Source: an uncultured delta proteobacterium (GTDB taxonomy: Bacteria > Desulfobacterota > Binatia > UBA9968). Taken from it: a DNA stretch of 64,000 nucleotides. This document shows positions 1-64,000 of the stretch, in pieces. A program made the translations under genes and the position numbers. The first letter of the stretch is position 1. Every line of letters begins with the position of its first letter. The DNA lies in assembly GCA_963737905.1 (NCBI GenBank), contig CAVTUQ010000028.1:128001-192000 (forward strand), in the 5' to 3' direction. Below the pieces are notes generated by a model. It saw nothing but the letters and a program-made list of their open reading frames with translations. It was not told where the DNA came from and made no database searches.

Positions 1-1425
1 TGCAATCATGCCGCGATTCAGGGTCAGCATCTGAACAACACCGTAATGTACACTCCGATCTATGCCGGTCCGCAGTGCGCCGCCTTGATTGGCTTCTTCG
101 CCATCAATGTCCACTGGATCGACATTGGCGGTATCACCCCGCGCTCCAGCGACATCTTCATGGAAGGTCTGCAGCTCCGCTCGATCAAACTCTGGTCCAA
201 GGGAGAGCCGATTCAAGAAGTTTACCGGATCATCGAAAACAACACGCGCTTTCCCGTCGAGCTGATGGGTGACATAGCGGCGCAATATGCGGGCTGCGTA
301 CTCGGCCGCGACATGACTCAAGCGCTGGCCGATAGGTACGGCATCGATTCGTTTTCGAGCGCCGTAAAAACCATTCTCGACCAGAGTGAAGCGGCGGCGC
401 GCGCCCAGATCAGCGCGATTCCCGACGGTGTATATGCCTACGAGACGTTTTTCGACAACGACGGTGAAACCGGCGAACCCATTCCGATCCGCGTGAAGGT
501 CATCGTCGCTGGGGATGAGATGACCATCGATTACGGCGAAATGGCCGATCAAGTGAAAGGCTGCATCAACTCCGGCTACTACGGTGGCGGCCGCACCACG
601 GCACGGGTAGCGTTCAAATACTTGATCGCGAACAACGAACCGGCCAATGAAGGCACCTTTCGGCCGTTAAAACTCATTTTGCCGGAAGGAAAGATCCTCA
701 GCGCCCACCCAACGGCACCCATGGGCAACTACTCGCAGCCGTTCCCGACAGTGATCGATGCAATTATCAAAGCGCTCGAAAACGCTTTGCCCGAGCGCGT
801 GACAGGCGCACATTTCGGAACCTTTTCCGGTGTGCGCTTCCGCGGGAAACGAATCGAAAACGGAGCGCCATTCGATTGTCACGACAGCGGCCACGGCGGT
901 TGGGGCGCCTGCGCCGCGCACGACGGCGCGGGGCCTTTCCGAACAATGGCTCACGGCGACACGCGCATCATTCCCGTCGAGCTACAGGAGTCGATGTATC
1001 CGTATCGCATCGTAGAGTTCGGCCTCCGTGAAGACTCGGCGGGCGCCGGCAAATTTCGCGGCGGCCTGGGTTTTCGCAAACGCTATCAGATTCTCGGCCC
1101 CTGCAACCTGCAGGCATTGTTCGACCGGGTCAAATTTCCACCGTGGGGTGTGCAAGGCGGTAAGGAAGCCAAGTCCGGGCAGATCACGGTCGTGAAGAAG
1201 TCGGGTACAAAAGAAATCATTCACAAGAGTAAAGGCTATCCGTTGGAACCTGGCGATGAGATCATCGTTGAGACGGGAGGCGGAGGCGGTTACGGACCGC
1301 CTTCGGAACGACGGCGCGAGCTAGTTGAGCGGGATTTGCTTCGGGGTTATGTCTCTCTCGATGCGGCGGAACGAGATTACGGTATCAAACTCGGACCGGA
1401 GCCGTTCGATACCGATAGGTCATAA
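1..1425 (+). CDS. Hydantoinase B/oxoprolinase family protein (5' truncated by window)
   Basis: Frame open from base 1 (CNHAAIQGQHLNN); motifs NEGTFRP, DSAGAGKFRGGLG, ETGGGGGYGPP. Confidence 0.9.
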   Translation, partial: CNHAAIQGQHLNNTVMYTPIYAGPQCAALIGFFAINVHWIDIGGITPRSSDIFMEGLQLRSIKLWSKGEPIQEVYRIIENNTRFPVELMGDIAAQYAGCVLGRDMTQALADRYGIDSFSSAVKTILDQSEAAARAQISAIPDGVYAYETFFDNDGETGEPIPIRVKVIVAGDEMTIDYGEMADQVKGCINSGYYGGGRTTARVAFKYLIANNEPANEGTFRPLKLILPEGKILSAHPTAPMGNYSQPFPTVIDAIIKALENALPERVTGAHFGTFSGVRFRGKRIENGAPFDCHDSGHGGWGACAAHDGAGPFRTMAHGDTRIIPVELQESMYPYRIVEFGLREDSAGAGKFRGGLGFRKRYQILGPCNLQALFDRVKFPPWGVQGGKEAKSGQITVVKKSGTKEIIHKSKGYPLEPGDEIIVETGGGGGYGPPSERRRELVERDLLRGYVSLDAAERDYGIKLGPEPFDTDRS

Positions 1426-1495
1426 TCTCATGATCCGGTGCTTGTGATCTCAGAAGAGCAAGGTCAGCCACAAAAACAGCTAAAACTTTGACTGC

Positions 1496-1888
1496 TTACT
1501 TGTCCGCAATGCGAGCGGATCGTGGATAAAGCTTGAACCCACCGAACCCGTACTCGCCCGCCGGCATGTTGGTGCCTGCATCGAAGAGGTCAATGAGCAT
1601 AAACTTTTCCGGATGGCCGGCGAGATAATTGGAATAGGTATCGACAAAACGTTCCTGGCTGTGAAAGTCCGCGCGGAAGAACGCTTCGCCGACATATAGC
1701 CGATGAGGACGATGTTTAGCGTCCAGCCGAACCCAGTATCGAGACCCATCGGGACCTAACGTATCAAGCCATTTCTTATACTGGGCTATGACGGCCTCCC
1801 GTTTTTGGAATTCGTCTCCCCGGGCGGGGGTATGTTGGAGACAGCTAAGCGACAACGCCAAGAGAACAGCTGCGATAATTTTCTTCAT
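1496..1888 (-). CDS. Hypothetical secreted protein
   Basis: Signal peptide MKKIIAAVLLALSLSC; AGGAGG SD upstream. Confidence 0.7.
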   Translation of the reverse strand: MKKIIAAVLLALSLSCLQHTPARGDEFQKREAVIAQYKKWLDTLGPDGSRYWVRLDAKHRPHRLYVGEAFFRADFHSQERFVDTYSNYLAGHPEKFMLIDLFDAGTNMPAGEYGFGGFKLYPRSARIADK

Positions 1889-2278
1889 ATATCCTCCTGT
1901 CTAAAACCGCGCGCAATCGATGACGCAAGTTCTCTGCCAGACCAGCGGATAGACTGGGAGGAGATCTATCGGCCTTAGGGGAGGATGCCTTGGACCTTTT
2001 TGTCACAACGTGGGAATCGGTGCGCCGCAACACGATCTAAACTGGGTTTCGGAAAGCTTGAGCTGGAATCGCCTCTGTACATTATTGGCCGTCCTGCAGA
2101 GTAGAGATCAGTTTGTTTCCGATGTCGATTATTCGAGCGACCAGGTAGGAAAATCGGAAAGAATAGGGACTGAAGCGCCCATCTGTTCAGTCGCAAGATT
2201 TCAAACGGCAGCAGTGTCCGGCAGGTCTACCAAGCGGTGCTTGGAGGCGGGGAAGAAACTGGGGCGCTCAACCGAGTG

Positions 2279-4600
2279 TCACGCGTTACTTACGGCCTTT
2301 CCCTCGGCTTTCCGTATCGCTTCCCAAAGCTTGGGCGCCGTATAGGGCATGTCGATATGATCGATGCCCAGCGGCGCCAGGGCGTCCATGATGGCGTTGG
2401 CCACCGCGGGCGGCGCGCCGTTGGTGCCGGCTTCGCCGACGCCTTTGACTCCCAACGGATTGAAAGGATTCGCTGTTACGGTCTCGCCGAGAGTGAGCTG
2501 AGGCATATCAGCGGCGCGCATCACCGCGTAATTCATCAAGGTGCCGGTGAGCACCTGGCCCTCTTCACCAAAGAGCATCTGCTCCCGCAGCGCTTCGCCA
2601 AGCCCCTGCGCCACGCCGCCGTGCACCTGTCCCTCGACGATCATTGGATTGACGACTACACCGCAGTCGTCCACCAGTACGAGTTTCTCGATGCTCGGCT
2701 TGCCGGTTTCGCGATCGATTCGCACCATCGCCACGTGCGCGCCGAAGCCCCACGCTTCGCGTCGGGGATCGAAGAATACCGTTTCCTGGAGGCCAGGCTC
2801 CATACCGGGTGGAACTCTTCCCCCATACGCGGCGGCCGCGATTTGACGCCACGTTACTTTCTTCTCCGGGACACCGGCGACGGCGAATCCGCCGTCGGCC
2901 TGTATCACGTCTTCGGGCGCAGCTTCCACCAAATGGGCGGCGATCCGACGCGCTTTTTGAATCACACGCTCGGCAGCGAGCGCCATCGAGCCGCCACCCA
3001 TCACCATGCTTCTGCTGCCGAAGGTACCGACGCCTTGCTGGACCGCCATCGTGTCGCCGTGACGAATCGCCACATGATCCATGGAAACATGCATCTTGTC
3101 GGCGATCACCTGGGCATAGGAAGTCTCGTGTCCCTGGCCGTGACTGCTGGAGCCTGTGAGCACCGTGATTTCGCCGGTGCGCTCGACCCTCACGGTGCCG
3201 CTTTCAAAGCCGGCGCCACCGCTGGGCTCGACAAAAGTTGAAACACCCACACCCACCAGCTCCCCACGCGCCCGCGTCGCGTCGCGCTCCCCGATGAGCT
3301 TTTCGTAATCGGAGAGACGCATGGCCTCAGCAAGTGATTTTTCGTAGTCGCCGGAGTCGTATTCAACTCCCACTCCGGTCTTGTAAGGAAACTGCTGGGG
3401 GCGAATGAAGTTCTTGCGCCGCATCGCCAAACGATCGAGTCCCAATTCCTTAGCCGCCTTGTCGACCAGGCGCTCGATATTGAGCACCGACTCCGGCCTG
3501 CCGGCGCCGCGGTACGGCCCGGTAGGAGTGGTATTAGTAAACACCGCCACGACTTCGACATGACAATTTTGAATCTGATAGGAGCCCGGCGCCATACCCA
3601 TCATGCGCTGCGGCGGACCCGCCGTACTCGAGTACAGGTAGGCACCGAGATTGGCCACCACACGCACCTTCAGGCCCAGCATCGTGCCATCTTTCTTAAG
3701 CGCCAACTCCGACGTCATCGCCTGATCACGGCCCTGAATCGTAGTGACGAAATCCTCGCTGCGTGTGGCGATCCACTTGATCGGCTGCCCCAGCTTAAGC
3801 GCCAGATGACACGCGAGCACATACTCGCGATACAGCGGTCCCTTGCTGCCGAACCCGCCGCCGACGTCAGGCGCGATGACACGAATTTTATGCTCGGGGA
3901 ATCCGAGGGCGGTGGCGAGATCGCCGCGCACTCGGTGCGGCGCCTGAGTGGAAAGCCATACCGTGAGATCACCTGTCGATTCCGGCTTTACCACGATTCC
4001 TCTCGGCTCGATCGCCAGCGCGACCTGGCGCGGGCTGGCGATATGCATGCGGCAAATATGCTCTGCCTGCGCGAACGCTTTTTCCACGTCGCCGCCTTTT
4101 TTAGTCGCGACGTAACAAATGTTGCTGTCCAACTCCTCGCGCGCCAGCGGCGCACCAGGCTCAAGAGCCTTCTCTGCGTCGATTACAGAGGGCAGCGCTT
4201 CGTATTCTACTTCGATGGCGTTGGCGGCGTCCTGCGCGAGAGCGCGGTTCTGCGCTACTACGGCGGCGACTGCAACGCCCGCTTCATGCACGGCGCCGCG
4301 GGCCAGCAATGGGTGGGGCGGTATCTTCTGATCCTGCACCATGGGTGCCACCGGTATGCTGAGCTGTTTAACATCCTCACCGGTCACAACGGTTAGCACG
4401 CCGACCATCGTCTTGGCCGCGTCGGTCTTAATGGAAATTATTTTTGCGTGCGGATACGTCGTACGGAGGAAGGCTAGATACAACATTCCTGGCAACTGGA
4501 TGTCGTCCACATAGCACCCTTTGCCGGCAACCAGAACCGGATCTTCGACCCGCCGAATCGATGCGCCGATAAGTCCGGTTGGAGTATGATCAGTCGTCAT
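2279..4600 (-). CDS. Xanthine dehydrogenase family molybdopterin-binding large subunit (CoxL-like)
   Basis: VGGGFGSK, PYRGAGRPE, HGQGHET, GQVHGG, KGVGEAG motifs. Confidence 0.92.
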   Translation of the reverse strand: MTTDHTPTGLIGASIRRVEDPVLVAGKGCYVDDIQLPGMLYLAFLRTTYPHAKIISIKTDAAKTMVGVLTVVTGEDVKQLSIPVAPMVQDQKIPPHPLLARGAVHEAGVAVAAVVAQNRALAQDAANAIEVEYEALPSVIDAEKALEPGAPLAREELDSNICYVATKKGGDVEKAFAQAEHICRMHIASPRQVALAIEPRGIVVKPESTGDLTVWLSTQAPHRVRGDLATALGFPEHKIRVIAPDVGGGFGSKGPLYREYVLACHLALKLGQPIKWIATRSEDFVTTIQGRDQAMTSELALKKDGTMLGLKVRVVANLGAYLYSSTAGPPQRMMGMAPGSYQIQNCHVEVVAVFTNTTPTGPYRGAGRPESVLNIERLVDKAAKELGLDRLAMRRKNFIRPQQFPYKTGVGVEYDSGDYEKSLAEAMRLSDYEKLIGERDATRARGELVGVGVSTFVEPSGGAGFESGTVRVERTGEITVLTGSSSHGQGHETSYAQVIADKMHVSMDHVAIRHGDTMAVQQGVGTFGSRSMVMGGGSMALAAERVIQKARRIAAHLVEAAPEDVIQADGGFAVAGVPEKKVTWRQIAAAAYGGRVPPGMEPGLQETVFFDPRREAWGFGAHVAMVRIDRETGKPSIEKLVLVDDCGVVVNPMIVEGQVHGGVAQGLGEALREQMLFGEEGQVLTGTLMNYAVMRAADMPQLTLGETVTANPFNPLGVKGVGEAGTNGAPPAVANAIMDALAPLGIDHIDMPYTAPKLWEAIRKAEGKAVSNA

Positions 4601-4624
4601 GGAATAACCTCTCGTTCAAAAGCA

Positions 4625-4691
4625 ATCGTGTTCGTGCCCGTGTTTCGTGTTCGTGACAAAAGACGAGCACGATCACGCATCACGAGCACGG
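4625..4691. repeat. Inverted arrays of 6-nt repeats (TTCGTG / CACGAG) forming an intergenic hairpin
   Basis: atcgtgttcgtgcccgtgtttcgtgttcgtg ... gacgagcacgatcacgcatcacgagcacg. Confidence 0.7.
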
Positions 4692-4695
4692 TTTC

Positions 4696-5568
4696 TTAAC
4701 TCACCGCCCTTTTCACTGCCGCTTCGATTGCTTGCCGCGCATAGACGGTCGCTACGTGGCGCTTATATCCCGCGCTCGCGTACGTGTCTCCCTCCGGGAT
4801 CCGTCCTTTCGGTCGGCCTTTCCTGCGGCCAGCGGCAATGACTTCCGCCGTCAGCGGTTTTCCTTGCAGTTCCATTTCCGTAGTCACGGCCCTTACCGGA
4901 CCGCTGCCCATTCCCCCGAGAACGACGCGGGCTGAAGCGCATGAGCCGGATTTCTGTCGGGTGATTAAAACGCCGGCGCTCACCACGACGTAGCCGGAAG
5001 CCGGATGCGGCAGTTTGACATACGCCGTGCCACTACCGGCGTCGGGTAACGGCACACGAATTTCGGTCAGCACTTCACTCGCATTCATGGCGGTCGTGTA
5101 GAAATCGACAAAGAAATCGTCCGCCGCCACCGTTCGGCTACCCGACGTCGATTGCAAGACAAACGACGCGTTCAGCGCGGTGAGGATCACGGGAAAATCC
5201 GCCCCCGGATCCGCGTGGGCGATGCTTCCACCGATGGTGCCGCGATTGCGCACCTGCACATCGCCGATCACCGATGCCGCGTCCACCAAACCTGGCAAGT
5301 GCTTCTGTACCAGCTCCGACGAAGCCACATCGGCGTGCACCGTGAGCGCGCCAATCGCCAGCGTATTGCCATCCATACGCACGCCCCGCAGGCCCGGCAC
5401 GGTGCCGAGGTCGATCAAAGTGCGCGGCGACGCCAGTCTAAGCTTCATGGCCGGGATCAAACTGTGCCCCCCGGCCAGCAACTTGGCGTCTTCACCATGC
5501 TGGGCCAATAATTGCAGCGCCTCCTCCACCGAATGCGCCGCGACGTAGCCAAAGCTAGCGGGAAACAT
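4696..5568 (-). CDS. XDH family FAD-binding medium subunit (CoxM-like)
   Basis: [22 protein letters not shown]; C-terminal stretch looks garbled by compensating indels. Confidence 0.92.
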
Positions 5569-6067
5569 TTTTGCCTCCCATCTTTTCCGCGGCCCAGCGA
5601 ACCGATTCGACGATATTGACGTAGCCCGTACAGCGACACAAGTTACCTTCCAACGCGTGGCGGATTTCTTCTTCCGTCGGATTTGGGTTTGTCTCCAGGA
5701 GGCTTACAGCGGTCATGATCATGCCGGGCGTGCAGTAGCCACACTGCAAGCCGTGTTTTTCGCGAAACCCTTCCTGCACCGGATGCAGCACGCCTTCGCG
5801 CGCAAGACCTTCGACTGTTGTAATTTCCGTCCCGTTCGCCTGAGCCGCCAGGATCGTGCACGACTTGACGGCTCGGCCGTTTAATTGAATCGTACAAGCG
5901 CCGCATTGGCTGGTATCGCAGCCCACGTGGGTGCCCGTCAGATTCAAATGCTCGCGCAAAAAATAAACCAGCAGCGTCCTTGGCTCTACAAGAGCTTCAT
6001 GCTTTACACCGTTGACGGTGACTTTTATTGGAACAGCCGCAAACTCGATCTCAGCAGCCATGCTCAC
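5555..6067 (-). CDS. 2Fe-2S small subunit (CoxS-like)
   Basis: [28 protein letters not shown]. Confidence 0.95.
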
Positions 6068-6257
6068 TCGGCCTCCATCCGTACGTCATTGGATTCTGTG
6101 TTGTGAAGAAATCGACTTCGAATGTCATACACTGACTTCGTCGCGGTCTCAATACCTCTCAAGGGAATCTTCATAAATTATCAGTGGTAAGATCAACCAA
6201 GGTATTTTTTTCAACACGTGCTTGACAAACAGGAGGCGTTTCCACTATGACCGGCCC

Positions 6258-7313
6258 ATGTCGCGCCGGCGCCATATTCTCCAAAGGATATGCGGGTTGA
6301 CCGTTCTGACGATGGCGTTCGCCACCGTTGGCCCTGGGCCCACCCGGGCCAACCCCTACCTTAGCAAGCCCGGAGAACCGCCGGCAAAGGTCCGCGCGGC
6401 CACCTGTGCGTTGAGCGGGGGATTCATTCACCTCTATGCAGCTCTCGATAACGGTCTATTCGAAAAATACGGAGTCAAAGTTGAGTTTGTCTCGATTCGC
6501 GGCAGCGTTGTGTCGCTGGCCGCCCTGGCTTCCGACGAGATCCAGTTTCTTTATTGCGCCGCCGACGCGACCATACCCGGGCTGGCCGCGGGCAGCGACG
6601 CCAAGCTGATCGGCGCGCCGCTCGTCGGCCTTCCATGGGTCCTGCTCGCGCGCAAAGATATCAAGCGGCCGGAAGATTTGAGAGGCAAGAGCATTGCGGT
6701 GACCCGTGCGGGGGATCTCGTCTACCGGCTCGCCAGGGCGCTGATAAGAAAATTCAACTTCACGGAAGATGACGTCAGGATCCGGCCTGTGGGCGGCACC
6801 GGGCAGGTTGAGCCGTTGAACGCGGTTTTTGCCGGGTTGGCCGAAGCTTGCCTGGTGACCCCGCCGCTTGACGTGCGGGGTACGAGGAATGGTTTGAATT
6901 TGGTGTACCGGTTAAACGATTTGGGTGTCCCCGCAGTTTATAGTTCGATCCATGCAAATACCAAGACATTGAAAGAGCGCCCCGGCGTGACGCAGAAATG
7001 GGTTGCGGCCCTGGCGGAGTCCATCTCCTTCGTGGAGAAAAATCCCGAGAAGAGCAAAGCCGCCGTAGCCAAAGCTCTCAAGCTCAACGACCCCGAAGCG
7101 CTCCAGTCCGCTTACGCGGCTTACGCAAAATTGCTTGTCAACCGGCGCATGATGGTGCCGGAAAGCACTGTAGCCGGAGTGATCGAGGTCGCTCGCGAGC
7201 AGGGTACGTCGGTGCGCAAGAAGGCGGCTGAGATTATCGACAACACTTTCGCCGAGAATCTAGACAAGAGCGGATTCCTCAAAGAGATCTGGGGCAACGC
7301 GCTTCCTCGGTAG
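6258..7313 (+). CDS. ABC transporter substrate-binding protein, NMT1/THI5/SsuA-like
   Basis: Signal peptide, GLFEKYGVKVEFV, EDLRGKSIAVT; start set at MSRRR. Confidence 0.85.
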   Translation: MSRRRHILQRICGLTVLTMAFATVGPGPTRANPYLSKPGEPPAKVRAATCALSGGFIHLYAALDNGLFEKYGVKVEFVSIRGSVVSLAALASDEIQFLYCAADATIPGLAAGSDAKLIGAPLVGLPWVLLARKDIKRPEDLRGKSIAVTRAGDLVYRLARALIRKFNFTEDDVRIRPVGGTGQVEPLNAVFAGLAEACLVTPPLDVRGTRNGLNLVYRLNDLGVPAVYSSIHANTKTLKERPGVTQKWVAALAESISFVEKNPEKSKAAVAKALKLNDPEALQSAYAAYAKLLVNRRMMVPESTVAGVIEVAREQGTSVRKKAAEIIDNTFAENLDKSGFLKEIWGNALPR

Positions 7314-7323
7314 CCCGGCCAAC

Positions 7324-8451
7324 TCATTTTGCTCTGTACTCCTTGACCGCATCTTCATTGAGTTCCAACCCGAGCCCCGGTTTTTCACTCAACGTCACCC
7401 AACCTTTGACCGGTCCGGGCGCGTCTTTATAGAGCACGTTCCAGGTCAACCAGTTATTCACGTGAATCTCGGCACGCCAGCCGTTGGGCACCGCCGCGTG
7501 CAGATGGAGGTCGAAATGGTCCCCGTTGCCGACAGGCAGGTTGAACGCTTGCGCCACGCCGGCTGCCTTCATGCCCATGGTAAACCCGCCCACTGAAAGA
7601 ACATGGATATTCAAGAAGTCGACCGATCTCTGCTTTACCAGTTCACACAGCGTGGAAAAGTTCTCCCACTGTCCTGCTGCGATCGGTATGCTGGTCTGTT
7701 TGCGCAATTCGGCCAACAATCCCGGATCATTGTGCACGATAGGTTCTTCAAACCACATCAGATTATACGGCTCAAATCGTTTGCACCACCGAAGCGCAGC
7801 ATCGTATTTCATTAAGCAGTTGGCATCCGTCATCAATTCCACCGAATCGCCCACTGCGTCGCGCACCGCCCGCACGCGGGCCTCGTCCTCCGCCGGGTTA
7901 TCCTCGCGGGGCTCGGCACCGGCCCCAGAGGGATCCATCTCGCCACGAATATTGAGCCGGCCGACCTGAATTTTCAGGCGGCTCTCCCCCCTGGCAACCC
8001 AGTATTTCGCGGCTTCGGCCAGCTCGTCCCTTGAATAGGCTCGCAGCCCGAAGGTGATATAGGCCGGCAGAGACTTCTGCGCGGCTCCGAGAAGGCGCCA
8101 AACCGGAATCTTGAAGAACTTTCCTTTAATGTCCCAAAGCGCGACGTCGATGGCGCTCACCGCGAAATTCCATACCCCGGCGTGGGCACGCGTGTTGAAT
8201 TTCCACAGCATCTGGTGCATCAACCTTTCGGTCTCAAGAGGATCTTTCCCTTTCAAGAACGGCGCCAAATCGTTTTGAATAAAAGCAGCCGTAGCCGAAT
8301 GCATGAAACCGCCAATTTGAGAAAGGCCCACAATGCCGTTGTCCGTTTTTACTTTGAGTAACCGCACCGCCGCCCGCACTGGCTCCTTGAACAACGGCGG
8401 TGTGACCGGGATGTTTTGCAGTTCCACAATTTCGATATCAGCAATCTTCAA
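7324..8451 (-). CDS. Mandelate racemase/muconate lactonizing enzyme family protein
   Basis: SAIDVALWDIKGK, LMTDAN, WFEEP; paralog of 32668-33756. Confidence 0.9.
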   Translation of the reverse strand: MKIADIEIVELQNIPVTPPLFKEPVRAAVRLLKVKTDNGIVGLSQIGGFMHSATAAFIQNDLAPFLKGKDPLETERLMHQMLWKFNTRAHAGVWNFAVSAIDVALWDIKGKFFKIPVWRLLGAAQKSLPAYITFGLRAYSRDELAEAAKYWVARGESRLKIQVGRLNIRGEMDPSGAGAEPREDNPAEDEARVRAVRDAVGDSVELMTDANCLMKYDAALRWCKRFEPYNLMWFEEPIVHNDPGLLAELRKQTSIPIAAGQWENFSTLCELVKQRSVDFLNIHVLSVGGFTMGMKAAGVAQAFNLPVGNGDHFDLHLHAAVPNGWRAEIHVNNWLTWNVLYKDAPGPVKGWVTLSEKPGLGLELNEDAVKEYRAK

Positions 8452-8629
8452 AGGGATTCTCCTTTCTGGTGTAAGTCATACAATTTTTCCATCGACGATT
8501 TCGTTAGAGGCATCGAGCCGACTCCAGCGGCCCGTTGGGAGATTAGGTAAACAAGACGACAGCGTCAAGAGCGTTGTGTAAGCAAAGGCGCAGGGAATCG
8601 TCTAAGGCCACTGCAACCGCGCTCGTCAT

Positions 8630-9496
8630 TTAAAGCGCAAGCACTGCGCGAATCACCCCCTCGCAGACCTTCACCATAAAGTCGAGGTTCAAGGTCTCCA
8701 AAGCATCCATGGAACCGTGATAGTGCGGATTACGAAAGAAAGACGTGTCGGTCACCATCAGTGCTGGATAGCCGGCGTCCCAGAATGGGGAATGGTCGCT
8801 CAGGCGGACTGCTGGAATCAAACCTCCGTTGCCGGGCACTGACAGTGTCTCGACTGGCAGTCCTTGGACCTGGCGCATCTGCCGAGCAAACCGGCGCAGC
8901 AAAAAAGCCGATTTCCAATTCCCGATCACTCCGATAAAATCGCCCCGGTCGGGATAAAACGCTTTGAGCCCGAGCGGATACTTTTGGCTGCCCGGCCTTG
9001 CGTCCGTGTACCCGACCATTTCTAAAGATATCATGGCATCCACCTTCGCTCCCGCTGATTTCAGCTTTTTGGCAAAATAGCTGCTGCCGATCATATTGAG
9101 CTCTTCGAGATTAAAAGCACAAAACAGTACCTGCGAACCTCCTCTGGCGCGTGCAAGCAGCCTCGCTGCTTCCAGGAGAACCGCGACACCGCTAGCGTTG
9201 TCATCGGCGCCCGGCGTGCCTTGAACCGAATCGAAATGGGCTCCCAAAATAATTGAAGAGCCGCCGCGTTGAGCGCCCTGGCGGCCAATGATGTTGCGAA
9301 ACTTCTTTCCGCGGTACGAAAAAAAATCGCTTTCCACCTTGAGACCGTAGCTTCCCAGTTCCTTTTCGATAAAGCTTTCGACTGCCGTTAAATGGCGCTG
9401 GCCGCTAAACGGGTTTCTCTCGCCGACGATCGCCTCCAAGGTCCGGCGCAACCGCAGTGGATCGACCCTGATTTCAATATTCGACAATGCCATCAA
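8630..9496 (-). CDS. M28 family metallopeptidase
   Basis: GAHFDS, PGADDNASG, EE, SDHSPFW, YH. Confidence 0.9.
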   Translation of the reverse strand: MMALSNIEIRVDPLRLRRTLEAIVGERNPFSGQRHLTAVESFIEKELGSYGLKVESDFFSYRGKKFRNIIGRQGAQRGGSSIILGAHFDSVQGTPGADDNASGVAVLLEAARLLARARGGSQVLFCAFNLEELNMIGSSYFAKKLKSAGAKVDAMISLEMVGYTDARPGSQKYPLGLKAFYPDRGDFIGVIGNWKSAFLLRRFARQMRQVQGLPVETLSVPGNGGLIPAVRLSDHSPFWDAGYPALMVTDTSFFRNPHYHGSMDALETLNLDFMVKVCEGVIRAVLAL

Positions 9497-9614
9497 TTAT
9501 TCAGTCTAAAACAGAGCGTATCTTCGCGCCAGCAGAGTCTAGCGAATCTTTGATCGTCGTAGGTCATACGCGCTTGCGCTGACATGTGACCGATTATGTG
9601 GTACGAGGTAGACG

Positions 9615-10889
9615 ATGCGTCTTGAAATGGGTCTGGTGCATATTAGGGATGTGCGCTTCGGTTCGCGAACGGTCATCGACGACCATGTCTTGTTCATCGA
9701 TCGTCAGGAACTAGTCGCTCTTTTGGCTCAAGAACCGCTCTTTGACAGCGTGGAAATCGATCTCGCGCACCCCGGAGAGTCCTGCCGGATTATCCGGGTG
9801 CTGGATGTCCTGGAGCCTCGCTACCGATTGAATGGCCCCAATTTTCCCGGTGCTCTCGAAGAGATGGGTCTCGTCGGAGAGGGACAGACCCGCGCATTGA
9901 AAAACCTGTGTGTAATCGAGACCACCGCCGACCAAGCCCGCGGCAGAAACATCATCGATATGAGCGGGCCGGCGACGGACTATTCCCCTTTCGGCGCCAC
10001 ACACAACGTCGTGCTCATCCCACACGCGGCTCAAGGTGCCGATGTTGATGAGTATCGTCTCGCAGTTAAAAAAGCCGGGCTGCGAGCATCGGTCTACTTG
10101 GCAGCGGCCGCAAAGGAAATGGCTGCCGACGAAACCGAATTCTACGAGCTATCGCCCACTGCCTTTAACAGCGGGCCGAAGGAATTACCGCGCATCGGCT
10201 ACATTTTTCCCATCCATTCGCAGCAACATCCGACACATCAGAAGGAGACGGTTTTTTACGGCAGCAACATTCAGGGATTCCTGCCGACGATCGTCCATCC
10301 AAATGAAATCCTCGACGGGGCGCTCATGTTTTCTTATTCCGCCTTCACCTATTTCGCTCAGAACCATCCCGTCATCCGAGAACTCTACAGGCGGCACCAG
10401 CGCGACCTCTGGTTTGCCGGCGTCGTCGTCACCGTCGCCCCGGTTACGATCGTAGAGAAGGAACGTAACGCCCACCTTGCGGCGCGTCTAGCCAGCGAGG
10501 TTTTAGGCGCTAATGGGGTGATCGCGACCAAGATCGGCGGCGGCGCCGTGGATACCGATCTAATGATGATCTATGAGCGCTGTGAGGAAATGGGGTTGAA
10601 GGCCGCCCTTATCATTATGGAACGCTACCCTGACACCGGGATCACTTTTGTGCCGGGCAACGTCGATGCGCTTGTGACACCGGGACTGACCCGGGATGCG
10701 ATTACCTTGCCGCCTGTCGAACGAGTCATCGGTGGCGATACGTTATTCTTGGATAGTGCCAACCCGGACAATACCAACCCGGGGATCCCTCCCCTGCCGG
10801 CAAACCAAGAGCTGAGGCTCTGGGTCGGGGACATTGTCGGTGCCATTAGCCAAGTAGGAGCTTCCCGGCTAATCACCTATACCGGTTGA
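9615..10889 (+). CDS. Glycine/sarcosine/betaine reductase component B proprotein (GrdE-like)
   Basis: MRLEMG..I.DVRFG, PGESCRI, IIDMSGP, LPTIVHPNEILDGA, TY..QNHP. Confidence 0.85.
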   Translation: MRLEMGLVHIRDVRFGSRTVIDDHVLFIDRQELVALLAQEPLFDSVEIDLAHPGESCRIIRVLDVLEPRYRLNGPNFPGALEEMGLVGEGQTRALKNLCVIETTADQARGRNIIDMSGPATDYSPFGATHNVVLIPHAAQGADVDEYRLAVKKAGLRASVYLAAAAKEMAADETEFYELSPTAFNSGPKELPRIGYIFPIHSQQHPTHQKETVFYGSNIQGFLPTIVHPNEILDGALMFSYSAFTYFAQNHPVIRELYRRHQRDLWFAGVVVTVAPVTIVEKERNAHLAARLASEVLGANGVIATKIGGGAVDTDLMMIYERCEEMGLKAALIIMERYPDTGITFVPGNVDALVTPGLTRDAITLPPVERVIGGDTLFLDSANPDNTNPGIPPLPANQELRLWVGDIVGAISQVGASRLITYTG

Positions 10890-10915
10890 TTAAGCGTCGG
10901 GCTCTGGAGGTCTTC

Positions 10916-12212
10916 ATGGCCGAAAAAATTCGCGTCGTTCACTACCTGAACCAGTTTTTCGCGCAGATCGGCGGGGAAGAAAAAGCCGATATCGGTCCCG
11001 GATTCAAAGAGGGTCCTACCGGACCCGGTCGTGCGCTACAGCAGATATTGGCGCAGCATGGCGAAGTCGTGGCCACCGTCTTTTGCGGCGACAACTACTT
11101 TGCCGAACATTCGGAAGAAGCTAAAAAAGAGTTGCTTCGCCAAATGGCGCGTTGCAAACCCCAGCTGCTGATCGCCGGACCCGCTTTCGAAAGCGGACGC
11201 TATGGCGTTGCTTGCGGCGCGATCTGCCAGGCGGCTCAAGAGCAACTCGGAATTCATGTCGTGGCCGGCATGGATGACGAGAACGCTGGAGCCGCCCTGT
11301 ATTGCAAGCACGTCTACATTATCAACTCGGGCGATTCAGTCGTGCGCATGCTCCCGGCTCTCCAGCGGATGGTTTCGCTGGGACTTAAATTGGTGCAGGG
11401 CGCACGGGTAGGAAGGCCGGAGGAAGAAGGCTATATTCCGCGCGGCATCAAGCGCAACGCATTCGCCGCCAAGCCTCCCGCAGAGCGCGCCGTGGATATG
11501 CTCCTGGCAAAAATTCGCGGCGAGCCGTTCAAGTCAGAAATTGCGGCGCCGCAATTTCATCACATCAAACCGGCGGCAGCGCTTCGCGACCTGTCGTCGG
11601 CGGTTATTGCGTTGGTCACCGACGGTGGGCTCGTGACCGAGGGCAATCCGGAACGGATGGAGCCGGGCCGCCCTACTCGCTTCACGACTATTCCCATCGA
11701 AGGGGTAGATCGTCTGGACCCAAAAGAATTCGATGTCGTTCATTCCGGCTACGACACGGCCTTCGCCAATCAAGATCCCCATCGAGTGGTGCCTCTGGAT
11801 GTCATGCGCGAGTTGGAGCAGACAAGGAATCATCGGCAAGCTCCATGAATCCATCCACGCCACCGGCGGTGCCCATGCGGCCGTGGAGAATGCGACGCAC
11901 ATCGGCCAGAGCATCGCCGAGCGGCTGAAATCCGCCGGCGTTAACGGCGTCATCCTCACTTCGACTTGAGGCTCGAGCACTCGCTGCGGCGCAGCGATCA
12001 GCAAAGAAATCGAACGACTTAATATTCCCGTGGTGCAGATTTGCACCATGATACCGGTGGCGAAAGAAGTGGGTTCGCTCCGCGCCATGGCCTCCGGCGG
12101 CATCGTCAGCCCTACCGGGAATCCGGAGCTGGCACCGGAAAAGGAAAAAGAGTTCCGGCGGGATCTCGTCTTGCGCGCTTTGCAAATTTTAAAAGAGGAT
12201 GTTCGCGAGTGA
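10916..12212 (+). CDS. grdB: Glycine/sarcosine/betaine reductase selenoprotein B (GrdB-like); Sec UGA at 11967-11969; +1 frameshift near 11820
   Basis: VVHYLNQFF..IGGEEKA, AGPAF..GRYG.ACG; after the frameshift VILTST-TGA-GSSTRCGA.ISKEIER continues in frame into ORF 12030-12212. Confidence 0.85.
11981..11997 (+). promoter_or_regulatory. Putative bacterial SECIS hairpin
   Basis: TCGCTGC-GGC-GCAGCGA, 7-bp perfect stem starting 11 nt after the in-frame TGA. Confidence 0.65.
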
Positions 12213-12240
12213 AGCTCTCAGATCTGCAATGCAAAGGAGC

Positions 12241-12663
12241 ATGTCTATGGCTATCAATGGAATTCGTTTCACACACGTCGCGTTCCGTGCGGCCGATCTA
12301 GACCGCAGTATCCGCTGGTATGAGGATGCCTTCGGCGCTAAAAAAGTTTTCCACGCAAAGCAGGAAGGCGACCGACCCGAACTGTTGTTCCTGGAGTTTT
12401 CCAAGGGACAGTTTATCGAGCTGTTCACCAATGGCAAAACCAAGGTGGACCAACCGCGTGATGCGATCGGCTATCAGCACTTCTGTTTGCTTGTGGAGGA
12501 TTTGGAACAAGCGCTACAGCACTTGGCCGGTATGAACGTGCATCCACATCGGGGGCCGTTCGCGGGCCGCGCCCAATACCGCATCGCTTTTATTTCCGAC
12601 CCGGACGGCAACATCATCGAACTAATGCAAATGCAGCCCGAGTCACCCCTGTACCGGGAATAG
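12241..12663 (+). CDS. VOC/glyoxalase family protein
   Basis: FTHVAFRAADLDRS, HFCLLVEDL, FISDPDGNIIELM; AAGGAG SD. Confidence 0.9.
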   Translation: MSMAINGIRFTHVAFRAADLDRSIRWYEDAFGAKKVFHAKQEGDRPELLFLEFSKGQFIELFTNGKTKVDQPRDAIGYQHFCLLVEDLEQALQHLAGMNVHPHRGPFAGRAQYRIAFISDPDGNIIELMQMQPESPLYRE

Positions 12664-12836
12664 AGTAAGCCTGCTTGGGAAAGCGAGATTCAAGCAGCAT
12701 CCGTATTAGACGCACCCATCAGTACCAGATCGTGGTTGCCCGTGGTTTAGGCAACGTTTTGGTTACAAACTATGCACTTGAAATAAACAAAGGAAACAAA
12801 TCCAGCGTTTTCAAACTATTTTTTCGGTCCTGTCAT

Positions 12837-12852
12837 TGGCATATCGCTTGCT
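12837..12852 (+). promoter_or_regulatory. Sigma-54 (-24/-12) promoter
   Basis: TGGCATATCGCTTGCT (GG-N10-GC) in AT-rich region upstream of the OmpA gene. Confidence 0.6.
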
Positions 12853-12981
12853 CAAATTTAACTTGAAACCTTAACAGGCAGAGTCAACGGTTCGTCAAAA
12901 TCGTTTTCGCATGATTGCATCCGGTGTGGATGCTTCAACGATTGCTTCGGCTATCTATCCGTTGGAGGGAATAGAGCAATA

Positions 12982-13686
12982 ATGGCAAAAAACCATATAC
13001 TTGCTTTGGCGACGTTTGCGTTACTAATGAATGGTTGCGCCAATATGAACTACAAACAGCAGGCAGCCTTGAAAGGTGCCGCGGCGGGTACGCTTATCGG
13101 TGGCGGTATCGGGGGAGGCGTCGCAGCCACCCAAGATGGTAAGAATCGTTTCGCAATAGGAGGCCCCGTCGGCGCCACCACGGGTGCAATAATCGGTGGT
13201 TTGTTGGGATATTGGCTGGCTGAAGAGCCGAAACCTCCACCGTCTCCTCCTCCGCCACCACCACCTCCTCCTCCGCCTCCGCCAGCTCCAAAACCGAAGC
13301 CGGCGCCGCCGCCGCCACCTCCACCGCCGCCACCGGCGCCGAAGGTTGAGCGGACGATCATCCTGGATGACGTGTTGTTCGACTTTGACAAGAGCACGAT
13401 CAAACCCGAAGCGGCGCAGATTCTCGATCGGCTGGTAGCGTTCATGAACGAAAACAAAGGTTCGAAGGTCGCCCTAGCGGGTTTTACGGACAACATCGGG
13501 ACGGAAGCCTACAATATGGGTCTATCGAATCGGCGTTGGATGTCGGTTAGGGATTACGTAGTGAAGAAGGGTGTGGACGCCGGCCGGGTCTCAGGTCAGG
13601 GGTTCGGCGAAACCAAACCGATAGCTGATAACAAGACTAAAGAAGGCCGGGCGAAGAATCGACGGGTCGAAATCAAGGTTCAATAG
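12982..13686 (+). CDS. OmpA family lipoprotein with glycine zipper and polyproline linker
   Basis: Lipobox MNGC, glycine zipper, P-rich linker, LFDFDKS, GFTDNIG, NRRVEI. Confidence 0.92.
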   Translation: MAKNHILALATFALLMNGCANMNYKQQAALKGAAAGTLIGGGIGGGVAATQDGKNRFAIGGPVGATTGAIIGGLLGYWLAEEPKPPPSPPPPPPPPPPPPPAPKPKPAPPPPPPPPPPAPKVERTIILDDVLFDFDKSTIKPEAAQILDRLVAFMNENKGSKVALAGFTDNIGTEAYNMGLSNRRWMSVRDYVVKKGVDAGRVSGQGFGETKPIADNKTKEGRAKNRRVEIKVQ

Positions 13687-13689
13687 AGA

Positions 13690-13720
13690 GTAGGGGGCAG
13701 GCTTCAAACCTGCCCCCTAC
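13690..13720. repeat. GTAG-type REP-like palindrome / bidirectional terminator
   Basis: GTAGGGGGCAGG-CTTCAAA-CCTGCCCCCTAC, 12-bp perfect stem between convergent genes. Confidence 0.75.
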
Positions 13721-13726
13721 TGAAAG

Positions 13727-14539
13727 CTAGTCCGAAATATCCAACAGCACGCCATCCGGATCGGCTAATACGTGCTTCCCGATGGGGCAAGCTTGCAGGT
13801 CTTTCTCAAGCTCGCCGCCTTGCATTCCGACGGCGATTTTTTTCGGGGCGGATTCGGGAAAAGCCGTCGCGATTTCGTCCAGGTCTTTCTTGGTTTTTTC
13901 TACGCTCTCCACTTTAAAGCCGATATGATCGAACCCCTGCCTTAAGCCTCGATAAAAACCGTCATGGCAGCGGCGGATCACAAGACGAACTTTGCCGTCG
14001 GTGACTGTGATCGCTCCGTCCGCAGCTTTCTCTGGCATCTCTTCGAGCTCTAGAATTGTCGTGTAAAACTCTGCTACCTCATCCGGTTCTCGGGCACGAA
14101 GCGCAATGTGGTTGAGCCATCGCGGTTGTTCCCAGCCATCCTTCAGATATCCCTCTCGAACATTGGACATCCCTTTCTGTGAAAGGTCGAATTGAGTTCC
14201 GGTAGGATCCTGAGCTCTGATACCCGCGAACGGAACGTAGCTCAGCGCTTTTGTAAATAACAGTTCGGGGTACTTCTGTTTGATCCTGTCCAGCACCTCC
14301 TTGACGTCCTCGCATTCGAAGCCGAAGTGGTCGAGGCCTTGCTGGCTTCCCGGCCGCTTGGTTAACAGGGCCATGCCGATAACGCCGTCGCTAATATGTC
14401 CCCGGTTCGGATTGTGTTGGCCCGTCTCATCTACCAATCCGGTCGTGATCTGCTTCATTCCGAAAATGGTCTGGTAGAACTTAGCCATGGTATCGTAACG
14501 TTCCGTGTGAGCGGCGACATGTCTGATCTTTGCAAACAT
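13727..14539 (-). CDS. Two-domain VOC family protein
   Basis: IRHVA, LDHFGF, LNHIAL, FDHIGF, ADPDGVLLDI. Confidence 0.85.
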   Translation of the reverse strand: MFAKIRHVAAHTERYDTMAKFYQTIFGMKQITTGLVDETGQHNPNRGHISDGVIGMALLTKRPGSQQGLDHFGFECEDVKEVLDRIKQKYPELLFTKALSYVPFAGIRAQDPTGTQFDLSQKGMSNVREGYLKDGWEQPRWLNHIALRAREPDEVAEFYTTILELEEMPEKAADGAITVTDGKVRLVIRRCHDGFYRGLRQGFDHIGFKVESVEKTKKDLDEIATAFPESAPKKIAVGMQGGELEKDLQACPIGKHVLADPDGVLLDISD

Positions 14540-14623
14540 AGGAAGGCTCCTTTCTCCTGCGAGGATTGAATCCTGTTCTAGGTCAACCCCTCAACCTTGT
14601 CAAGCTACACCGGGAGGGAATCC

Positions 14624-14695
14624 TGGAGTGGTGGAGTAATCGAGTGCCGCGTTGAGAACCCAATATTCCAATACTCCCGTACTCCAACACTCCAG
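14624..14695. repeat. Inverted arrays of 8-nt repeats (TGGAGTRN / NAYTCCA)
   Basis: tggagtggtggagtaatcgagtg ... tattccaatactcccgtactccaacactcca; same family at 25755-25790. Confidence 0.65.
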
Positions 14696-14789
14696 TCCGC
14701 TAGATTGACGCAGCTTGGGCACCTTGCTACGCTCGGCGCCTACACAGAAGCGATATCGGGCCCGTGGCGGATCGAGGGAGGATAGGACC

Positions 14790-15755
14790 ATGCAGAAGAC
14801 AGTCGCTGGTATTTGTACGCTGTTTTTTTTAATCCTCGCCTCTTCGCCCGCCCTGTCGCAGCTCAAAAAGATACGGTTTTCGACGACCTCCATCGCCGTC
14901 ACCGAGTTGCAATTCAGGATAGCCCATCTCAAAGGCTTTTATCGCGAGGAAGGACTGGATCTCGAAACGCTCCTCATACGAGGATCGGTGGGGATGCAGG
15001 CGCTTATCGGCGGCTCGGTGGACTACGCATCGGCCGCCGGATCGATCATCGCCGCCGCTGTTCGCGGCGCTCCGGTGAGGCTGGTCCTGATCGTCAACTC
15101 CAAGCCGCAGTTCGACCTCGTAGCCCAGCCCGAAATAAAATCGGTTCAGCAACTCAAAGGTAAGGTCATCGGCATCTCCTCCCGCGGCGGAGCGGTGGAC
15201 CTGCTGACGCAACTCATCCTCACCCATCATGGTGTCACGCCGAACAAAGACGCAACCCTGATCGTCATAGGTACTCCCGAGGAGCTCGCGACGGCGCTCA
15301 GGACCGGGCACATTGCCGCATGTCTGCTCAGTCCGCCGAGACAGCTGATCCTCTACCGCGAAGGCTTCAGCAAGCTCGCTTATTCAGGGGACTACCTGAC
15401 CAGTTATCCGTCGGGAGGCATCGGGGCAACGGAAGAAAAGCTCAGGACCCATCCCGCGGAAGTCTTCGCCTTTGTCAGAGCCAGCCTTAAAGGACTTCAA
15501 TACTATACGCAAAATCGCGCAGAGTCCGTTGACAACATTTCAAAGTATCTCGGCATCAAGGACCCTTCATTGGCCGGAGAGGTCTACGACCTCCATGTGA
15601 GCCGTCTAGGGGGCTTTAACTATTTGGATGAAGCCTGGATGCGCGGCGCCATCGATTTTACCAAGAAAAGCTTAGGAGTCACCAAAGACGTGGCCCCGAG
15701 CCAAGTGTTTGATTTTAGTTTTGTGGAAAAAGCCCTGGCGCAAACCAAAAAATAA
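14790..15755 (+). CDS. ABC transporter substrate-binding protein, NMT1-like
   Basis: Signal peptide, GFYREEGLDLE, QLKGKVIGISS. Confidence 0.85.
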   Translation: MQKTVAGICTLFFLILASSPALSQLKKIRFSTTSIAVTELQFRIAHLKGFYREEGLDLETLLIRGSVGMQALIGGSVDYASAAGSIIAAAVRGAPVRLVLIVNSKPQFDLVAQPEIKSVQQLKGKVIGISSRGGAVDLLTQLILTHHGVTPNKDATLIVIGTPEELATALRTGHIAACLLSPPRQLILYREGFSKLAYSGDYLTSYPSGGIGATEEKLRTHPAEVFAFVRASLKGLQYYTQNRAESVDNISKYLGIKDPSLAGEVYDLHVSRLGGFNYLDEAWMRGAIDFTKKSLGVTKDVAPSQVFDFSFVEKALAQTKK

Positions 15756-15802
15756 TTGGCTTTTGCTATCAACGAATCTGCTGGCGTACAGCCGTTAGCC
15801 GG

Positions 15803-16882
15803 TCAATACGGCTCGAAACTGCGTAGTACGGGAAGGACTTCGGTGCCAAAGAGCCTGATGGAGCGCATCAAGTCTGCTTCGGCGATGTCGCCGATATTGA
15901 ACTCGCCAAGCACGGTGTTAAACAAACCCTCCGCTGCGGCTGCTTTGATTTTTTCCGTCACGGTTTTGGGCGATCCGACGAAAGCGAGATTGTGCTCCAG
16001 TAAATAGTCGAGATTGACGGCGTTCCTGGCGATTTCGGCTCCTCCCGGATCGCCGCGCTTGGCGAAGTTTTCGGCCAGCCTCAGATACCCGATTCCGCCG
16101 TCGGCCCGGGTACCGAAGACTTTGGTAAAACAGTGCGTGAAATACGGCTTCGCCTTCGCCACAGCCTTCTCATCGGTTTCGTCCACGTAGACTAGCACCC
16201 AGTAACCAATGTTGGGTTTTCCCGTGTGCCCTGCGTGATTCCATCGCATCAAGTATTCTCGGTAGCGGGGCGCGACCTCGTGCCGCGGCACCAGGAAGAG
16301 ATAACCCGTGTGGACTCCCTCTTGAGCCAGGATCGCCAAAGTATCCGGATCGCGGGATTGCATCCAAAGCGGCGGATGGGGACTTTGCACGGGCTTCACG
16401 GAAAGCGTGAGGTTTTCGTATTTGTGGAAAGGTCCCTCGAAGCTCAACGGTCCTGTCGTGGAAAAAGCCTGCTTGACGAAAGCTAAAGTCTCATTCGCCA
16501 AAGCCCTGCGGTTCTTGAAGTCCGCGCGATAGGGGCCGAAAAAGTCAGGCACGATGCCCGAAACAAGGCCAAGCTCCAAGCGCCCGTTCAGAACGTTGTC
16601 CAAGACCGCGGCATCCTCAGCGATTCGCAAGGGATCGTAAAGCGGGACGACAAAACCCATGGGTCCATGCCGCATCTTGCGGGTGCGCGCTGCCGCGCCG
16701 GCGCAATAGATCGCCGGCGAGGGCATCCAGCTTTCGTTGGGGTTGAAGTGATGCTCGACGGTGAAACCAAAATCAAAACCGAGCTCGTCGCAGGTTGCCA
16801 GCTCGCGCCATAGTTGTTCGTATCGCTGTGCCGCGGTCATGCCGGGTTTGTTCCATACATGAGAGAAGTGCGCGAATTTCAT
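15803..16882 (-). CDS. LLM class flavin-dependent oxidoreductase
   Basis: MKFAHFSH, VEHHF, LDNVLNGRLELG, KPVQSPHPPLW; GGAGG SD. Confidence 0.9.
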   Translation of the reverse strand: MKFAHFSHVWNKPGMTAAQRYEQLWRELATCDELGFDFGFTVEHHFNPNESWMPSPAIYCAGAAARTRKMRHGPMGFVVPLYDPLRIAEDAAVLDNVLNGRLELGLVSGIVPDFFGPYRADFKNRRALANETLAFVKQAFSTTGPLSFEGPFHKYENLTLSVKPVQSPHPPLWMQSRDPDTLAILAQEGVHTGYLFLVPRHEVAPRYREYLMRWNHAGHTGKPNIGYWVLVYVDETDEKAVAKAKPYFTHCFTKVFGTRADGGIGYLRLAENFAKRGDPGGAEIARNAVNLDYLLEHNLAFVGSPKTVTEKIKAAAAEGLFNTVLGEFNIGDIAEADLMRSIRLFGTEVLPVLRSFEPY

Positions 16883-17122
16883 CCAACTTCCTCCGAAGTG
16901 CCGCGCCGAGTGGCGACGGGCAATTGCCCGACCTGGTCGATCCTTTTGCTTGCGCGAACATATAGCAAAAGCCTTCAACCTGCCACCCTTGCCTGATTGA
17001 TCGCAGCTGCAGTGTCGTACCCGCTTCGGACATTCACCTTTGTGCGCGGATGCCAACAACAGTCTTGGGGGTAATCCACGGCCGGACTTGAAGACATTTC
17101 GAGCTCGCGCTCTAATAACATC

Positions 17123-18376
17123 ATGGCTGAGGCGAACGAGACGAGACGCGACAACCTCGTCGCGCATTGTTGCATCGCCGGTGGCGGGCCGGCGGGCATC
17201 ATGCTGGGCTTTCTCCTTGCCCGCGCCGGTATCGAAGTCATCGTTCTAGAAAAACATGCCGATTTCTTACGCGACTTTCGCGGCGATACGATTCATCCTT
17301 CGACGCTTGAAATCATGCATGAGCTTGGTTTGCTCGATGACTTCCTCAAGTTGCCGCACCAAGAAGTTTACGAGCTGCGCGCTCAGATCGGCGACACAAG
17401 ACTTACCTTGGCCGATTTTACCCACTTACCCACTCGCTGCCGCTTTATCGCTTTTATGCCGCAGTGGAATTTTCTCGACTTTCTGGCCGATCATGCCCGC
17501 CGCTATCCAACGTTCCGTTTGTTAATGCAAGCCGAGGTGACCGACATTATCGAAGATTCGCAACGTGTGGTTGGACTGCGGGCGAAGACAGCGACAGGCC
17601 CACTGGAAGTGCGCGCGGATCTTGTGGTGGCGGCCGATGGTCGCCAATCTATCCTCCGGGAGAAGGCCGGTCTGCCATTGAAAGAGTTTGGCGCGCCTAT
17701 GGACGTGCTGTGGTTTCGCCTTCCACGCAAGCCGGACCATCCCGCGCAAACTATGGCACGCTTCGACACCGGCCGCATCTTTATCATGATCAACCGGGGT
17801 GATTACTGGCAGTGCGGTTACGTTATTCCGAAGGGCCAGTTCGACGAAATTCGCAAGCAAGGGATTGACTCTTTTCGCGAAAAAGTCGTCCAACTCGCGC
17901 CCTACGCCAAAGACACGGTAAGCGAAATCAAGCGATGGGACGATATCAGGCTTCTGACCGTGCGCGTCGACCGGCTCTCCCAATGGTTTCGCCCGGGTTT
18001 GCTCTGTATCGGGGATGCTGCGCACGCGATGTCGCCCGTCGGCGGCGTCGGCATCAACCTCGCTATCCAGGACGCAGTGGCCGCGGCCAACGCGCTTGCT
18101 GAACCGCTGCGCAACCGACAGGTAACGATTGACGAACTGCGACGGATTCAAAAAAGGCGCGAGTTTCCCACCCGGGTAACTCAATGGCTACAAGTGACAA
18201 TGCAGCGCAGGGTGATTGCGCCCGTACTGGGCTCGGTGAAACGGGTGAAACCACCGTTGTTGCTTCGACTGATCACCGCCATTCCCTTCCTTCGGCGCAT
18301 TCCTGCTCATGTAATCGGCATCGGCGTCCGGCCGGAACATATAAAGGTAAGTGAAATTCCACGTGACTCAGTTTAG
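17123..18376 (+). CDS. FAD-dependent oxidoreductase/monooxygenase
   Basis: IAGGGPAG, DFRGDT, ADG, IGDAAHAMSPVGGVGINLA. Confidence 0.9.
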   Translation: MAEANETRRDNLVAHCCIAGGGPAGIMLGFLLARAGIEVIVLEKHADFLRDFRGDTIHPSTLEIMHELGLLDDFLKLPHQEVYELRAQIGDTRLTLADFTHLPTRCRFIAFMPQWNFLDFLADHARRYPTFRLLMQAEVTDIIEDSQRVVGLRAKTATGPLEVRADLVVAADGRQSILREKAGLPLKEFGAPMDVLWFRLPRKPDHPAQTMARFDTGRIFIMINRGDYWQCGYVIPKGQFDEIRKQGIDSFREKVVQLAPYAKDTVSEIKRWDDIRLLTVRVDRLSQWFRPGLLCIGDAAHAMSPVGGVGINLAIQDAVAAANALAEPLRNRQVTIDELRRIQKRREFPTRVTQWLQVTMQRRVIAPVLGSVKRVKPPLLLRLITAIPFLRRIPAHVIGIGVRPEHIKVSEIPRDSV

Positions 18377-18411
18377 AAAATTGACGGCAAACCATTTAGC
18401 CTCGGTTTCAT

Positions 18412-18427
18412 TGGCATAGAGATTGCG
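18412..18427 (+). promoter_or_regulatory. Possible sigma-54 promoter
   Basis: TGGCATAGAGATTGCG (GG-N10-GC) just upstream of the HAD gene. Confidence 0.45.
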
Positions 18428-18441
18428 GCTCATTAGCAGCC

Positions 18442-19104
18442 ATGATTGAAGCAGTTATCTTTGACATTGACGGAACGATTGTTGATTCGGTTGATCTGCA
18501 TACAAAAGCATGGCAAGCAGCGTTTGCCAAGTTTGGCAAGGAGATTCCCCTGCAGAAGATACGGCGTCAGATCGGCAAAGGGGCCGACCAGTTGTTACCC
18601 GTCTTCTTCTCCAAACCAGCGCTCGACGAGTTCGGCGACGAACTGGACAGGTATCGGGGTGAGATTTTCAGGAAAGAATATCTGCCTCGGGTGAAAGGGT
18701 TTCCCAAAGTTCGCGAATTATTCCAGAGAATCAGGCAGGACGAAAAGCGCATTGCCCTGGCGTCGTCGGCGAAAAAAGATGAGCTTGAATTATATAAACA
18801 AATTGCTCAAGTCGGCGACCTGATTGAAAGTGAAGCTTCATCTGACGATGCGGACAAGTCCAAGCCCTATCCGGATATATTCGAGGCTGCTCTCCAACAG
18901 TTGCCGGGAATAAATCTCGAAAAAATCATGGTCGTCGGCGACACGCCCTATGACGCCGAAGCTGCTGCCAGGGCCAATCTTCAAACCATTGGCCTGCTGT
19001 GCGGCGGCTGGAAAGAGCCCGCGTTACGCCGCGCGGGCTGCATCGCCGTTTACAAAAATCCCGCCGACCTGCTCGCTCGCTACCGCCAATCCCCGCTCGC
19101 GTGA
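18442..19104 (+). CDS. HAD family hydrolase
   Basis: FDIDGT, SKPYPD, VGDTPYD. Confidence 0.9.
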   Translation: MIEAVIFDIDGTIVDSVDLHTKAWQAAFAKFGKEIPLQKIRRQIGKGADQLLPVFFSKPALDEFGDELDRYRGEIFRKEYLPRVKGFPKVRELFQRIRQDEKRIALASSAKKDELELYKQIAQVGDLIESEASSDDADKSKPYPDIFEAALQQLPGINLEKIMVVGDTPYDAEAAARANLQTIGLLCGGWKEPALRRAGCIAVYKNPADLLARYRQSPLA

Positions 19105-19201
19105 CGTATTCAGAGCAAACGCGCCAGAATCCAGTGTTTTAGAACCTGGAATCTTGAACCTTGAATTCGACGGATGTAGTATTACCGGTCGGAGTAATAC
19201 C

Positions 19202-19438
19202 ATGAAGATCACATCGAAGGGCCAGGTTACGATCCCGCTTGAGATTCGTCAAAAGCTCGGACTTCTTCCGAACACCGAAGTAGAGTTTAAGGTCCAGGGC
19301 AACACCGCTCGGCTTGTCAAGGTCTCGGCGAAGCGTGGGCACGGCCGTGGAAACGAATTGATTACGCGTTTGCGCGGTAAGGCTGATGTCAGGATGACCA
19401 CCGACGCGATTCTCGCTTTAACCCGTAAGCGCGCATGA
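19202..19438 (+). CDS. AbrB/MazE-type antitoxin (VapB-like)
   Basis: MKITSKGQVTIP..IRQKLGL; ATGA overlap with the PIN gene. Confidence 0.88.
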   Translation: MKITSKGQVTIPLEIRQKLGLLPNTEVEFKVQGNTARLVKVSAKRGHGRGNELITRLRGKADVRMTTDAILALTRKRA

Positions 19439-19839
19439 AAACCACGCTCGTGGACAGCAACGTCCTGCTCGACGTCGCGACCAACGATGCCTCATGGTTT
19501 GATTGGTCATCGCAGGCGCTGGAGTCGGCAGCCAACGAGTCTCCGCTTGCGATCAACCCAATCATTTATGCAGAGGTGTCAATTGGATTTCAGCGTATTG
19601 AAGATCTCGAGTCCGCCCTACCATCGCGCCTATTTCGCCGCGACGCATTGCCCTTCGAGGCAGCGTTTCTCGCGGGGAAAGCGTTCCTTCAATATCGAAG
19701 GCGCGGCGGCGGTCGAGCCACCCCTTTACCCGATTTTTACATCGGCGCCCACGCCGCCGTGGGGGGTTTTCGGCTTCTGACACGGGATCCCAAGCGATAT
19801 CAGACGTATTTCCCTTCCCTAGAGTTAATCGCTCCGTAA
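19435..19839 (+). CDS. vapC: VapC family PIN-domain toxin
   Basis: LVDSNVLLD, IIYAE, LPDFYIGAHA, LLTRD. Confidence 0.9.
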   Translation: MKTTLVDSNVLLDVATNDASWFDWSSQALESAANESPLAINPIIYAEVSIGFQRIEDLESALPSRLFRRDALPFEAAFLAGKAFLQYRRRGGGRATPLPDFYIGAHAAVGGFRLLTRDPKRYQTYFPSLELIAP

Positions 19840-19889
19840 ACCGCAAGTTTGAACGTTCAACGGCCCAAAGGGCCGCAAAGGAGACAGCC

Positions 19890-20693
19890 GTGGCTTTACG
19901 CATCAATAACTCGGAATTTTACGCCATCGACGCGCATTCGCATTTGGGGCAACGCAACACTCCGTTGGGACATGGAGTTGCGAGCTTTCTCGGCGAGGAT
20001 TTGGTGCGCAATCTCGATGAAGCCGGCCTGGACTGCGCCGTAGCATTTCCTTTGGGAGCGTCCTACACCGATTACTCCGAAGCGAACCAGATCATGGCCG
20101 ATGAAATGGCTAAACATCCGAAACGGATCATCAGCTTTTGCCGGATCAATCCGAACTTCGGCCCTGAAGCCACGGCGAAATCTCTCGACCATTGTCTCGG
20201 CACCTTGAAACTGAAAGGCATCAAGCTGCATCCCGAGATCGAGTTCTTCGATCCTAACGAAGCCGGGCTGATGGAGCCGATCTATCACGCGGCTCGCCGC
20301 TATCGCGTGCCGATTATTTTTCATACGGGTATGTCGAGCAAGGCATCGCCCGGAGTAATCGCCGAACTGGCCGCCCAGTATAGCGATGTGCCCGTCATTC
20401 TCGGGCACATGGGTGTTTCGGAATATGTCAAGCTGGCGGTGGCCGTCGCTCGACAGCACGAGAATATATTTTTGGAAACCTCCGTGGTCGGCTGGATGCC
20501 GCTGCTTTTGGAAGCCTTTCGCGGCGTCGGTACGAGCAAAATTCTATTTGGCTCCGACCACCCCTATAATCCGCTTTCCATGGAGGTGGAGAAGATCTCC
20601 AAGCACGTGGCCCGGGCCGCCAAGCTCAAACCAGAAGACTTGAAAAAGGTCTTTGCCGACAATCTTCTATCCATTCTACGTCATGATCCCTGA
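19890..20693 (+). CDS. Amidohydrolase family protein
   Basis: IDAHSH, GIKLHP, FHTG, GHMG, LFGSDHP. Confidence 0.88.
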   Translation: MALRINNSEFYAIDAHSHLGQRNTPLGHGVASFLGEDLVRNLDEAGLDCAVAFPLGASYTDYSEANQIMADEMAKHPKRIISFCRINPNFGPEATAKSLDHCLGTLKLKGIKLHPEIEFFDPNEAGLMEPIYHAARRYRVPIIFHTGMSSKASPGVIAELAAQYSDVPVILGHMGVSEYVKLAVAVARQHENIFLETSVVGWMPLLLEAFRGVGTSKILFGSDHPYNPLSMEVEKISKHVARAAKLKPEDLKKVFADNLLSILRHDP

Positions 20694-20732
20694 CTCCGAC
20701 GTTCGGCCATTCATAGTCGTCTCAATGGACCC

Positions 20733-20761
20733 TTGACCAATCGTATCTTATAAACTACAAT
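20733..20761 (+). promoter_or_regulatory. Sigma-70 promoter of TA module (likely leaderless transcript)
   Basis: TTGACC-17 bp-TACAAT ending 9 nt before GTG at 20770. Confidence 0.65.
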
Positions 20762-20769
20762 TAGCGTCA

Positions 20770-21060
20770 GTGATCGAGGTCCGTCAGACCGAGGCTTTCG
20801 CCGGCTGGTTCGACAGCTTGCGTGATCGGAAAGCGCGCGGGCGAATCGATGTTCGGATACGCCGATTGTCGCTTGGAAATCCTGGGGACGTAAAACCCGT
20901 CGGCGGAGGCGTTTCAGAACTGCGGATCGACTATGGTCCCGGCTATCGCGTCTATTTTGTACAACGTGGGCCGACTCTGATCATCCTGCTCGCCGGGGGT
21001 GAAAAGCGAACACAGGAACGGGACATCAAGAAAGCCCGGGGATTGGCGCAAGTATTATAG
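20770..21060 (+). CDS. RelE/HigB-like addiction module killer protein
   Basis: RLSLGNPGDVKPVGGGVSELRIDYGPGYRVYF, LLAGG.K. Confidence 0.9.
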   Translation: MIEVRQTEAFAGWFDSLRDRKARGRIDVRIRRLSLGNPGDVKPVGGGVSELRIDYGPGYRVYFVQRGPTLIILLAGGEKRTQERDIKKARGLAQVL

Positions 21061-21068
21061 AGGTTTTT

Positions 21069-21371
21069 ATGACAAAAAAGATCGCAAAAATAAAAACTCG
21101 ACCGTGGGATGTGGCTGAACATCTAAAAACCGAAGAGGATATGGCGGCATACCTGGAAGCTGCCCTTGAAGACGGTGACCCGGCGCTTATCGCAGCGGCG
21201 TTGGGCGATATCGCGCGTGCAAAGGGCATGGGCCAGATTGCCCGCGAAACAGGACTAGGTCGCGAGAGCCTTTACAAAGCGCTGTCACCAGAGGGCAACC
21301 CGGAATTTTCCACGGTGCTCAAGGTTGTGCGGGCACTCGGCCTTCGCTTACACGCAGCAGCCGACGTTTAA
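21069..21371 (+). CDS. Addiction module antidote protein (HTH)
   Basis: WDVAEHL, ALGDIARAKGM, GRESLYKALS..GNPEF. Confidence 0.9.
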   Translation: MTKKIAKIKTRPWDVAEHLKTEEDMAAYLEAALEDGDPALIAAALGDIARAKGMGQIARETGLGRESLYKALSPEGNPEFSTVLKVVRALGLRLHAAADV

Positions 21372-21474
21372 CACGAAAGTCCCTGGAACCTTTGGAACGG
21401 CTGTAACAGCTCGAGTTATATAGAACGGCCGGAACAAATTGGAACTGTTTCGTGTTACGTGTTACGGAGATTCA

Positions 21475-22485
21475 ATGATCCCATCTAAGAAATCGTCATC
21501 CTGGTTGGTAGTCAATGGCCTAGTTTCGCTAACGCTATTTTTCGCGTTTGCCGGGTCCTCAAATCGAACCCAGGCAGCCGACGCTCCTCTGGTTCGGGCG
21601 AACTACGCGGCGTTTAGCGGCGCCTTCGCGCCGCTCTGGATCGCGGCTGACAAACATCTCTTCGCGAAATATGGTTTGAACGTTGACATCCGCTACATCG
21701 CCCCGGCCACAGCCACTCAGGCGCTGATTGGCAAGAATCTCGAGATCATCAATCCCGGCGGCGAAATCGTCGAGGCAGGCCTGAACGGTGAGCCGGTGGT
21801 CTACATTGCCGGCATCTTGAATCGCGCCGTGATGTCGATCTATGCAAAGCCGGAAATCACTTCGCTGGCCGACCTCAAAGGCAAGGTCCTGGCTGTCACG
21901 GTCCCCGGCGCAACCACCGACTTCGCCGCGCGCGTGTTGCTCCAGCAAGTGCGGTTGACGCCGGGTAAAGACGTCAAGCTTATTTATCTAAAAGGCATGG
22001 TGGAAATCCTCACCGGCATCAACCAAGGCAACGCAGATGCGGGTATCTTCACCTCGCCGACGACTTTAAAGGCGCAGCACGCGGGCTTAAAAGAATTGGT
22101 CAACGTCACCGAGCAGAATATCCCGATGATTCACGCCGCCCTGGCGAGCACCAGGGAATATATCAGGACACGACCCGATAACGTGCGTCGGTTCCTGCAA
22201 GCCTATCTGGAAGGAATCAAAATCGCTTCTACGGAGCCCGAACTCGCCAAGCAAGTCATCGGTAAGTACACTAAAACCACCGATGCGGCCGACCTCGAAA
22301 ATTCCTATCAGACGTTTTTGCCGGCGTGGGAACGATTGCCCCTCGTCCCTCCGGCGGCCGTGCAGACCATGCTCAATTTCGCGACGCATCCCGGAGCCAA
22401 GACCGCGAAGCCGGAAGCTTTCATCGACAATTCCATACTCGCCGAGATCGGCAAGTCCGGCTTTGTCGATCGGCTTTACAAGTAG
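21475..22485 (+). CDS. ABC transporter substrate-binding protein, NMT1-like
   Basis: LFAKYGLNVDI, ADLKGKVLAVT, SGFVDRLYK. Confidence 0.85.
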   Translation: MIPSKKSSSWLVVNGLVSLTLFFAFAGSSNRTQAADAPLVRANYAAFSGAFAPLWIAADKHLFAKYGLNVDIRYIAPATATQALIGKNLEIINPGGEIVEAGLNGEPVVYIAGILNRAVMSIYAKPEITSLADLKGKVLAVTVPGATTDFAARVLLQQVRLTPGKDVKLIYLKGMVEILTGINQGNADAGIFTSPTTLKAQHAGLKELVNVTEQNIPMIHAALASTREYIRTRPDNVRRFLQAYLEGIKIASTEPELAKQVIGKYTKTTDAADLENSYQTFLPAWERLPLVPPAAVQTMLNFATHPGAKTAKPEAFIDNSILAEIGKSGFVDRLYK

Positions 22486-22500
22486 ACGAGAAGCTATCTT

Positions 22501-22579
22501 CTCCGCCCCCATGACGTGGAGGCGGACACCGGTGGGGGCTTGAACGAGTTGAACGTTTTGAACGTCTGGAACTCTTCAT
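22501..22579 (+). repeat. 79-bp direct repeat, left copy (GC hairpin + TTGAACG 9-mers)
   Basis: 73/79 identical to 23407-23485 by manual alignment. Confidence 0.9.
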
Positions 22580-22682
22580 ATGAGTTCGAACCTGGAACCT
22601 TGAACGGCAAATCCTAGGTCTTGAACGATTGAAACGACTGGAACTGCTGGAACGTTGGAACAAGTCCCCTCATAGTCGGATT

Positions 22683-22997
22683 CTAGGCGGAGCGCACTTT
22701 GAGTTGAACGCCTTCTTTCTTCTGAAGGTAGGCGACGATCTCAAAAAAGTTCCTGGCTTGGGGATTTCCGCTGGGGCCGAGCATACGCATGAGGCTTTTC
22801 GGAGATTTTTTAGTGACCGCCGCTAGCTCGTCAAACCCGACGGTAGCATTGATGTAATCGCGAAGAACGGTCTTGCCGGTTTCCACATCTCCTGAGAGAA
22901 GCGAGTCGATGGCTTCCTTCAGAAGAGCTTCACGAAAAGCCGAATCGCGGCGGGCCCGTGCCTGAATCGTTTCCTTGAAATCTTTAGTTAACGGCAT
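22683..22997 (-). CDS. HTH antitoxin/transcriptional regulator
   Basis: MPLTKDFKETI, LRDYINAT.GF, SPKSLMRML.P.GNP. Confidence 0.85.
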   Translation of the reverse strand: MPLTKDFKETIQARARRDSAFREALLKEAIDSLLSGDVETGKTVLRDYINATVGFDELAAVTKKSPKSLMRMLGPSGNPQARNFFEIVAYLQKKEGVQLKVRSA

Positions 22998-22998
22998 C

Positions 22999-23328
22999 TT
23001 ACTTTTCCTCCTTCTTGCGTCGTCTATAGTCGGCCCACAAAATCTGGACACGCCGTATGTCTTCCTGTTGGCGTTTCTTCGTTCCGCCCCCGAGAAGAAT
23101 CACAATTCGGTCGCCGTCTCTACCAAAATAAACTCTGTAGCCGGGTCCGAAGTCAATGCGGCACTCTTGAACGCCAGCTCCTACGCTTTTGGTGTTCGAG
23201 AAATTTCCCTGAGCCATTCGCGTGACCGTGATCGTCACCTTAGCGGCAGCCTGTGCGTTGAGACTATTGAACCATTTTGCATAGGGGCTCCGGCCGTCAG
23301 CAGCAACATATTCGAGGACCTCAATCAC
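22999..23328 (-). CDS. RelE/ParE family toxin (addiction module killer type)
   Basis: GRSPYAKWF, GNFSNTKSVGAGV.E.RIDFGPGYRVYFG, LGGGTK. Confidence 0.88.
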   Translation of the reverse strand: MIEVLEYVAADGRSPYAKWFNSLNAQAAAKVTITVTRMAQGNFSNTKSVGAGVQECRIDFGPGYRVYFGRDGDRIVILLGGGTKKRQQEDIRRVQILWADYRRRKKEEK

Positions 23329-23406
23329 GACATATGGTAACATCTACGTTACTATTACTCAACATGAGTAACTTAGAGCGGTTAATCTTCTTGCTCCCAA
23401 ATGTTC

Positions 23407-23485
23407 CTCCGCCCCCGTGACGCGGGGGCGGACACAGGTGGGGGCTTGAACGATTTGAACGTTTTGAACGGCTGGAACTCTTCAT
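23407..23485 (+). repeat. 79-bp direct repeat, right copy
   Basis: Matches 22501-22579 with 6 substitutions. Confidence 0.9.
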
Positions 23486-23536
23486 CGGAAGGGTGCCCAT
23501 CTCGTCACACGGGCTGAAAAGAGTTAATGTCTAGAT

Positions 23537-23938
23537 ATGATGGGTCGGCTCTTCTTACTTTTTACTCTCGTTCCTCTGCTCGAGCTGTATATCTTAATCA
23601 AGATCGGCGGCTACCTCGGTGCGTTTCCAACCGTTGCTTTAGTCGTTCTTACGGCTCTCTTGGGCGTCGTACTTGCCCGTTTCGAAGGCCTCAGGACATT
23701 GCAACAAATCAGGCAAAGTCTTTCCCAAGGTATCGTCCCCGCGGAAGAGATGGTTGACGGGGTATTGATCTTCGTCGGTGGAATTCTTCTGATCATACCG
23801 GGAGTGCTCACCGACCTTTTTGCTTTGGTACTGTTGATTCCCTACAGCCGAACCATTTTCAAGCGCTGGCTCCGGCGCCGGTTCGACCGCATGATCGCGT
23901 CGGGAAATGTCCGCCTCCACTACTACGGCCGAAACTAA
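23537..23938 (+). CDS. fxsA: FxsA family membrane protein
   Basis: PLLELYILIKIG, GGILLIIPGVLTD. Confidence 0.9.
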   Translation: MMGRLFLLFTLVPLLELYILIKIGGYLGAFPTVALVVLTALLGVVLARFEGLRTLQQIRQSLSQGIVPAEEMVDGVLIFVGGILLIIPGVLTDLFALVLLIPYSRTIFKRWLRRRFDRMIASGNVRLHYYGRN

Positions 23939-24010
23939 AACGATTTTTAGTCCGGGGACCTACACTGGTTCGATGTGCCTTGTGCATAGTCGCGGAAGGC
24001 TATTCGCACA

Positions 24011-25696
24011 TCAAGGTGAGTCGGCCGGACTCGCTTTTTCGCTGCTGCTACACGGCCGTCCGTCCGGCAACCGGCACGATTGCTCGCAGGGAACCAACCC
24101 ATTGACCTCGCAGGCTTCGACCTCTTTTGCTTTGACACAACCATCGGCTTCAAAGGGTCGACCCCCCGCGATGTGAATGAGAAAAAATGAGTGCAGGAAT
24201 CTCACAAAAGGCTCGCTATAGATCGTATTATGATCCGCAATGATCTCAGGGTCCGCTCTCACGACCAGATAGGGATAATTTGCGCTGTATTTGAGATCGC
24301 CCGCCAATCGAACTCCCTGTCCATAGACGTCATAGATACGCTGGCCTTGTTCTTTTCCCGCGGTAAGCGGATTGTCTGCCGGCCGAGCACCTCCCGGCAG
24401 CATAAAAGGTTCGATACGCGCTTTGAACGTCCGCCAGTTGAACCCCATCGTCGGTGTCAGATAGGGGCAACCGCAGTCCCCTTCTTCCTTTGCGTCGCCG
24501 CGCTCTGCGCTGTCTGCCGGAGGTCCTAACCATTTAAGTTCGTGCGTCCGGTATCGAGCATCATGACCAATCGCCTGCACAATGCTATCGGCCTGGTCCT
24601 GGGATGTTGCGTGTTCAAGCATCGTGCTAGCTTTTCGGCCCAAAGGAAACGCGAGACCGGTGGCGAGATCGCTGCCGGAGGTTACCGTCATCATGACGGG
24701 GGTCTGATTTGCCCGGTAGCAACGATTCGTGGCAATGTGAAACAGCGGTTCGTATTGCGAGCCCTCGAAGGCTGGATTTACCAGCACGACAAAATCCCCG
24801 AAACTGACCGCGGTGTCGTAACAGGTCAGTCCTCCGCTGCTTTGTTCGCGCCGCTCGAGATCGTTACAATTGTCGTTGCCGACACGAACCGTTCTCCCGG
24901 CACGCTCCATCAAAGCGTGGGAAAGCGCGGAATAGACGACCAGCCCGCCAAAACTGTGCCCTACAACCACCAACTGTGTCTTGTCTCCGTCTCGGTCAGG
25001 ATTGCGAATGCGCCGGTAGTCGTTGAGCCTGGCTAGAAGCTCAGTCACTCCCCCACGCCCCACTCGCTCGGCTGCATTCTTGCGTGTCCAGAACGTCAGA
25101 TTCGTCAACGGCCCGGCATCGAGTGATAAGCCACGCCACCCGACATACACGCCGACGACGCTGCGACGGGCGCCTTCATTGAGATGACGCTCCAAAATAT
25201 CCATTCGTTCGAGCAAGCGCGAGAAGCAGATCACGTTGTTGTCACATTGACTGGCGTTGTGTTTCCAACCGTGGGCGTAAAGAAGTATCAGGACTTGCCC
25301 GTCGCCGCTGCGGCGTTTTTGCTCACTTTCGAGTCTGCGCAACAATGAGAACAACGCTTCCATTTGCTTGCGATCAGCGAACCATCCCTGATCATCGAAC
25401 TCGACAAATGCGAGGTGATAGTCAGCGTTTCGACGCTCGCCAGTCTTATCATTCTCGTCCTTGTAATCGTTGTATTGATAGTGACGGTTTTGGACGGCAT
25501 ATTCACTGGCAGCGACTGCTTCCTTGTCCTCGCATGCTGGCAGATTGGAATGCGGATCGCCGGAATAGCACCTGGCTTCTTTTAGCAGTCCGTTATCCGC
25601 CAGCGTCTGCGTTCGATAGGGCGCGAACTGTGTGCACCCGGACCCTGTGACAGCAAACAAAAATACTAGCGCCGCATCGATCAGTCTCTGCCGCAT
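24011..25696 (-). CDS. Putative lipoprotein, alpha/beta-hydrolase fold
   Basis: Lipobox GSGC, VEFDDQG, HGWKHNA, VGHSFGG, LVNPAFE. Confidence 0.7.
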   Translation of the reverse strand: MRQRLIDAALVFLFAVTGSGCTQFAPYRTQTLADNGLLKEARCYSGDPHSNLPACEDKEAVAASEYAVQNRHYQYNDYKDENDKTGERRNADYHLAFVEFDDQGWFADRKQMEALFSLLRRLESEQKRRSGDGQVLILLYAHGWKHNASQCDNNVICFSRLLERMDILERHLNEGARRSVVGVYVGWRGLSLDAGPLTNLTFWTRKNAAERVGRGGVTELLARLNDYRRIRNPDRDGDKTQLVVVGHSFGGLVVYSALSHALMERAGRTVRVGNDNCNDLERREQSSGGLTCYDTAVSFGDFVVLVNPAFEGSQYEPLFHIATNRCYRANQTPVMMTVTSGSDLATGLAFPLGRKASTMLEHATSQDQADSIVQAIGHDARYRTHELKWLGPPADSAERGDAKEEGDCGCPYLTPTMGFNWRTFKARIEPFMLPGGARPADNPLTAGKEQGQRIYDVYGQGVRLAGDLKYSANYPYLVVRADPEIIADHNTIYSEPFVRFLHSFFLIHIAGGRPFEADGCVKAKEVEACEVNGLVPCEQSCRLPDGRPCSSSEKASPADSP

Positions 25697-25810
25697 TCCG
25701 ACCTCCTAAAATGGCCTGCATGCATGTCGGCAACTGGAGCACCGGCTTTAGGATCCATCACTCCAGTACTCCATCACTCCACTATTCCAGCTTCGGCTGC
25801 ACCTGCGATC

Positions 25811-26590
25811 TCATTTGTTGTCGAAATCGTAAACCATCTGTGACTTGATCGCGGCGTTGATATTTTCGGCCATCGGATTGCGAATCTCTTCGCCGATGTG
25901 AGCCACCGCTCCCAAGGTTCGCCCGATGAGCGCGAATGCTTTGGTGATCTGCCACGGGAGCCCCAAGTCGAGCGCGATAGCGCCGATGGCGCCGGTGACG
26001 TTGGCGGGCAGAGGACGGCCAACCTGCGCCTCGGCTGCCTTGCAGATCCTTTGGAGCAAATCGCAATAACGTCCATACACACCGGTCTCCCGCGCGATCT
26101 CGAACAGACGCACCGCCCGCGGGTCGCCTTCCGGATGCGTCCTGTGGCCGATACCCGCTATCCTTTTTTTCTTTTTGGCGTGCTGTTCCACCACCGACGC
26201 CGCGGCTGCTTCGAGATCGCTTGGCGAACTGCTCGCTGGTAGGGCTTTCACGAGCATTTTTGCCGACCACTCTGAAGACCCAAGATGTACGCTTCCGGCC
26301 CCAAGAATCGAAGACGCGACGGCCGCCTGCAAAGCTTCCGGCGCCGTGGAGTAACAAAGCCGCGCCGAAACCACGCTGCTAACCATGCCGTGTTCGACCA
26401 GGATCGTCAGTAGCGCATCCGTCATCCGCCTTTCACCGTCGTTGGGGAACCGCCCCACCAACATTAAGTAGGTCATGTCGGCAAAGGTAATTTTCCCGAC
26501 CAGGTCCTTCGTCAGATCATAGCCCCGAATCAACACCCGATGGGTCTCCGGCTTCCCCAATCCTGTAACAACCTTCTTTTCATTGGCCAT
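25811..26590 (-). CDS. Citryl-CoA lyase / citrate synthase-like protein
   Basis: IRGYDL, EHG, GIGHR.H..GDPRA, NVTGAIGA. Confidence 0.85.
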   Translation of the reverse strand: MANEKKVVTGLGKPETHRVLIRGYDLTKDLVGKITFADMTYLMLVGRFPNDGERRMTDALLTILVEHGMVSSVVSARLCYSTAPEALQAAVASSILGAGSVHLGSSEWSAKMLVKALPASSSPSDLEAAAASVVEQHAKKKKRIAGIGHRTHPEGDPRAVRLFEIARETGVYGRYCDLLQRICKAAEAQVGRPLPANVTGAIGAIALDLGLPWQITKAFALIGRTLGAVAHIGEEIRNPMAENINAAIKSQMVYDFDNK

Positions 26591-26772
26591 AGTTTCCTCC
26601 TGAAATTTGATCTGTGTGTCAGAGCTATCATGAACAGAAGGGAGTTTGTCAAGCGAAGTTCAAGGTTCCAGGTTCAACGTTAATGGGCGACGTCACTTTC
26701 GCTCGCTCGACGGTGTGATAGACTTTAGGTCATGCTGCTGCACCCCGCTTCCACGATCATCGTCTCTTGAAA

Positions 26773-28077
26773 ATGGCACAACACAAGAATTCGGTGTTGT
26801 GGCGCTCGCTGCGTCATCGCAATTACAAACTGTATCTTGCCGGTCAGTTGGTATCCGTGTGCGGCACCTGGATGCAGCAAGTGGCCCAGAGCTGGCTCGT
26901 CTATCGGCTCACCGGGTCTGCAACTCTCCTCGGCCTGGTCGGCTTTGCCTCCCAAATTCCCATTTTCGGTCTGGGCCCCATCGGTGGCGTTTTAACCGAT
27001 CGCTATTCGCCCCACCGCATCGTGTTGTACACCCAGACGGCGGCCCTCATTCAGGCTTCCCTGCTTGCGGTGTTGACCGTAACGGGCTGGGTGCAGCCGA
27101 TCCACATCATTTTGCTTGGAGTCGTGCTCGGAGTGATCAGCGCTTTAGACATGCCGGCTCGGCAGTCGTTGGTGACTCAGTTGGTCGATATCGAAGAGTT
27201 GCCCAACGCGATTGGCCTCAACTCTTCTATGATTAATGCGGCGCGAATCGTAGGTCCCAGTCTCGCGGGAGTGCTGGTGGCCCAATTCGGCGAGGGTGTT
27301 TGCTTTATGATCAACGCCCTTAGCTATCTGGTAGTGATCGCAGCGCTGCTCGCTATGACCATTTCCAAGCGAATGCTTAGTTCATCATCACAACTGTCGT
27401 TTACCCGCTCTTTAGCCGACGGCATCCATTACGCGCTCAGAATCACACCGATCCGAGACCTCCTACTGCTCATGGGCCTCGTTGGTTTCATGGGCATGCC
27501 TTACATAACGCTGATGCCGGTGTTCGCGGCTAAAATACACAATGGCGGTGCGGATGCGTTGGGATTGATGATGGGCGCTGTGGGCATTGGGGCGCTCCTG
27601 GGCGGTTTATTCCTTGCCCGGCGCTCGAAAATTCTCGGGCTCGGCCGGATCATTGTTGCAGCAGCATTGACATTCGGAACCGGTTTAATCTGCTTCAGCT
27701 TTTCCTCTCTTTTTGCTCTCTCCCTCCTCGTTCTCGGCGTGGTCGGTTGCGCCTGGATGGTGCTGATTGCCGGATGTAACACCGCTTTGCAATCGCTCTC
27801 GGAGGATCCGATGCGCGGCCGGGTCATGAGTCTATTTTCGATGATGCTGATTGGAATGGCGCCGTTCGGGAATCTGATTGCCGGATGGTTAGCCGATCAC
27901 ATCGGTGCTCCTCGAGTGATTGCGATCGGCGGCTTTTTTTGCGCCGCGGCCGGCATTGTCTTTGCCTGGCAGTTACCCAAGCTACGCGAGGTTGCAATTC
28001 CTATCCTGATCGCCCGCGGAGTCATCTCCGACCCCACAGCGGACCCGGGGGCGGCAATCGGAATTCGGCGACGCTAG
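26773..28077 (+). CDS. MFS transporter
   Basis: GQLVS..GTWMQ.VAQSWLVY, D.PARQS, RGRVMS; multiple TM segments. Confidence 0.9.
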   Translation: MAQHKNSVLWRSLRHRNYKLYLAGQLVSVCGTWMQQVAQSWLVYRLTGSATLLGLVGFASQIPIFGLGPIGGVLTDRYSPHRIVLYTQTAALIQASLLAVLTVTGWVQPIHIILLGVVLGVISALDMPARQSLVTQLVDIEELPNAIGLNSSMINAARIVGPSLAGVLVAQFGEGVCFMINALSYLVVIAALLAMTISKRMLSSSSQLSFTRSLADGIHYALRITPIRDLLLLMGLVGFMGMPYITLMPVFAAKIHNGGADALGLMMGAVGIGALLGGLFLARRSKILGLGRIIVAAALTFGTGLICFSFSSLFALSLLVLGVVGCAWMVLIAGCNTALQSLSEDPMRGRVMSLFSMMLIGMAPFGNLIAGWLADHIGAPRVIAIGGFFCAAAGIVFAWQLPKLREVAIPILIARGVISDPTADPGAAIGIRRR

Positions 28078-28231
28078 CTTCAGCCGGCCTGAGCGATAAT
28101 CTCTATTCGACACCGCTGGTTTGAACGGCGGTTGACACGTCGGAAAACATCGCGATAAGTTTCGCCGCAAGCTGGATTGGATTTCCCGTGGGTTCCGACA
28201 GTCGGTTGCCGGTGCCGCAAAGGTGGACGCT

Positions 28232-28999
28232 ATGAACTTCATAGAACTTACGATGCCCTTGAGTCATCAATGGATGCCGGATGAAGTGTTGCCGACTTCG
28301 GTAAAGTTTTTCCTCGGTCCCAAAGACCATCAAGAAAAAGGAATCGTTGTGGCGAGCGATACAGGGACATGCCTGACTTTGCCATCGATGTTTGCGGATT
28401 ATCGTAAGACCACGCGGCTCGATGAACTGCCGGTTGAAAAGCTCGTTTTGCGGCCGACGACTGTTGCCGCCATCCCAAAGAGCCAAAAAGAAGAAATCAC
28501 TCGGACGGAGGTGGAAAAAGCCCTGGATGCCTCAAGGCCGGCAAAGGGGGACGCATTGCTGATCAGGACCGCTTGGGGCGATAGAACCTACCACGAGTTC
28601 GAGGGCGGTGCTTATGTCCTTCAAAGCCCGCATTTGTCCCTGGAGGCGGGAAGATATTTAAGCGCAAGGATGAAGGAGAATGAGAGCGACTTGTTATTGA
28701 TAGACACGGCGTTTTTGGGTCGGCCGGAACAATATTTGATCCCGGAATGGTGTTCCATGCTTCCGACGCCACCCGTGGAGTCCGGCGAGGCTCGGATGTA
28801 TTTACATCTCTACAATACCGACAAGGCCAAAGCGGATTTTGCCGTGGAGATGGAATTCGCGCGGCTCGGTATCATAACGGTGCGGAAGCTGGTCCACTGC
28901 GGACAGATCAAAAAGCCGAAGATCAAAGTCATTGTCGCGCCATTGAACATCGTGAGAGGCGTGGCAGCAACTTGCCGGGTCGTGGCTGTGGAGGATTAA
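28232..28999 (+). CDS. Cyclase (KynB-like) fold protein, divergent
   Basis: FIELTMPL, LIRTAWG, C-terminal APL.I..G.A..CRVVAVE. Confidence 0.65.
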   Translation: MNFIELTMPLSHQWMPDEVLPTSVKFFLGPKDHQEKGIVVASDTGTCLTLPSMFADYRKTTRLDELPVEKLVLRPTTVAAIPKSQKEEITRTEVEKALDASRPAKGDALLIRTAWGDRTYHEFEGGAYVLQSPHLSLEAGRYLSARMKENESDLLLIDTAFLGRPEQYLIPEWCSMLPTPPVESGEARMYLHLYNTDKAKADFAVEMEFARLGIITVRKLVHCGQIKKPKIKVIVAPLNIVRGVAATCRVVAVED

Positions 29000-29005
29000 T
29001 TCACC

Positions 29006-29836
29006 ATGAGACTTATCGATCTAACGATGCCGATTTGGGAAGGGGCAGGCTACGGAGAGATTTTACCATTTACCAATTCCCCCGTGCGGCTTCTCGAATA
29101 CATGTTTTACGACCGGCACGGCGTGCGCATGACGAGAATGAAACTCGACGGAGAAACCGGCAGCCCGTTTATGGTTCCCCACCAGCGAAATCCTTTTGAC
29201 AACACGCCTCTGCAACCCAATCCAAAGTTCTCCTGGACCCTGGACGAAATCCCTCTCGAAAAACTCATCTTAAGGGACACCGTCCTTTTAGATATCAGAG
29301 CGGACGAAGGTCACGAGATAGCGCCCGCCGAGATGGAGACAGCGATAAACCGCGCCGACTATCAAAAAGGCGATGAGGTGCTGCTTCGCACCGGATGGGG
29401 AACGCGGCAACGGGCCTACGACCTCGGCATCGATTACTACAAGAGAACTCCCAGCATCCACTACGATGCGGCGGCCCTCTTGGCGGCAAAGATGGATGAG
29501 ATGGAGAGCTCCATCTTTATGACCGATTGTGGGCTGGTCAATCCTCCCAGGGTGCAGGGCAACAATTGGTTTCGCGGCGAAACGCCTTTGACTCCCCTCC
29601 CCAAACCTTGGCCCTCAACTGAAGCGCGCGAACGAGTTCTGGACCTCGGCGCCCATAAACACGGAAGCCCTCATCCCAGTAGCTACGGCGCATTGATCAA
29701 GAAAGCTATGGCAGGATGCAAGTGTTTAGTGGATTGCGATCAGATCGAGAAAACTCGTGTGAAGATGATTATCCTGCCGCTGCTGATCAAAAGAGGCGGC
29801 GCCTCGCCCTGCCGCTTCATTGCGGTTGAGGAGTGA
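29006..29836 (+). CDS. Cyclase (KynB-like) fold protein, divergent
   Basis: LIDLTMPIWEG, GDEVLLRTGW, LPL.I..GGASPCRFIAVE. Confidence 0.7.
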   Translation: MRLIDLTMPIWEGAGYGEILPFTNSPVRLLEYMFYDRHGVRMTRMKLDGETGSPFMVPHQRNPFDNTPLQPNPKFSWTLDEIPLEKLILRDTVLLDIRADEGHEIAPAEMETAINRADYQKGDEVLLRTGWGTRQRAYDLGIDYYKRTPSIHYDAAALLAAKMDEMESSIFMTDCGLVNPPRVQGNNWFRGETPLTPLPKPWPSTEARERVLDLGAHKHGSPHPSSYGALIKKAMAGCKCLVDCDQIEKTRVKMIILPLLIKRGGASPCRFIAVEE

Positions 29837-29886
29837 ACCATCTGATCCGAAATAGTCGCGGTACGACCTTCACGGCCCTCTGACGT

Positions 29887-31020
29887 TCAATCGCGCAAAT
29901 TATAAAGACGCGCGCAATTGTCCCATAGAATCTTGCGCCGGGACTGATCAGAGACGCCATCGATTTCAAGGAATGTGTTCAGCGCCTGCGGAAAGGACGA
30001 ATCTCCATGCGGCCAATCGGTTGAGATCACGATATTTTCGTCGCCGAGGGCTTTGATCGTGTCAACCACCAGCTCTTCGTCGGGATCCACGGACAAGAAG
30101 CACTGGCGGCGGAAGTAGTAACTGGGTGGATGCTTCAGCCCATAGCGCCGCTCATTGCCGAATTTCTCCCACCGCTCGTCGAGGCAATACAACCAGGAAG
30201 CGGCCCAGCTGCAAAGACCTTCGAGAAAGGCGGCCCGCAGTGTCGGAAACCTTTCAAAGACTCCCCCCGTAAGCATGGCGCCGAGGGCCAGCATCGACTC
30301 GATGGCGTGCCCTGAAGCATGAGCCAATGGAAAATTATCAAAGTAGCGAACGCCCACGTGACCGTGGTGCGCCAGATTGATACCGTGAAAAACAACCGGC
30401 ACGTTGAGATCAACGGCGGTCGCCCAGAGCGGATCATAATAGGGATCATAAAACGGGCGGCCTTTCACCTGATGATTGGGCAGGACCAGAGCGACCGCGC
30501 TTAGCTCTTTGACTGCACGGCGCGCTTCGATTACGGCCATCTCGACGTCATGTAACGCCATCTGAGCGGTGGGCAGCAGGCGGCTAGGATTTGCGTTGCA
30601 GAAATCGCGCAGCCAATTGTTGAACGCCCGGCAGATGGCGGCGGCGAGTTTAGGTTCGATGTCGTCCGTGCCGGTGGCATGAGCCGTGTAGGTGCGGAAC
30701 ACCACCCCGATGTCGAGTCCCTCCGTGTCCATCGCCTCGACCATATCCACCGGCGAGCTATGATCCTCCCCTTCGCGGCGGCCGAGTTTCTTGTATCTTT
30801 CTCTAGTCCGCGCGCGACGGATCGCGATGTCTTCCTGACGGCCGGGAAGGTTCGCTCGAACCGGAACCGGACGCTCGCCGATCTGCCACAACCCCTTCCC
30901 CGGCTCCGCCGGCCGCGGACCGTCTTTGACAAATTCCGGCTCAAGATAGCGAAGCCAAAGATCTTTGGGTTCGACGACGTGAATGTCGGAGTCGATCACT
31001 TTGAATCCTTGCTTGGCCAT
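29887..31020 (-). CDS. Amidohydrolase family protein
   Basis: IDSDIHVVEP, GVFERFP.LR..FLE, STDWPHGDS. Confidence 0.9.
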   Translation of the reverse strand: MAKQGFKVIDSDIHVVEPKDLWLRYLEPEFVKDGPRPAEPGKGLWQIGERPVPVRANLPGRQEDIAIRRARTRERYKKLGRREGEDHSSPVDMVEAMDTEGLDIGVVFRTYTAHATGTDDIEPKLAAAICRAFNNWLRDFCNANPSRLLPTAQMALHDVEMAVIEARRAVKELSAVALVLPNHQVKGRPFYDPYYDPLWATAVDLNVPVVFHGINLAHHGHVGVRYFDNFPLAHASGHAIESMLALGAMLTGGVFERFPTLRAAFLEGLCSWAASWLYCLDERWEKFGNERRYGLKHPPSYYFRRQCFLSVDPDEELVVDTIKALGDENIVISTDWPHGDSSFPQALNTFLEIDGVSDQSRRKILWDNCARLYNLRD

Positions 31021-31125
31021 TAAAGTTCTCCTTCAACGCTCCAATATTCGAGTATCTTCAAAAATTCGGCGACGAAATCAGCGCTGCCGCCAATCATTCC
31101 CGCGCATGCGAGAAGGGAATCCAGA

Positions 31126-31173
31126 ACCCCTACTAGATCTCCCCCTTTGCTAAGGGGGAGACAAAGAGGGGGT
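31126..31173. repeat. REP-like palindrome (CCCCCTT...AAGGGGG type)
   Basis: TCTCCCCCTT-TGCT-AAGGGGGAGA within outer ACCCC/GGGGT. Confidence 0.65.
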
Positions 31174-31210
31174 CACAGCATGCAACGAAATCGAGGGGAT
31201 GCCGATTAGA

Positions 31211-32239
31211 TCACCGGATATTGAAGATCTCGTTATAGAGCTTCGTCGTTTCCTCGCCACTGGCAGCGGTCTCGATGTCCTGAACTACCCTTTTGAATCC
31301 CTTGAAAATGCGGGGCGGCTCGGCATCCACGCCGGTCCGGGCCGGCACTCGATGAAACGACCGGATCATTTCCTGGCCTTTCTTCGAGAGCACAAAATCG
31401 ATAAAGAGCTTTGTTGCGTTAGGATGTCTCGATTGCGCCGCAAGCATAATCGTATTCAACTGGACAAAGACCGGTTCCAAAGGCACCCAATCCACCGGCG
31501 CGCCCCGGGAGGCGAAAGTTTGTAAGGTATTGCCCGACGCGAGAGTCAGGGGAAATTCACCGGCTGCGACTAACTGAATCCTGCTCGACGGGGCACCCGC
31601 CTGGATGGCCGGGTCCTGCTTGGCGAGCTGCTCGAAATATCGAATCGCCCTTTCTTTGCCCCAGACTCGCATCAAGCCGGAAAGGATCAGGCTGCCATTG
31701 TCGCTGCCCAATGCGATTTTTCGGCCCCTCCACCTGGGATTTAAGAGCTCCTCATAGGTTTTCGGCAACTCGTCTTTTTTTACCATCTTAGTATTGTAGC
31801 CGAGAAACCACGGAATCACGTAAGCCGCGTGCCAATACCCTTCCTTGTCTTTCAGGTCATCATCATAAAAAGCCGCCTCGGGCGATACATAGCGGGCGAT
31901 CAACCCTCGTCTTTTGAGCGGCAAGACGCTTTCATCGTTGGTATTCAGTACGTCAAACAAGCCTTTTTGCGCTCTCGCCTCGTTCAGTATCTTGTTGATC
32001 AAGACTCCTGATCCAGCCCGTACGATCGATACCTGAATGAAGGGGTAGTCCTTCTGAAAGACGTCGGCCATCGGCTTGGAATCTTGCAACCCCGCACTCG
32101 TGTACCAAACCACCTCGCCTTCTTTTTTGGCTCTCTCGATAAGAGCCGGCCGATCGGTTTCCTGACCGACCGCGGGAGCACCCGCTCCCACCGCGATGAA
32201 AAGACAAATCAAGATCCGACGAAACAACCTTGGAAACAT
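31211..32239 (-). CDS. ABC transporter extracellular solute-binding protein (Fe/thiamine-like)
   Basis: AKKEGEVVWYTS, YNTKMV..ELPKTY, HPNATKLFIDF.LS..GQ. Confidence 0.85.
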   Translation of the reverse strand: MFPRLFRRILICLFIAVGAGAPAVGQETDRPALIERAKKEGEVVWYTSAGLQDSKPMADVFQKDYPFIQVSIVRAGSGVLINKILNEARAQKGLFDVLNTNDESVLPLKRRGLIARYVSPEAAFYDDDLKDKEGYWHAAYVIPWFLGYNTKMVKKDELPKTYEELLNPRWRGRKIALGSDNGSLILSGLMRVWGKERAIRYFEQLAKQDPAIQAGAPSSRIQLVAAGEFPLTLASGNTLQTFASRGAPVDWVPLEPVFVQLNTIMLAAQSRHPNATKLFIDFVLSKKGQEMIRSFHRVPARTGVDAEPPRIFKGFKRVVQDIETAASGEETTKLYNEIFNIR

Positions 32240-32411
32240 ACCTCCTCCGTCATACCCGCGGACGCATCCATTGATTCATGCCCTGTTCTCGCGCTTGGGA
32301 ATTTGCATTTCAATTTCTTTCTTCGTGCTCCCTTCGGCTTTGCTCAGGGCATGCTTCGCTCCTTCTTTGAAAAATACGAGCCCGGATGTGTTTCGGTCAG
32401 TTCAAGGAAGG

Positions 32412-32508
32412 CGTCATTCCAGCATGGAGTGCTGGAATCCAGGCCGACACGGATGTCTCCGGACGCATCCTGCGCACCTGGATGCCGGCCATCCATGCCG
32501 GCATGACG
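32412..32508. repeat. REP/BIME-like element (CGTCATTCC...GGAATCC ... GGATGCCGGC...GCCGGCATGACG)
   Basis: Two inverted palindromic units; related partial unit near 31093-31124. Confidence 0.7.
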
Positions 32509-32667
32509 AACTCTTTATTTTCATGTTTTGTGGGCGAGCGTAAGATTATGAATCACTTCGTGGTCAAATCTCTGGCTCAGTTCCGAACCCTCCTCGACCC
32601 GATTCACCATCCTCCATCCTCGATCCTCGGTCTCTGTTCCGGTTGCGGCCCCGCCGCGCTAGGTCCG

Positions 32668-33756
32668 CTACTTCTCCTCGTATTCTTTGAGCGCATCCAA
32701 ACGCGGTTCGAGACCCAGGCCCGGCGTTTCCGCCAGCGTTACCCAGTCATCCTTCGGAGCCGGCGGGTTGTGGTAGATCGCGTCCCCGACTTTCCACATG
32801 TCGACATGAAATTCCACCCGCCAGCCATTGGCCATCCCGGCATGCAAATGCATGTTGTGATGCGGCCAACCGCCACCGTTGGCAATCGGCAAATTGAATG
32901 CCTGCGCCATGGCGGCTACTTTGACCGCTTCCGTATAGCCACCCACCGAGCAGACGTTGGGCTGAACGATATCCACCGCGCGGTTGACGATCAGCTCCCG
33001 GTGGCGGAAACGGTGGCCTTCGTTCTGTCCGGCGGCGATAGGTATGGAGGTATGCCGGCGGAGATCCGCCAATAAATGCGCATCGTTCTGATAGACCGGT
33101 TCCTCGAACCAGGTGATGCGATACGGCTCCACCAACTTGCAAAGCTCCAGGGCTCGATTGAACGAAAAAAGATAGTTGGCATCGATCATCAATTCCACTT
33201 TCTCCCCCACGGCCTCGCGCACCGCATGCACGCGCTCAGCGTCTACGTTGGGGTTTTCAGGATCGACGGCGACGACCATCTTCAGCCGGTGCGCTCCCTG
33301 AGCGACAAAAGTTTTGGCCGCCTCGACGAGCTGCTCCTTGGTGTATTGCTTGAGCCCGAACGTCACATAGGCGGGCACCGGGTTCTGCGCTCCACCGAGC
33401 AAACGCCAGACCGGTTCCTTGTAATATTTGCCCTTGATGTCCCAGAGAGCGATATCGATGGCGCTTACCGCGGAGCTCCACATTCCCGTTTGCGCCCGCG
33501 GGTTGAATGTCGTGTACAACTGGTGCCAGATACGCTCGGTCTCAACGGGGTTTTTGCCTCGCAGGAACGGCGCGGCCTCCCGGTTGATGAACTCCCTGGC
33601 GCCAAAACGCTGCGCCGCCCGGGTAAGTCCGTAACCCGTGATACCCTGGTCGGTTTCAACGGCGACAAATACAATTGCGGTCCAAACCTTCTCTTTCAGG
33701 AGCGGCATATCTACAGGAATCCGATGGAGAGTCGCCTTAACGTCAGTGATCTGCAT
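32668..33756 (-). CDS. Mandelate racemase/muconate lactonizing enzyme family protein
   Basis: SAIDIALWDIKGK, LMIDAN, WFEEP, PGLG. Confidence 0.9.
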   Translation of the reverse strand: MQITDVKATLHRIPVDMPLLKEKVWTAIVFVAVETDQGITGYGLTRAAQRFGAREFINREAAPFLRGKNPVETERIWHQLYTTFNPRAQTGMWSSAVSAIDIALWDIKGKYYKEPVWRLLGGAQNPVPAYVTFGLKQYTKEQLVEAAKTFVAQGAHRLKMVVAVDPENPNVDAERVHAVREAVGEKVELMIDANYLFSFNRALELCKLVEPYRITWFEEPVYQNDAHLLADLRRHTSIPIAAGQNEGHRFRHRELIVNRAVDIVQPNVCSVGGYTEAVKVAAMAQAFNLPIANGGGWPHHNMHLHAGMANGWRVEFHVDMWKVGDAIYHNPPAPKDDWVTLAETPGLGLEPRLDALKEYEEK

Positions 33757-33876
33757 ATGTCACCTCGTGTACTGTTTTCGTGTGCCACAGTTACAACGGA
33801 TGAAATCAACAAGTCAAACTTACGACGACTCGGACGGTTCATGCTTCGACTGAGCTCCGCACGAACGGTCAATGAT

Positions 33877-33925
33877 CTCTGCGAACTCGCCGCCTCTGTG
33901 GTGAATACTTCTTCACAGAAACCCG
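33877..33925 (+). repeat. Partial copy of dispersed CTCTG-rich element
   Basis: Near-identical to 34156-34205. Confidence 0.75.
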
Positions 33926-34109
33926 TATCTCAAAAAAAAGCCCGGTCTGGGTATTCCCCAGCCGGGCGAAGAAGAAGACGACGGTTAAACTTTTGGTCTA
34001 CCGTCGCCTTGGAGCTGCCAAAAAATTATCCGCTAAGCGTAGTTTTGTTTTCGCCAAAGTCTCTACTTTAGGGACTTCAGGCATTCCTGTGAAGTCGGAC
34101 TCGGAGATT

Positions 34110-34213
34110 GCAGAGGACGCGGAGTAAAGAGCTCTTGATTAAAAAATTCTCCGAACTCTGTGAACTCGGCGCCTCTGCGGTGAATACTTCCTCACAGAAA
34201 ACCCGGAATAACC
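34110..34213 (+). repeat. Dispersed palindromic element of 9-nt-period GCAGAG/CTCTGC arms
   Basis: Homologous to 42928-43041 and 33877-33925. Confidence 0.75.
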
Positions 34214-35404
34214 TTATATCCCGGGCTGAGTACCGACGCTCCGCTGTGCCCGTCTTTCCCAGATTCCTCGGGGTAAAACCATGCCGAAACCCAGCAAGCG
34301 AGGCTGAGCCCATAGAATTCGGCAAAGCATATGCGCCGCTTGGTCCCGATTGTAGCGACCCAATAGAAGAATCGTTTTTTCATTGAGCAGAGCAAGCAGC
34401 CGGTCATAATCTCTACTACGAAACCGGTTTAAGACACACCTGAGGATCAAGTGCAGGCCGAGTTCGCGCCGGAGCGGTTTTAATTCCGTCAAATAGTCCC
34501 TGCGTCGCAGAATCGCATCGGCCGCCGCTTTCGCGCCCCGAAGTCCGGTCACAAGCCCGCCCACCGTTGTCACCTTGACCTGGGCGGCAGCATCGCCCAC
34601 GAGATAGACATCGGCGCCGGAAACATTCTTCCATTGGCGCGTGAAATGACTGTACGCGGGTACGCGAGCGGCCTGAATGTCTAGAATCTCTAAGCCTTGT
34701 CGAGCCAGAAACTTTTCGAGTTTAGTTCTACCGTGCTTGCCTTCCTCGGCGATAAAGCCCACCGCCGCCTGTTTTTGCGACTCCGGAATCAACCAGTAAA
34801 AGTACGGCGTATCTTCGGGCTCGAACCAAACTTGAGTCGTGTTCACACTGGCTCCGTCCGGCAGCTTGACGATCGCCTGAAGGATCGGCGTCGTCCCATG
34901 ACCGTCGCCGGTGGCCATTTTTGCCACGCGACTGAAACTCCCGTCGGCGCCGACCAGCGTTTTGGTTTTGAATTTCTCGACGCGATTTCGATACGTATCG
35001 TTAATGGTAACCGTGACCCCTTGTTCCGCGGGCTCGAGACTGAGAAACTTGCAGCCGCCCCGGATTTCAACCCCTTCATCGAGAGCTCTTTGGGCAAGTA
35101 AGCGAACCACCGTAGAACGCTCGACAACGAGATCCGGCATTTGCATCGGGATCGTCACCGACCGCCCCGGAGAAAACAGATCGATTTGTGTGATCTTATT
35201 GCAAACCGCGTCGCGCGGGAAAAAACCCAGAACGTCCGTCAAATGAGAGGTCGTGATCAACGTGCGTGATTCTGTATGCAGCACGTCGTTCGCATCAAAG
35301 AGCCGTACTCTCTTACCTTCGCGCGCCAGCAAGTAAGCTGCGAACAGACCCGCTGCCGAACCACCGACGATATCGACTTCCGCCACGTCCCCGATTGCTT
35401 TCAT
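34214..35404 (-). CDS. Geranylgeranyl reductase family FAD-dependent oxidoreductase
   Basis: IVGGSAAG, VGADG..S.VA, YFYWLIP, LVGDAAAQVK.TT.GG. Confidence 0.85.
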   Translation of the reverse strand: MKAIGDVAEVDIVGGSAAGLFAAYLLAREGKRVRLFDANDVLHTESRTLITTSHLTDVLGFFPRDAVCNKITQIDLFSPGRSVTIPMQMPDLVVERSTVVRLLAQRALDEGVEIRGGCKFLSLEPAEQGVTVTINDTYRNRVEKFKTKTLVGADGSFSRVAKMATGDGHGTTPILQAIVKLPDGASVNTTQVWFEPEDTPYFYWLIPESQKQAAVGFIAEEGKHGRTKLEKFLARQGLEILDIQAARVPAYSHFTRQWKNVSGADVYLVGDAAAQVKVTTVGGLVTGLRGAKAAADAILRRRDYLTELKPLRRELGLHLILRCVLNRFRSRDYDRLLALLNEKTILLLGRYNRDQAAHMLCRILWAQPRLLGFGMVLPRGIWERRAQRSVGTQPGI

Positions 35405-35433
35405 CTATCGATTTATTCGCCCTACCTGTATGA

Positions 35434-36005
35434 AAGCACGGAGCATGGAGCGCGGAGCACGGAGCCGGACGGGGAAATTTCGGATTTCGAATTTCGGATT
35501 GTTTTCCGACTTCTGCTCTCGTGCTCCGTGCGCTCTGCTAGTTGCTCTTTGCTCCTGCGCTTACCGCTTAGCTCCTAGCGCTTTGCTCTTGGCTCCCCGC
35601 TCCAAGCTCCCTGCTCCCAGCTGTTTTTCAAATCCGCAATCCGCAATCCGAAATTGTTCTTTGCTCTTACCGCTTCCTCTTGCTCCCTGCTCTGAACCAG
35701 AGGTCAGAGATCGAGACATGTTCAGCCGCCGAATCAGTAAATTCGCAGATGCAGAAACCCGATCTAAATTCGCAATGCAGAAACCCGAAAGGCTCAAGTC
35801 AGAGGCCAGCAATTTCGCAATCTCCGCAATCTATCTTACTTAGCTCTTTGCGCTTAGCTCTTAGTCTTAGTAAATCCGCAATTCGCAATTCGAAATCCGC
35901 AATTGTCTTTGCTCTTCCCCCTTACCCCTTACCTATTTGCTCTTAGCTCCCTGCTCTCTTGCTCCCTGCCCCCTGCTCCCCGCTCCAAGCTCCCTGCTCC
36001 TTGCT
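35434..36005. repeat. Mosaic of 7-nt tandem repeats (GGAGCAN/GCTCCNN, ATCCGMA/TTCGGAT, TCAGAGG, CCCTTAC)
   Basis: Blocks directly visible, in both orientations; no credible ORF. Confidence 0.9.
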
Positions 36006-36192
36006 GTTCACCAAGTTGCCGGCCAGTAGACAGCGTCTACAGCAAGCAAATACCAACGCTTTTCAGATAGTTAGATGTTTTTACCTCGCGAGCTGACACC
36101 TGCGGTGAAAGCACTCGGATCTTACCAGGGCACTTCATGGAAAAATATCTCTTGTATTCAACGGTTTAGAGTAAATCCAAAATAGGATCAAT

Positions 36193-36208
36193 TGGCATAA
36201 CGGTTGCT
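36193..36208 (+). promoter_or_regulatory. Sigma-54 promoter
   Basis: TGGCATAACGGTTGCT (GG-N10-GC), AT-rich upstream with IHF-like ATTCAACGGTTTA. Confidence 0.6.
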
Positions 36209-36248
36209 CCTGTGATACTACAGATTAACCCAGGAAAGAAGAAAAAAA

Positions 36249-36791
36249 ATGGCAAAAGTGATTCAGATGTTTCTGCAGTTACACGGGTGGAAGGGAAGCG
36301 CAGGACCGCAGAGACTCACGCGGCTGGTTTTCGCGCTTTTGGCTGGAGCAATCTTCACGTTGCTAGCCACGATCCCTGCCCTGGCGCAGACCCGTCAGGA
36401 GCAGGCCGAGCTAAAAGTGGTGGTGGGCGAAGTAGAGGTGCTCAGAAGAGGTACGACGACCTGGCAGGCGGCAAGCGTCGGGATGTTCCTTTCGGCCGGC
36501 GATGAGATCCGCGCCGCGCAAGATTCCGGGGCGGAGCTCGCTATGACTGACGGGAGCGTGGTCATGGTGTTCGCCCGGAGCCGGTTGCAGATCAAACAGC
36601 TCACGACCGACGCCGCGACCCGCACGTCATTTTTCCATCTGGTTGTCGGGGTAGTTCGGTACATTGTCGCGAAACCTGCAGTAACCTTGATCGGAACGCG
36701 TCAGAACGTTTTCTCCATCTCGACTCCGACGGCAGTCATGGCCGCAAGAGGCACAGACGGAATTATTTCCTACTACCCATCGCAGAACTAG
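36249..36791 (+). CDS. FecR-domain secreted protein (short, possibly truncated)
   Basis: Signal/TM, GEVEV, GD.I, AEL...DGS, TPTAVMAARGT, then stop. Confidence 0.75.
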   Translation: MAKVIQMFLQLHGWKGSAGPQRLTRLVFALLAGAIFTLLATIPALAQTRQEQAELKVVVGEVEVLRRGTTTWQAASVGMFLSAGDEIRAAQDSGAELAMTDGSVVMVFARSRLQIKQLTTDAATRTSFFHLVVGVVRYIVAKPAVTLIGTRQNVFSISTPTAVMAARGTDGIISYYPSQN

Positions 36792-36797
36792 CACTAT

Positions 36798-37075
36798 AGC
36801 AGGGAGCTTGGAGCGCGGAGCATGGAGCCGCTCTTTGCTCCCAGAGCCGGACAGCAAAAAGCGAAGCGCAAAGCGCCAAGAGTGAAGAGAAATCCGAAAT
36901 TCGCAATCCGCAATTACTTAGCTTCGCGCTCCATGCTCCCTGCTCTTAGCTCTTACCTCTCTGCCCTTTAGCGTTCCTGAAATTCGAAATCCGCAATCCG
37001 AAATTCGCAATTGCTTAGCTCCTTAGCTCTCTTGCTCCGCTGCTCCCTGCTTAACTTGCTCCCTGCTCTCCTGTC
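36798..37075. repeat. 7-nt repeat mosaic between convergent genes, extending into the sugar transferase 3' end
   Basis: gcagggagcttggagcgcggagcatggagc, aatccgaaattcgcaatccgcaat, gctccatgctccctgctc. Confidence 0.88.
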
Positions 37076-37648
37076 CCCATACACCCCCCGTCGCTGGAAC
37101 AACAGAACGAAAGCTTTCGCGAGAATGTAGGCGTCCAATCGGAGTGACCAGTTGTCAACGTACCAGACGTCCATCCGAACCCGCTCATTCCAGGGAACCA
37201 GGTTTCTGCCATGGATCCACGCCCATCCGGCCATCCCTGGCCTGAAATCAAATCGCCTGCTTTCTGACGGTCCGCAGTACGCGGCTTCGCTCGGTACCCA
37301 GGGCCGCGGCCCGACGATGCTCATGTCACCCTTGAGGACATTGAGGAGCTGCGGCAGCTCGTCCAGAGTCCATTTGCGCAACCAGCGCCCGACTCGCGTG
37401 ATGCGATCATCGTTCTCGCTTACAATCAGCCCATTCCCGATGGACTCAGCTCCGATCACCATGGTGCGGAATTTGTAGCAGCGAAACCTTCGCCGGTTCC
37501 TCCCCACACGATCCTGCACGAACAGAACTGGCCCGCCGTCATCCAACTTGATCGCCAGCGAGATCAAAGCGATGAGCGGAGAGAGCAGCAGCAGCGCGCT
37601 TGCTGCGACAACGATATCGAAGAGACGCTTCACGGCGAGGCTGACCAT
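36968..37648 (-). CDS. Bacterial sugar transferase (priming phosphoglycosyltransferase)
   Basis: KRLFD, YKFRTM, D.RITRVG, LDELPQL.NVL.GDMS.VGPRP; repeat-derived C-terminal tail. Confidence 0.93.
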   Translation of the reverse strand: MVSLAVKRLFDIVVAASALLLLSPLIALISLAIKLDDGGPVLFVQDRVGRNRRRFRCYKFRTMVIGAESIGNGLIVSENDDRITRVGRWLRKWTLDELPQLLNVLKGDMSIVGPRPWVPSEAAYCGPSESRRFDFRPGMAGWAWIHGRNLVPWNERVRMDVWYVDNWSLRLDAYILAKAFVLLFQRRGVYGDRRAGSKLSREQRSKRAKELSNCEFRIADFEFQER

Positions 37649-37650
37649 TG

Positions 37651-38373
37651 GAATTTCGGATTTCGGATTTCGGATTGCGGATTTATAACAGCAAACATAG
37701 CCTATGAAGAATTTTGGATTGCGGAGGAGGTATTATCTCGATGACAGAAAGATAAGTTTGTGAACTTGCAATTCAAAAATTTAAAATACTGACGAGCTGT
37801 TGCGGTCGAATCAGAAATTCGACATACGAAATCCGAAATTCGAAATTTCCTCAGACCGGCTTTGGCTTGTTCGCTCGCGTCGATCTTCCTATAGCGATGA
37901 AGATTGACAGGAGTTCACCAGCTTCCTTCAGTAAAGTCGTCCGGGCTTCAGTAATACCAAGGGAGACCTCCTCCATTACTTCTAGCCAGTACTGGGTTTC
38001 TGCAATTTCTTTTTCGACGATCCCGATCTTGTGGACAAAATCTGCGCGAGATTGCGCGCGATTAGCTTCGCGATAGTTCGCCCCGACTGATGTTCCTGAT
38101 TTCAGTAATTGATAGCCCAAAACGTCCGAAGTTTTCTTCTTCGGTAGCTCTTCCACGAAAAGGATAACGCTGACGGCGAACTTTTTCGTCCGTCGCTCTA
38201 GCTCATGCTTGTCCATGAAAGTACATTTCGGATTTCGGAATTGTTCTGAGTCGGGGTTAGGAAATCAAGAAGCGACCAGACAATCGAAAACATTTAGGAG
38301 CGTCTCAACACTTTGGTACCGGGCGAGTCCGGACAAATTCGAAATCCGCAATCCGAAATTCGAAATCCGCAAT
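37651..38373 (-). mobile_element. Heptamer-bracketed four-helix-bundle cassette, copy 1 (putative mobile cassette)
   Basis: Homologous over about 700 bp, including non-coding flanks, to 44910-45607. Confidence 0.6.
37851..38216 (-). CDS. Four helix bundle protein (TIGR02436 / 23S rRNA IVP / Avd-like)
   Basis: RTKKFA, QLLKSGTSVGANYREA.RAQS..DF..KI.I.EKE..ET.YWLE. Confidence 0.92.
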   Translation of the reverse strand: MDKHELERRTKKFAVSVILFVEELPKKKTSDVLGYQLLKSGTSVGANYREANRAQSRADFVHKIGIVEKEIAETQYWLEVMEEVSLGITEARTTLLKEAGELLSIFIAIGRSTRANKPKPV

Positions 38374-38417
38374 CGCCTTTGCTCTTAGCTTTCTTGCTCC
38401 CTGCTCCCAGCTCATCC

Positions 38418-38446
38418 TTTACACAAATCCTACCGCTTGTTATAAA
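38418..38446 (+). promoter_or_regulatory. Sigma-70-like promoter for HTH gene
   Basis: TTTACA-17 bp-TATAAA just before GTG at 38455. Confidence 0.5.
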
Positions 38447-38454
38447 TACTCGGA

Positions 38455-38757
38455 GTGGCTAAAAACCCAAAAAAAGCGGCATCTTACTCCGCGGTTTACA
38501 CGGTGGAGGAGTTCGCCAAAATTTTTAAGCTTTCACCGCAATCGGTACGAACCCTCATCCGAACGGGCGAGATTCCAGCCATTCGTATTGGGAAACAGCA
38601 CCGTATCCCTCAGGCGGTTGTCGACCACTATTTCGCTCAAGCGACCTCACCTCGGGAACGTGGGTTCGGCATGTGGAAAAAGAACCGCGTCCCAAGTCTT
38701 ACCTACGTCAACAAGCTGCGAGATCAAGAACAAAAAAAGCACAGAGCATGGAGCTAG
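38455..38757 (+). CDS. Excisionase-type HTH DNA-binding protein, antitoxin-like
   Basis: YTVEEFA, LIRTGEIPAIRIGKQHRI; C-terminal FGMWK...YVNKLR. Confidence 0.75.
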   Translation: MAKNPKKAASYSAVYTVEEFAKIFKLSPQSVRTLIRTGEIPAIRIGKQHRIPQAVVDHYFAQATSPRERGFGMWKKNRVPSLTYVNKLRDQEQKKHRAWS

Positions 38758-39114
38758 GAGCGTGGAGCCGCCCTTAGCTCTTCATCCTTCGCACGTACCG
38801 CTTCGCGCTTATCTCTTAGTCCACAGTAAATCCGCAATTCGCAATTCGAAATCCGCAATTGGCTTCGCTCCCTGCTGTCGCTACCAGAGATCAGAGGTCG
38901 GAAGTCAGAGGTCAGAAAATTCGCAATCCGCAATCCGAAATTCGCAATTCCCTTTGCTCTTCCCCCTCACCCCTTTGCTCTTAGCAGTCTTTTAAATTCG
39001 CAATCCGCAATTCGAAATTCGAAATCGCCTTTGCCCTTAGCTCTCTTGCTCCGCGCTCCAAGCTCCCCGCTCCATGCTCTTACCCCTTACCCCTTTGCTC
39101 TTTGCCCCTTTCCC
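38738..39114. repeat. 7-nt repeat mosaic between convergent genes
   Basis: GGAGC, ATCCGCA/ATTCGAA, TCAGAGG, GCTCTTT, CCCTTAC blocks. Confidence 0.88.
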
Positions 39115-40344
39115 TCACCCCCCTGCCACCCTCCTCAACAGTTCGTCATACTGCGCAACCGCAACGTGCTTGGAGTGGTGCGCTTCCGCGTATCGGCGGC
39201 CTTGCTGCCCCATCTGCTCGCGCAGCGCGGCATCTTCATACAGCGTCACAATGGATTCGGCCAGGCGCTCAGCATCGCCGGGGCTAATGCAAAGACCACA
39301 GCCCGCGCTCGCCACAGCGCGCGCGACTTCGCTGTCGTGTTCCGCCGCTGCCAGGAGCGGCCGGCCGCTTGCCATGATTTCGTAGATCTTGGATGAAAAC
39401 GAATCGTTGGCCGCACCGTTTCGATATAAAGAGACTTGCACGTCCGAGGAGGCCCTCATCCACGGCAGGTTTTCGCGCGGCTGAAACGGCAGGAAGCGCA
39501 CATTGGTCAGCCTCAGCTTCGCAGCCTTTTCTTCCAGCTCGGCTTTCGCCACCCCATTGCCGACTATTAGAAAAAATATATCGCGCTGCTCCCTGAGGAG
39601 CAGGGCCGCATCCAGCAGGGTGTCGAGATCGTACACGTAGCCGAGGCTCCCCGCATAGCTGACGACAAATTTGTCAGACAAACCCTGTTCGCGGCTGAAA
39701 TCGTTTTCCCTCGGCAGCGGGCGAATAAATTCCGTATCGACGAAATTCGGGATCACCGAAACTTTTTGCTTCGGCACCTTCTTGGCCAACAAGCTCTCCC
39801 GCATGGCTGAAGTGATGACCGTCACATGCGCCGCTTTGCGGTACATGAAATTTTCCATCGACCTCAGGGCGGCGATGGCGTAAGGATTGTGAAGTTGGCC
39901 GGCACGAATCGGCACATCAGGGTAGAGGTCCTGAACGTTGTAGATGAACGGGGCTGATTTCAAATTTTCGAGCACCCACGCCGACAAGCCGCTGAAAAAA
40001 GAGCCGTTGGGACAGAGCACGACATCCCAGGCCCGCCGCGACAGCGCTCCGGTCACAGTTGCCAATGCGTTGTAGGAGACATAACTCATGAGCCGGTTAG
40101 CCATAGTTTTTTTTCCGGGAGCGTAGACATAAAGCCGAGTAACATCCATCTCCCCGTAACGCTCGTGCTCGACCAGCTTGCCGCGGTACTCATCCCACAC
40201 GCGAAAATTTTCATAATGCGGAAACGCCGTGATCACCGAGACCTCGTGGCCTCGTGCCGCCAACCCCTCGCAAAGCTGCGCCATCAGCAATCCGGTCGGA
40301 TTCACATCGGGCGGAAATTGGATGATAGGGAGGAGAATGCGCAT
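39115..40344 (-). CDS. GT4 glycosyltransferase (WbuB/WcaI-like)
   Basis: GHEVSVITAFPHY, YNVQDLYPD, VIPNFVD, SKIYEIMASGRP. Confidence 0.9.
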   Translation of the reverse strand: MRILLPIIQFPPDVNPTGLLMAQLCEGLAARGHEVSVITAFPHYENFRVWDEYRGKLVEHERYGEMDVTRLYVYAPGKKTMANRLMSYVSYNALATVTGALSRRAWDVVLCPNGSFFSGLSAWVLENLKSAPFIYNVQDLYPDVPIRAGQLHNPYAIAALRSMENFMYRKAAHVTVITSAMRESLLAKKVPKQKVSVIPNFVDTEFIRPLPRENDFSREQGLSDKFVVSYAGSLGYVYDLDTLLDAALLLREQRDIFFLIVGNGVAKAELEEKAAKLRLTNVRFLPFQPRENLPWMRASSDVQVSLYRNGAANDSFSSKIYEIMASGRPLLAAAEHDSEVARAVASAGCGLCISPGDAERLAESIVTLYEDAALREQMGQQGRRYAEAHHSKHVAVAQYDELLRRVAGG

Positions 40345-40350
40345 GGCTGG

Positions 40351-41670
<1,320 letters not shown>

Positions 41671-41673
41671 TAA

Positions 41674-42681
41674 TTATCGATAGTTAGTCATATGCGCTTC
41701 GCGCCGAGCTAGCTCCAGGTCGGCTTCGACCATGATCCGGACTAACTCTTCGAATTGCACTCTTGGTTCCCATTTTAATTTCCGTTTCGCCTTGGAGAAA
41801 TCGCCGACCAAGGTATCGACCTCGGCGGGACGTAGGTAGCGGCGGTCGATTTCGACATGATCGTGCCAATTCAGATCGAGCAAGCCGAACGCCTTATCAA
41901 CAAATTCCTTCACACTGTGACTCTCGCCGGTAGCGATAACGTAGTCGTCGGGCTTTTGCTGCCGCAGCATGAGCCACATAGCTTGAATGTAGTCGGGCGC
42001 ATAACCCCAGTCTCGTTTGGCCTCGAGATTACCCAGATAGAGTTTCTCTTGTAAACCGAGCTTGATTCGCGTCGCCGCCCGCGTGATCTTGCGACTAACG
42101 AAGGTCTCGCCTCGCCTCGGACTTTCATGATTAAACAGAATGCCGTTGCAAGCAAAAAGACCGTAGGCTTCGCGGTAATTGCGCACGATATAAAATCCGT
42201 AGGCCTTGGCGCAGCCGTAAGGACTGCGCGGATAAAAGGGCGTGGTTTCCTTTTGCGGAACTTCTTGAGCTAAGCCGAACAGTTCGCTCGACGACGCCTG
42301 ATAAAATTTCGGTTTGATCCCGGTTTCGCGTATCGCCTCCAACAGCCTCACCGTGCCGAGGCCGGTGATTTCGCCGGTATATTCCGGCACGTCAAAACTC
42401 ACCATGACATGGCTCTGCGCGCCCAGGTTATAGATCTCATCGGGTCGGATGTCGCGCAGTATGCGATTTAGAGAGCTCGCATCGTTCAGGTCGCCATACA
42501 CCAGCTTGAGACGCGGATTAGGCTCATGAGGATCCTGGTAAATATGATCGATGCGGCCGGTGTTGAATGAGCTGGATCGCCGTATGATGCCGTAAACGTC
42601 ATACCCTTTCTTCAGCAGGAACTCGGCCAAATACGAGCCGTCCTGCCCAGTGATACCGGTTATGAGAGCGGTGTTGGACAT
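41674..42681 (-). CDS. gmd: GDP-mannose 4,6-dehydratase
   Basis: [45 protein letters not shown]. Confidence 0.97.
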
Positions 42682-42689
42682 TTTAACTA

Positions 42690-42840
42690 ATGGCGGATGG
42701 CATATGGCTTATAGCGGATAGTTTATAGCAAATGGCTTATAGCGTATGGCGGATAGCTTATGGCGGCTGGTGACGTATAGATTATAGCAAATAGCAAATG
42801 GCTGATGGCGTATGGAATATAGCTTATAGGATGGCTGGCT
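42690..42840. repeat. 7-nt tandem repeat array (ATRGCNN) upstream of gmd
   Basis: atggcgg atggcat atggctt atagcgg atagttt atagcaa atggctt atagcgt ... Confidence 0.88.
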
Positions 42841-42927
42841 TAACGCGGGCTGAGGGTATTTCTGAATGCATTTATGTTGTACCCATTGGTACATGGACTA
42901 CTCTGTGGTGAAGAACGATTCGGATAT

Positions 42928-43041
42928 ATCACCGCGGAGGCGCGGAGGGCACAGAGTAAAATTTCTCAATAAAAAATACTCCCAACTCTGTGTGCTCTGC
43001 GTCTGTGGTGAATCTTCTTTCACAGTAAACCCAGAAGAGCC
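42928..43041 (+). repeat. Dispersed palindromic CACCGC...GGTG element
   Basis: caccgcggaggcgcggagggcacagag ... ctctgtgtgctctgcgtctgtggtg; homologous to 34110-34213. Confidence 0.75.
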
Positions 43042-43082
43042 TTCTTTTCCGGGTACCTGTTACTATTTGCGATCGGCATGTG

Positions 43083-44905
43083 CTATACGCTAGTTTTCTC
43101 TACAAGAAAACTCCCGATGGCCAGCACATCCATCTTCGTTCGTTTGAAACAGTCAATCGCCTCTTCCGGCGTGCAAACGACCGGCTCGTTCTCATTGAAA
43201 GAGGTGTTAAGCAGGACCGGAACGCCGGTAAGATTTTCGAATTCTTTGATCAGTTTCCAGTAGCGCGGATTCCCATCACGGTCGACGGTTTGAAGCCTGC
43301 CCGTGCCGTCGACGTGAGTCGGTGCCGGAATCACGGAACGCTTCTCTTGCTTAACCTTATAGGCCATGAGCATGAACGGCGACGGATGGGTCTCTTCGAA
43401 ATAATCTCCGACGCGCTCAAGCAAGATCGACGGTGCGAAAGGACGAAACGGTTCGCGGTGTTTTATTCGGCTATTTAGCATGTCTTTCATCTCGGCCCGG
43501 CGCGGATCGACCACAATGCTCCGATTTCCCAAAGCACGAGGGCCAAATTCCATTCGTCCCTGAAACCACCCACGACTTTCCCCGTCGGCGATCTTCCGCG
43601 CCGTGGCCTTGACCAACTCTTCTTCACTCAATTCCGCTATCCGAAATCCGAAATCCGAAATGGTACGGATGACCGGTGACCAATGACCGACGACTTCTGG
43701 CTCCCTGCTTCCGGCTCCCTGCTCCGTGCTCCCCGCTCCCATCCCCTCACGCCTCACCCCTAACGCCTCACGAATTTGGCTATCGCCAAATTCCGGCCCC
43801 CAATACGTATGCTTCATCTCGAACGAGCGCGGTTGTCCCAGAATTTGATTCCACACATAAAAAGCTCCGCCGATAGCGAGCCCTGCGTCGCCGGCCGCGG
43901 ACTGGATATAGACTTTCTCAAACGGTGTCTTGGCAAGAATTTTCCCGTTGGCGACGCAGTTGTAAGCCACACCGCCGGCGAGGCAGAGTTTTTTTATGCC
44001 GTAGAGTTTGTAAAGTCTGTCGAGCATGGCGAGCATGGCATCTTCGAGCCGGACCTGCAGCGACGCGGCGATATTCTGATGCCGCTTTTCGACAGGCGCT
44101 CCTGCCGCCCTTTCGGGTCCTAGTTGTCTCGTGAGGAAATCTCCATAGAGCTTGCCGATCTTCGGCTCACCGTCCCGCCAGGTCATTTCCGGAGCCGATT
44201 TGTGATGGATGAAGTGATCCAACCCGAGTGAAAATCCGACATTGCCATTGATTTTAACGATCTCGTCGAAGCGGTCGCGATATTCCGGCTGCCCATAGGA
44301 GGCCAGACCCATGACCTTGTACTCATCGCCGTAGTTCCAAAAACCTAAATATTGAGTCAGCGCTGTGTAGTAGATGCCGAGTGAATGCGGGAATGCAATC
44401 GACCCTCGATCCTCTGATTTCCCTGCCCCAAACCCCACATCGTGCTGGCAAAGTCGCCCAATCCGTCGATCGACAACAAAGCCGCTTCCTCGAAAGGCGA
44501 AACAAAAAACGAACTCGCCAGATGGGCTTTGTGATGCTCCACCCGATGGATTTGCGCCTTGATCTCCTCACGCCTCACTCCTAACGCCTCACCCAATTCT
44601 TCCTGAATGCCAAAAAACTTCGCCTGCGCGCCAAGACGATTGAGCCCCAAGCGCGGTATTTTTACCGCATAAAGCGCCTTCCTCCAAATTCGCGCTCGCG
44701 GATCGCGCGCCACCGCCACGTGTTCAATGTCCTTAGCTTCCAAACCCGCTATCTTCAGGCAGGCTCGAATAGCGTTGGCCGGGAAACCCGCCGCGTGCTT
44801 TATGCGGATAAAGCGCTCCTCTTCCGCCGCCGCGACGAGCTGCCCGTCTATGATCAGTGCTGCGCTGGCGTCACCGTGGTAAGCGTTGATGCCGAGAATA
44901 ACCAT
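43083..44905 (-). CDS. Carbamoyltransferase (NodU/CmcH family), frameshift near 44400-44430, repeat insertions
   Basis: ILGINAYHGDASA, EHHKAH, EYKVMGLA, AGGVAYNC, EFGPRALGNRS, NTSFN. Confidence 0.9.
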
Positions 44906-44909
44906 GAGT

Positions 44910-45607
44910 AATTTCGAAATGCGGATTTAGAATGCGGATTTATAAAGCAAACATACCTATGAATAATTTGGATGCGGAGGAGGTATCGGCTCTCGAGGAC
45001 AGATTGAAAAATCTAAAATACTACAAGCTGTTGCGGTCGAATCAGAAATTCGACATACGAAATCCGAAATTCGAAATTGCCCTCAGACGCCTTCGGCTTA
45101 TTCGCTCGCGTCGATCTTCCTATAGCGATGAAGATTGACAGGAGTTCACCAGCTTCCTTCAGTAAAGTCGTCCGGGCTTCAGTAATACCAAGGGAGACCT
45201 CCTCCATTACTTCTAGCGAGTACTGGGTTTCTGCAATTTCCTTTTCGACGATCCCGATCTTGTGAACAAAATCCGCGCGAAATTGCGCGCGATTAGCTTC
45301 GCGATAGTTCGCCCCGACTGATGTTCCTGATTTCAGTAATTGATAGCACAAAACGTACGAAGTTTTCTTCTTCGGTAGCTCTTCCACGAAAAGGATAACG
45401 CTGACGGCGAACTTTTTCGTCCGTCGCTCAAGCTCATGCTTGTCCATGAAAGTACATTTCGGATTTCGGAATTGTTCTGAGTCGGGGTTAGGAAATCGAG
45501 AAGCGACCAGAAAATCGAAAACATTTAGGAGCATCCTCAACACTTTGTAAACAAGTAACCGGGCGAGTCCGGACAAATTCGAAATCCGCAATCCGAAATC
45601 CGCAATT
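44910..45607 (-). mobile_element. Heptamer-bracketed four-helix-bundle cassette, copy 2
   Basis: Homologous to 37651-38373. Confidence 0.6.
45083..45446 (-). CDS. Four helix bundle protein, copy 2 (1-nt deletion just before the stop homologous to copy 1)
   Basis: MDKHELERRTKKF...; differs from copy 1 by D>Y, G>C, S>F, W>S and synonymous changes. Confidence 0.85.
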
Positions 45608-45683
45608 GAGTTTGCTCTTTGCTCTCTCTTGCTCCAAGCTCCCAGCTCCTTGCTCGTTGCTTTATTTCCCTTACCCCTAACGC

Positions 45684-48600
45684 CTAACCCTCCAAATACA
45701 GCGCTTTAAAATCGTGTCTGGGGATTGACATGCGTATTTTTCCGGCTGCAATACTGATATCTTGTTTCGACTCTGCATCCGTAATCGTGGTCTTTGCGGG
45801 ATTTAGACCCAACCCAGAAATATCTACTTTAACATCTCCCGTATAATCTTCGCCTATATTCGTAAGAAAAATCAGGGCTGAGTTTGTACGCGTATAATAG
45901 CTGACTTTAACACTCGAATTATCAGGTTGAACGGCGGTCTGTTCCCAAAACCCCCTAAAATTCACATCTGCGGCGGTAATGCCGAAATTTTTTTTTATCG
46001 TCGCAAACCATGGCGCAGGGTCAATAGGTAAAACGTCATGAATTGCCAATACGCCATACATTGCGCGAAGCGCTTTTGTATACTCGGCCCGCAGATTGTA
46101 GAATTTAATATAATTCAAAAAGACCGGGGTAAGCCCAAATTTTTGGCTTCGAGATAACCCCCGAAGCCACTCTGAACCAAGCTTCCCATTGCCCCAAAGA
46201 TCGATCCAGTCAGGATCGGTGGGTTTGTGAACATGAAAGCCTCACCGTCGCTTGCGACATCAGCAAAAGCAAAAGCATGGGGATACATCTTTGCAGTTGT
46301 ATGAAGCCAAATGACCGGCCGCTTGCCATTGTCCAACATCACCTGTCGGAGACGTTTCAATTTTTCCCTCATGCCAAGCAGCATGTACCCAGCTCCATGG
46401 GTTCCATCCTCTTTTATGTAACCGCCGCTCAACAGCGAGGCGCTCGTAAACGGTTCAGGCTCGTCAATGTACAGGCCGTCGTAGGTATTGGTCGAGAGCG
46501 CGTTGTTTATATGGTATAGCCAATAGTCGGCATCGCCTTTAGTGGGCGCAGAGATCCAGCCGTCACTAGCTGTTTCCGTTTTGATTGGATCCAGATCGAC
46601 CTAGGTATGACCGCCCGCCCCAATTGTCACATGGAAATTCGTAAAAGGCACAACCTTCCGCTTCTGATCTCTTAAACCCTGGATTGCCGTTTTGTACAGA
46701 TTATTATCACGAGGCACTAATGAAAAAATTGGAAAGTTTGCATTGGATCTTCCTCCAGATGAATGACCCCGCCAATCCCAATATACGTCGAAATCATTAT
46801 TCGGGAATACAGAAGTGCCGCCGGCTGCCCCGAACCGCCCGCCTCGCCAATCTGCCGGCAGTGGCTTTACAGGGGTCGCCTCATAACCCAAAACTTATTT
46901 CTATGGGTTCGTTCAATACAAAATCCTTGTTGACAAGAATATTTTGCAGCCGCACGTTCCCGTTGCCATCGCGAATCATCTCCTGCATGGGAAGCGATTC
47001 GTCCACACGCCAGCCGCTGGGATTTTCCGCAAACCATTCAAGCCCGCGATCGTCGTCAGAGAAAAGCACAACCGGCAAGAATTTGGACTTCTGTGGTCGT
47101 TGCTTAAGATTAGTATGAAACGTTCCAGGCGTGCTGGGCACGGCGGATTTATATGGATACCACCAATACGGTTGATCGGTTGTGGTGTGCATAAAAAGTG
47201 CCCGGCTTGAAGGCAGCACTGTCTGTAAACGCACGCTTTTAATAGTTACCGGACCAGCTGTGGAGAAAGTTTTAGCGCGATAAGCATCATGCCGTCATAC
47301 TCTAAGCTTCCGCTTACCCTGGCGGTTATTCCCTGACCCTCCGCAGTACCCTCCCAGTTGACTATATCTGGTTGGATCGACGTAATTGACAGTGATGATG
47401 GCTTCAGTTCGAACGTTCCGCTGCCTTTATCAATTTCCAACGCAACCGGGCTTGCCAAGAGGTGCTGACCCTGCGAGGTGATTTGGCTCGGCAAACCAAA
47501 ACCACCGGTAAGATCATACTCTCTTCCCCATACGCTGAGTTTTAAACCATTCGCCGCTATGGCGGTCCATGGGGGTTGTATCTTCGTGCTTACACCTAAC
47601 GAATTTCCAAGCCATGAGGTTTTTGGCAATACAAAGGATGAAGAATTCTTAAACGCAAGCACCGAGTTTCTACGATCAAGAAGTTTAACCGTGGCATAAT
47701 AAGAACCTGGAGTCATATTGCCAATGGAGATGAGCGACTCGCCAAATCCGCGACGAAGTTGCGTGATATCTCCGGACTTAATCAACTTACCATCACTATA
47801 AACATCCACTGTGTATTTGACTCCGGCCACTTCAAAATCATTTCCAGAATCTGCAGCGATACTTAACTTTCCTATCCCTGGGCCCCATTGGGCGGTAACA
47901 TCGATTCCGTGTGGATCAATGGGCGTGAGAGGGTTTGATGTCGTTGCCGTAAATGCTGCGGCAACTTCAGTCGGGGTGAATGCAAAATTGTAGCTGCCGA
48001 ATTCATCAATCGTAACGTCTTGAAAACCACCAAACGAAGGACCAATACTGAAAGTGGGCAAAGCCACAGAAGGCATCGGACTGACGAAAATTTTGTCTTG
48101 TTTCAGGGCTCCATCAAGGTAGACTTTGTGATTGATTCCCTGCCAGGTCCAGACCACGTGGTGCCACTCTCCTGGTTTAAACGAAAATCCGCCAGTGCCT
48201 ATCTTCTCTTCAATTGAAGGAACTAGTTTCATGTTGAAGATAATCTCGCCGGGAAGCGTAACCGTGGAGTTTTTTTGGTCGGGCCTATCCGGTAAAAAAT
48301 TGGCCTCTACGTGCGGTGGACCTGGATATATGTAGAAAAGCTGCGGCAGTCCAACGGTGCTCAGATTATTGAGTTTAATCCAGAATGCTATGCTCCCCCG
48401 GCGAGTATCGAGACGTTCTATATCGCTCCTAAGCTGGCTACCCGTTTTATCTTTTCGAATGAATATGCCCTCGCCAATTTTCCCGTTTGGGTCAAACGTA
48501 ACCCGTTGAACCTGTAGTTTGGAGTCACTTGACACCCGGCCATCGTTAAAACCCGCAAAAAGCAATGCACGTGGTGTCGGATGTGCAGCACAAGCTATAT

Positions 48601-48685
48601 TTCCATACACCGCAAATATCGAAGTTATCGAGATCAAGGCAAATAGTAATATTGTCGCACATGCTCTGAGTCTATTGCTCGCCAT
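45684..48685 (-). CDS. Large secreted protein with LamG-like domain and putative glycoside-hydrolase region, split by several frameshifts
   Basis: Consecutive minus-strand ORFs; GSIAFW, WHHVVWTW, LYLDG-like KVYLDG, IDEF; LEYDG, GLEWFAE; lower GC. Confidence 0.6.
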
Positions 48686-48759
48686 GATCGATACCGAGCT
48701 CTTTACGTCAGCGGCCAGAATCAGGCAGCATGGAGCCACGCTTTGCTCTTGGCACTTAG

Positions 48760-49620
48760 CTACCCCCGCTCCGTGCTATCCTTGTTCCCGACTTCGACTT
48801 CTGATGTTCGCCTTTCGCTCCTTGCTCCGTGCTCCATGCTCCTCGCTTCCTTGTCTGCAAAGTCTTCCTCAATCAGATAGAGCGCCAGCAGGATCTCCGC
48901 CAACATCCTTTGGAACGCGTAGTAAACACCAGCCCAGCCGTCGCGTATCGCGCCTTTGACGAATAGGCAGTAAAAGAAAATTACAAACGGAAAAAGAACT
49001 CGTGTTTTTCTCAGGCGATCGGGGAAACTCGGATCTACTTTTTTGGAACCACGTAGATGCACGATCTCCAGTCGCATGTAACGATCCTGCGATTTCAACC
49101 AGTGCGTCAATGGCTTTCGGTCATCATGCAGAATCGGCGAACGCAGTTCTCTCACTTCACCGTCAATCGCAACTCGTTGTGTGTGACCGTCCTGCTGGTA
49201 AATGGCATGCTCGCGGCGATAAAGCACGGTGACCGGTGGATATGCCGACCCACGCAGCGGCTTGCCGTGCACACAATACAAGAATCTAGCTTGATAGCCG
49301 TTAATTCCCGTTGGTGGTTTCAGGGCTTTCAACTCCTCGACCAAATCGGGGGTAAGGACATAGTCCGCGTCGATAGCGAGCACCCACTCGGAAGTAATGC
49401 CCGTTTCTTCAAAGCAAAATTCCATTGATTTTGATGGCGATCGAATCGCCGCTGAAACACGCGTACTTGCGGGATCTGCGAAGCAATCACTAATGTCGCA
49501 TCGTCGCTGAAGCTGTCGAGCAGCACGATATCACGGGCCCAACTCAGCGCGTGGAGACTGCGCCGGATGTTCGGCACTTCGTTGTAGGTCAGGACGATTG
49601 GAGTGATCTGATCGAGCAGC
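48760..49620 (-). CDS. GT2 glycosyltransferase (frameshifted)
   Basis: ITPIVLTYNE.PNI, LDSFSDD, WVLAIDAD, DGHTQR; repeat-derived tail. Confidence 0.8.
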
Positions 49621-49669
49621 GTTTCACCAAGAATTTTTACTGTATGAGACGGCCGGCGTTATTTTTACT

Positions 49670-50842
49670 CTATTCCATTCGTCCGAGTCTCAAGCCGCCA
49701 TATAGCGCTTTAAGTTGCTTCGCGACCGCTGGCCACGTGTACCGAGAGCGCACGAGCCTTTCTCCCGCCGCGCCTCTGGCGCGGCGCTCACCTGTATCCC
49801 GCAGCGCTTCCGTCAATCCCCGTTGCAAAGAATCACCTTCCAAATTCACCACCCAACCAGCCCCTGCCGCCTGGATTTCGTCTGACAGATTGACCCGAGT
49901 ACTGACCAGTACCGGTACACCGCAGGCCAAAGCCTCTACGACCGACAAACCGAAGTTTTCTTGAAACGATGGCAACACAACCAGATCCGCTCCACGTAAC
50001 GCCGCCGCTTTTCGCGCTCCATCTAACCAACCGGCAAAGATGACATTGTCACCGCATTTTTCAAATGCTAACCGTTTCAGCTTTTCGATATAATCGCGCT
50101 CGCCGTTACCAGCAATGACCAGCTTCCACCCTTTTTGCTCCTCCTTGTTTTGTCACGGCCGAAAAGACTTCCAGTAAGGACTCGATGTTCTTTTTATGAT
50201 GGACGCGAGAGAGCAGTAAAACGTAAGGCGAATTTGCCAATTTCGGAAAAAGCTCTCGAAAATTCTCAGCTGACCCTCTGAGTAATTCCTGATTGACACC
50301 GAGCGGGATAACAACGCCGGAATTAATCCCTAGCCCGTCTTCAGCTAGCTGCTTCTCAGCCGCCGTCGTGTAATGGATGGCGCGCGCGCCATCGAGCATT
50401 TGATTCACGCCCATTCGGAACAAAATCTTCTTGGCGAAGCGTTTTTGGCTTAAGCTCCAAGGATCTAGAGAGCCCAAAGGCCGGACAATGTATGGAACGT
50501 TTTTGTTTTCGCATGCGCGTGCCGCCGCGAGACTAGAATGCGAGAAAACGGCGTGAATATGGACAACATCAAAGTCTTCCACGTTTTTGTCCAGCCAACG
50601 GGCTAGAAGATGCGAATATTTGAATGCCTCGCTCAATTGACGGGGAAAGAAGATGGTCGGAACACCTTCATAGACAACGGGCCTCCCACACTCCACTGCC
50701 AAGCGAGCCTCACCATCAGCATCGGTCGTGGCGATCAAAACTTCCACTTCTTCAGACCGAAGTGCCTGGCACATTTGGATGACGGCTTGGCTCGGCCCGC
50801 CGTATCGTGGCGCAACCGCGGGATAACGTGGAGAACCTTCAT
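49670..50842 (-). CDS. GT4 glycosyltransferase (frameshifted)
   Basis: MKVLHVI, PRYGGPS, LSRVHHKKN, LPSFQENFGLSVVEALACG. Confidence 0.85.
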
Positions 50843-50850
50843 GACAATAA

Positions 50851-51002
50851 CCAGAGGTCAGATGATCAGAGATCGAGCAGTCAGAGCCGGGAGCGTATGA
50901 GCAAAGAGCTAAGAGCAAAGCGCAAAGCGCTTTGCTCTTTTGCTCCAAGCTCCCTCCTCCTTGCCATTTACGCCTTACACTTCACTCCTTACGCGCTAAC
51001 CG

Positions 51003-51008
<6 letters not shown>
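50851..51008. repeat. 7-nt repeat mosaic at asnB/GT junction
   Basis: TCAGAGG, GAGCAAA/TTTGCTC inverted pair, CCTTACG blocks. Confidence 0.8.
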
Positions 51009-53157
<2,149 letters not shown>

Positions 53158-53323
53158 GCTTTAGCCCTGTTCTGACAATAAAACATCCATAAAACTGGGA
53201 AAAAAACTTTCTTAAAAAATCCTTAATCGAAAAAAAACATCAAAACCAGGTAAAAATTGGACAGACCAAATTCAACCCTGGTTCCCCAGGAAAAAAATCT
53301 TAAAATGTCCCAAAAGGGTTAGC

Positions 53324-54407
53324 TCACGACTGCCAGTTTACGACAGCGTCATGCGCTGCGCGCGTGAAACGATCTGCACCATGTTTGAGAGTGTGTTTAC
53401 TTACGCTTTGTCGCGCGCGACCGGACATTTCTGCGAGTTTTGCAGACGGTAACAAGGCCGCTTCATGCAGTGCACTGAAAAGCATGTCTTCGTCGTTTGC
53501 CGGGATAAGCCAGCCATTACGACCGGTTTCGATGAACTCAATGGCCGATCCCATACGGTCGGTGCCGATAACCGGCAGCCCGGCAGCGAGCCCCTCGGGC
53601 ACAACCAATCCCCAGCCGTCGTAACGGGAGGGTACACTGAGTATGTCAGCTCCATCGTAGCAATTTGGGAGTTCTGCCCAGTCCTTGAAGCCGAGGAATT
53701 CCACTCGATCGCTAACGGGCTGAAGCGTCCGCATCAGCGCGCGGCACAATTCGCCGTCACCCAAGAGCTGGAGGCGCACATTAGAAATTTCGCGAGCGAG
53801 GCGGGCAAATACCCGCCCGAGCAAGTCCACCCCTTTGCGAGGAATTAGTGAACCGGAGAACAAAAACACCCTTTCAGAGATTTCACGTTTACGGAGTTCA
53901 CCAACCGATTGAAAGCGTTCCAGGTCGGAAAAATATGGCAGATTGCAGTAGGTACGGCTCGTACCGAACTCCTCTTGATAGCGGTCCACAGCAAATTTTC
54001 CGATGCCCCAGATCGGCGCCTGCGAAGCGTGAAGCCATGAAAGAGAACACCGCCGTCGCAGCCGGCCCATCCATTCCGGTTTACGGAATCCAGGGCGCTC
54101 TCCCCAGAAACACCAAGCTTTTCCGCTCATCGCCCGTGCATTGAGGAGCTCCTGTGGCAATCGTTCTGAGTAGTAGTTGAAAACCGCGAGGTCGGCGTCC
54201 AGGACGTTCGCCAGCGCCTCCTCGAATCGGCCAGGTTGCTCGTCGAGACACAGGGCCTGGTGGGAAAGCGACGGGGTCGTCCAACGACGGGCGGGCCATC
54301 TGGTGAAGATAAACGACCTCCAAATCAAGCCCGCCCAAAGCTGCGACAGCGTTGAAAAGCTCAGCTTGGTAGGGAGAAACGAAGTGAGTACCGACAACTA
54401 CCCGCAT
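53324..54407 (-). CDS. GT4 glycosyltransferase (frameshifted near 5' end)
   Basis: FLFSGSLI.RKGVD, PSRYDGWGLVVPE.LAAGLPVI. Confidence 0.82.
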
Positions 54408-54429
54408 AGTTCTACAAAAGGATCTCTGT

Positions 54430-55357
54430 CTACTCACGGCCGGGCTTCACAGTCGAGATCAGGAAGGAGCCTTGGCGCAGGTTGTTCAACACGAAACGGC
54501 AAATGGCGTTAGGCGTGGCGCCCATAAGGGCGTCTTTGAGGGACCCCGGGGGGAGCGGGAAAAGCTCAGACTTCTGTCCCCATTATGCGCAGGTCTTCGA
54601 GGACAAAATGTTTCTCAACGAGTGAGCGCCACTCGCGCGTAGTATAGATGCGCGCTATCGCGCCGTCGGTGTGGAATTGAACAGAGCTTGTGGAGCGAGC
54701 CAACTTTTAACAATCCGCCGCCAATCACCCCGCGGAAAAAACCATTAAAGATGTAGTAGTAGAAGAAGCTGCGATGATAGACCATGATTACGCTCCGGCC
54801 GCCCGGGCGTAACACGCGCCGCATTTCGCGGAGAATCTCGCTCTGTGTTCGACGAGTGATGGATGACGCCCCATGTCCAGATGAAGTCGAACGATGCGTC
54901 GGGAAAATCCAGTTTTTCAGCGTCCATTTGCTGAACGCTGCCCCTTGATACCGAACAGCTGAAACCTCCGCCGCGTGCTCTGCACCGAGTAGGAGGTGAG
55001 GTCGATCCCGGTATAGCTGCGGCAGTGCGGAGCAACGAGCTGCGCGTGGCTGCCATTTCCAACCCCAATCTCCAAAACATCCCATTCTGACAGTTGCTCA
55101 AAGGGAATTAGCTCGTCAAACGGACGGAGCCGGGGCGGCATATAGCGTGCTGCGTCGAAAAAGTGGCGTCGGTCAATCTCTGCGAAAAACTCAAACGAAA
55201 ACTCCGGTGGCGAAATACGATCACGCCAGGTAGAGTCATAACGCATAGGATTGGATTCCCACGAGCGGTTACGTTCTTGCCATTCGGACTGTTGTGTGAT
55301 CATCGGCTGAGCGATAGGGTAGTCAAATCCGTCTGGCAGTTTATTTTCCGTGTTCAT
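54430..55357 (-). CDS. Class I SAM methyltransferase (frameshifted; 3' end approximate)
   Basis: VLEIGVGNG, GIDLT, DAEKLDFPDASFD, WGVIHH, RVLRPGG. Confidence 0.75.
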
Positions 55358-55500
55358 GCTACCCATGTCCCTCTGCTAAAGTTGAATAGGAGCCCAACCT
55401 ACTCATTTCGAAGCTCACACGTGCGCTTCATTTCAATTGGAAAAACGACGTTCTGTGCGTGAGTACGGTAATTAGAGGCGATCTCCAGGGAAGGCGCCAA

Positions 55501-56931
55501 TCAAGAAACACTCCGGCCCGCAAAGTGGATATATAACCGCGAAAGCCCAATCCAGGCTAGCAAGGCATAATTGACCAGCACCAGTTCCAGCATGGATCGC
55601 ACCCCGCCAAAAAGTGACATCGTCAGAGTGGCATATATGATGACGGCGCTAAAGGTCGCGCGCTGCGTCAGCAGTTGGCTCGCCACACCTGACAGTCTGC
55701 CGTAAAACCAGCCGCCCAATGCGATCCCAATGAAACCGGCTGCCATATACAGTTCGCCGATTACCGAGGTAGACAATGAAACTCCTCTCGCCCCTGTTGC
55801 CGATGGTAAGTCAAAACCGGGATCTACCGGCTTGTCTGGCCAGAACACCCGTGGGATCGGCCGAACCAGCACATAGACGAAGTACTTGTAATAGGTATGC
55901 GGATAGTAATCCGGGATCAATTCAATGATTTGGCACAACCGATAAAAATTGTCATCAACGCGAAGGTGAGCCTGTTCTAAAATCGGTTCGTTCTTCTCGC
56001 TTTCAAAGAGCGCCGCCAGACCGACCCGCCGGTACTCCAGCATTACTTGCAAAGAAAGCAGAAGCGCCGCGACTGCCGCAGCGCCGATGAGCAGGTGCTT
56101 GGTCCGAAGACGCTGCTCGGTCAGCGCCCAGGTAATAAAGGCTATACCGAAGACGACACCGATCACACGGCGGCTTCCGCTCTGTGATAGAAAGACCATC
56201 ATGATGATGGCCATCGCGCCGCACAACAGAGTCCGAGCATTGCCCCAGCCGGCCCGACGGCCGACGATGACCGCAAGGGCTGGCAAGATATACCCAAAGT
56301 ATTGCAACTGATCTAAAAACGCATCCCATCCTCCTAGTTGCCCGCGCCCCCACGGCGCCGCCCAACGACCTTGGCCTACGTAATACCACATTTCGGCCAC
56401 GTCAAAGTTCGTCGGAATAGCGAACTTCAACATTCCCAGGATAAACGCGGCAACTGCTAACGAAAAAAATGCCTGAGTCGAAAACTCTTCTGACACGGAT
56501 CTGACAAGGGCGGCCGGCGCTCTCCACGGACGATAGGCAACGGCTACCCATGATGCGACGACAAACAAACCGATGGCAATGAATGCGCTTTTAATCTGTT
56601 CCGGCGAGATCCCCCGCATCGGGTAAACTCCTTGCAACAGGTCCAAAAGCAGCCAATAGATCGGAGCCAACGCCAACAAATATTCGGCACGCAAGAGCGA
56701 CTTCGGAGAGCGAATAGCTGCAGCCAATGGTGCCGCCGCCAGGCCAACGGCCATCAAGAGCGCCGAGAGGAACAAGGCTCCTTGTGGAGCTGGATCGTCC
56801 GGGATGAAACTGACCGCTAACAACGTACCCAAACCGGTCGCGACGATTCCCAGCTCCGCGTATTCTTGAGGTGCGGCGTGATCGGCAGCACTCTCAAGCG
56901 TGCCGGCGCCAGTGTAGACAGAGGACTGCAT
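55501..56931 (-). CDS. Polysaccharide polymerase (Wzy-like) membrane protein
   Basis: Many TM segments, SGSRR, PIPRVFWPDKP, IGELY..GF. Confidence 0.7.
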   Translation of the reverse strand: MQSSVYTGAGTLESAADHAAPQEYAELGIVATGLGTLLAVSFIPDDPAPQGALFLSALLMAVGLAAAPLAAAIRSPKSLLRAEYLLALAPIYWLLLDLLQGVYPMRGISPEQIKSAFIAIGLFVVASWVAVAYRPWRAPAALVRSVSEEFSTQAFFSLAVAAFILGMLKFAIPTNFDVAEMWYYVGQGRWAAPWGRGQLGGWDAFLDQLQYFGYILPALAVIVGRRAGWGNARTLLCGAMAIIMMVFLSQSGSRRVIGVVFGIAFITWALTEQRLRTKHLLIGAAAVAALLLSLQVMLEYRRVGLAALFESEKNEPILEQAHLRVDDNFYRLCQIIELIPDYYPHTYYKYFVYVLVRPIPRVFWPDKPVDPGFDLPSATGARGVSLSTSVIGELYMAAGFIGIALGGWFYGRLSGVASQLLTQRATFSAVIIYATLTMSLFGGVRSMLELVLVNYALLAWIGLSRLYIHFAGRSVS

Positions 56932-56958
56932 TGATCTACAAATTCAAAAGGGCGGAAG

Positions 56959-57177
56959 CTAAGGAGTCCACGCTAAATATCGTCGTTGAGGCCCGACCTT
57001 GCGGACATTTCGCGGAGGATACCAGGGTTTCGCAAAAACTTTCGTAACACAGTTGTGATCCCGTTGCCGGAGAGCTCGTCGCAGGATTACACCGTTCACG
57101 TTGTCACGCACTACATTGCCGCAAAACCTCGATGAAATAACTGGAAGTTTCCACGCCTGAGCCTCCAACTGCGTCAA
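56959..57177 (-). pseudogene. C-terminal remnant of a GT4 glycosyltransferase
   Basis: TQLEAQAWKLPVISS...VVRDNVNGVIL with no N-terminal part. Confidence 0.55.
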
Positions 57178-57323
57178 TTAGCCAACTTCCCTTAACGGCT
57201 CGAGGAAGACGTCTCTACGCCAACGGTCAACTACGGTTCTGTCATCATAATAAGCGAATGAATAGGCTCGTATTCATTTTGGACGAAGCAAGCGACGATG
57301 AGTTGTAATCGCTTACACGCGGG

Positions 57324-58349
57324 TCAAGACGAAGCTACTTGAGAGGATCGGAATCCATGGGAGGTCTTCACGGGCGGCAAAGAAACAGCGATATTCGACA
57401 CCAATTGCGGTCCATGCTTTTTGAGCGAGCGGTGTAGTCGGTATATTCCCCGCGGCACGGGGCGCCGCTCTTTCCACCACACAAAGCAATCTACATACCC
57501 GCGCCCAATACCCTGGAACATGTTATTGTATCGCCGCACCTGGTACGCCGAAGCGAAGCCATTTAGCGTTGTGCCCAGAAGATGGATGGGGAAATAGGGC
57601 ATCGGTACGTTATGCCAGGCAAACAAGATATCGTTACGGCGACTGTAATAATCTATCCGCCGCAGATCACGTCGTGGCGACTCCATGTGGTGAATGGGAT
57701 CAGCGTTGCCCAGCCGTGTCACGTAGCCGGCACTCATCATACGTAGGCAAAGATCTCCTTCCTCGCCCATTATGAACAAGTGCTCGCGGAAACCTCCAAC
57801 CTTTAGGAAAATGTCCCGACGGACAGCGTGAGCCGCGCCAACAAATGCAAAAGTTACATAGATTCCCTTACTGTCCGGCGCGCGTTGTTGGATCTCGCGA
57901 TCCTGCCTCACGTTGATGTAGGGTATACCTACTGCCCCAATTCGATTATCAGAAAACTCACTTAGTGTTTGCTCAACAGTATTTTTCGAAACAAAAACTG
58001 TGTCATCGTCAATGGGAAAAACTACGTTGCACGATGCCAATTCAATACCGCGGTTGCGCTGGAACGCTGGCCCGCGACCTGTGCCAAGCCGATGATAGCA
58101 CACCTGCGGAAACTCTCGGTGAATCAATTCCGCAGTACCATCGTTGCTGCCATCATCCATGACGTGGACTTCCACAGAAACGGTCTGTATAAGCACGGAT
58201 TTTAACAAGTTGCGCAATTCATCCGCCCGATCTCGAGTCGGAATCACAATTGAGGCGAGCGGCTTGCTGTGCGGTGCCTTCGGCAATTCACCACAACCCC
58301 CTGTGAGCGCTTCAACTTCTACTGCCTGAAAGGAGTCGAACTCGTTCAC
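57324..58349 (-). CDS. GT2 glycosyltransferase
   Basis: SIVIPTRDR, DDGSND, QRNRGI, IDDD, GEEGDL. Confidence 0.88.
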   Translation of the reverse strand: MNEFDSFQAVEVEALTGGCGELPKAPHSKPLASIVIPTRDRADELRNLLKSVLIQTVSVEVHVMDDGSNDGTAELIHREFPQVCYHRLGTGRGPAFQRNRGIELASCNVVFPIDDDTVFVSKNTVEQTLSEFSDNRIGAVGIPYINVRQDREIQQRAPDSKGIYVTFAFVGAAHAVRRDIFLKVGGFREHLFIMGEEGDLCLRMMSAGYVTRLGNADPIHHMESPRRDLRRIDYYSRRNDILFAWHNVPMPYFPIHLLGTTLNGFASAYQVRRYNNMFQGIGRGYVDCFVWWKERRPVPRGIYRLHRSLKKHGPQLVSNIAVSLPPVKTSHGFRSSQVASS

Positions 58350-58777
58350 ATCATCATCTCGCTATGAGCAATCGGCGCTCGCCCTTCAGTGATCAGTTTG
58401 GGCAACTCCAAAGACGATGGCCCAGCTCCGAAATCCAGATAACCGGAGAGACCGGCCCGTTCCGTTGCTACTAGCCCACAGTCGTCCCAAACTTGCCTTT
58501 CACAGGGATCAATTGCGGTGTGTTGACCTTTTGGCTCCCTCCCCAAATCTCTGTGGCTCGCGGTAAAAACAAGAGCGGATCCGCCGAAGCTGAGGCCAAC
58601 TTCCAGCGTTAACCGTGGTTTCAGCTCCATACTGAGGTTTCGCAAGGTGGCAAGATTGTTCTCACTCGAAAGCGCACCCAATTCTTTGAATGTTTTCTCA
58701 GTGCGTCCGACGGCTTAACGATTGCTCATCATAGCCTGTAGCTCCGGACAAAAACTGAATAATTACTTGGAAACCAT
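58346..58777 (-). pseudogene. Truncated class I SAM methyltransferase
   Basis: TLEVGLSFGGS, HTAIDP, S.LELPKL then abrupt end; internal stops near start. Confidence 0.55.
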
Positions 58778-58971
58778 ATTCGAGCGCAAGCTTTTTAATG
58801 GTGTGACTTTATGAGCGCTATTCCGCTCACGACCACGATACAGCCTAATACATGTTGTTTCCTGATGAATACAACCGAGTCTCGTGTTAATCCTGTTATA
58901 ACAGTACGCGTTTCATCGCCACCGCGTCCGTGAAGGGCCTCCACTGAAAAATGTAAGGCAGATCGGGGTAA

Positions 58972-59658
58972 TCATTTGATTGCTTCGACATAAAGCGATT
59001 CTGGAGCTCGGTCCTCGGAATCCAATAGAAGTGAGGGATCGCCTCCGTTCATAAAACTACGATGTTCTACCGAGGAGAAGCCAGATTTGAGCAGGAAGTA
59101 CCGGAGGGTCTCGAAGTCGTAGGCATAGAGATGACCGAAGTCTCTGAAGCACCGGTTGACATGCATTATCGCAGATATTGACTTATCGTCAGGACCCGGA
59201 AAAGTGACTCCTTTACCGTTTCGGGACTCTGAATATAGTTTCAAAAACAGCTCGCCGTCCGGAACGATCAGCCTCAATCTCCCCCTCTGTGAAAGAACAC
59301 GTTGAAACTCGGGCAGGACGTGCTTCGTAACCAGGTCCAACGGCAAGTGTTCCAAGCAGTGTTCTGTGTAGATCCCTTTTAAAGAACTCTCGGAAAACGG
59401 CAACCGCCACGTGAGATCCCACACAAGATTCACTCCAGGCTGCCAAATAAAGTCCAAATTCACATAGCCTTGAACTGGTTTCCTTCCACAACCCGCGTTA
59501 AGATATTTTGCATTCCGGATCGCCGACGACCAAATTTGCAATGGATTTTGTCTCATACACCATGATAGACACTCAGACGCCATCCTCCCGAACGGCGCCA
59601 AAGTTTGCGAACGAGTGATCACAATTCGTTGATCCCAAATGCGCGATTTCCAATTCAT
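58972..59658 (-). CDS. SAM-dependent methyltransferase domain protein
   Basis: LNAGCG, YVNLD, EHCLEHL, RLIVPD, SLYVEAIK. Confidence 0.8.
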   Translation of the reverse strand: MNWKSRIWDQRIVITRSQTLAPFGRMASECLSWCMRQNPLQIWSSAIRNAKYLNAGCGRKPVQGYVNLDFIWQPGVNLVWDLTWRLPFSESSLKGIYTEHCLEHLPLDLVTKHVLPEFQRVLSQRGRLRLIVPDGELFLKLYSESRNGKGVTFPGPDDKSISAIMHVNRCFRDFGHLYAYDFETLRYFLLKSGFSSVEHRSFMNGGDPSLLLDSEDRAPESLYVEAIK

Positions 59659-59675
59659 GAAATATGGCACGTGAT

Positions 59676-60693
59676 TCAAAGTTTGCCTTTTTGCACCACT
59701 TTATTTCGTAGAGGCCTTGAGTTCTTCAGGTGTTCCACACCCAAACAAATTGTTTCTTTGTGGCCTGCGACCATCGGCGATGGTCTTGCTTCGGACACGT
59801 GGAGAGTGGATAGACACGCCAGCAGCGGGAAGCCAACGAGATACCTGACGCGGCCCAACGCGGCGTTCCACGCGAACGTCGCTCGATACAATGCCCACGC
59901 TTCCCTATGGAGCCTCTGTTGCAAACAACCGAATGTCACCGGCCGGGTATGGCGGGTTAGAATCCGCCGCCGTTCCGTCGCCCGAGCCGACCCGCCTGGA
60001 TACGCACTAGATTGTTCCGCTCCAACGTTGACCCACGCGCCGGCAAGCGTGCGCTGCAGGTTCTTGACCTCGCTTACCTGGTGCTCCCGATAAGCAAAAG
60101 TCACGGGGTTAGTGATCTGAACGAAGCCCGGGGCTACGCCCAATCTCAACGCTAGGTCAGCATCCTCCCCGTTTACATGCTCATCGGTGAAGCCGCCGAC
60201 CGCCATAAACGTTTCTCGCCGTAGCACGAAGGAGGACACCCCAAACCAGCGCCACTCTTCCCCGGACGCAAGATAATCAGCGAATTGCTCGGCACGGACC
60301 GCTCCTTGACCTAGCTGTCTCCAGCTCGCTCTCATTCCAAAACCAATGAGGTTTACCTGCAATAAAGCTCGGGCAATTCTCATTTCTAGCAAATTCCGCA
60401 TAAACTTGCAGCGTCCACGGAAACCATAAATCATCGCTGTCAAGAAATGCGAGATACTCCCCTTTGGAGTGCCGCGCACCGAGATTGCGAGCGGCGCCTG
60501 GGCCACGATTGGGTTGCGTAAGAACAGTTATCTGGTTTTCCGACGATTTAAGATAATCTTGTGTTCCGTCCGTCGAACCATCGTCGACAACGATAACTTC
60601 ATAGTCCTTGAAATCTTGAGCAAATACGGACTTGAGGGTCGCCTGCACGAGATGCACCCGATTGTATGTTGGTATGATGACTGAAAAGAGCAC
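59676..60693 (-). CDS. GT2 glycosyltransferase (frameshifted)
   Basis: FSVIIPTYNR, VVDDGSTD, GPGAARN, FLDSDD; GEDADL. Confidence 0.85.
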
Positions 60694-60730
60694 GAATTGA
60701 GATTTCTCTTGGAACGTCTAAAACCTATGC

Positions 60731-61665
60731 TCAAGAGAGCATTCGCTTCCACTGTGCGAGTGTTTCCCGCAGCGGAGAATCCCAAAGTCCGATAGAGTAT
60801 GCGGTAGCGAAATCGTGCCGCGGCGCCACTAGGTACGAAGCCTGGCAGTGAGTGTTGGATTGTCGCCACGATGTCTGCTGCAAAATTTGGGTCATAAAGC
60901 CATGCGATACGAGCAATCTCAAACCGCGCTTGATTAATTGCCCGTAAGCGATTCTCTGTCATCTCGCTCTGCATACGCAGGAAATCTTCCGCGCGTTGCT
61001 CGATTTCCAAGCGCTGGCGATGCACCTCTGATATGTCACTCTTGCAGAGGGTGTGCTCGCTCCACTGCAGGTAAACTGCCCCGTTACTTGAATTGTAAGC
61101 AAACCGTTTCCCAGCCATGAGCAGGCGGAGATACAACTCATCTCTTGGCAGCAAGGCTGGTCAGGCTTCCAGCCACCTACGTCAAGAATTGCCTGCTTCC
61201 GCCAGAAGGTGCTGTCCGTTTGGGGTAGATACCATCGTGTGAGAAGAACCCAAGGATCGTGAGGTTCAGGGATCGGCAACAGCTCACGAAGCACCTTGCT
61301 CGCTGTCCAGTGTTCCAACGTTACAGGTCCAAAAACAACATCCATTTGGGGGTGCAGGGCAAGAAACTCCATCTGTTTTGTGACCTTGTTCGAAAGGAGG
61401 TAATCGTCTCATCCAGGTATTGCAGCCATTCACCCCTTGCAAGTTCGAGAAGGCGATTGCGCGCCGCGTTACCGCCGCGGTTAGGACCCGTTTCCCAGCG
61501 GATCCGGTCACCGAAACTTTTGATGACCTCCAGGCTTCCATCGGTCGAACCATCGTCAACAACGATGACTTCTTTTTCAGGCCAGGTTTGTGCTAGCGCA
61601 CTCTCGATTGCCTGAGCTATCCACCGTTCGGCTTTAAAGCAAGGAATAAGAATTGAAATGAGCAT
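60731..61665 (-). CDS. GT2 glycosyltransferase (frameshifted)
   Basis: ISILIPC, VVDDGSTD, GGNAARN, WLQYLD. Confidence 0.8.
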
Positions 61666-61800
61666 GTTTCCTATACTCTGCACATCTAGAAACAACTTGG
61701 ACGTTACTACAGACCCGTGGGCGCAATCGCTATCGATAGTTGATATGTGCTCTTCTTCGATTTAATTGTCTTGGTAGCGGCAAATTACCCTGATCGTACA

Positions 61801-62542
61801 TCAGAGATCAAAACCGAATTCGTGACGTTTGGCCTGTGTTAAGTACCGGCTGTTCATCAGCCGGCGCATCAACCATCGTTTGCTCCGCATGGTCGATGAC
61901 CAATGACCGGACCAATTTTCTCCTGAGTCCGTGGTATAAACCACCGCAGCAAACGGTAGTGGATTTATCGGAATAGATAACGTCTTCAAGTAATCCACAA
62001 CTAGATGATGCCCCTTGCTTAGTAGATAAAACTGACTCGAGTCTTCATGGAGCGATTTGGGAAGGTCCGCCCCAGTCACGTAGGAGACGCAGGAAGTGCC
62101 GCACACCGCATGAAAATCATGCAATTTCATAAGCCACTTTGATCCGTATCCATTGACCCATCCCGTTTCACAATACCATGCACCCCCTGACTTCGCCCCC
62201 CCCACAAACTCCGTGAGCCTTCTACTAACCAAGTCATCAGCGTCCGCTTTCATCAACCACATGGGGGCGAACTGCCGACGCAAATAAGGCCCGCTTTAAT
62301 TTTTACGTATTTGTCAAGCATCATTTCCTCTCGAGTCCCGGGCACTGGCGAATCAACACACTTAACAATTAAACGATGGTCCAATGGCAAATTCTCTGGC
62401 GGTTCGTGACAAGTAAGTAAGACTCTTACATCGGAATGCTCTTGGGCTAACATGGATTTTATTGAGCGCAGACAAAGATCCGAAGCTAACGCCAATCAGA
62501 GCATAGTTGTCGAGCTTTGAACGGAACTATGAAAACAAACAT
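61801..62542 (-). CDS. GT-A fold glycosyltransferase-like protein (frameshifted)
   Basis: MFVFIVP, CHEPP, DK..K, DADDLVS, CGTS. Confidence 0.6.
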
Positions 62543-62627
62543 GGACTGAACTTAATCCTTAAGATTGTTTTTCATAAATCCCGAAGACAAGAAACATCTT
62601 TCGCCGAACTCCCTTGCTCGTGGCCAG

Positions 62628-63160
62628 TCAAGCACGCCCTCGTATGCTAAGTCTCGACTCGCCACCTTTTCCGTCCGATTCGCTTCCGCCACAGGGAGTT
62701 GCCCGTCGCGGTAGATACCACCGCGCCAAGAGAATCCATTGGATCCTGTGACTCAGGTATGGGCAGAGCATTTGCAACGCGCATTCCTCTCGCTCCAATG
62801 CTCTACGGTCACAGGTCGTAAACGATATCCGCATTAGGGTTCATTGCCAAAAAGTCCATCTGGTATGAAATTTTCTGCGGCATCAATAGTCATCGGCGTC
62901 AAGATATTGGATCCACTCGCCGCACGCGAGTTCCAACAGCCGATTACGTGCAGCGCTGCCCCCGCGGGTTGGACCCGTCTCCAGGGGATTTGAAGCTCAA
63001 ACCTTTGATAACCTTCAAACTGCCATCGGTCGACCCGTCATCACCACAATGACTTCCTTTTACACTGTCTTTGCAATAGTGCGCTTTCAATCGCCTGCGT
63101 CATCCACCGATCCGCGTTGTAGCAAGGGATGAGGACCAATACGACGGGCAAAGCTATCGC
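62628..63160 (-). pseudogene. Degraded GT2 glycosyltransferase
   Basis: LIPCYNADRW..QAIESAL; resembles 60731-61665 N-terminus with many indels. Confidence 0.55.
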
Positions 63161-63186
63161 CTTAGCGGCAAAACTGGCGACTCACT

Positions 63187-63833
63187 TCATCGCTTCCACA
63201 CATAGCGAAAGTTACTCCAGTGGGGCTTGTCGTGGCCTGAGAGCATCGAATCCCGCGATACGTTGACGCTGGACCTATGAACTTCTGAGAACCCTGCTTC
63301 TATCAATCGTGTTTCCGCCGTCTCCCAGTCCCACGCGCTACGATGACGGTTAAATTTGTTGTCACGGAAACCGTAATCGATCATCTCAAGAGGCGTTCTT
63401 ACTGAAAGCGTCTGCATAGCATGATCAGGATATAGTTTGAAGATTTGCTGGCGCCTACTCTCATCCGGATCAAGAAAAATACGGAGAAAAACCTGAAGGT
63501 CCGGGACGACCATGCGAAAAACGCCCGCTGGCTTCAGGATGCGGTGACACTCACGAGCTAGTTTAAACACGTCTTCGTAGGAGAGGTGCTCTACCACGTG
63601 ATGTGCATAGATACCGGACCAAGTCTTGTCAGGGAATGGGAGAGGAAAACGCAGGTCAAGCCGTGCCTCAGCTTCTTCATTGAAAAAGAAGTCAGAATTA
63701 AGAAATCCTCCAATCTGCTCTGGCCGCTGCCCAATTGCAGATATCTCTTGCCGCCGGTGTCAAGCCAATTGGAGCTCAGAATCCTACCCTTGAAGGCGGT
63801 AAGCTCAAAACGCAAGGCATCCAATGAATCCAA
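63187..63833 (-). CDS. SAM-dependent methyltransferase domain protein (frameshifted; start uncertain)
   Basis: LQLGSG, VEHL, RILKPAG.FRMVVPDL. Confidence 0.7.
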
Positions 63834-64000
63834 AAGGTGAGGCTCAATCCAGTTTCGGGGGTGGAATCATCGTGACTATGGGTACAGATTTAGTCGACCG
63901 CGCCTATTTCGCCCATCAAAAACGCATCCTCAGTGTTACTTGGAACATGTAGCGTGCGCGTCAATCCATTCAACCAACCTAGTTGCGGAGGCATCGAATC

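What the first reader, a model, noticed from the sequence alone, without database searches (positions are those of the whole stretch)
37646..37853. Repeat hairpin brings a stop codon within 1 nt of the next start codon
Seen on the minus-strand mRNA: UGA(37853-37851) is followed directly by GGAAAUUUCGAAUUUCGGAUUUCG..., which pairs (30 of 35 positions plus one bulge, manual alignment) with ...CCGAAAUCCGAAAUUCC followed by A-AUG(37648), looping out about 130 nt. No SD precedes the AUG. In copy 2 the base differs but still pairs: UGAG..AAUUUCG with CGAAAUU-ACUCA-UG (44903-45085). Inference: a 200-nt insert is made translationally neutral by structural stop-start juxtaposition (termination-reinitiation), or is excised like an IVS.
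Basis: partly seen in the sequence, partly recalled or inferred. Interest (0 to 1): 0.78.

Follow-up and report, generated by a model that had tools for sequence, protein, structure and literature searches.

The report
Repeat hairpin inside a mobile cassette
The hairpin is real, but it is only one possible pairing among 7-base repeat arrays that frame an inserted small-gene cassette of the kind first seen inside ribosomal RNA, not a purpose-built device for restarting translation.

Summary
Copy 1 is as described. On the minus strand UGA (37853-37851) is followed at once by a 24-nt ATTTCGR heptamer array. It pairs (22 bp, one mismatch, one bulge) with an inverted array that ends 1 nt before AUG 37648 (z about -4).

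The reading does not hold up.
- The upstream ORF is a PF05635/TIGR02436 "23S rRNA intervening-sequence" four-helix-bundle gene.
- The 200 nt are the tail of a ~730-nt cassette: array A1, 93 nt, B1, ORF, A2, 142 nt, B2. It is duplicated at 89% identity 7.2 kb away.
- In copy 2 the UGA is out of frame, and the local fold is no better than shuffles.
- When the whole cassette is folded, B2 pairs with the outer arm A1, not A2, in both copies.
- A same-family genome has the two host genes 2 nt apart, so the cassette and its neighbouring arrays are an insertion.
- Relatives of the gene in many phyla are often bracketed by inverted heptamer arrays whose unit differs by lineage.

Best reading: a compound, IVS-like, heptamer-armed cassette. 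Excision by RNase III is inferred, not shown.

This scan has noted the same cassette type on other DNA (36 notes). My four literature searches found no paper describing it.

The parts
38335..38374 (-). A1: outer 5' arm of cassette copy 1, an array of ATTTCGR/ATTGCGG heptamers (about 5.7 units)
   Evidence: TRF. It pairs with B2 in whole-cassette folds.
38242..38334 (-). x: 93-nt leader between A1 and B1. It is conserved between the two copies, and no other copy was found.
   Evidence: Alignment. Genome and relatives searches. No IVP remnant by blastx.
38225..38241 (-). B1: short inverted array (ATTCCGAAATCCGAAAT) 8 nt before the IVP start codon
37851..38216 (-). IVP gene copy 1, 121 aa, a four-helix-bundle protein (PF05635 / TIGR02436)
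   Evidence: PF05635 61.7 bits against a cut-off of 33.8. TIGR02436 81.3 bits. PDB 2rld_A E 1.2e-18.
37827..37850 (-).
It includes a small local hairpin (GTCGAAT..ATTCGAC). It has a 23-nt deletion in copy 2, and no homologue was found elsewhere.
   Evidence: Rfam found nothing.
37650..37684 (-). B2: outer 3' arm, 35 nt, ending 1 nt before the AUG of the sugar transferase. It is the partner of A1 in whole-cassette folds and of A2 only in the isolated 200 nt.
36968..37648 (-). Downstream host gene: a small polyprenyl-phosphate sugar transferase (Bac_transf)
   Evidence: PF02397 215.4 bits. 71% identical to the G016 orthologue.
38375..39114 (-). Further array-rich spacer between the GT4 stop (39117-39115) and A1. 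It is part of the 1466 nt that are absent from the G016 junction.
   Evidence: (I3a, I3b)
45575..45608 (-). A1': outer 5' arm of cassette copy 2
45013..45447 (-). IVP gene copy 2, read as 144 aa. A 1-nt indel near the 3' end puts the TGA at 45085-45083 out of frame. It has 5 substitutions (by my count from the alignment), including W to S in the conserved QYW motif, so it is probably decaying.
   Evidence: TIGR02436 75.2 bits.
44906..44941 (-). B2': degenerate outer 3' arm of copy 2. It ends directly before the ATG (44905-44903) of the carbamoyltransferase gene.

Best explanation
WHAT IT IS. The 208 nt are the 3' part of a compound 'heptamer-armed IVP cassette'. This is an inserted, duplicated ~730-nt module whose cargo is a four-helix-bundle gene of the 23S-rRNA-intervening-sequence protein family. 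It is framed by inverted arrays of the 7-nt unit ATTTCGR.

The cassette holds four such arrays, in the order A1, x, B1, ORF, A2, y, B2. The thermodynamically preferred stem is A1:B2. That stem loops out the whole cassette and ends 1 nt before the start codon of the next host gene.

SHOWN:
- the architecture and the duplication;
- the family of the ORF;
- the predicted preference for A1:B2;
- the insertion relative to a relative's compact operon;
- frequent bracketing of this gene family by inverted heptamer arrays in many phyla.

INFERRED:
- By analogy with ORF-bearing 23S rRNA intervening sequences, the terminal stem acts in RNA, most likely as an RNase III substrate. Cleavage would release the IVP message and leave the downstream gene with a short leader lacking an SD.
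- The arrays also provide the homology through which the cassette was copied to a second junction.

I put the identification at about 0.9, and the RNA-processing step at about 0.35.
For: ORF FAMILY. PF05635 at 61.7 and 56.4 bits. TIGR02436 at 81.3 and 75.2 bits. PDB 2rld_A E 1.2e-18.

DUPLICATION. There are two full-length places in the genome, at 100% and 89% identity. The other 35 matches are array-only, at most 66 nt. Similarity between the copies runs from the upstream arrays to the ATG of two unrelated genes.

STEM CHOICE.
- Expected base pairs A1:B2 are 21.9 (copy 1, 821 nt) and 22.2 (copy 2).
- With the whole 1532-nt spacer they are 29.4, and 33 of 35 B2 bases pair with 38342-38377.
- A2:B2 is 0.0 in all three folds.
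- The global MFE is 14.4 and 11.4 kcal/mol better than the best fold limited to spans of 250 nt or less, which is the only fold in which A2:B2 forms.
- Arm duplexes: A1:B2 -31.0 and -29.3; A2:B2 -25.6 and -17.0.

INSERTION. In G016 (same family, another genus) the order is GT4 (67% identity), 2 nt, sugar transferase (71%), 4-nt overlap, FAD oxidoreductase (57%). Here 1466 nt and 1563 nt fill those two junctions.

FAMILY PATTERN.
- 68 loci were tested, out of the 80 kept. 44 have a helix of at least 14 bp and 28 a helix of at least 20 bp between the ORF's flanks. For the 20-bp threshold the controls give 6 of 68 (reversed downstream flank) and 7 of 110 (shifted windows).
- TRF finds arrays on both sides in 22 of 67 loci. 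The units are reverse-complementary in 17 of those 22, against 127 of 462 cross-locus pairs. There are 8 distinct units.
- In the own genome the other PF05635 paralogues carry paralogue-specific units in their arms (by eye).
- The sense-strand duplex is more stable than the antisense duplex in 30 of 44 loci.

SUPPORT FOR THE ANALOGY. An RNase III gene is present, at 122.7 bits. In the Coxiella IVS a 28-bp terminal stem is cut by RNase III, and heptameric repeats (GACAGAT) lie upstream of the S23p ORF (PMC4990558, passages read).
Against: - No RNA data exist. Cleavage, and even co-transcription of the cluster, are not shown.
- Folds are equilibrium predictions. During transcription A2 and B2 are close together and could pair first.
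- The architecture departs from the usual one. In relatives the arms sit next to the ORF (median 19 and 13.5 nt). Here the arrays next to the ORF (B1, A2) have the opposite polarity, and the cognate arms lie 118 and 166 nt from the ORF. I cannot explain how this arose.
- Swapping arms between the two copies gives no clean covariation. A1(copy 2) pairs better with B2(copy 1), -37.2, than with its own B2, -29.7.
- The family pattern is not universal. 24 of 68 loci lack a 14-bp helix, and the controls reach 14 bp in 23 of 68 and 31 of 110.
- A cognate against non-cognate matrix of the 11 own cassettes was only weakly diagonal: 6 of 11 against 25 of 110 reach 16 bp.
- The excess of G-U pairs over A-C mismatches could come from transcription-linked C-to-T bias rather than from selection.
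- The genome is a MAG (87% complete, 6.7% contamination), so the copy-2 indel could be an assembly error.
Confidence: 0.6

Rival explanations
1. The A2:B2 hairpin places the IVP stop codon next to the sugar-transferase start codon, so that terminating ribosomes reinitiate (or the stem is unmasked by them). This would make the 200-nt spacer translationally neutral.
For: - Copy 1 geometry is exact. The stem begins directly after UGA and ends 1 nt before AUG, with 22 bp and z -3.7 to -4.2.
- No SD precedes the AUG.
- A2:B2 is the pairing obtained when only local spans (250 nt or less) are allowed: 21 pairs in copy 1 and 16 in copy 2. It could therefore form first during transcription.
- At cassette level, arms in relatives lie close to the flanking stop and start codons. 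Median gaps are 12 and 18 nt in 33 and 37 of 44 loci.
Against: - In copy 2 the UGA is out of frame and the ORF ends 70 nt further on, inside the loop.
- The copy-2 fold is no better than shuffles: z -0.17, with 86 of 200 shuffles as good.
- A2:B2 has 0.0 expected pairs once A1 is present.
- All 8 cluster genes examined lack an SD, and about 59% of well-defined starts genome-wide do too. SD-independent initiation is therefore ordinary here.
- The loop has a 23-nt deletion in copy 2 and no homologue elsewhere.
Confidence: 0.08
2. A2-y-B2 is a separate gene-less heptamer hairpin module, an orphan of the cassette family. It happens to lie beside the IVP gene and acts locally, for example as a REP-like stabiliser of the 3' end of the IVP message or as a structure that masks the next start codon.
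For: - The genome holds 83 gene-less inverted array pairs (loop median 38 nt, quartiles 16-127) against 5 with a PF05635 match.
- A2-y-B2 (loop 124 nt between the TRF-called arrays, helix 20 bp) is listed among them.
- Both A1-x-B1 and A2-y-B2 have the usual polarity, with the G-rich arm on the 5' side. That polarity is seen in 75 of 88 pairs and in 41 of 44 loci.
- Another spacer of the cluster (GMD to epimerase) forms a comparable array hairpin, z -4.45.
- Earlier scan notes describe gene-less copies of the cassette (e1-5110005, e1-2716337).
Against: - No remnant of an IVP ORF is detectable in x or y. The blastx hits are translated arrays only, best E 0.002.
- x, ORF and y were copied together as one unit.
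- B2 matches A1 better than A2 in both copies.
- No terminator-like or other known RNA motif was found.
Confidence: 0.2
3. The arrays matter only at the DNA level. They are terminal inverted repeats or recombination substrates through which the cassette moves and the arrays expand. Every RNA hairpin, the reader's included, is then incidental.
For: - The cassette is copied to two junctions 7.2 kb apart, with its borders inside arrays.
- There is an empty site in G016.
- Arrays are also found inside coding sequence, as an in-frame insertion of about 40 aa in the carbamoyltransferase, shared with the G016 orthologue.
- Period-7 arrays are densest in this locus. The four fullest 10-kb bins of the genome all lie in C28:160-210 kb.
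- A hairpin of inverted arrays reads the same on both strands, so its polarity needs no transcript.
Against: - Sense-strand duplexes are more stable than antisense ones in 30 of 44 loci, Wilcoxon p 0.003.
- There are 80 G-U pairs against 12 A-C mismatches.
- 28 of 44 cassettes lie between same-strand ORFs.
- No transposase or target-site duplication was seen at the cassette.
Confidence: 0.2

Closest known systems
ORF-bearing intervening sequences (IVS) of 23S rRNA, for example the Coxiella burnetii helix-45 IVS (PMC4990558; abstract and passages read)
   Same: - A PF05635/S23p four-helix-bundle ORF lies in the loop of a stem formed by terminal inverted repeats. The stem is 28 bp in Coxiella and 23-33 predicted pairs here.
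- Direct heptameric repeats lie upstream of the ORF.
- There is a poor SD, or none, before the ORF.
- The element is regarded as selfish or mobile.
   Different: - Here the element lies between protein-coding genes of a polysaccharide cluster, not in rRNA.
- The arms are multi-unit heptamer arrays, and there are four of them.
- RNase III excision is shown for Coxiella but only inferred here.
Intergenic heptamer direct repeats: TAACTGA arrays of Beggiatoaceae, cyanobacteria and Bacteroidetes (PMC4679880, passages read); GGGACCG-type four-heptamer elements of Geobacter metallireducens (PMC2700814, passages read); cyanobacterial STRR (recalled, no call)
   Same: - Tandem 7-nt units fill intergenic spacers and lie close to start codons that lack an SD.
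- Several heptamer families are mixed in one spacer.
- They are occasionally found inside genes.
   Different: Those papers describe direct arrays. In the passages I read they do not link the arrays to inverted pairs or to the IVP gene family. Here the arrays come as inverted pairs that frame a gene.
REP/BIME-type extragenic palindromes within operons (recalled, no call)
   Same: They are repeated hairpin-forming elements between co-transcribed genes, present in many gene-less copies per genome.
   Different: REPs have a fixed palindromic consensus of about 35 nt, no 7-nt periodicity and no associated four-helix-bundle gene.
Translational coupling, termination-reinitiation and structure-assisted ribosome shunting (general knowledge, recalled)
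   Same: In copy 1 a stop codon and the next start codon lie at the base of one helix.
   Different: The geometry is not conserved in copy 2, and the helix is not the preferred one. No dependence of downstream translation on upstream termination has been tested.
Avd accessory proteins of diversity-generating retroelements (PMC10053308 mentions PF05635; search listing only)
   Same: They have a related small four-helix-bundle fold and family.
   Different: No reverse transcriptase was found among the 32 ORFs of the window scanned against Pfam. Template and variable repeats were not searched for specifically.

Membership tests
PF05635 / TIGR02436 four-helix-bundle '23S rRNA IVS protein' | The profile HMM score is above the curated cut-off. 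| tested here: met
   PF05635 at 61.7 and 56.4 bits, cut-off 33.8. TIGR02436 at 81.3 and 75.2 bits, cut-off 24.
PF05635 / TIGR02436 four-helix-bundle '23S rRNA IVS protein' | It is related to a solved four-helix-bundle structure. | tested here: met
   2rld_A, E 1.2e-18, residues 7-116 of 121. That this entry is a four-helix bundle is recalled; the output names it only 'Uncharacterized protein'.
rRNA intervening sequence (IVS) | It is inserted in a 23S rRNA helix (25 or 45). | tested here: not met
   It is flanked by a glycosyltransferase and a sugar-transferase gene. No rRNA match was found in 34000-54000.
rRNA intervening sequence (IVS) | Terminal inverted repeats form a stem of 20 bp or more that encloses the ORF. 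| tested here: met
   A1:B2 has 23 and 24 pairs in the MFE. Expected pairs are 21.9, 22.2 and 29.4.
rRNA intervening sequence (IVS) | It is excised from the transcript by RNase III. | not testable with these tools
   Only the presence of an RNase III gene could be shown (C30:23710-24093, 122.7 bits). No usable RNA run was found.
Heptamer-armed IVP cassette (the class noted earlier in this scan; not found in print) | The ORF is bracketed by inverted arrays of one 7-nt unit. | tested here: met
   A1/B2 and B1/A2 are arrays of ATTTCGR and its complement. For the family as a whole: 17 of 22 loci with arrays on both sides have reverse-complementary units.
Heptamer-armed IVP cassette (the class noted earlier in this scan; not found in print) | It is a discrete insertion relative to related genomes (an empty site exists). 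| tested here: met
   In G016:C90 the GT4 stop is 2 nt from the sugar-transferase ATG. Here 1466 nt lie between them. This rests on one relative only.
Heptamer-armed IVP cassette (the class noted earlier in this scan; not found in print) | The arms directly adjoin the ORF (medians of 19 and 13.5 nt in relatives). | tested here: not met
   The cognate arms lie 118 nt (A1) and 166 nt (B2) from the ORF. The adjacent arrays B1 and A2 have the reverse polarity. It is therefore a compound variant.
Termination-reinitiation / stop-start coupling element | Stop and start are juxtaposed, and this is conserved among copies. | tested here: not met
   Copy 1 has it. In copy 2 the TGA is out of frame and the ORF ends at 45015-45013.
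Termination-reinitiation / stop-start coupling element | Downstream translation depends on upstream termination and on the stem. | not testable with these tools
   This needs reporter assays.
Intrinsic terminator | A G+C-rich stem is followed by a U tract. | tested here: not met
   No terminator-like site lies at 37646-37853. There are 3 sites in 36900-39200 against 2.6 expected from shuffles.
MITE / TIR transposon | There is a target-site duplication and a transposase (in cis or in trans). | tested here: inconclusive
   No duplication is evident at the borders of the two copies (by eye). No transposase domain was found in the ORFs scanned. The borders lie inside arrays, so they cannot be placed to the base.

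The most novel reading that the evidence does not exclude
Heptamer-armed IVP cassettes may be 'intervening sequences of operons'. In this reading the terminal stem lets a 0.4-1.5 kb insertion sit in a tightly coupled gene junction without breaking expression. It could do so in two ways. RNase III could excise the cassette RNA. Or ribosomes finishing the upstream gene could open or bypass the stem base and start on the next gene.

The four-helix-bundle protein would read the 7-nt register of its own arms, for processing or for copying. Decayed cassettes would seed the genome's heptamer arrays, even inside coding sequence.
Probability: 0.15. Interest if true: 0.85.

Novelty: new variant of a known kind. 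Interest (0 to 1): 0.6.

Why it matters
Two long-standing unknowns meet here. One is the function of the '23S rRNA intervening-sequence' four-helix-bundle protein family. The other is the origin of the heptamer tandem repeats that fill intergenic spacers in several bacterial phyla.

This window shows the two linked as one insertable unit outside rRNA. An empty site in a relative supports the insertion. The cassette has been copied to a second junction in the same locus. Arrays have also spread into spacers, and even into a coding sequence, in one polysaccharide cluster.

If the terminal stem is processed or bypassed in RNA, this would be a new way for bacteria to tolerate selfish insertions inside operons.

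For the finding as written, the value is corrective. The neat stop-start geometry is a property of one copy and of one sub-optimal pairing.

Tried and rejected
- REMNANT OF AN IVP GENE IN THE LOOPS. I ran blastx of x, y and the two long spacers against 80+ IVP proteins. It gave only hits to translated arrays, best E 0.001-0.002. No remnant was shown.
- KNOWN RNA FAMILIES. An Rfam scan of 34000-54000 at E up to 1 gave two chance-level hits elsewhere.
- PROMOTERS AND TERMINATORS IN 36900-39200. There were 2 and 3 sites, against 1.4 and 2.6 expected. Nothing usable.
- OTHER COPIES OF THE LOOP y. None in the own genome. None in 40 relatives, where only arrays matched, plus the ORF in G015 and G020. 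That tally, 8 of 41 genomes, includes the unpublished G012, which gave array-only matches.
- DUPLEX ENERGY AS A TEST OF FLANK PAIRING. It was uninformative. Same-locus median was -46.4, against -32.1 for cross-locus pairs and -45.8 for shifted windows. I therefore switched to helix length.
- COGNATE AGAINST NON-COGNATE MATRIX OF THE 11 OWN CASSETTES. It was weak: 6 of 11 against 25 of 110 reach 16 bp.
- ARM SWAP BETWEEN THE TWO COPIES. There was no clean covariation.
- SHORTEST STRUCTURAL PATH FROM THE GT4 STOP TO THE SUGAR-TRANSFERASE START. It was 9, against 15.2 +/- 6.2 in 25 shuffles. Not significant.
- PUBLIC RUNS. 20 of the 22 listed runs held any part, all at shares of 0.18 or less, and all are kept as contigs. 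I laid 4 of them at 85% likeness.
  - The joints have sides of 33 nt or less and lie in arrays, so they probably come from other organisms.
  - One 731-nt bog-metagenome contig covers 37656-38236 with 39 differences and 2 gaps. ORF, A2, y and B2 are therefore contiguous elsewhere.
  - One 552-nt soil contig matches only 37855-38236.
  - One 162-nt contig of an RNA library covers 37993-38154. This does not show transcription.
  - No conclusion on excision or expression can be drawn.
- OTHER SPACERS OF THE CLUSTER AS HAIRPINS. Only GMD-epimerase (z -4.45) and part of the GT4-IVP spacer (z -2.85) stand out. Epimerase-GT4 (-0.52), carbamoyltransferase-GMD (-1.09) and GH-IVP2 (-0.41) do not. 'Every spacer is a stop-start hairpin' is therefore rejected.
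- NOT RUN. I did not run structure prediction, complex prediction or the large protein searches, because the family assignment was already clear.
Full report
1. THE OBSERVATION

On the minus strand the ORF 37851-38216 ends with TGA (37853-37851). It is followed at once by GGAAATTTCGAATTTCGGATTTCG (37850-37827). The complement-type array AAATCCGCAATCCGAAATCCGAAATCCGAAATTCC occupies 37684-37650. One A follows, then the ATG of ORF 36968-37648.

RNAfold of 37640-37860 pairs the two arrays with 22 bp, one mismatch and one bulge.
- MFE is -54.0 kcal/mol against -39.9 +/- 3.8 for 200 dinucleotide shuffles. That gives z -3.71, and no shuffle is as good.
- My own run on the 208 nt gave z -4.18.

The geometry claimed for copy 1 is therefore real. 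The count '30 of 35' is not reproduced, because the 5' arm has only 24 nt.

Copy 2 differs. A 1-nt indel puts the TGA at 45085-45083 out of frame, and the ORF runs on to TAG 45015-45013. The fold of 44895-45092 is no better than shuffles: z -0.17, with 86 of 200 shuffles as good. A second run gave z -1.79.

2. WHAT THE PIECES ARE

The upstream ORF is a four-helix-bundle protein of the '23S rRNA intervening-sequence protein' family.
- PF05635: 61.7 bits against a cut-off of 33.8.
- TIGR02436: 81.3 bits.
- PDB 2rld_A: E 1.2e-18.

The downstream ORF is a small polyprenyl-phosphate sugar transferase (PF02397, 215 bits). The surroundings are a polysaccharide cluster on the minus strand. It holds GT4 glycosyltransferases, GDP-mannose dehydratase, an epimerase, a carbamoyltransferase and an AsnB-like gene.

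The 200 nt are not a unit of their own. An alignment of 37560-38480 with 44820-45720 is 89% identical from the arrays upstream of the IVP gene down to the ATG of two unrelated genes, the sugar transferase and the carbamoyltransferase. In the whole genome the 755-nt query has just these two full-length places. The other 35 matches are heptamer arrays of at most 66 nt.

The cassette reads, in mRNA sense:
- A1 (38374-38335, ATTTCGR/ATTGCGG units);
- x (93 nt);
- B1 (38241-38225, the inverted unit);
- the ORF;
- A2 (37850-37827);
- y (142 nt);
- B2 (37684-37650).

3. WHICH STEM

I folded the whole cassette of copy 1 (821 nt) and summed base-pair probabilities between arrays. A1:B2 has 21.9 expected pairs. 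A2:B2, A1:B1 and B1:A2 each have 0.0. Copy 2 gives 22.2 for A1:B2 and 0.0 for A2:B2.

With the whole spacer from the GT4 stop codon to 60 nt inside the sugar-transferase gene (1532 nt), 33 of the 35 B2 bases pair with 38342-38377. A1:B2 then has 29.4 expected pairs and A2:B2 has 0.0. The three further A-type arrays upstream do not compete.

If pairs are limited to spans of 250 nt or less, A2:B2 does form (21 and 16 pairs). That fold is 14.4 and 11.4 kcal/mol worse than the global one.

Arm-only duplexes:
- A1:B2: -31.0 (copy 1) and -29.3 (copy 2).
- A2:B2: -25.6 (copy 1) and -17.0 (copy 2).

It could still form transiently during transcription, which these equilibrium folds cannot judge.

4. 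INSERTION

In G016 (same family, another genus) I found the orthologous genes.
- GT4 is 67% identical over 408 aa.
- The sugar transferase is 71% identical over 188 aa.
- The FAD oxidoreductase is 57% identical over 377 aa.

There the GT4 stop codon is 2 nt from the sugar-transferase ATG, and the sugar-transferase and FAD genes overlap by 4 nt. Here the same two junctions hold 1466 nt (37649-39114) and 1563 nt (35405-36967) of array-rich DNA. The IVP cassette lies in the first.

Insertion here is more parsimonious than two precise deletions there, but this rests on one relative. The two same-genus genomes gave no orthologous locus. They are fragmented, with 880 and 420 contigs.

5. THE WIDER PATTERN, TESTED HERE

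A scan of one genome per species found 533 relatives of the protein among 600 candidate stretches. The best 80 were kept, from many phyla, at 67% identity at most.

TRF shows period-7 arrays right before and after many of these ORFs, with units that differ by lineage. Examples are ATTTCGG/AAATCCG, AAAGCGG/TTTCCGC, AAAGTAG/TTTCTAC and GAATTGC/CAATTCG.

Helix between the 100-nt upstream flank and the downstream flank, in the 68 loci with usable flanks:
- Real flanks: 44 of 68 reach 14 bp; 28 of 68 reach 20 bp.
- Control, reversed downstream flank: 23 of 68 reach 14 bp; 6 of 68 reach 20 bp.
- Control, shifted windows: 31 of 110 reach 14 bp; 7 of 110 reach 20 bp.

With TRF-called arrays on both sides (22 of 67 loci), the units are reverse-complementary in 17 of 22, against 127 of 462 cross-locus pairs. 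Eight distinct units are represented.

Further features:
- The 5' arm is richer in G than C in 41 of 44 loci.
- The sense-strand duplex is more stable than the antisense one in 30 of 44 loci (Wilcoxon p 0.003). Stems contain 80 G-U pairs against 12 A-C mismatches. This is a hint of selection on the RNA, with two caveats: the loci are related, and transcription-linked C-to-T bias could give the same result.
- In 28 of 44 loci same-strand ORFs lie on both sides. The median is 12 nt from the upstream stop to the 5' arm and 18 nt from the 3' arm to the next start (ORFs of 60 codons or more served as a proxy for genes).

The pattern is frequent but not universal.

6. THE OWN GENOME

There are 11 PF05635 matches, one of them with an internal TGA. 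By eye, most carry their own heptamer unit in inverted arrays, and several sit a few nt from the flanking stop and start codons. A crude cognate against non-cognate matrix was only weakly diagonal: 6 of 11 against 25 of 110 reach 16 bp.

The genome has 492 period-7 arrays of 3 or more units, with 91 canonical units. The four fullest 10-kb bins all lie in C28:160-210 kb, which is this locus.

After merging, 594 arrays remain. They give 88 inverted pairs within 900 nt. Five of these enclose a PF05635 match and 83 are gene-less, with a median loop of 38 nt. A2-y-B2 is one of those 83.

Absence of an SD is ordinary here.
- 630 of 1537 well-defined starts (41%) have an SD core, against 11% of random 16-mers.
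- 0 of 8 starts in this part of the cluster have one.

An RNase III gene is present.

7. COMPARISON WITH WHAT IS KNOWN

The closest described system is the ORF-bearing IVS of 23S rRNA. In Coxiella burnetii a 428-nt element carries an S23p ORF. A 28-bp stem of terminal inverted repeats is cut by RNase III. Three or four direct heptameric repeats (GACAGAT) lie upstream of the ORF, with the 5' cut at the first repeat (PMC4990558; abstract and passages read).

The cassette here shares the ORF family, the enclosing stem and the heptamers. It lies in an operon junction, not in rRNA, so it is not an rRNA IVS.

Intergenic heptamer direct repeats near SD-less start codons are described for Beggiatoaceae, cyanobacteria and Bacteroidetes (PMC4679880, passages) and for Geobacter (PMC2700814, passages). 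The passages I read make no link to inverted pairs or to this gene family.

Four full-text searches listed no paper describing four-helix-bundle IVP genes bracketed by inverted heptamer arrays in operons. Supplementary tables were closed, and subscription journals are not covered.

This scan has noted the same cassette type before on other DNA: 36 notes in at least 35 genomes. I reached the pattern independently before reading those notes. Their 'gene-less orphan' reading gave me rival 2.

8. MECHANISM AND ODDS

The identification is well supported, at about 0.9. It covers a compound heptamer-armed IVP cassette that is inserted and duplicated, with A1:B2 as the cognate stem.

How the cassette works is inferred. 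I favour an RNA-level role of the terminal stem as an RNase III substrate, by analogy with the IVS (about 0.35). The arrays would also serve as homology for copying.

Rivals:
- a local, REP-like or start-masking role of A2-y-B2 as an orphan module (0.2);
- a purely DNA-level role (0.2);

What remains unexplained is the compound layout. The arrays next to the ORF (B1, A2) have the reverse polarity to that seen in relatives. The segments x and y have no detectable relatives or coding remnant.

9. VERDICT

What is there is a new variant of a known kind.

Noticed in passing
window 43640-43770 (minus strand, inside carbamoyltransferase 43083-44905): An in-frame insertion of about 40 aa is made of heptamer arrays, in the order GTGAGGC-type, GGGAGCN-type, GGTCAYY-type and ATTTCGG-type. 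It lies between the two Pfam domains. The G016 orthologue (73% identity) has it at the same place, and a more distant G015 homologue lacks it. A second short array is read in frame at 44564-44592.
   Followed up: partly
window 44400-44440: The carbamoyltransferase gene is split into two overlapping frames (44357-44905 and 43083-44438). This is a frameshift, or an assembly error, near GGATCGAGGGTCGATTGC.
   Followed up: partly
window 51003-53157: An AsnB-like amidotransferase appears as three separate ORF pieces: the GATase domain at 52621-53157, Asn_synthase profile positions 11-146 at 51717-52154, and positions 235-352 at 51003-51584. Heptamer arrays lie in the gaps.
   Followed up: no
window 45684-48739: Two ORFs match distant parts of the GH123_N profile, positions 324-453 and 857-940. 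They look like fragments of one large gene. The upstream arrays of cassette copy 2 start directly after the stop codon at 45684.
   Followed up: no
window 35405-36967: A 1563-nt array-rich spacer lies between the sugar-transferase and FAD-oxidoreductase genes, where G016 has a 4-nt overlap. It holds a FecR-domain ORF on the opposite strand (36249-36791, E 1.2e-9).
   Followed up: partly
window 22501-23485: A Gp49/HigB-like ORF (22999-23343, minus strand) and a 122-aa partner ORF (22683-23051) are bracketed by 79-nt direct repeats (22501-22579 and 23407-23485, 92% identical). The repeats contain CGTTCAA heptamer arrays and a G+C-rich hairpin. This may be a toxin-antitoxin pair inserted with duplication of an array-bearing site.
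   Followed up: partly
window 41471-41676: The GMD-epimerase spacer forms a long hairpin of inverted GGAGCNN/NNGCTCC arrays, z -4.45. It begins 7 nt after the stop codon but ends 45 nt before the next ATG. It is a gene-less module of another heptamer family.
   Followed up: partly
G000 C3:96226-96543, C28:194713-195030; L042: Three IVP cassettes, one of them in another phylum, appear by eye to sit between the C-terminus of an ABC-2-type permease (..FADVV*) and the N-terminus of its ATPase (M..I.V.NL.K.Y). This suggests a recurrent junction.
   Followed up: no
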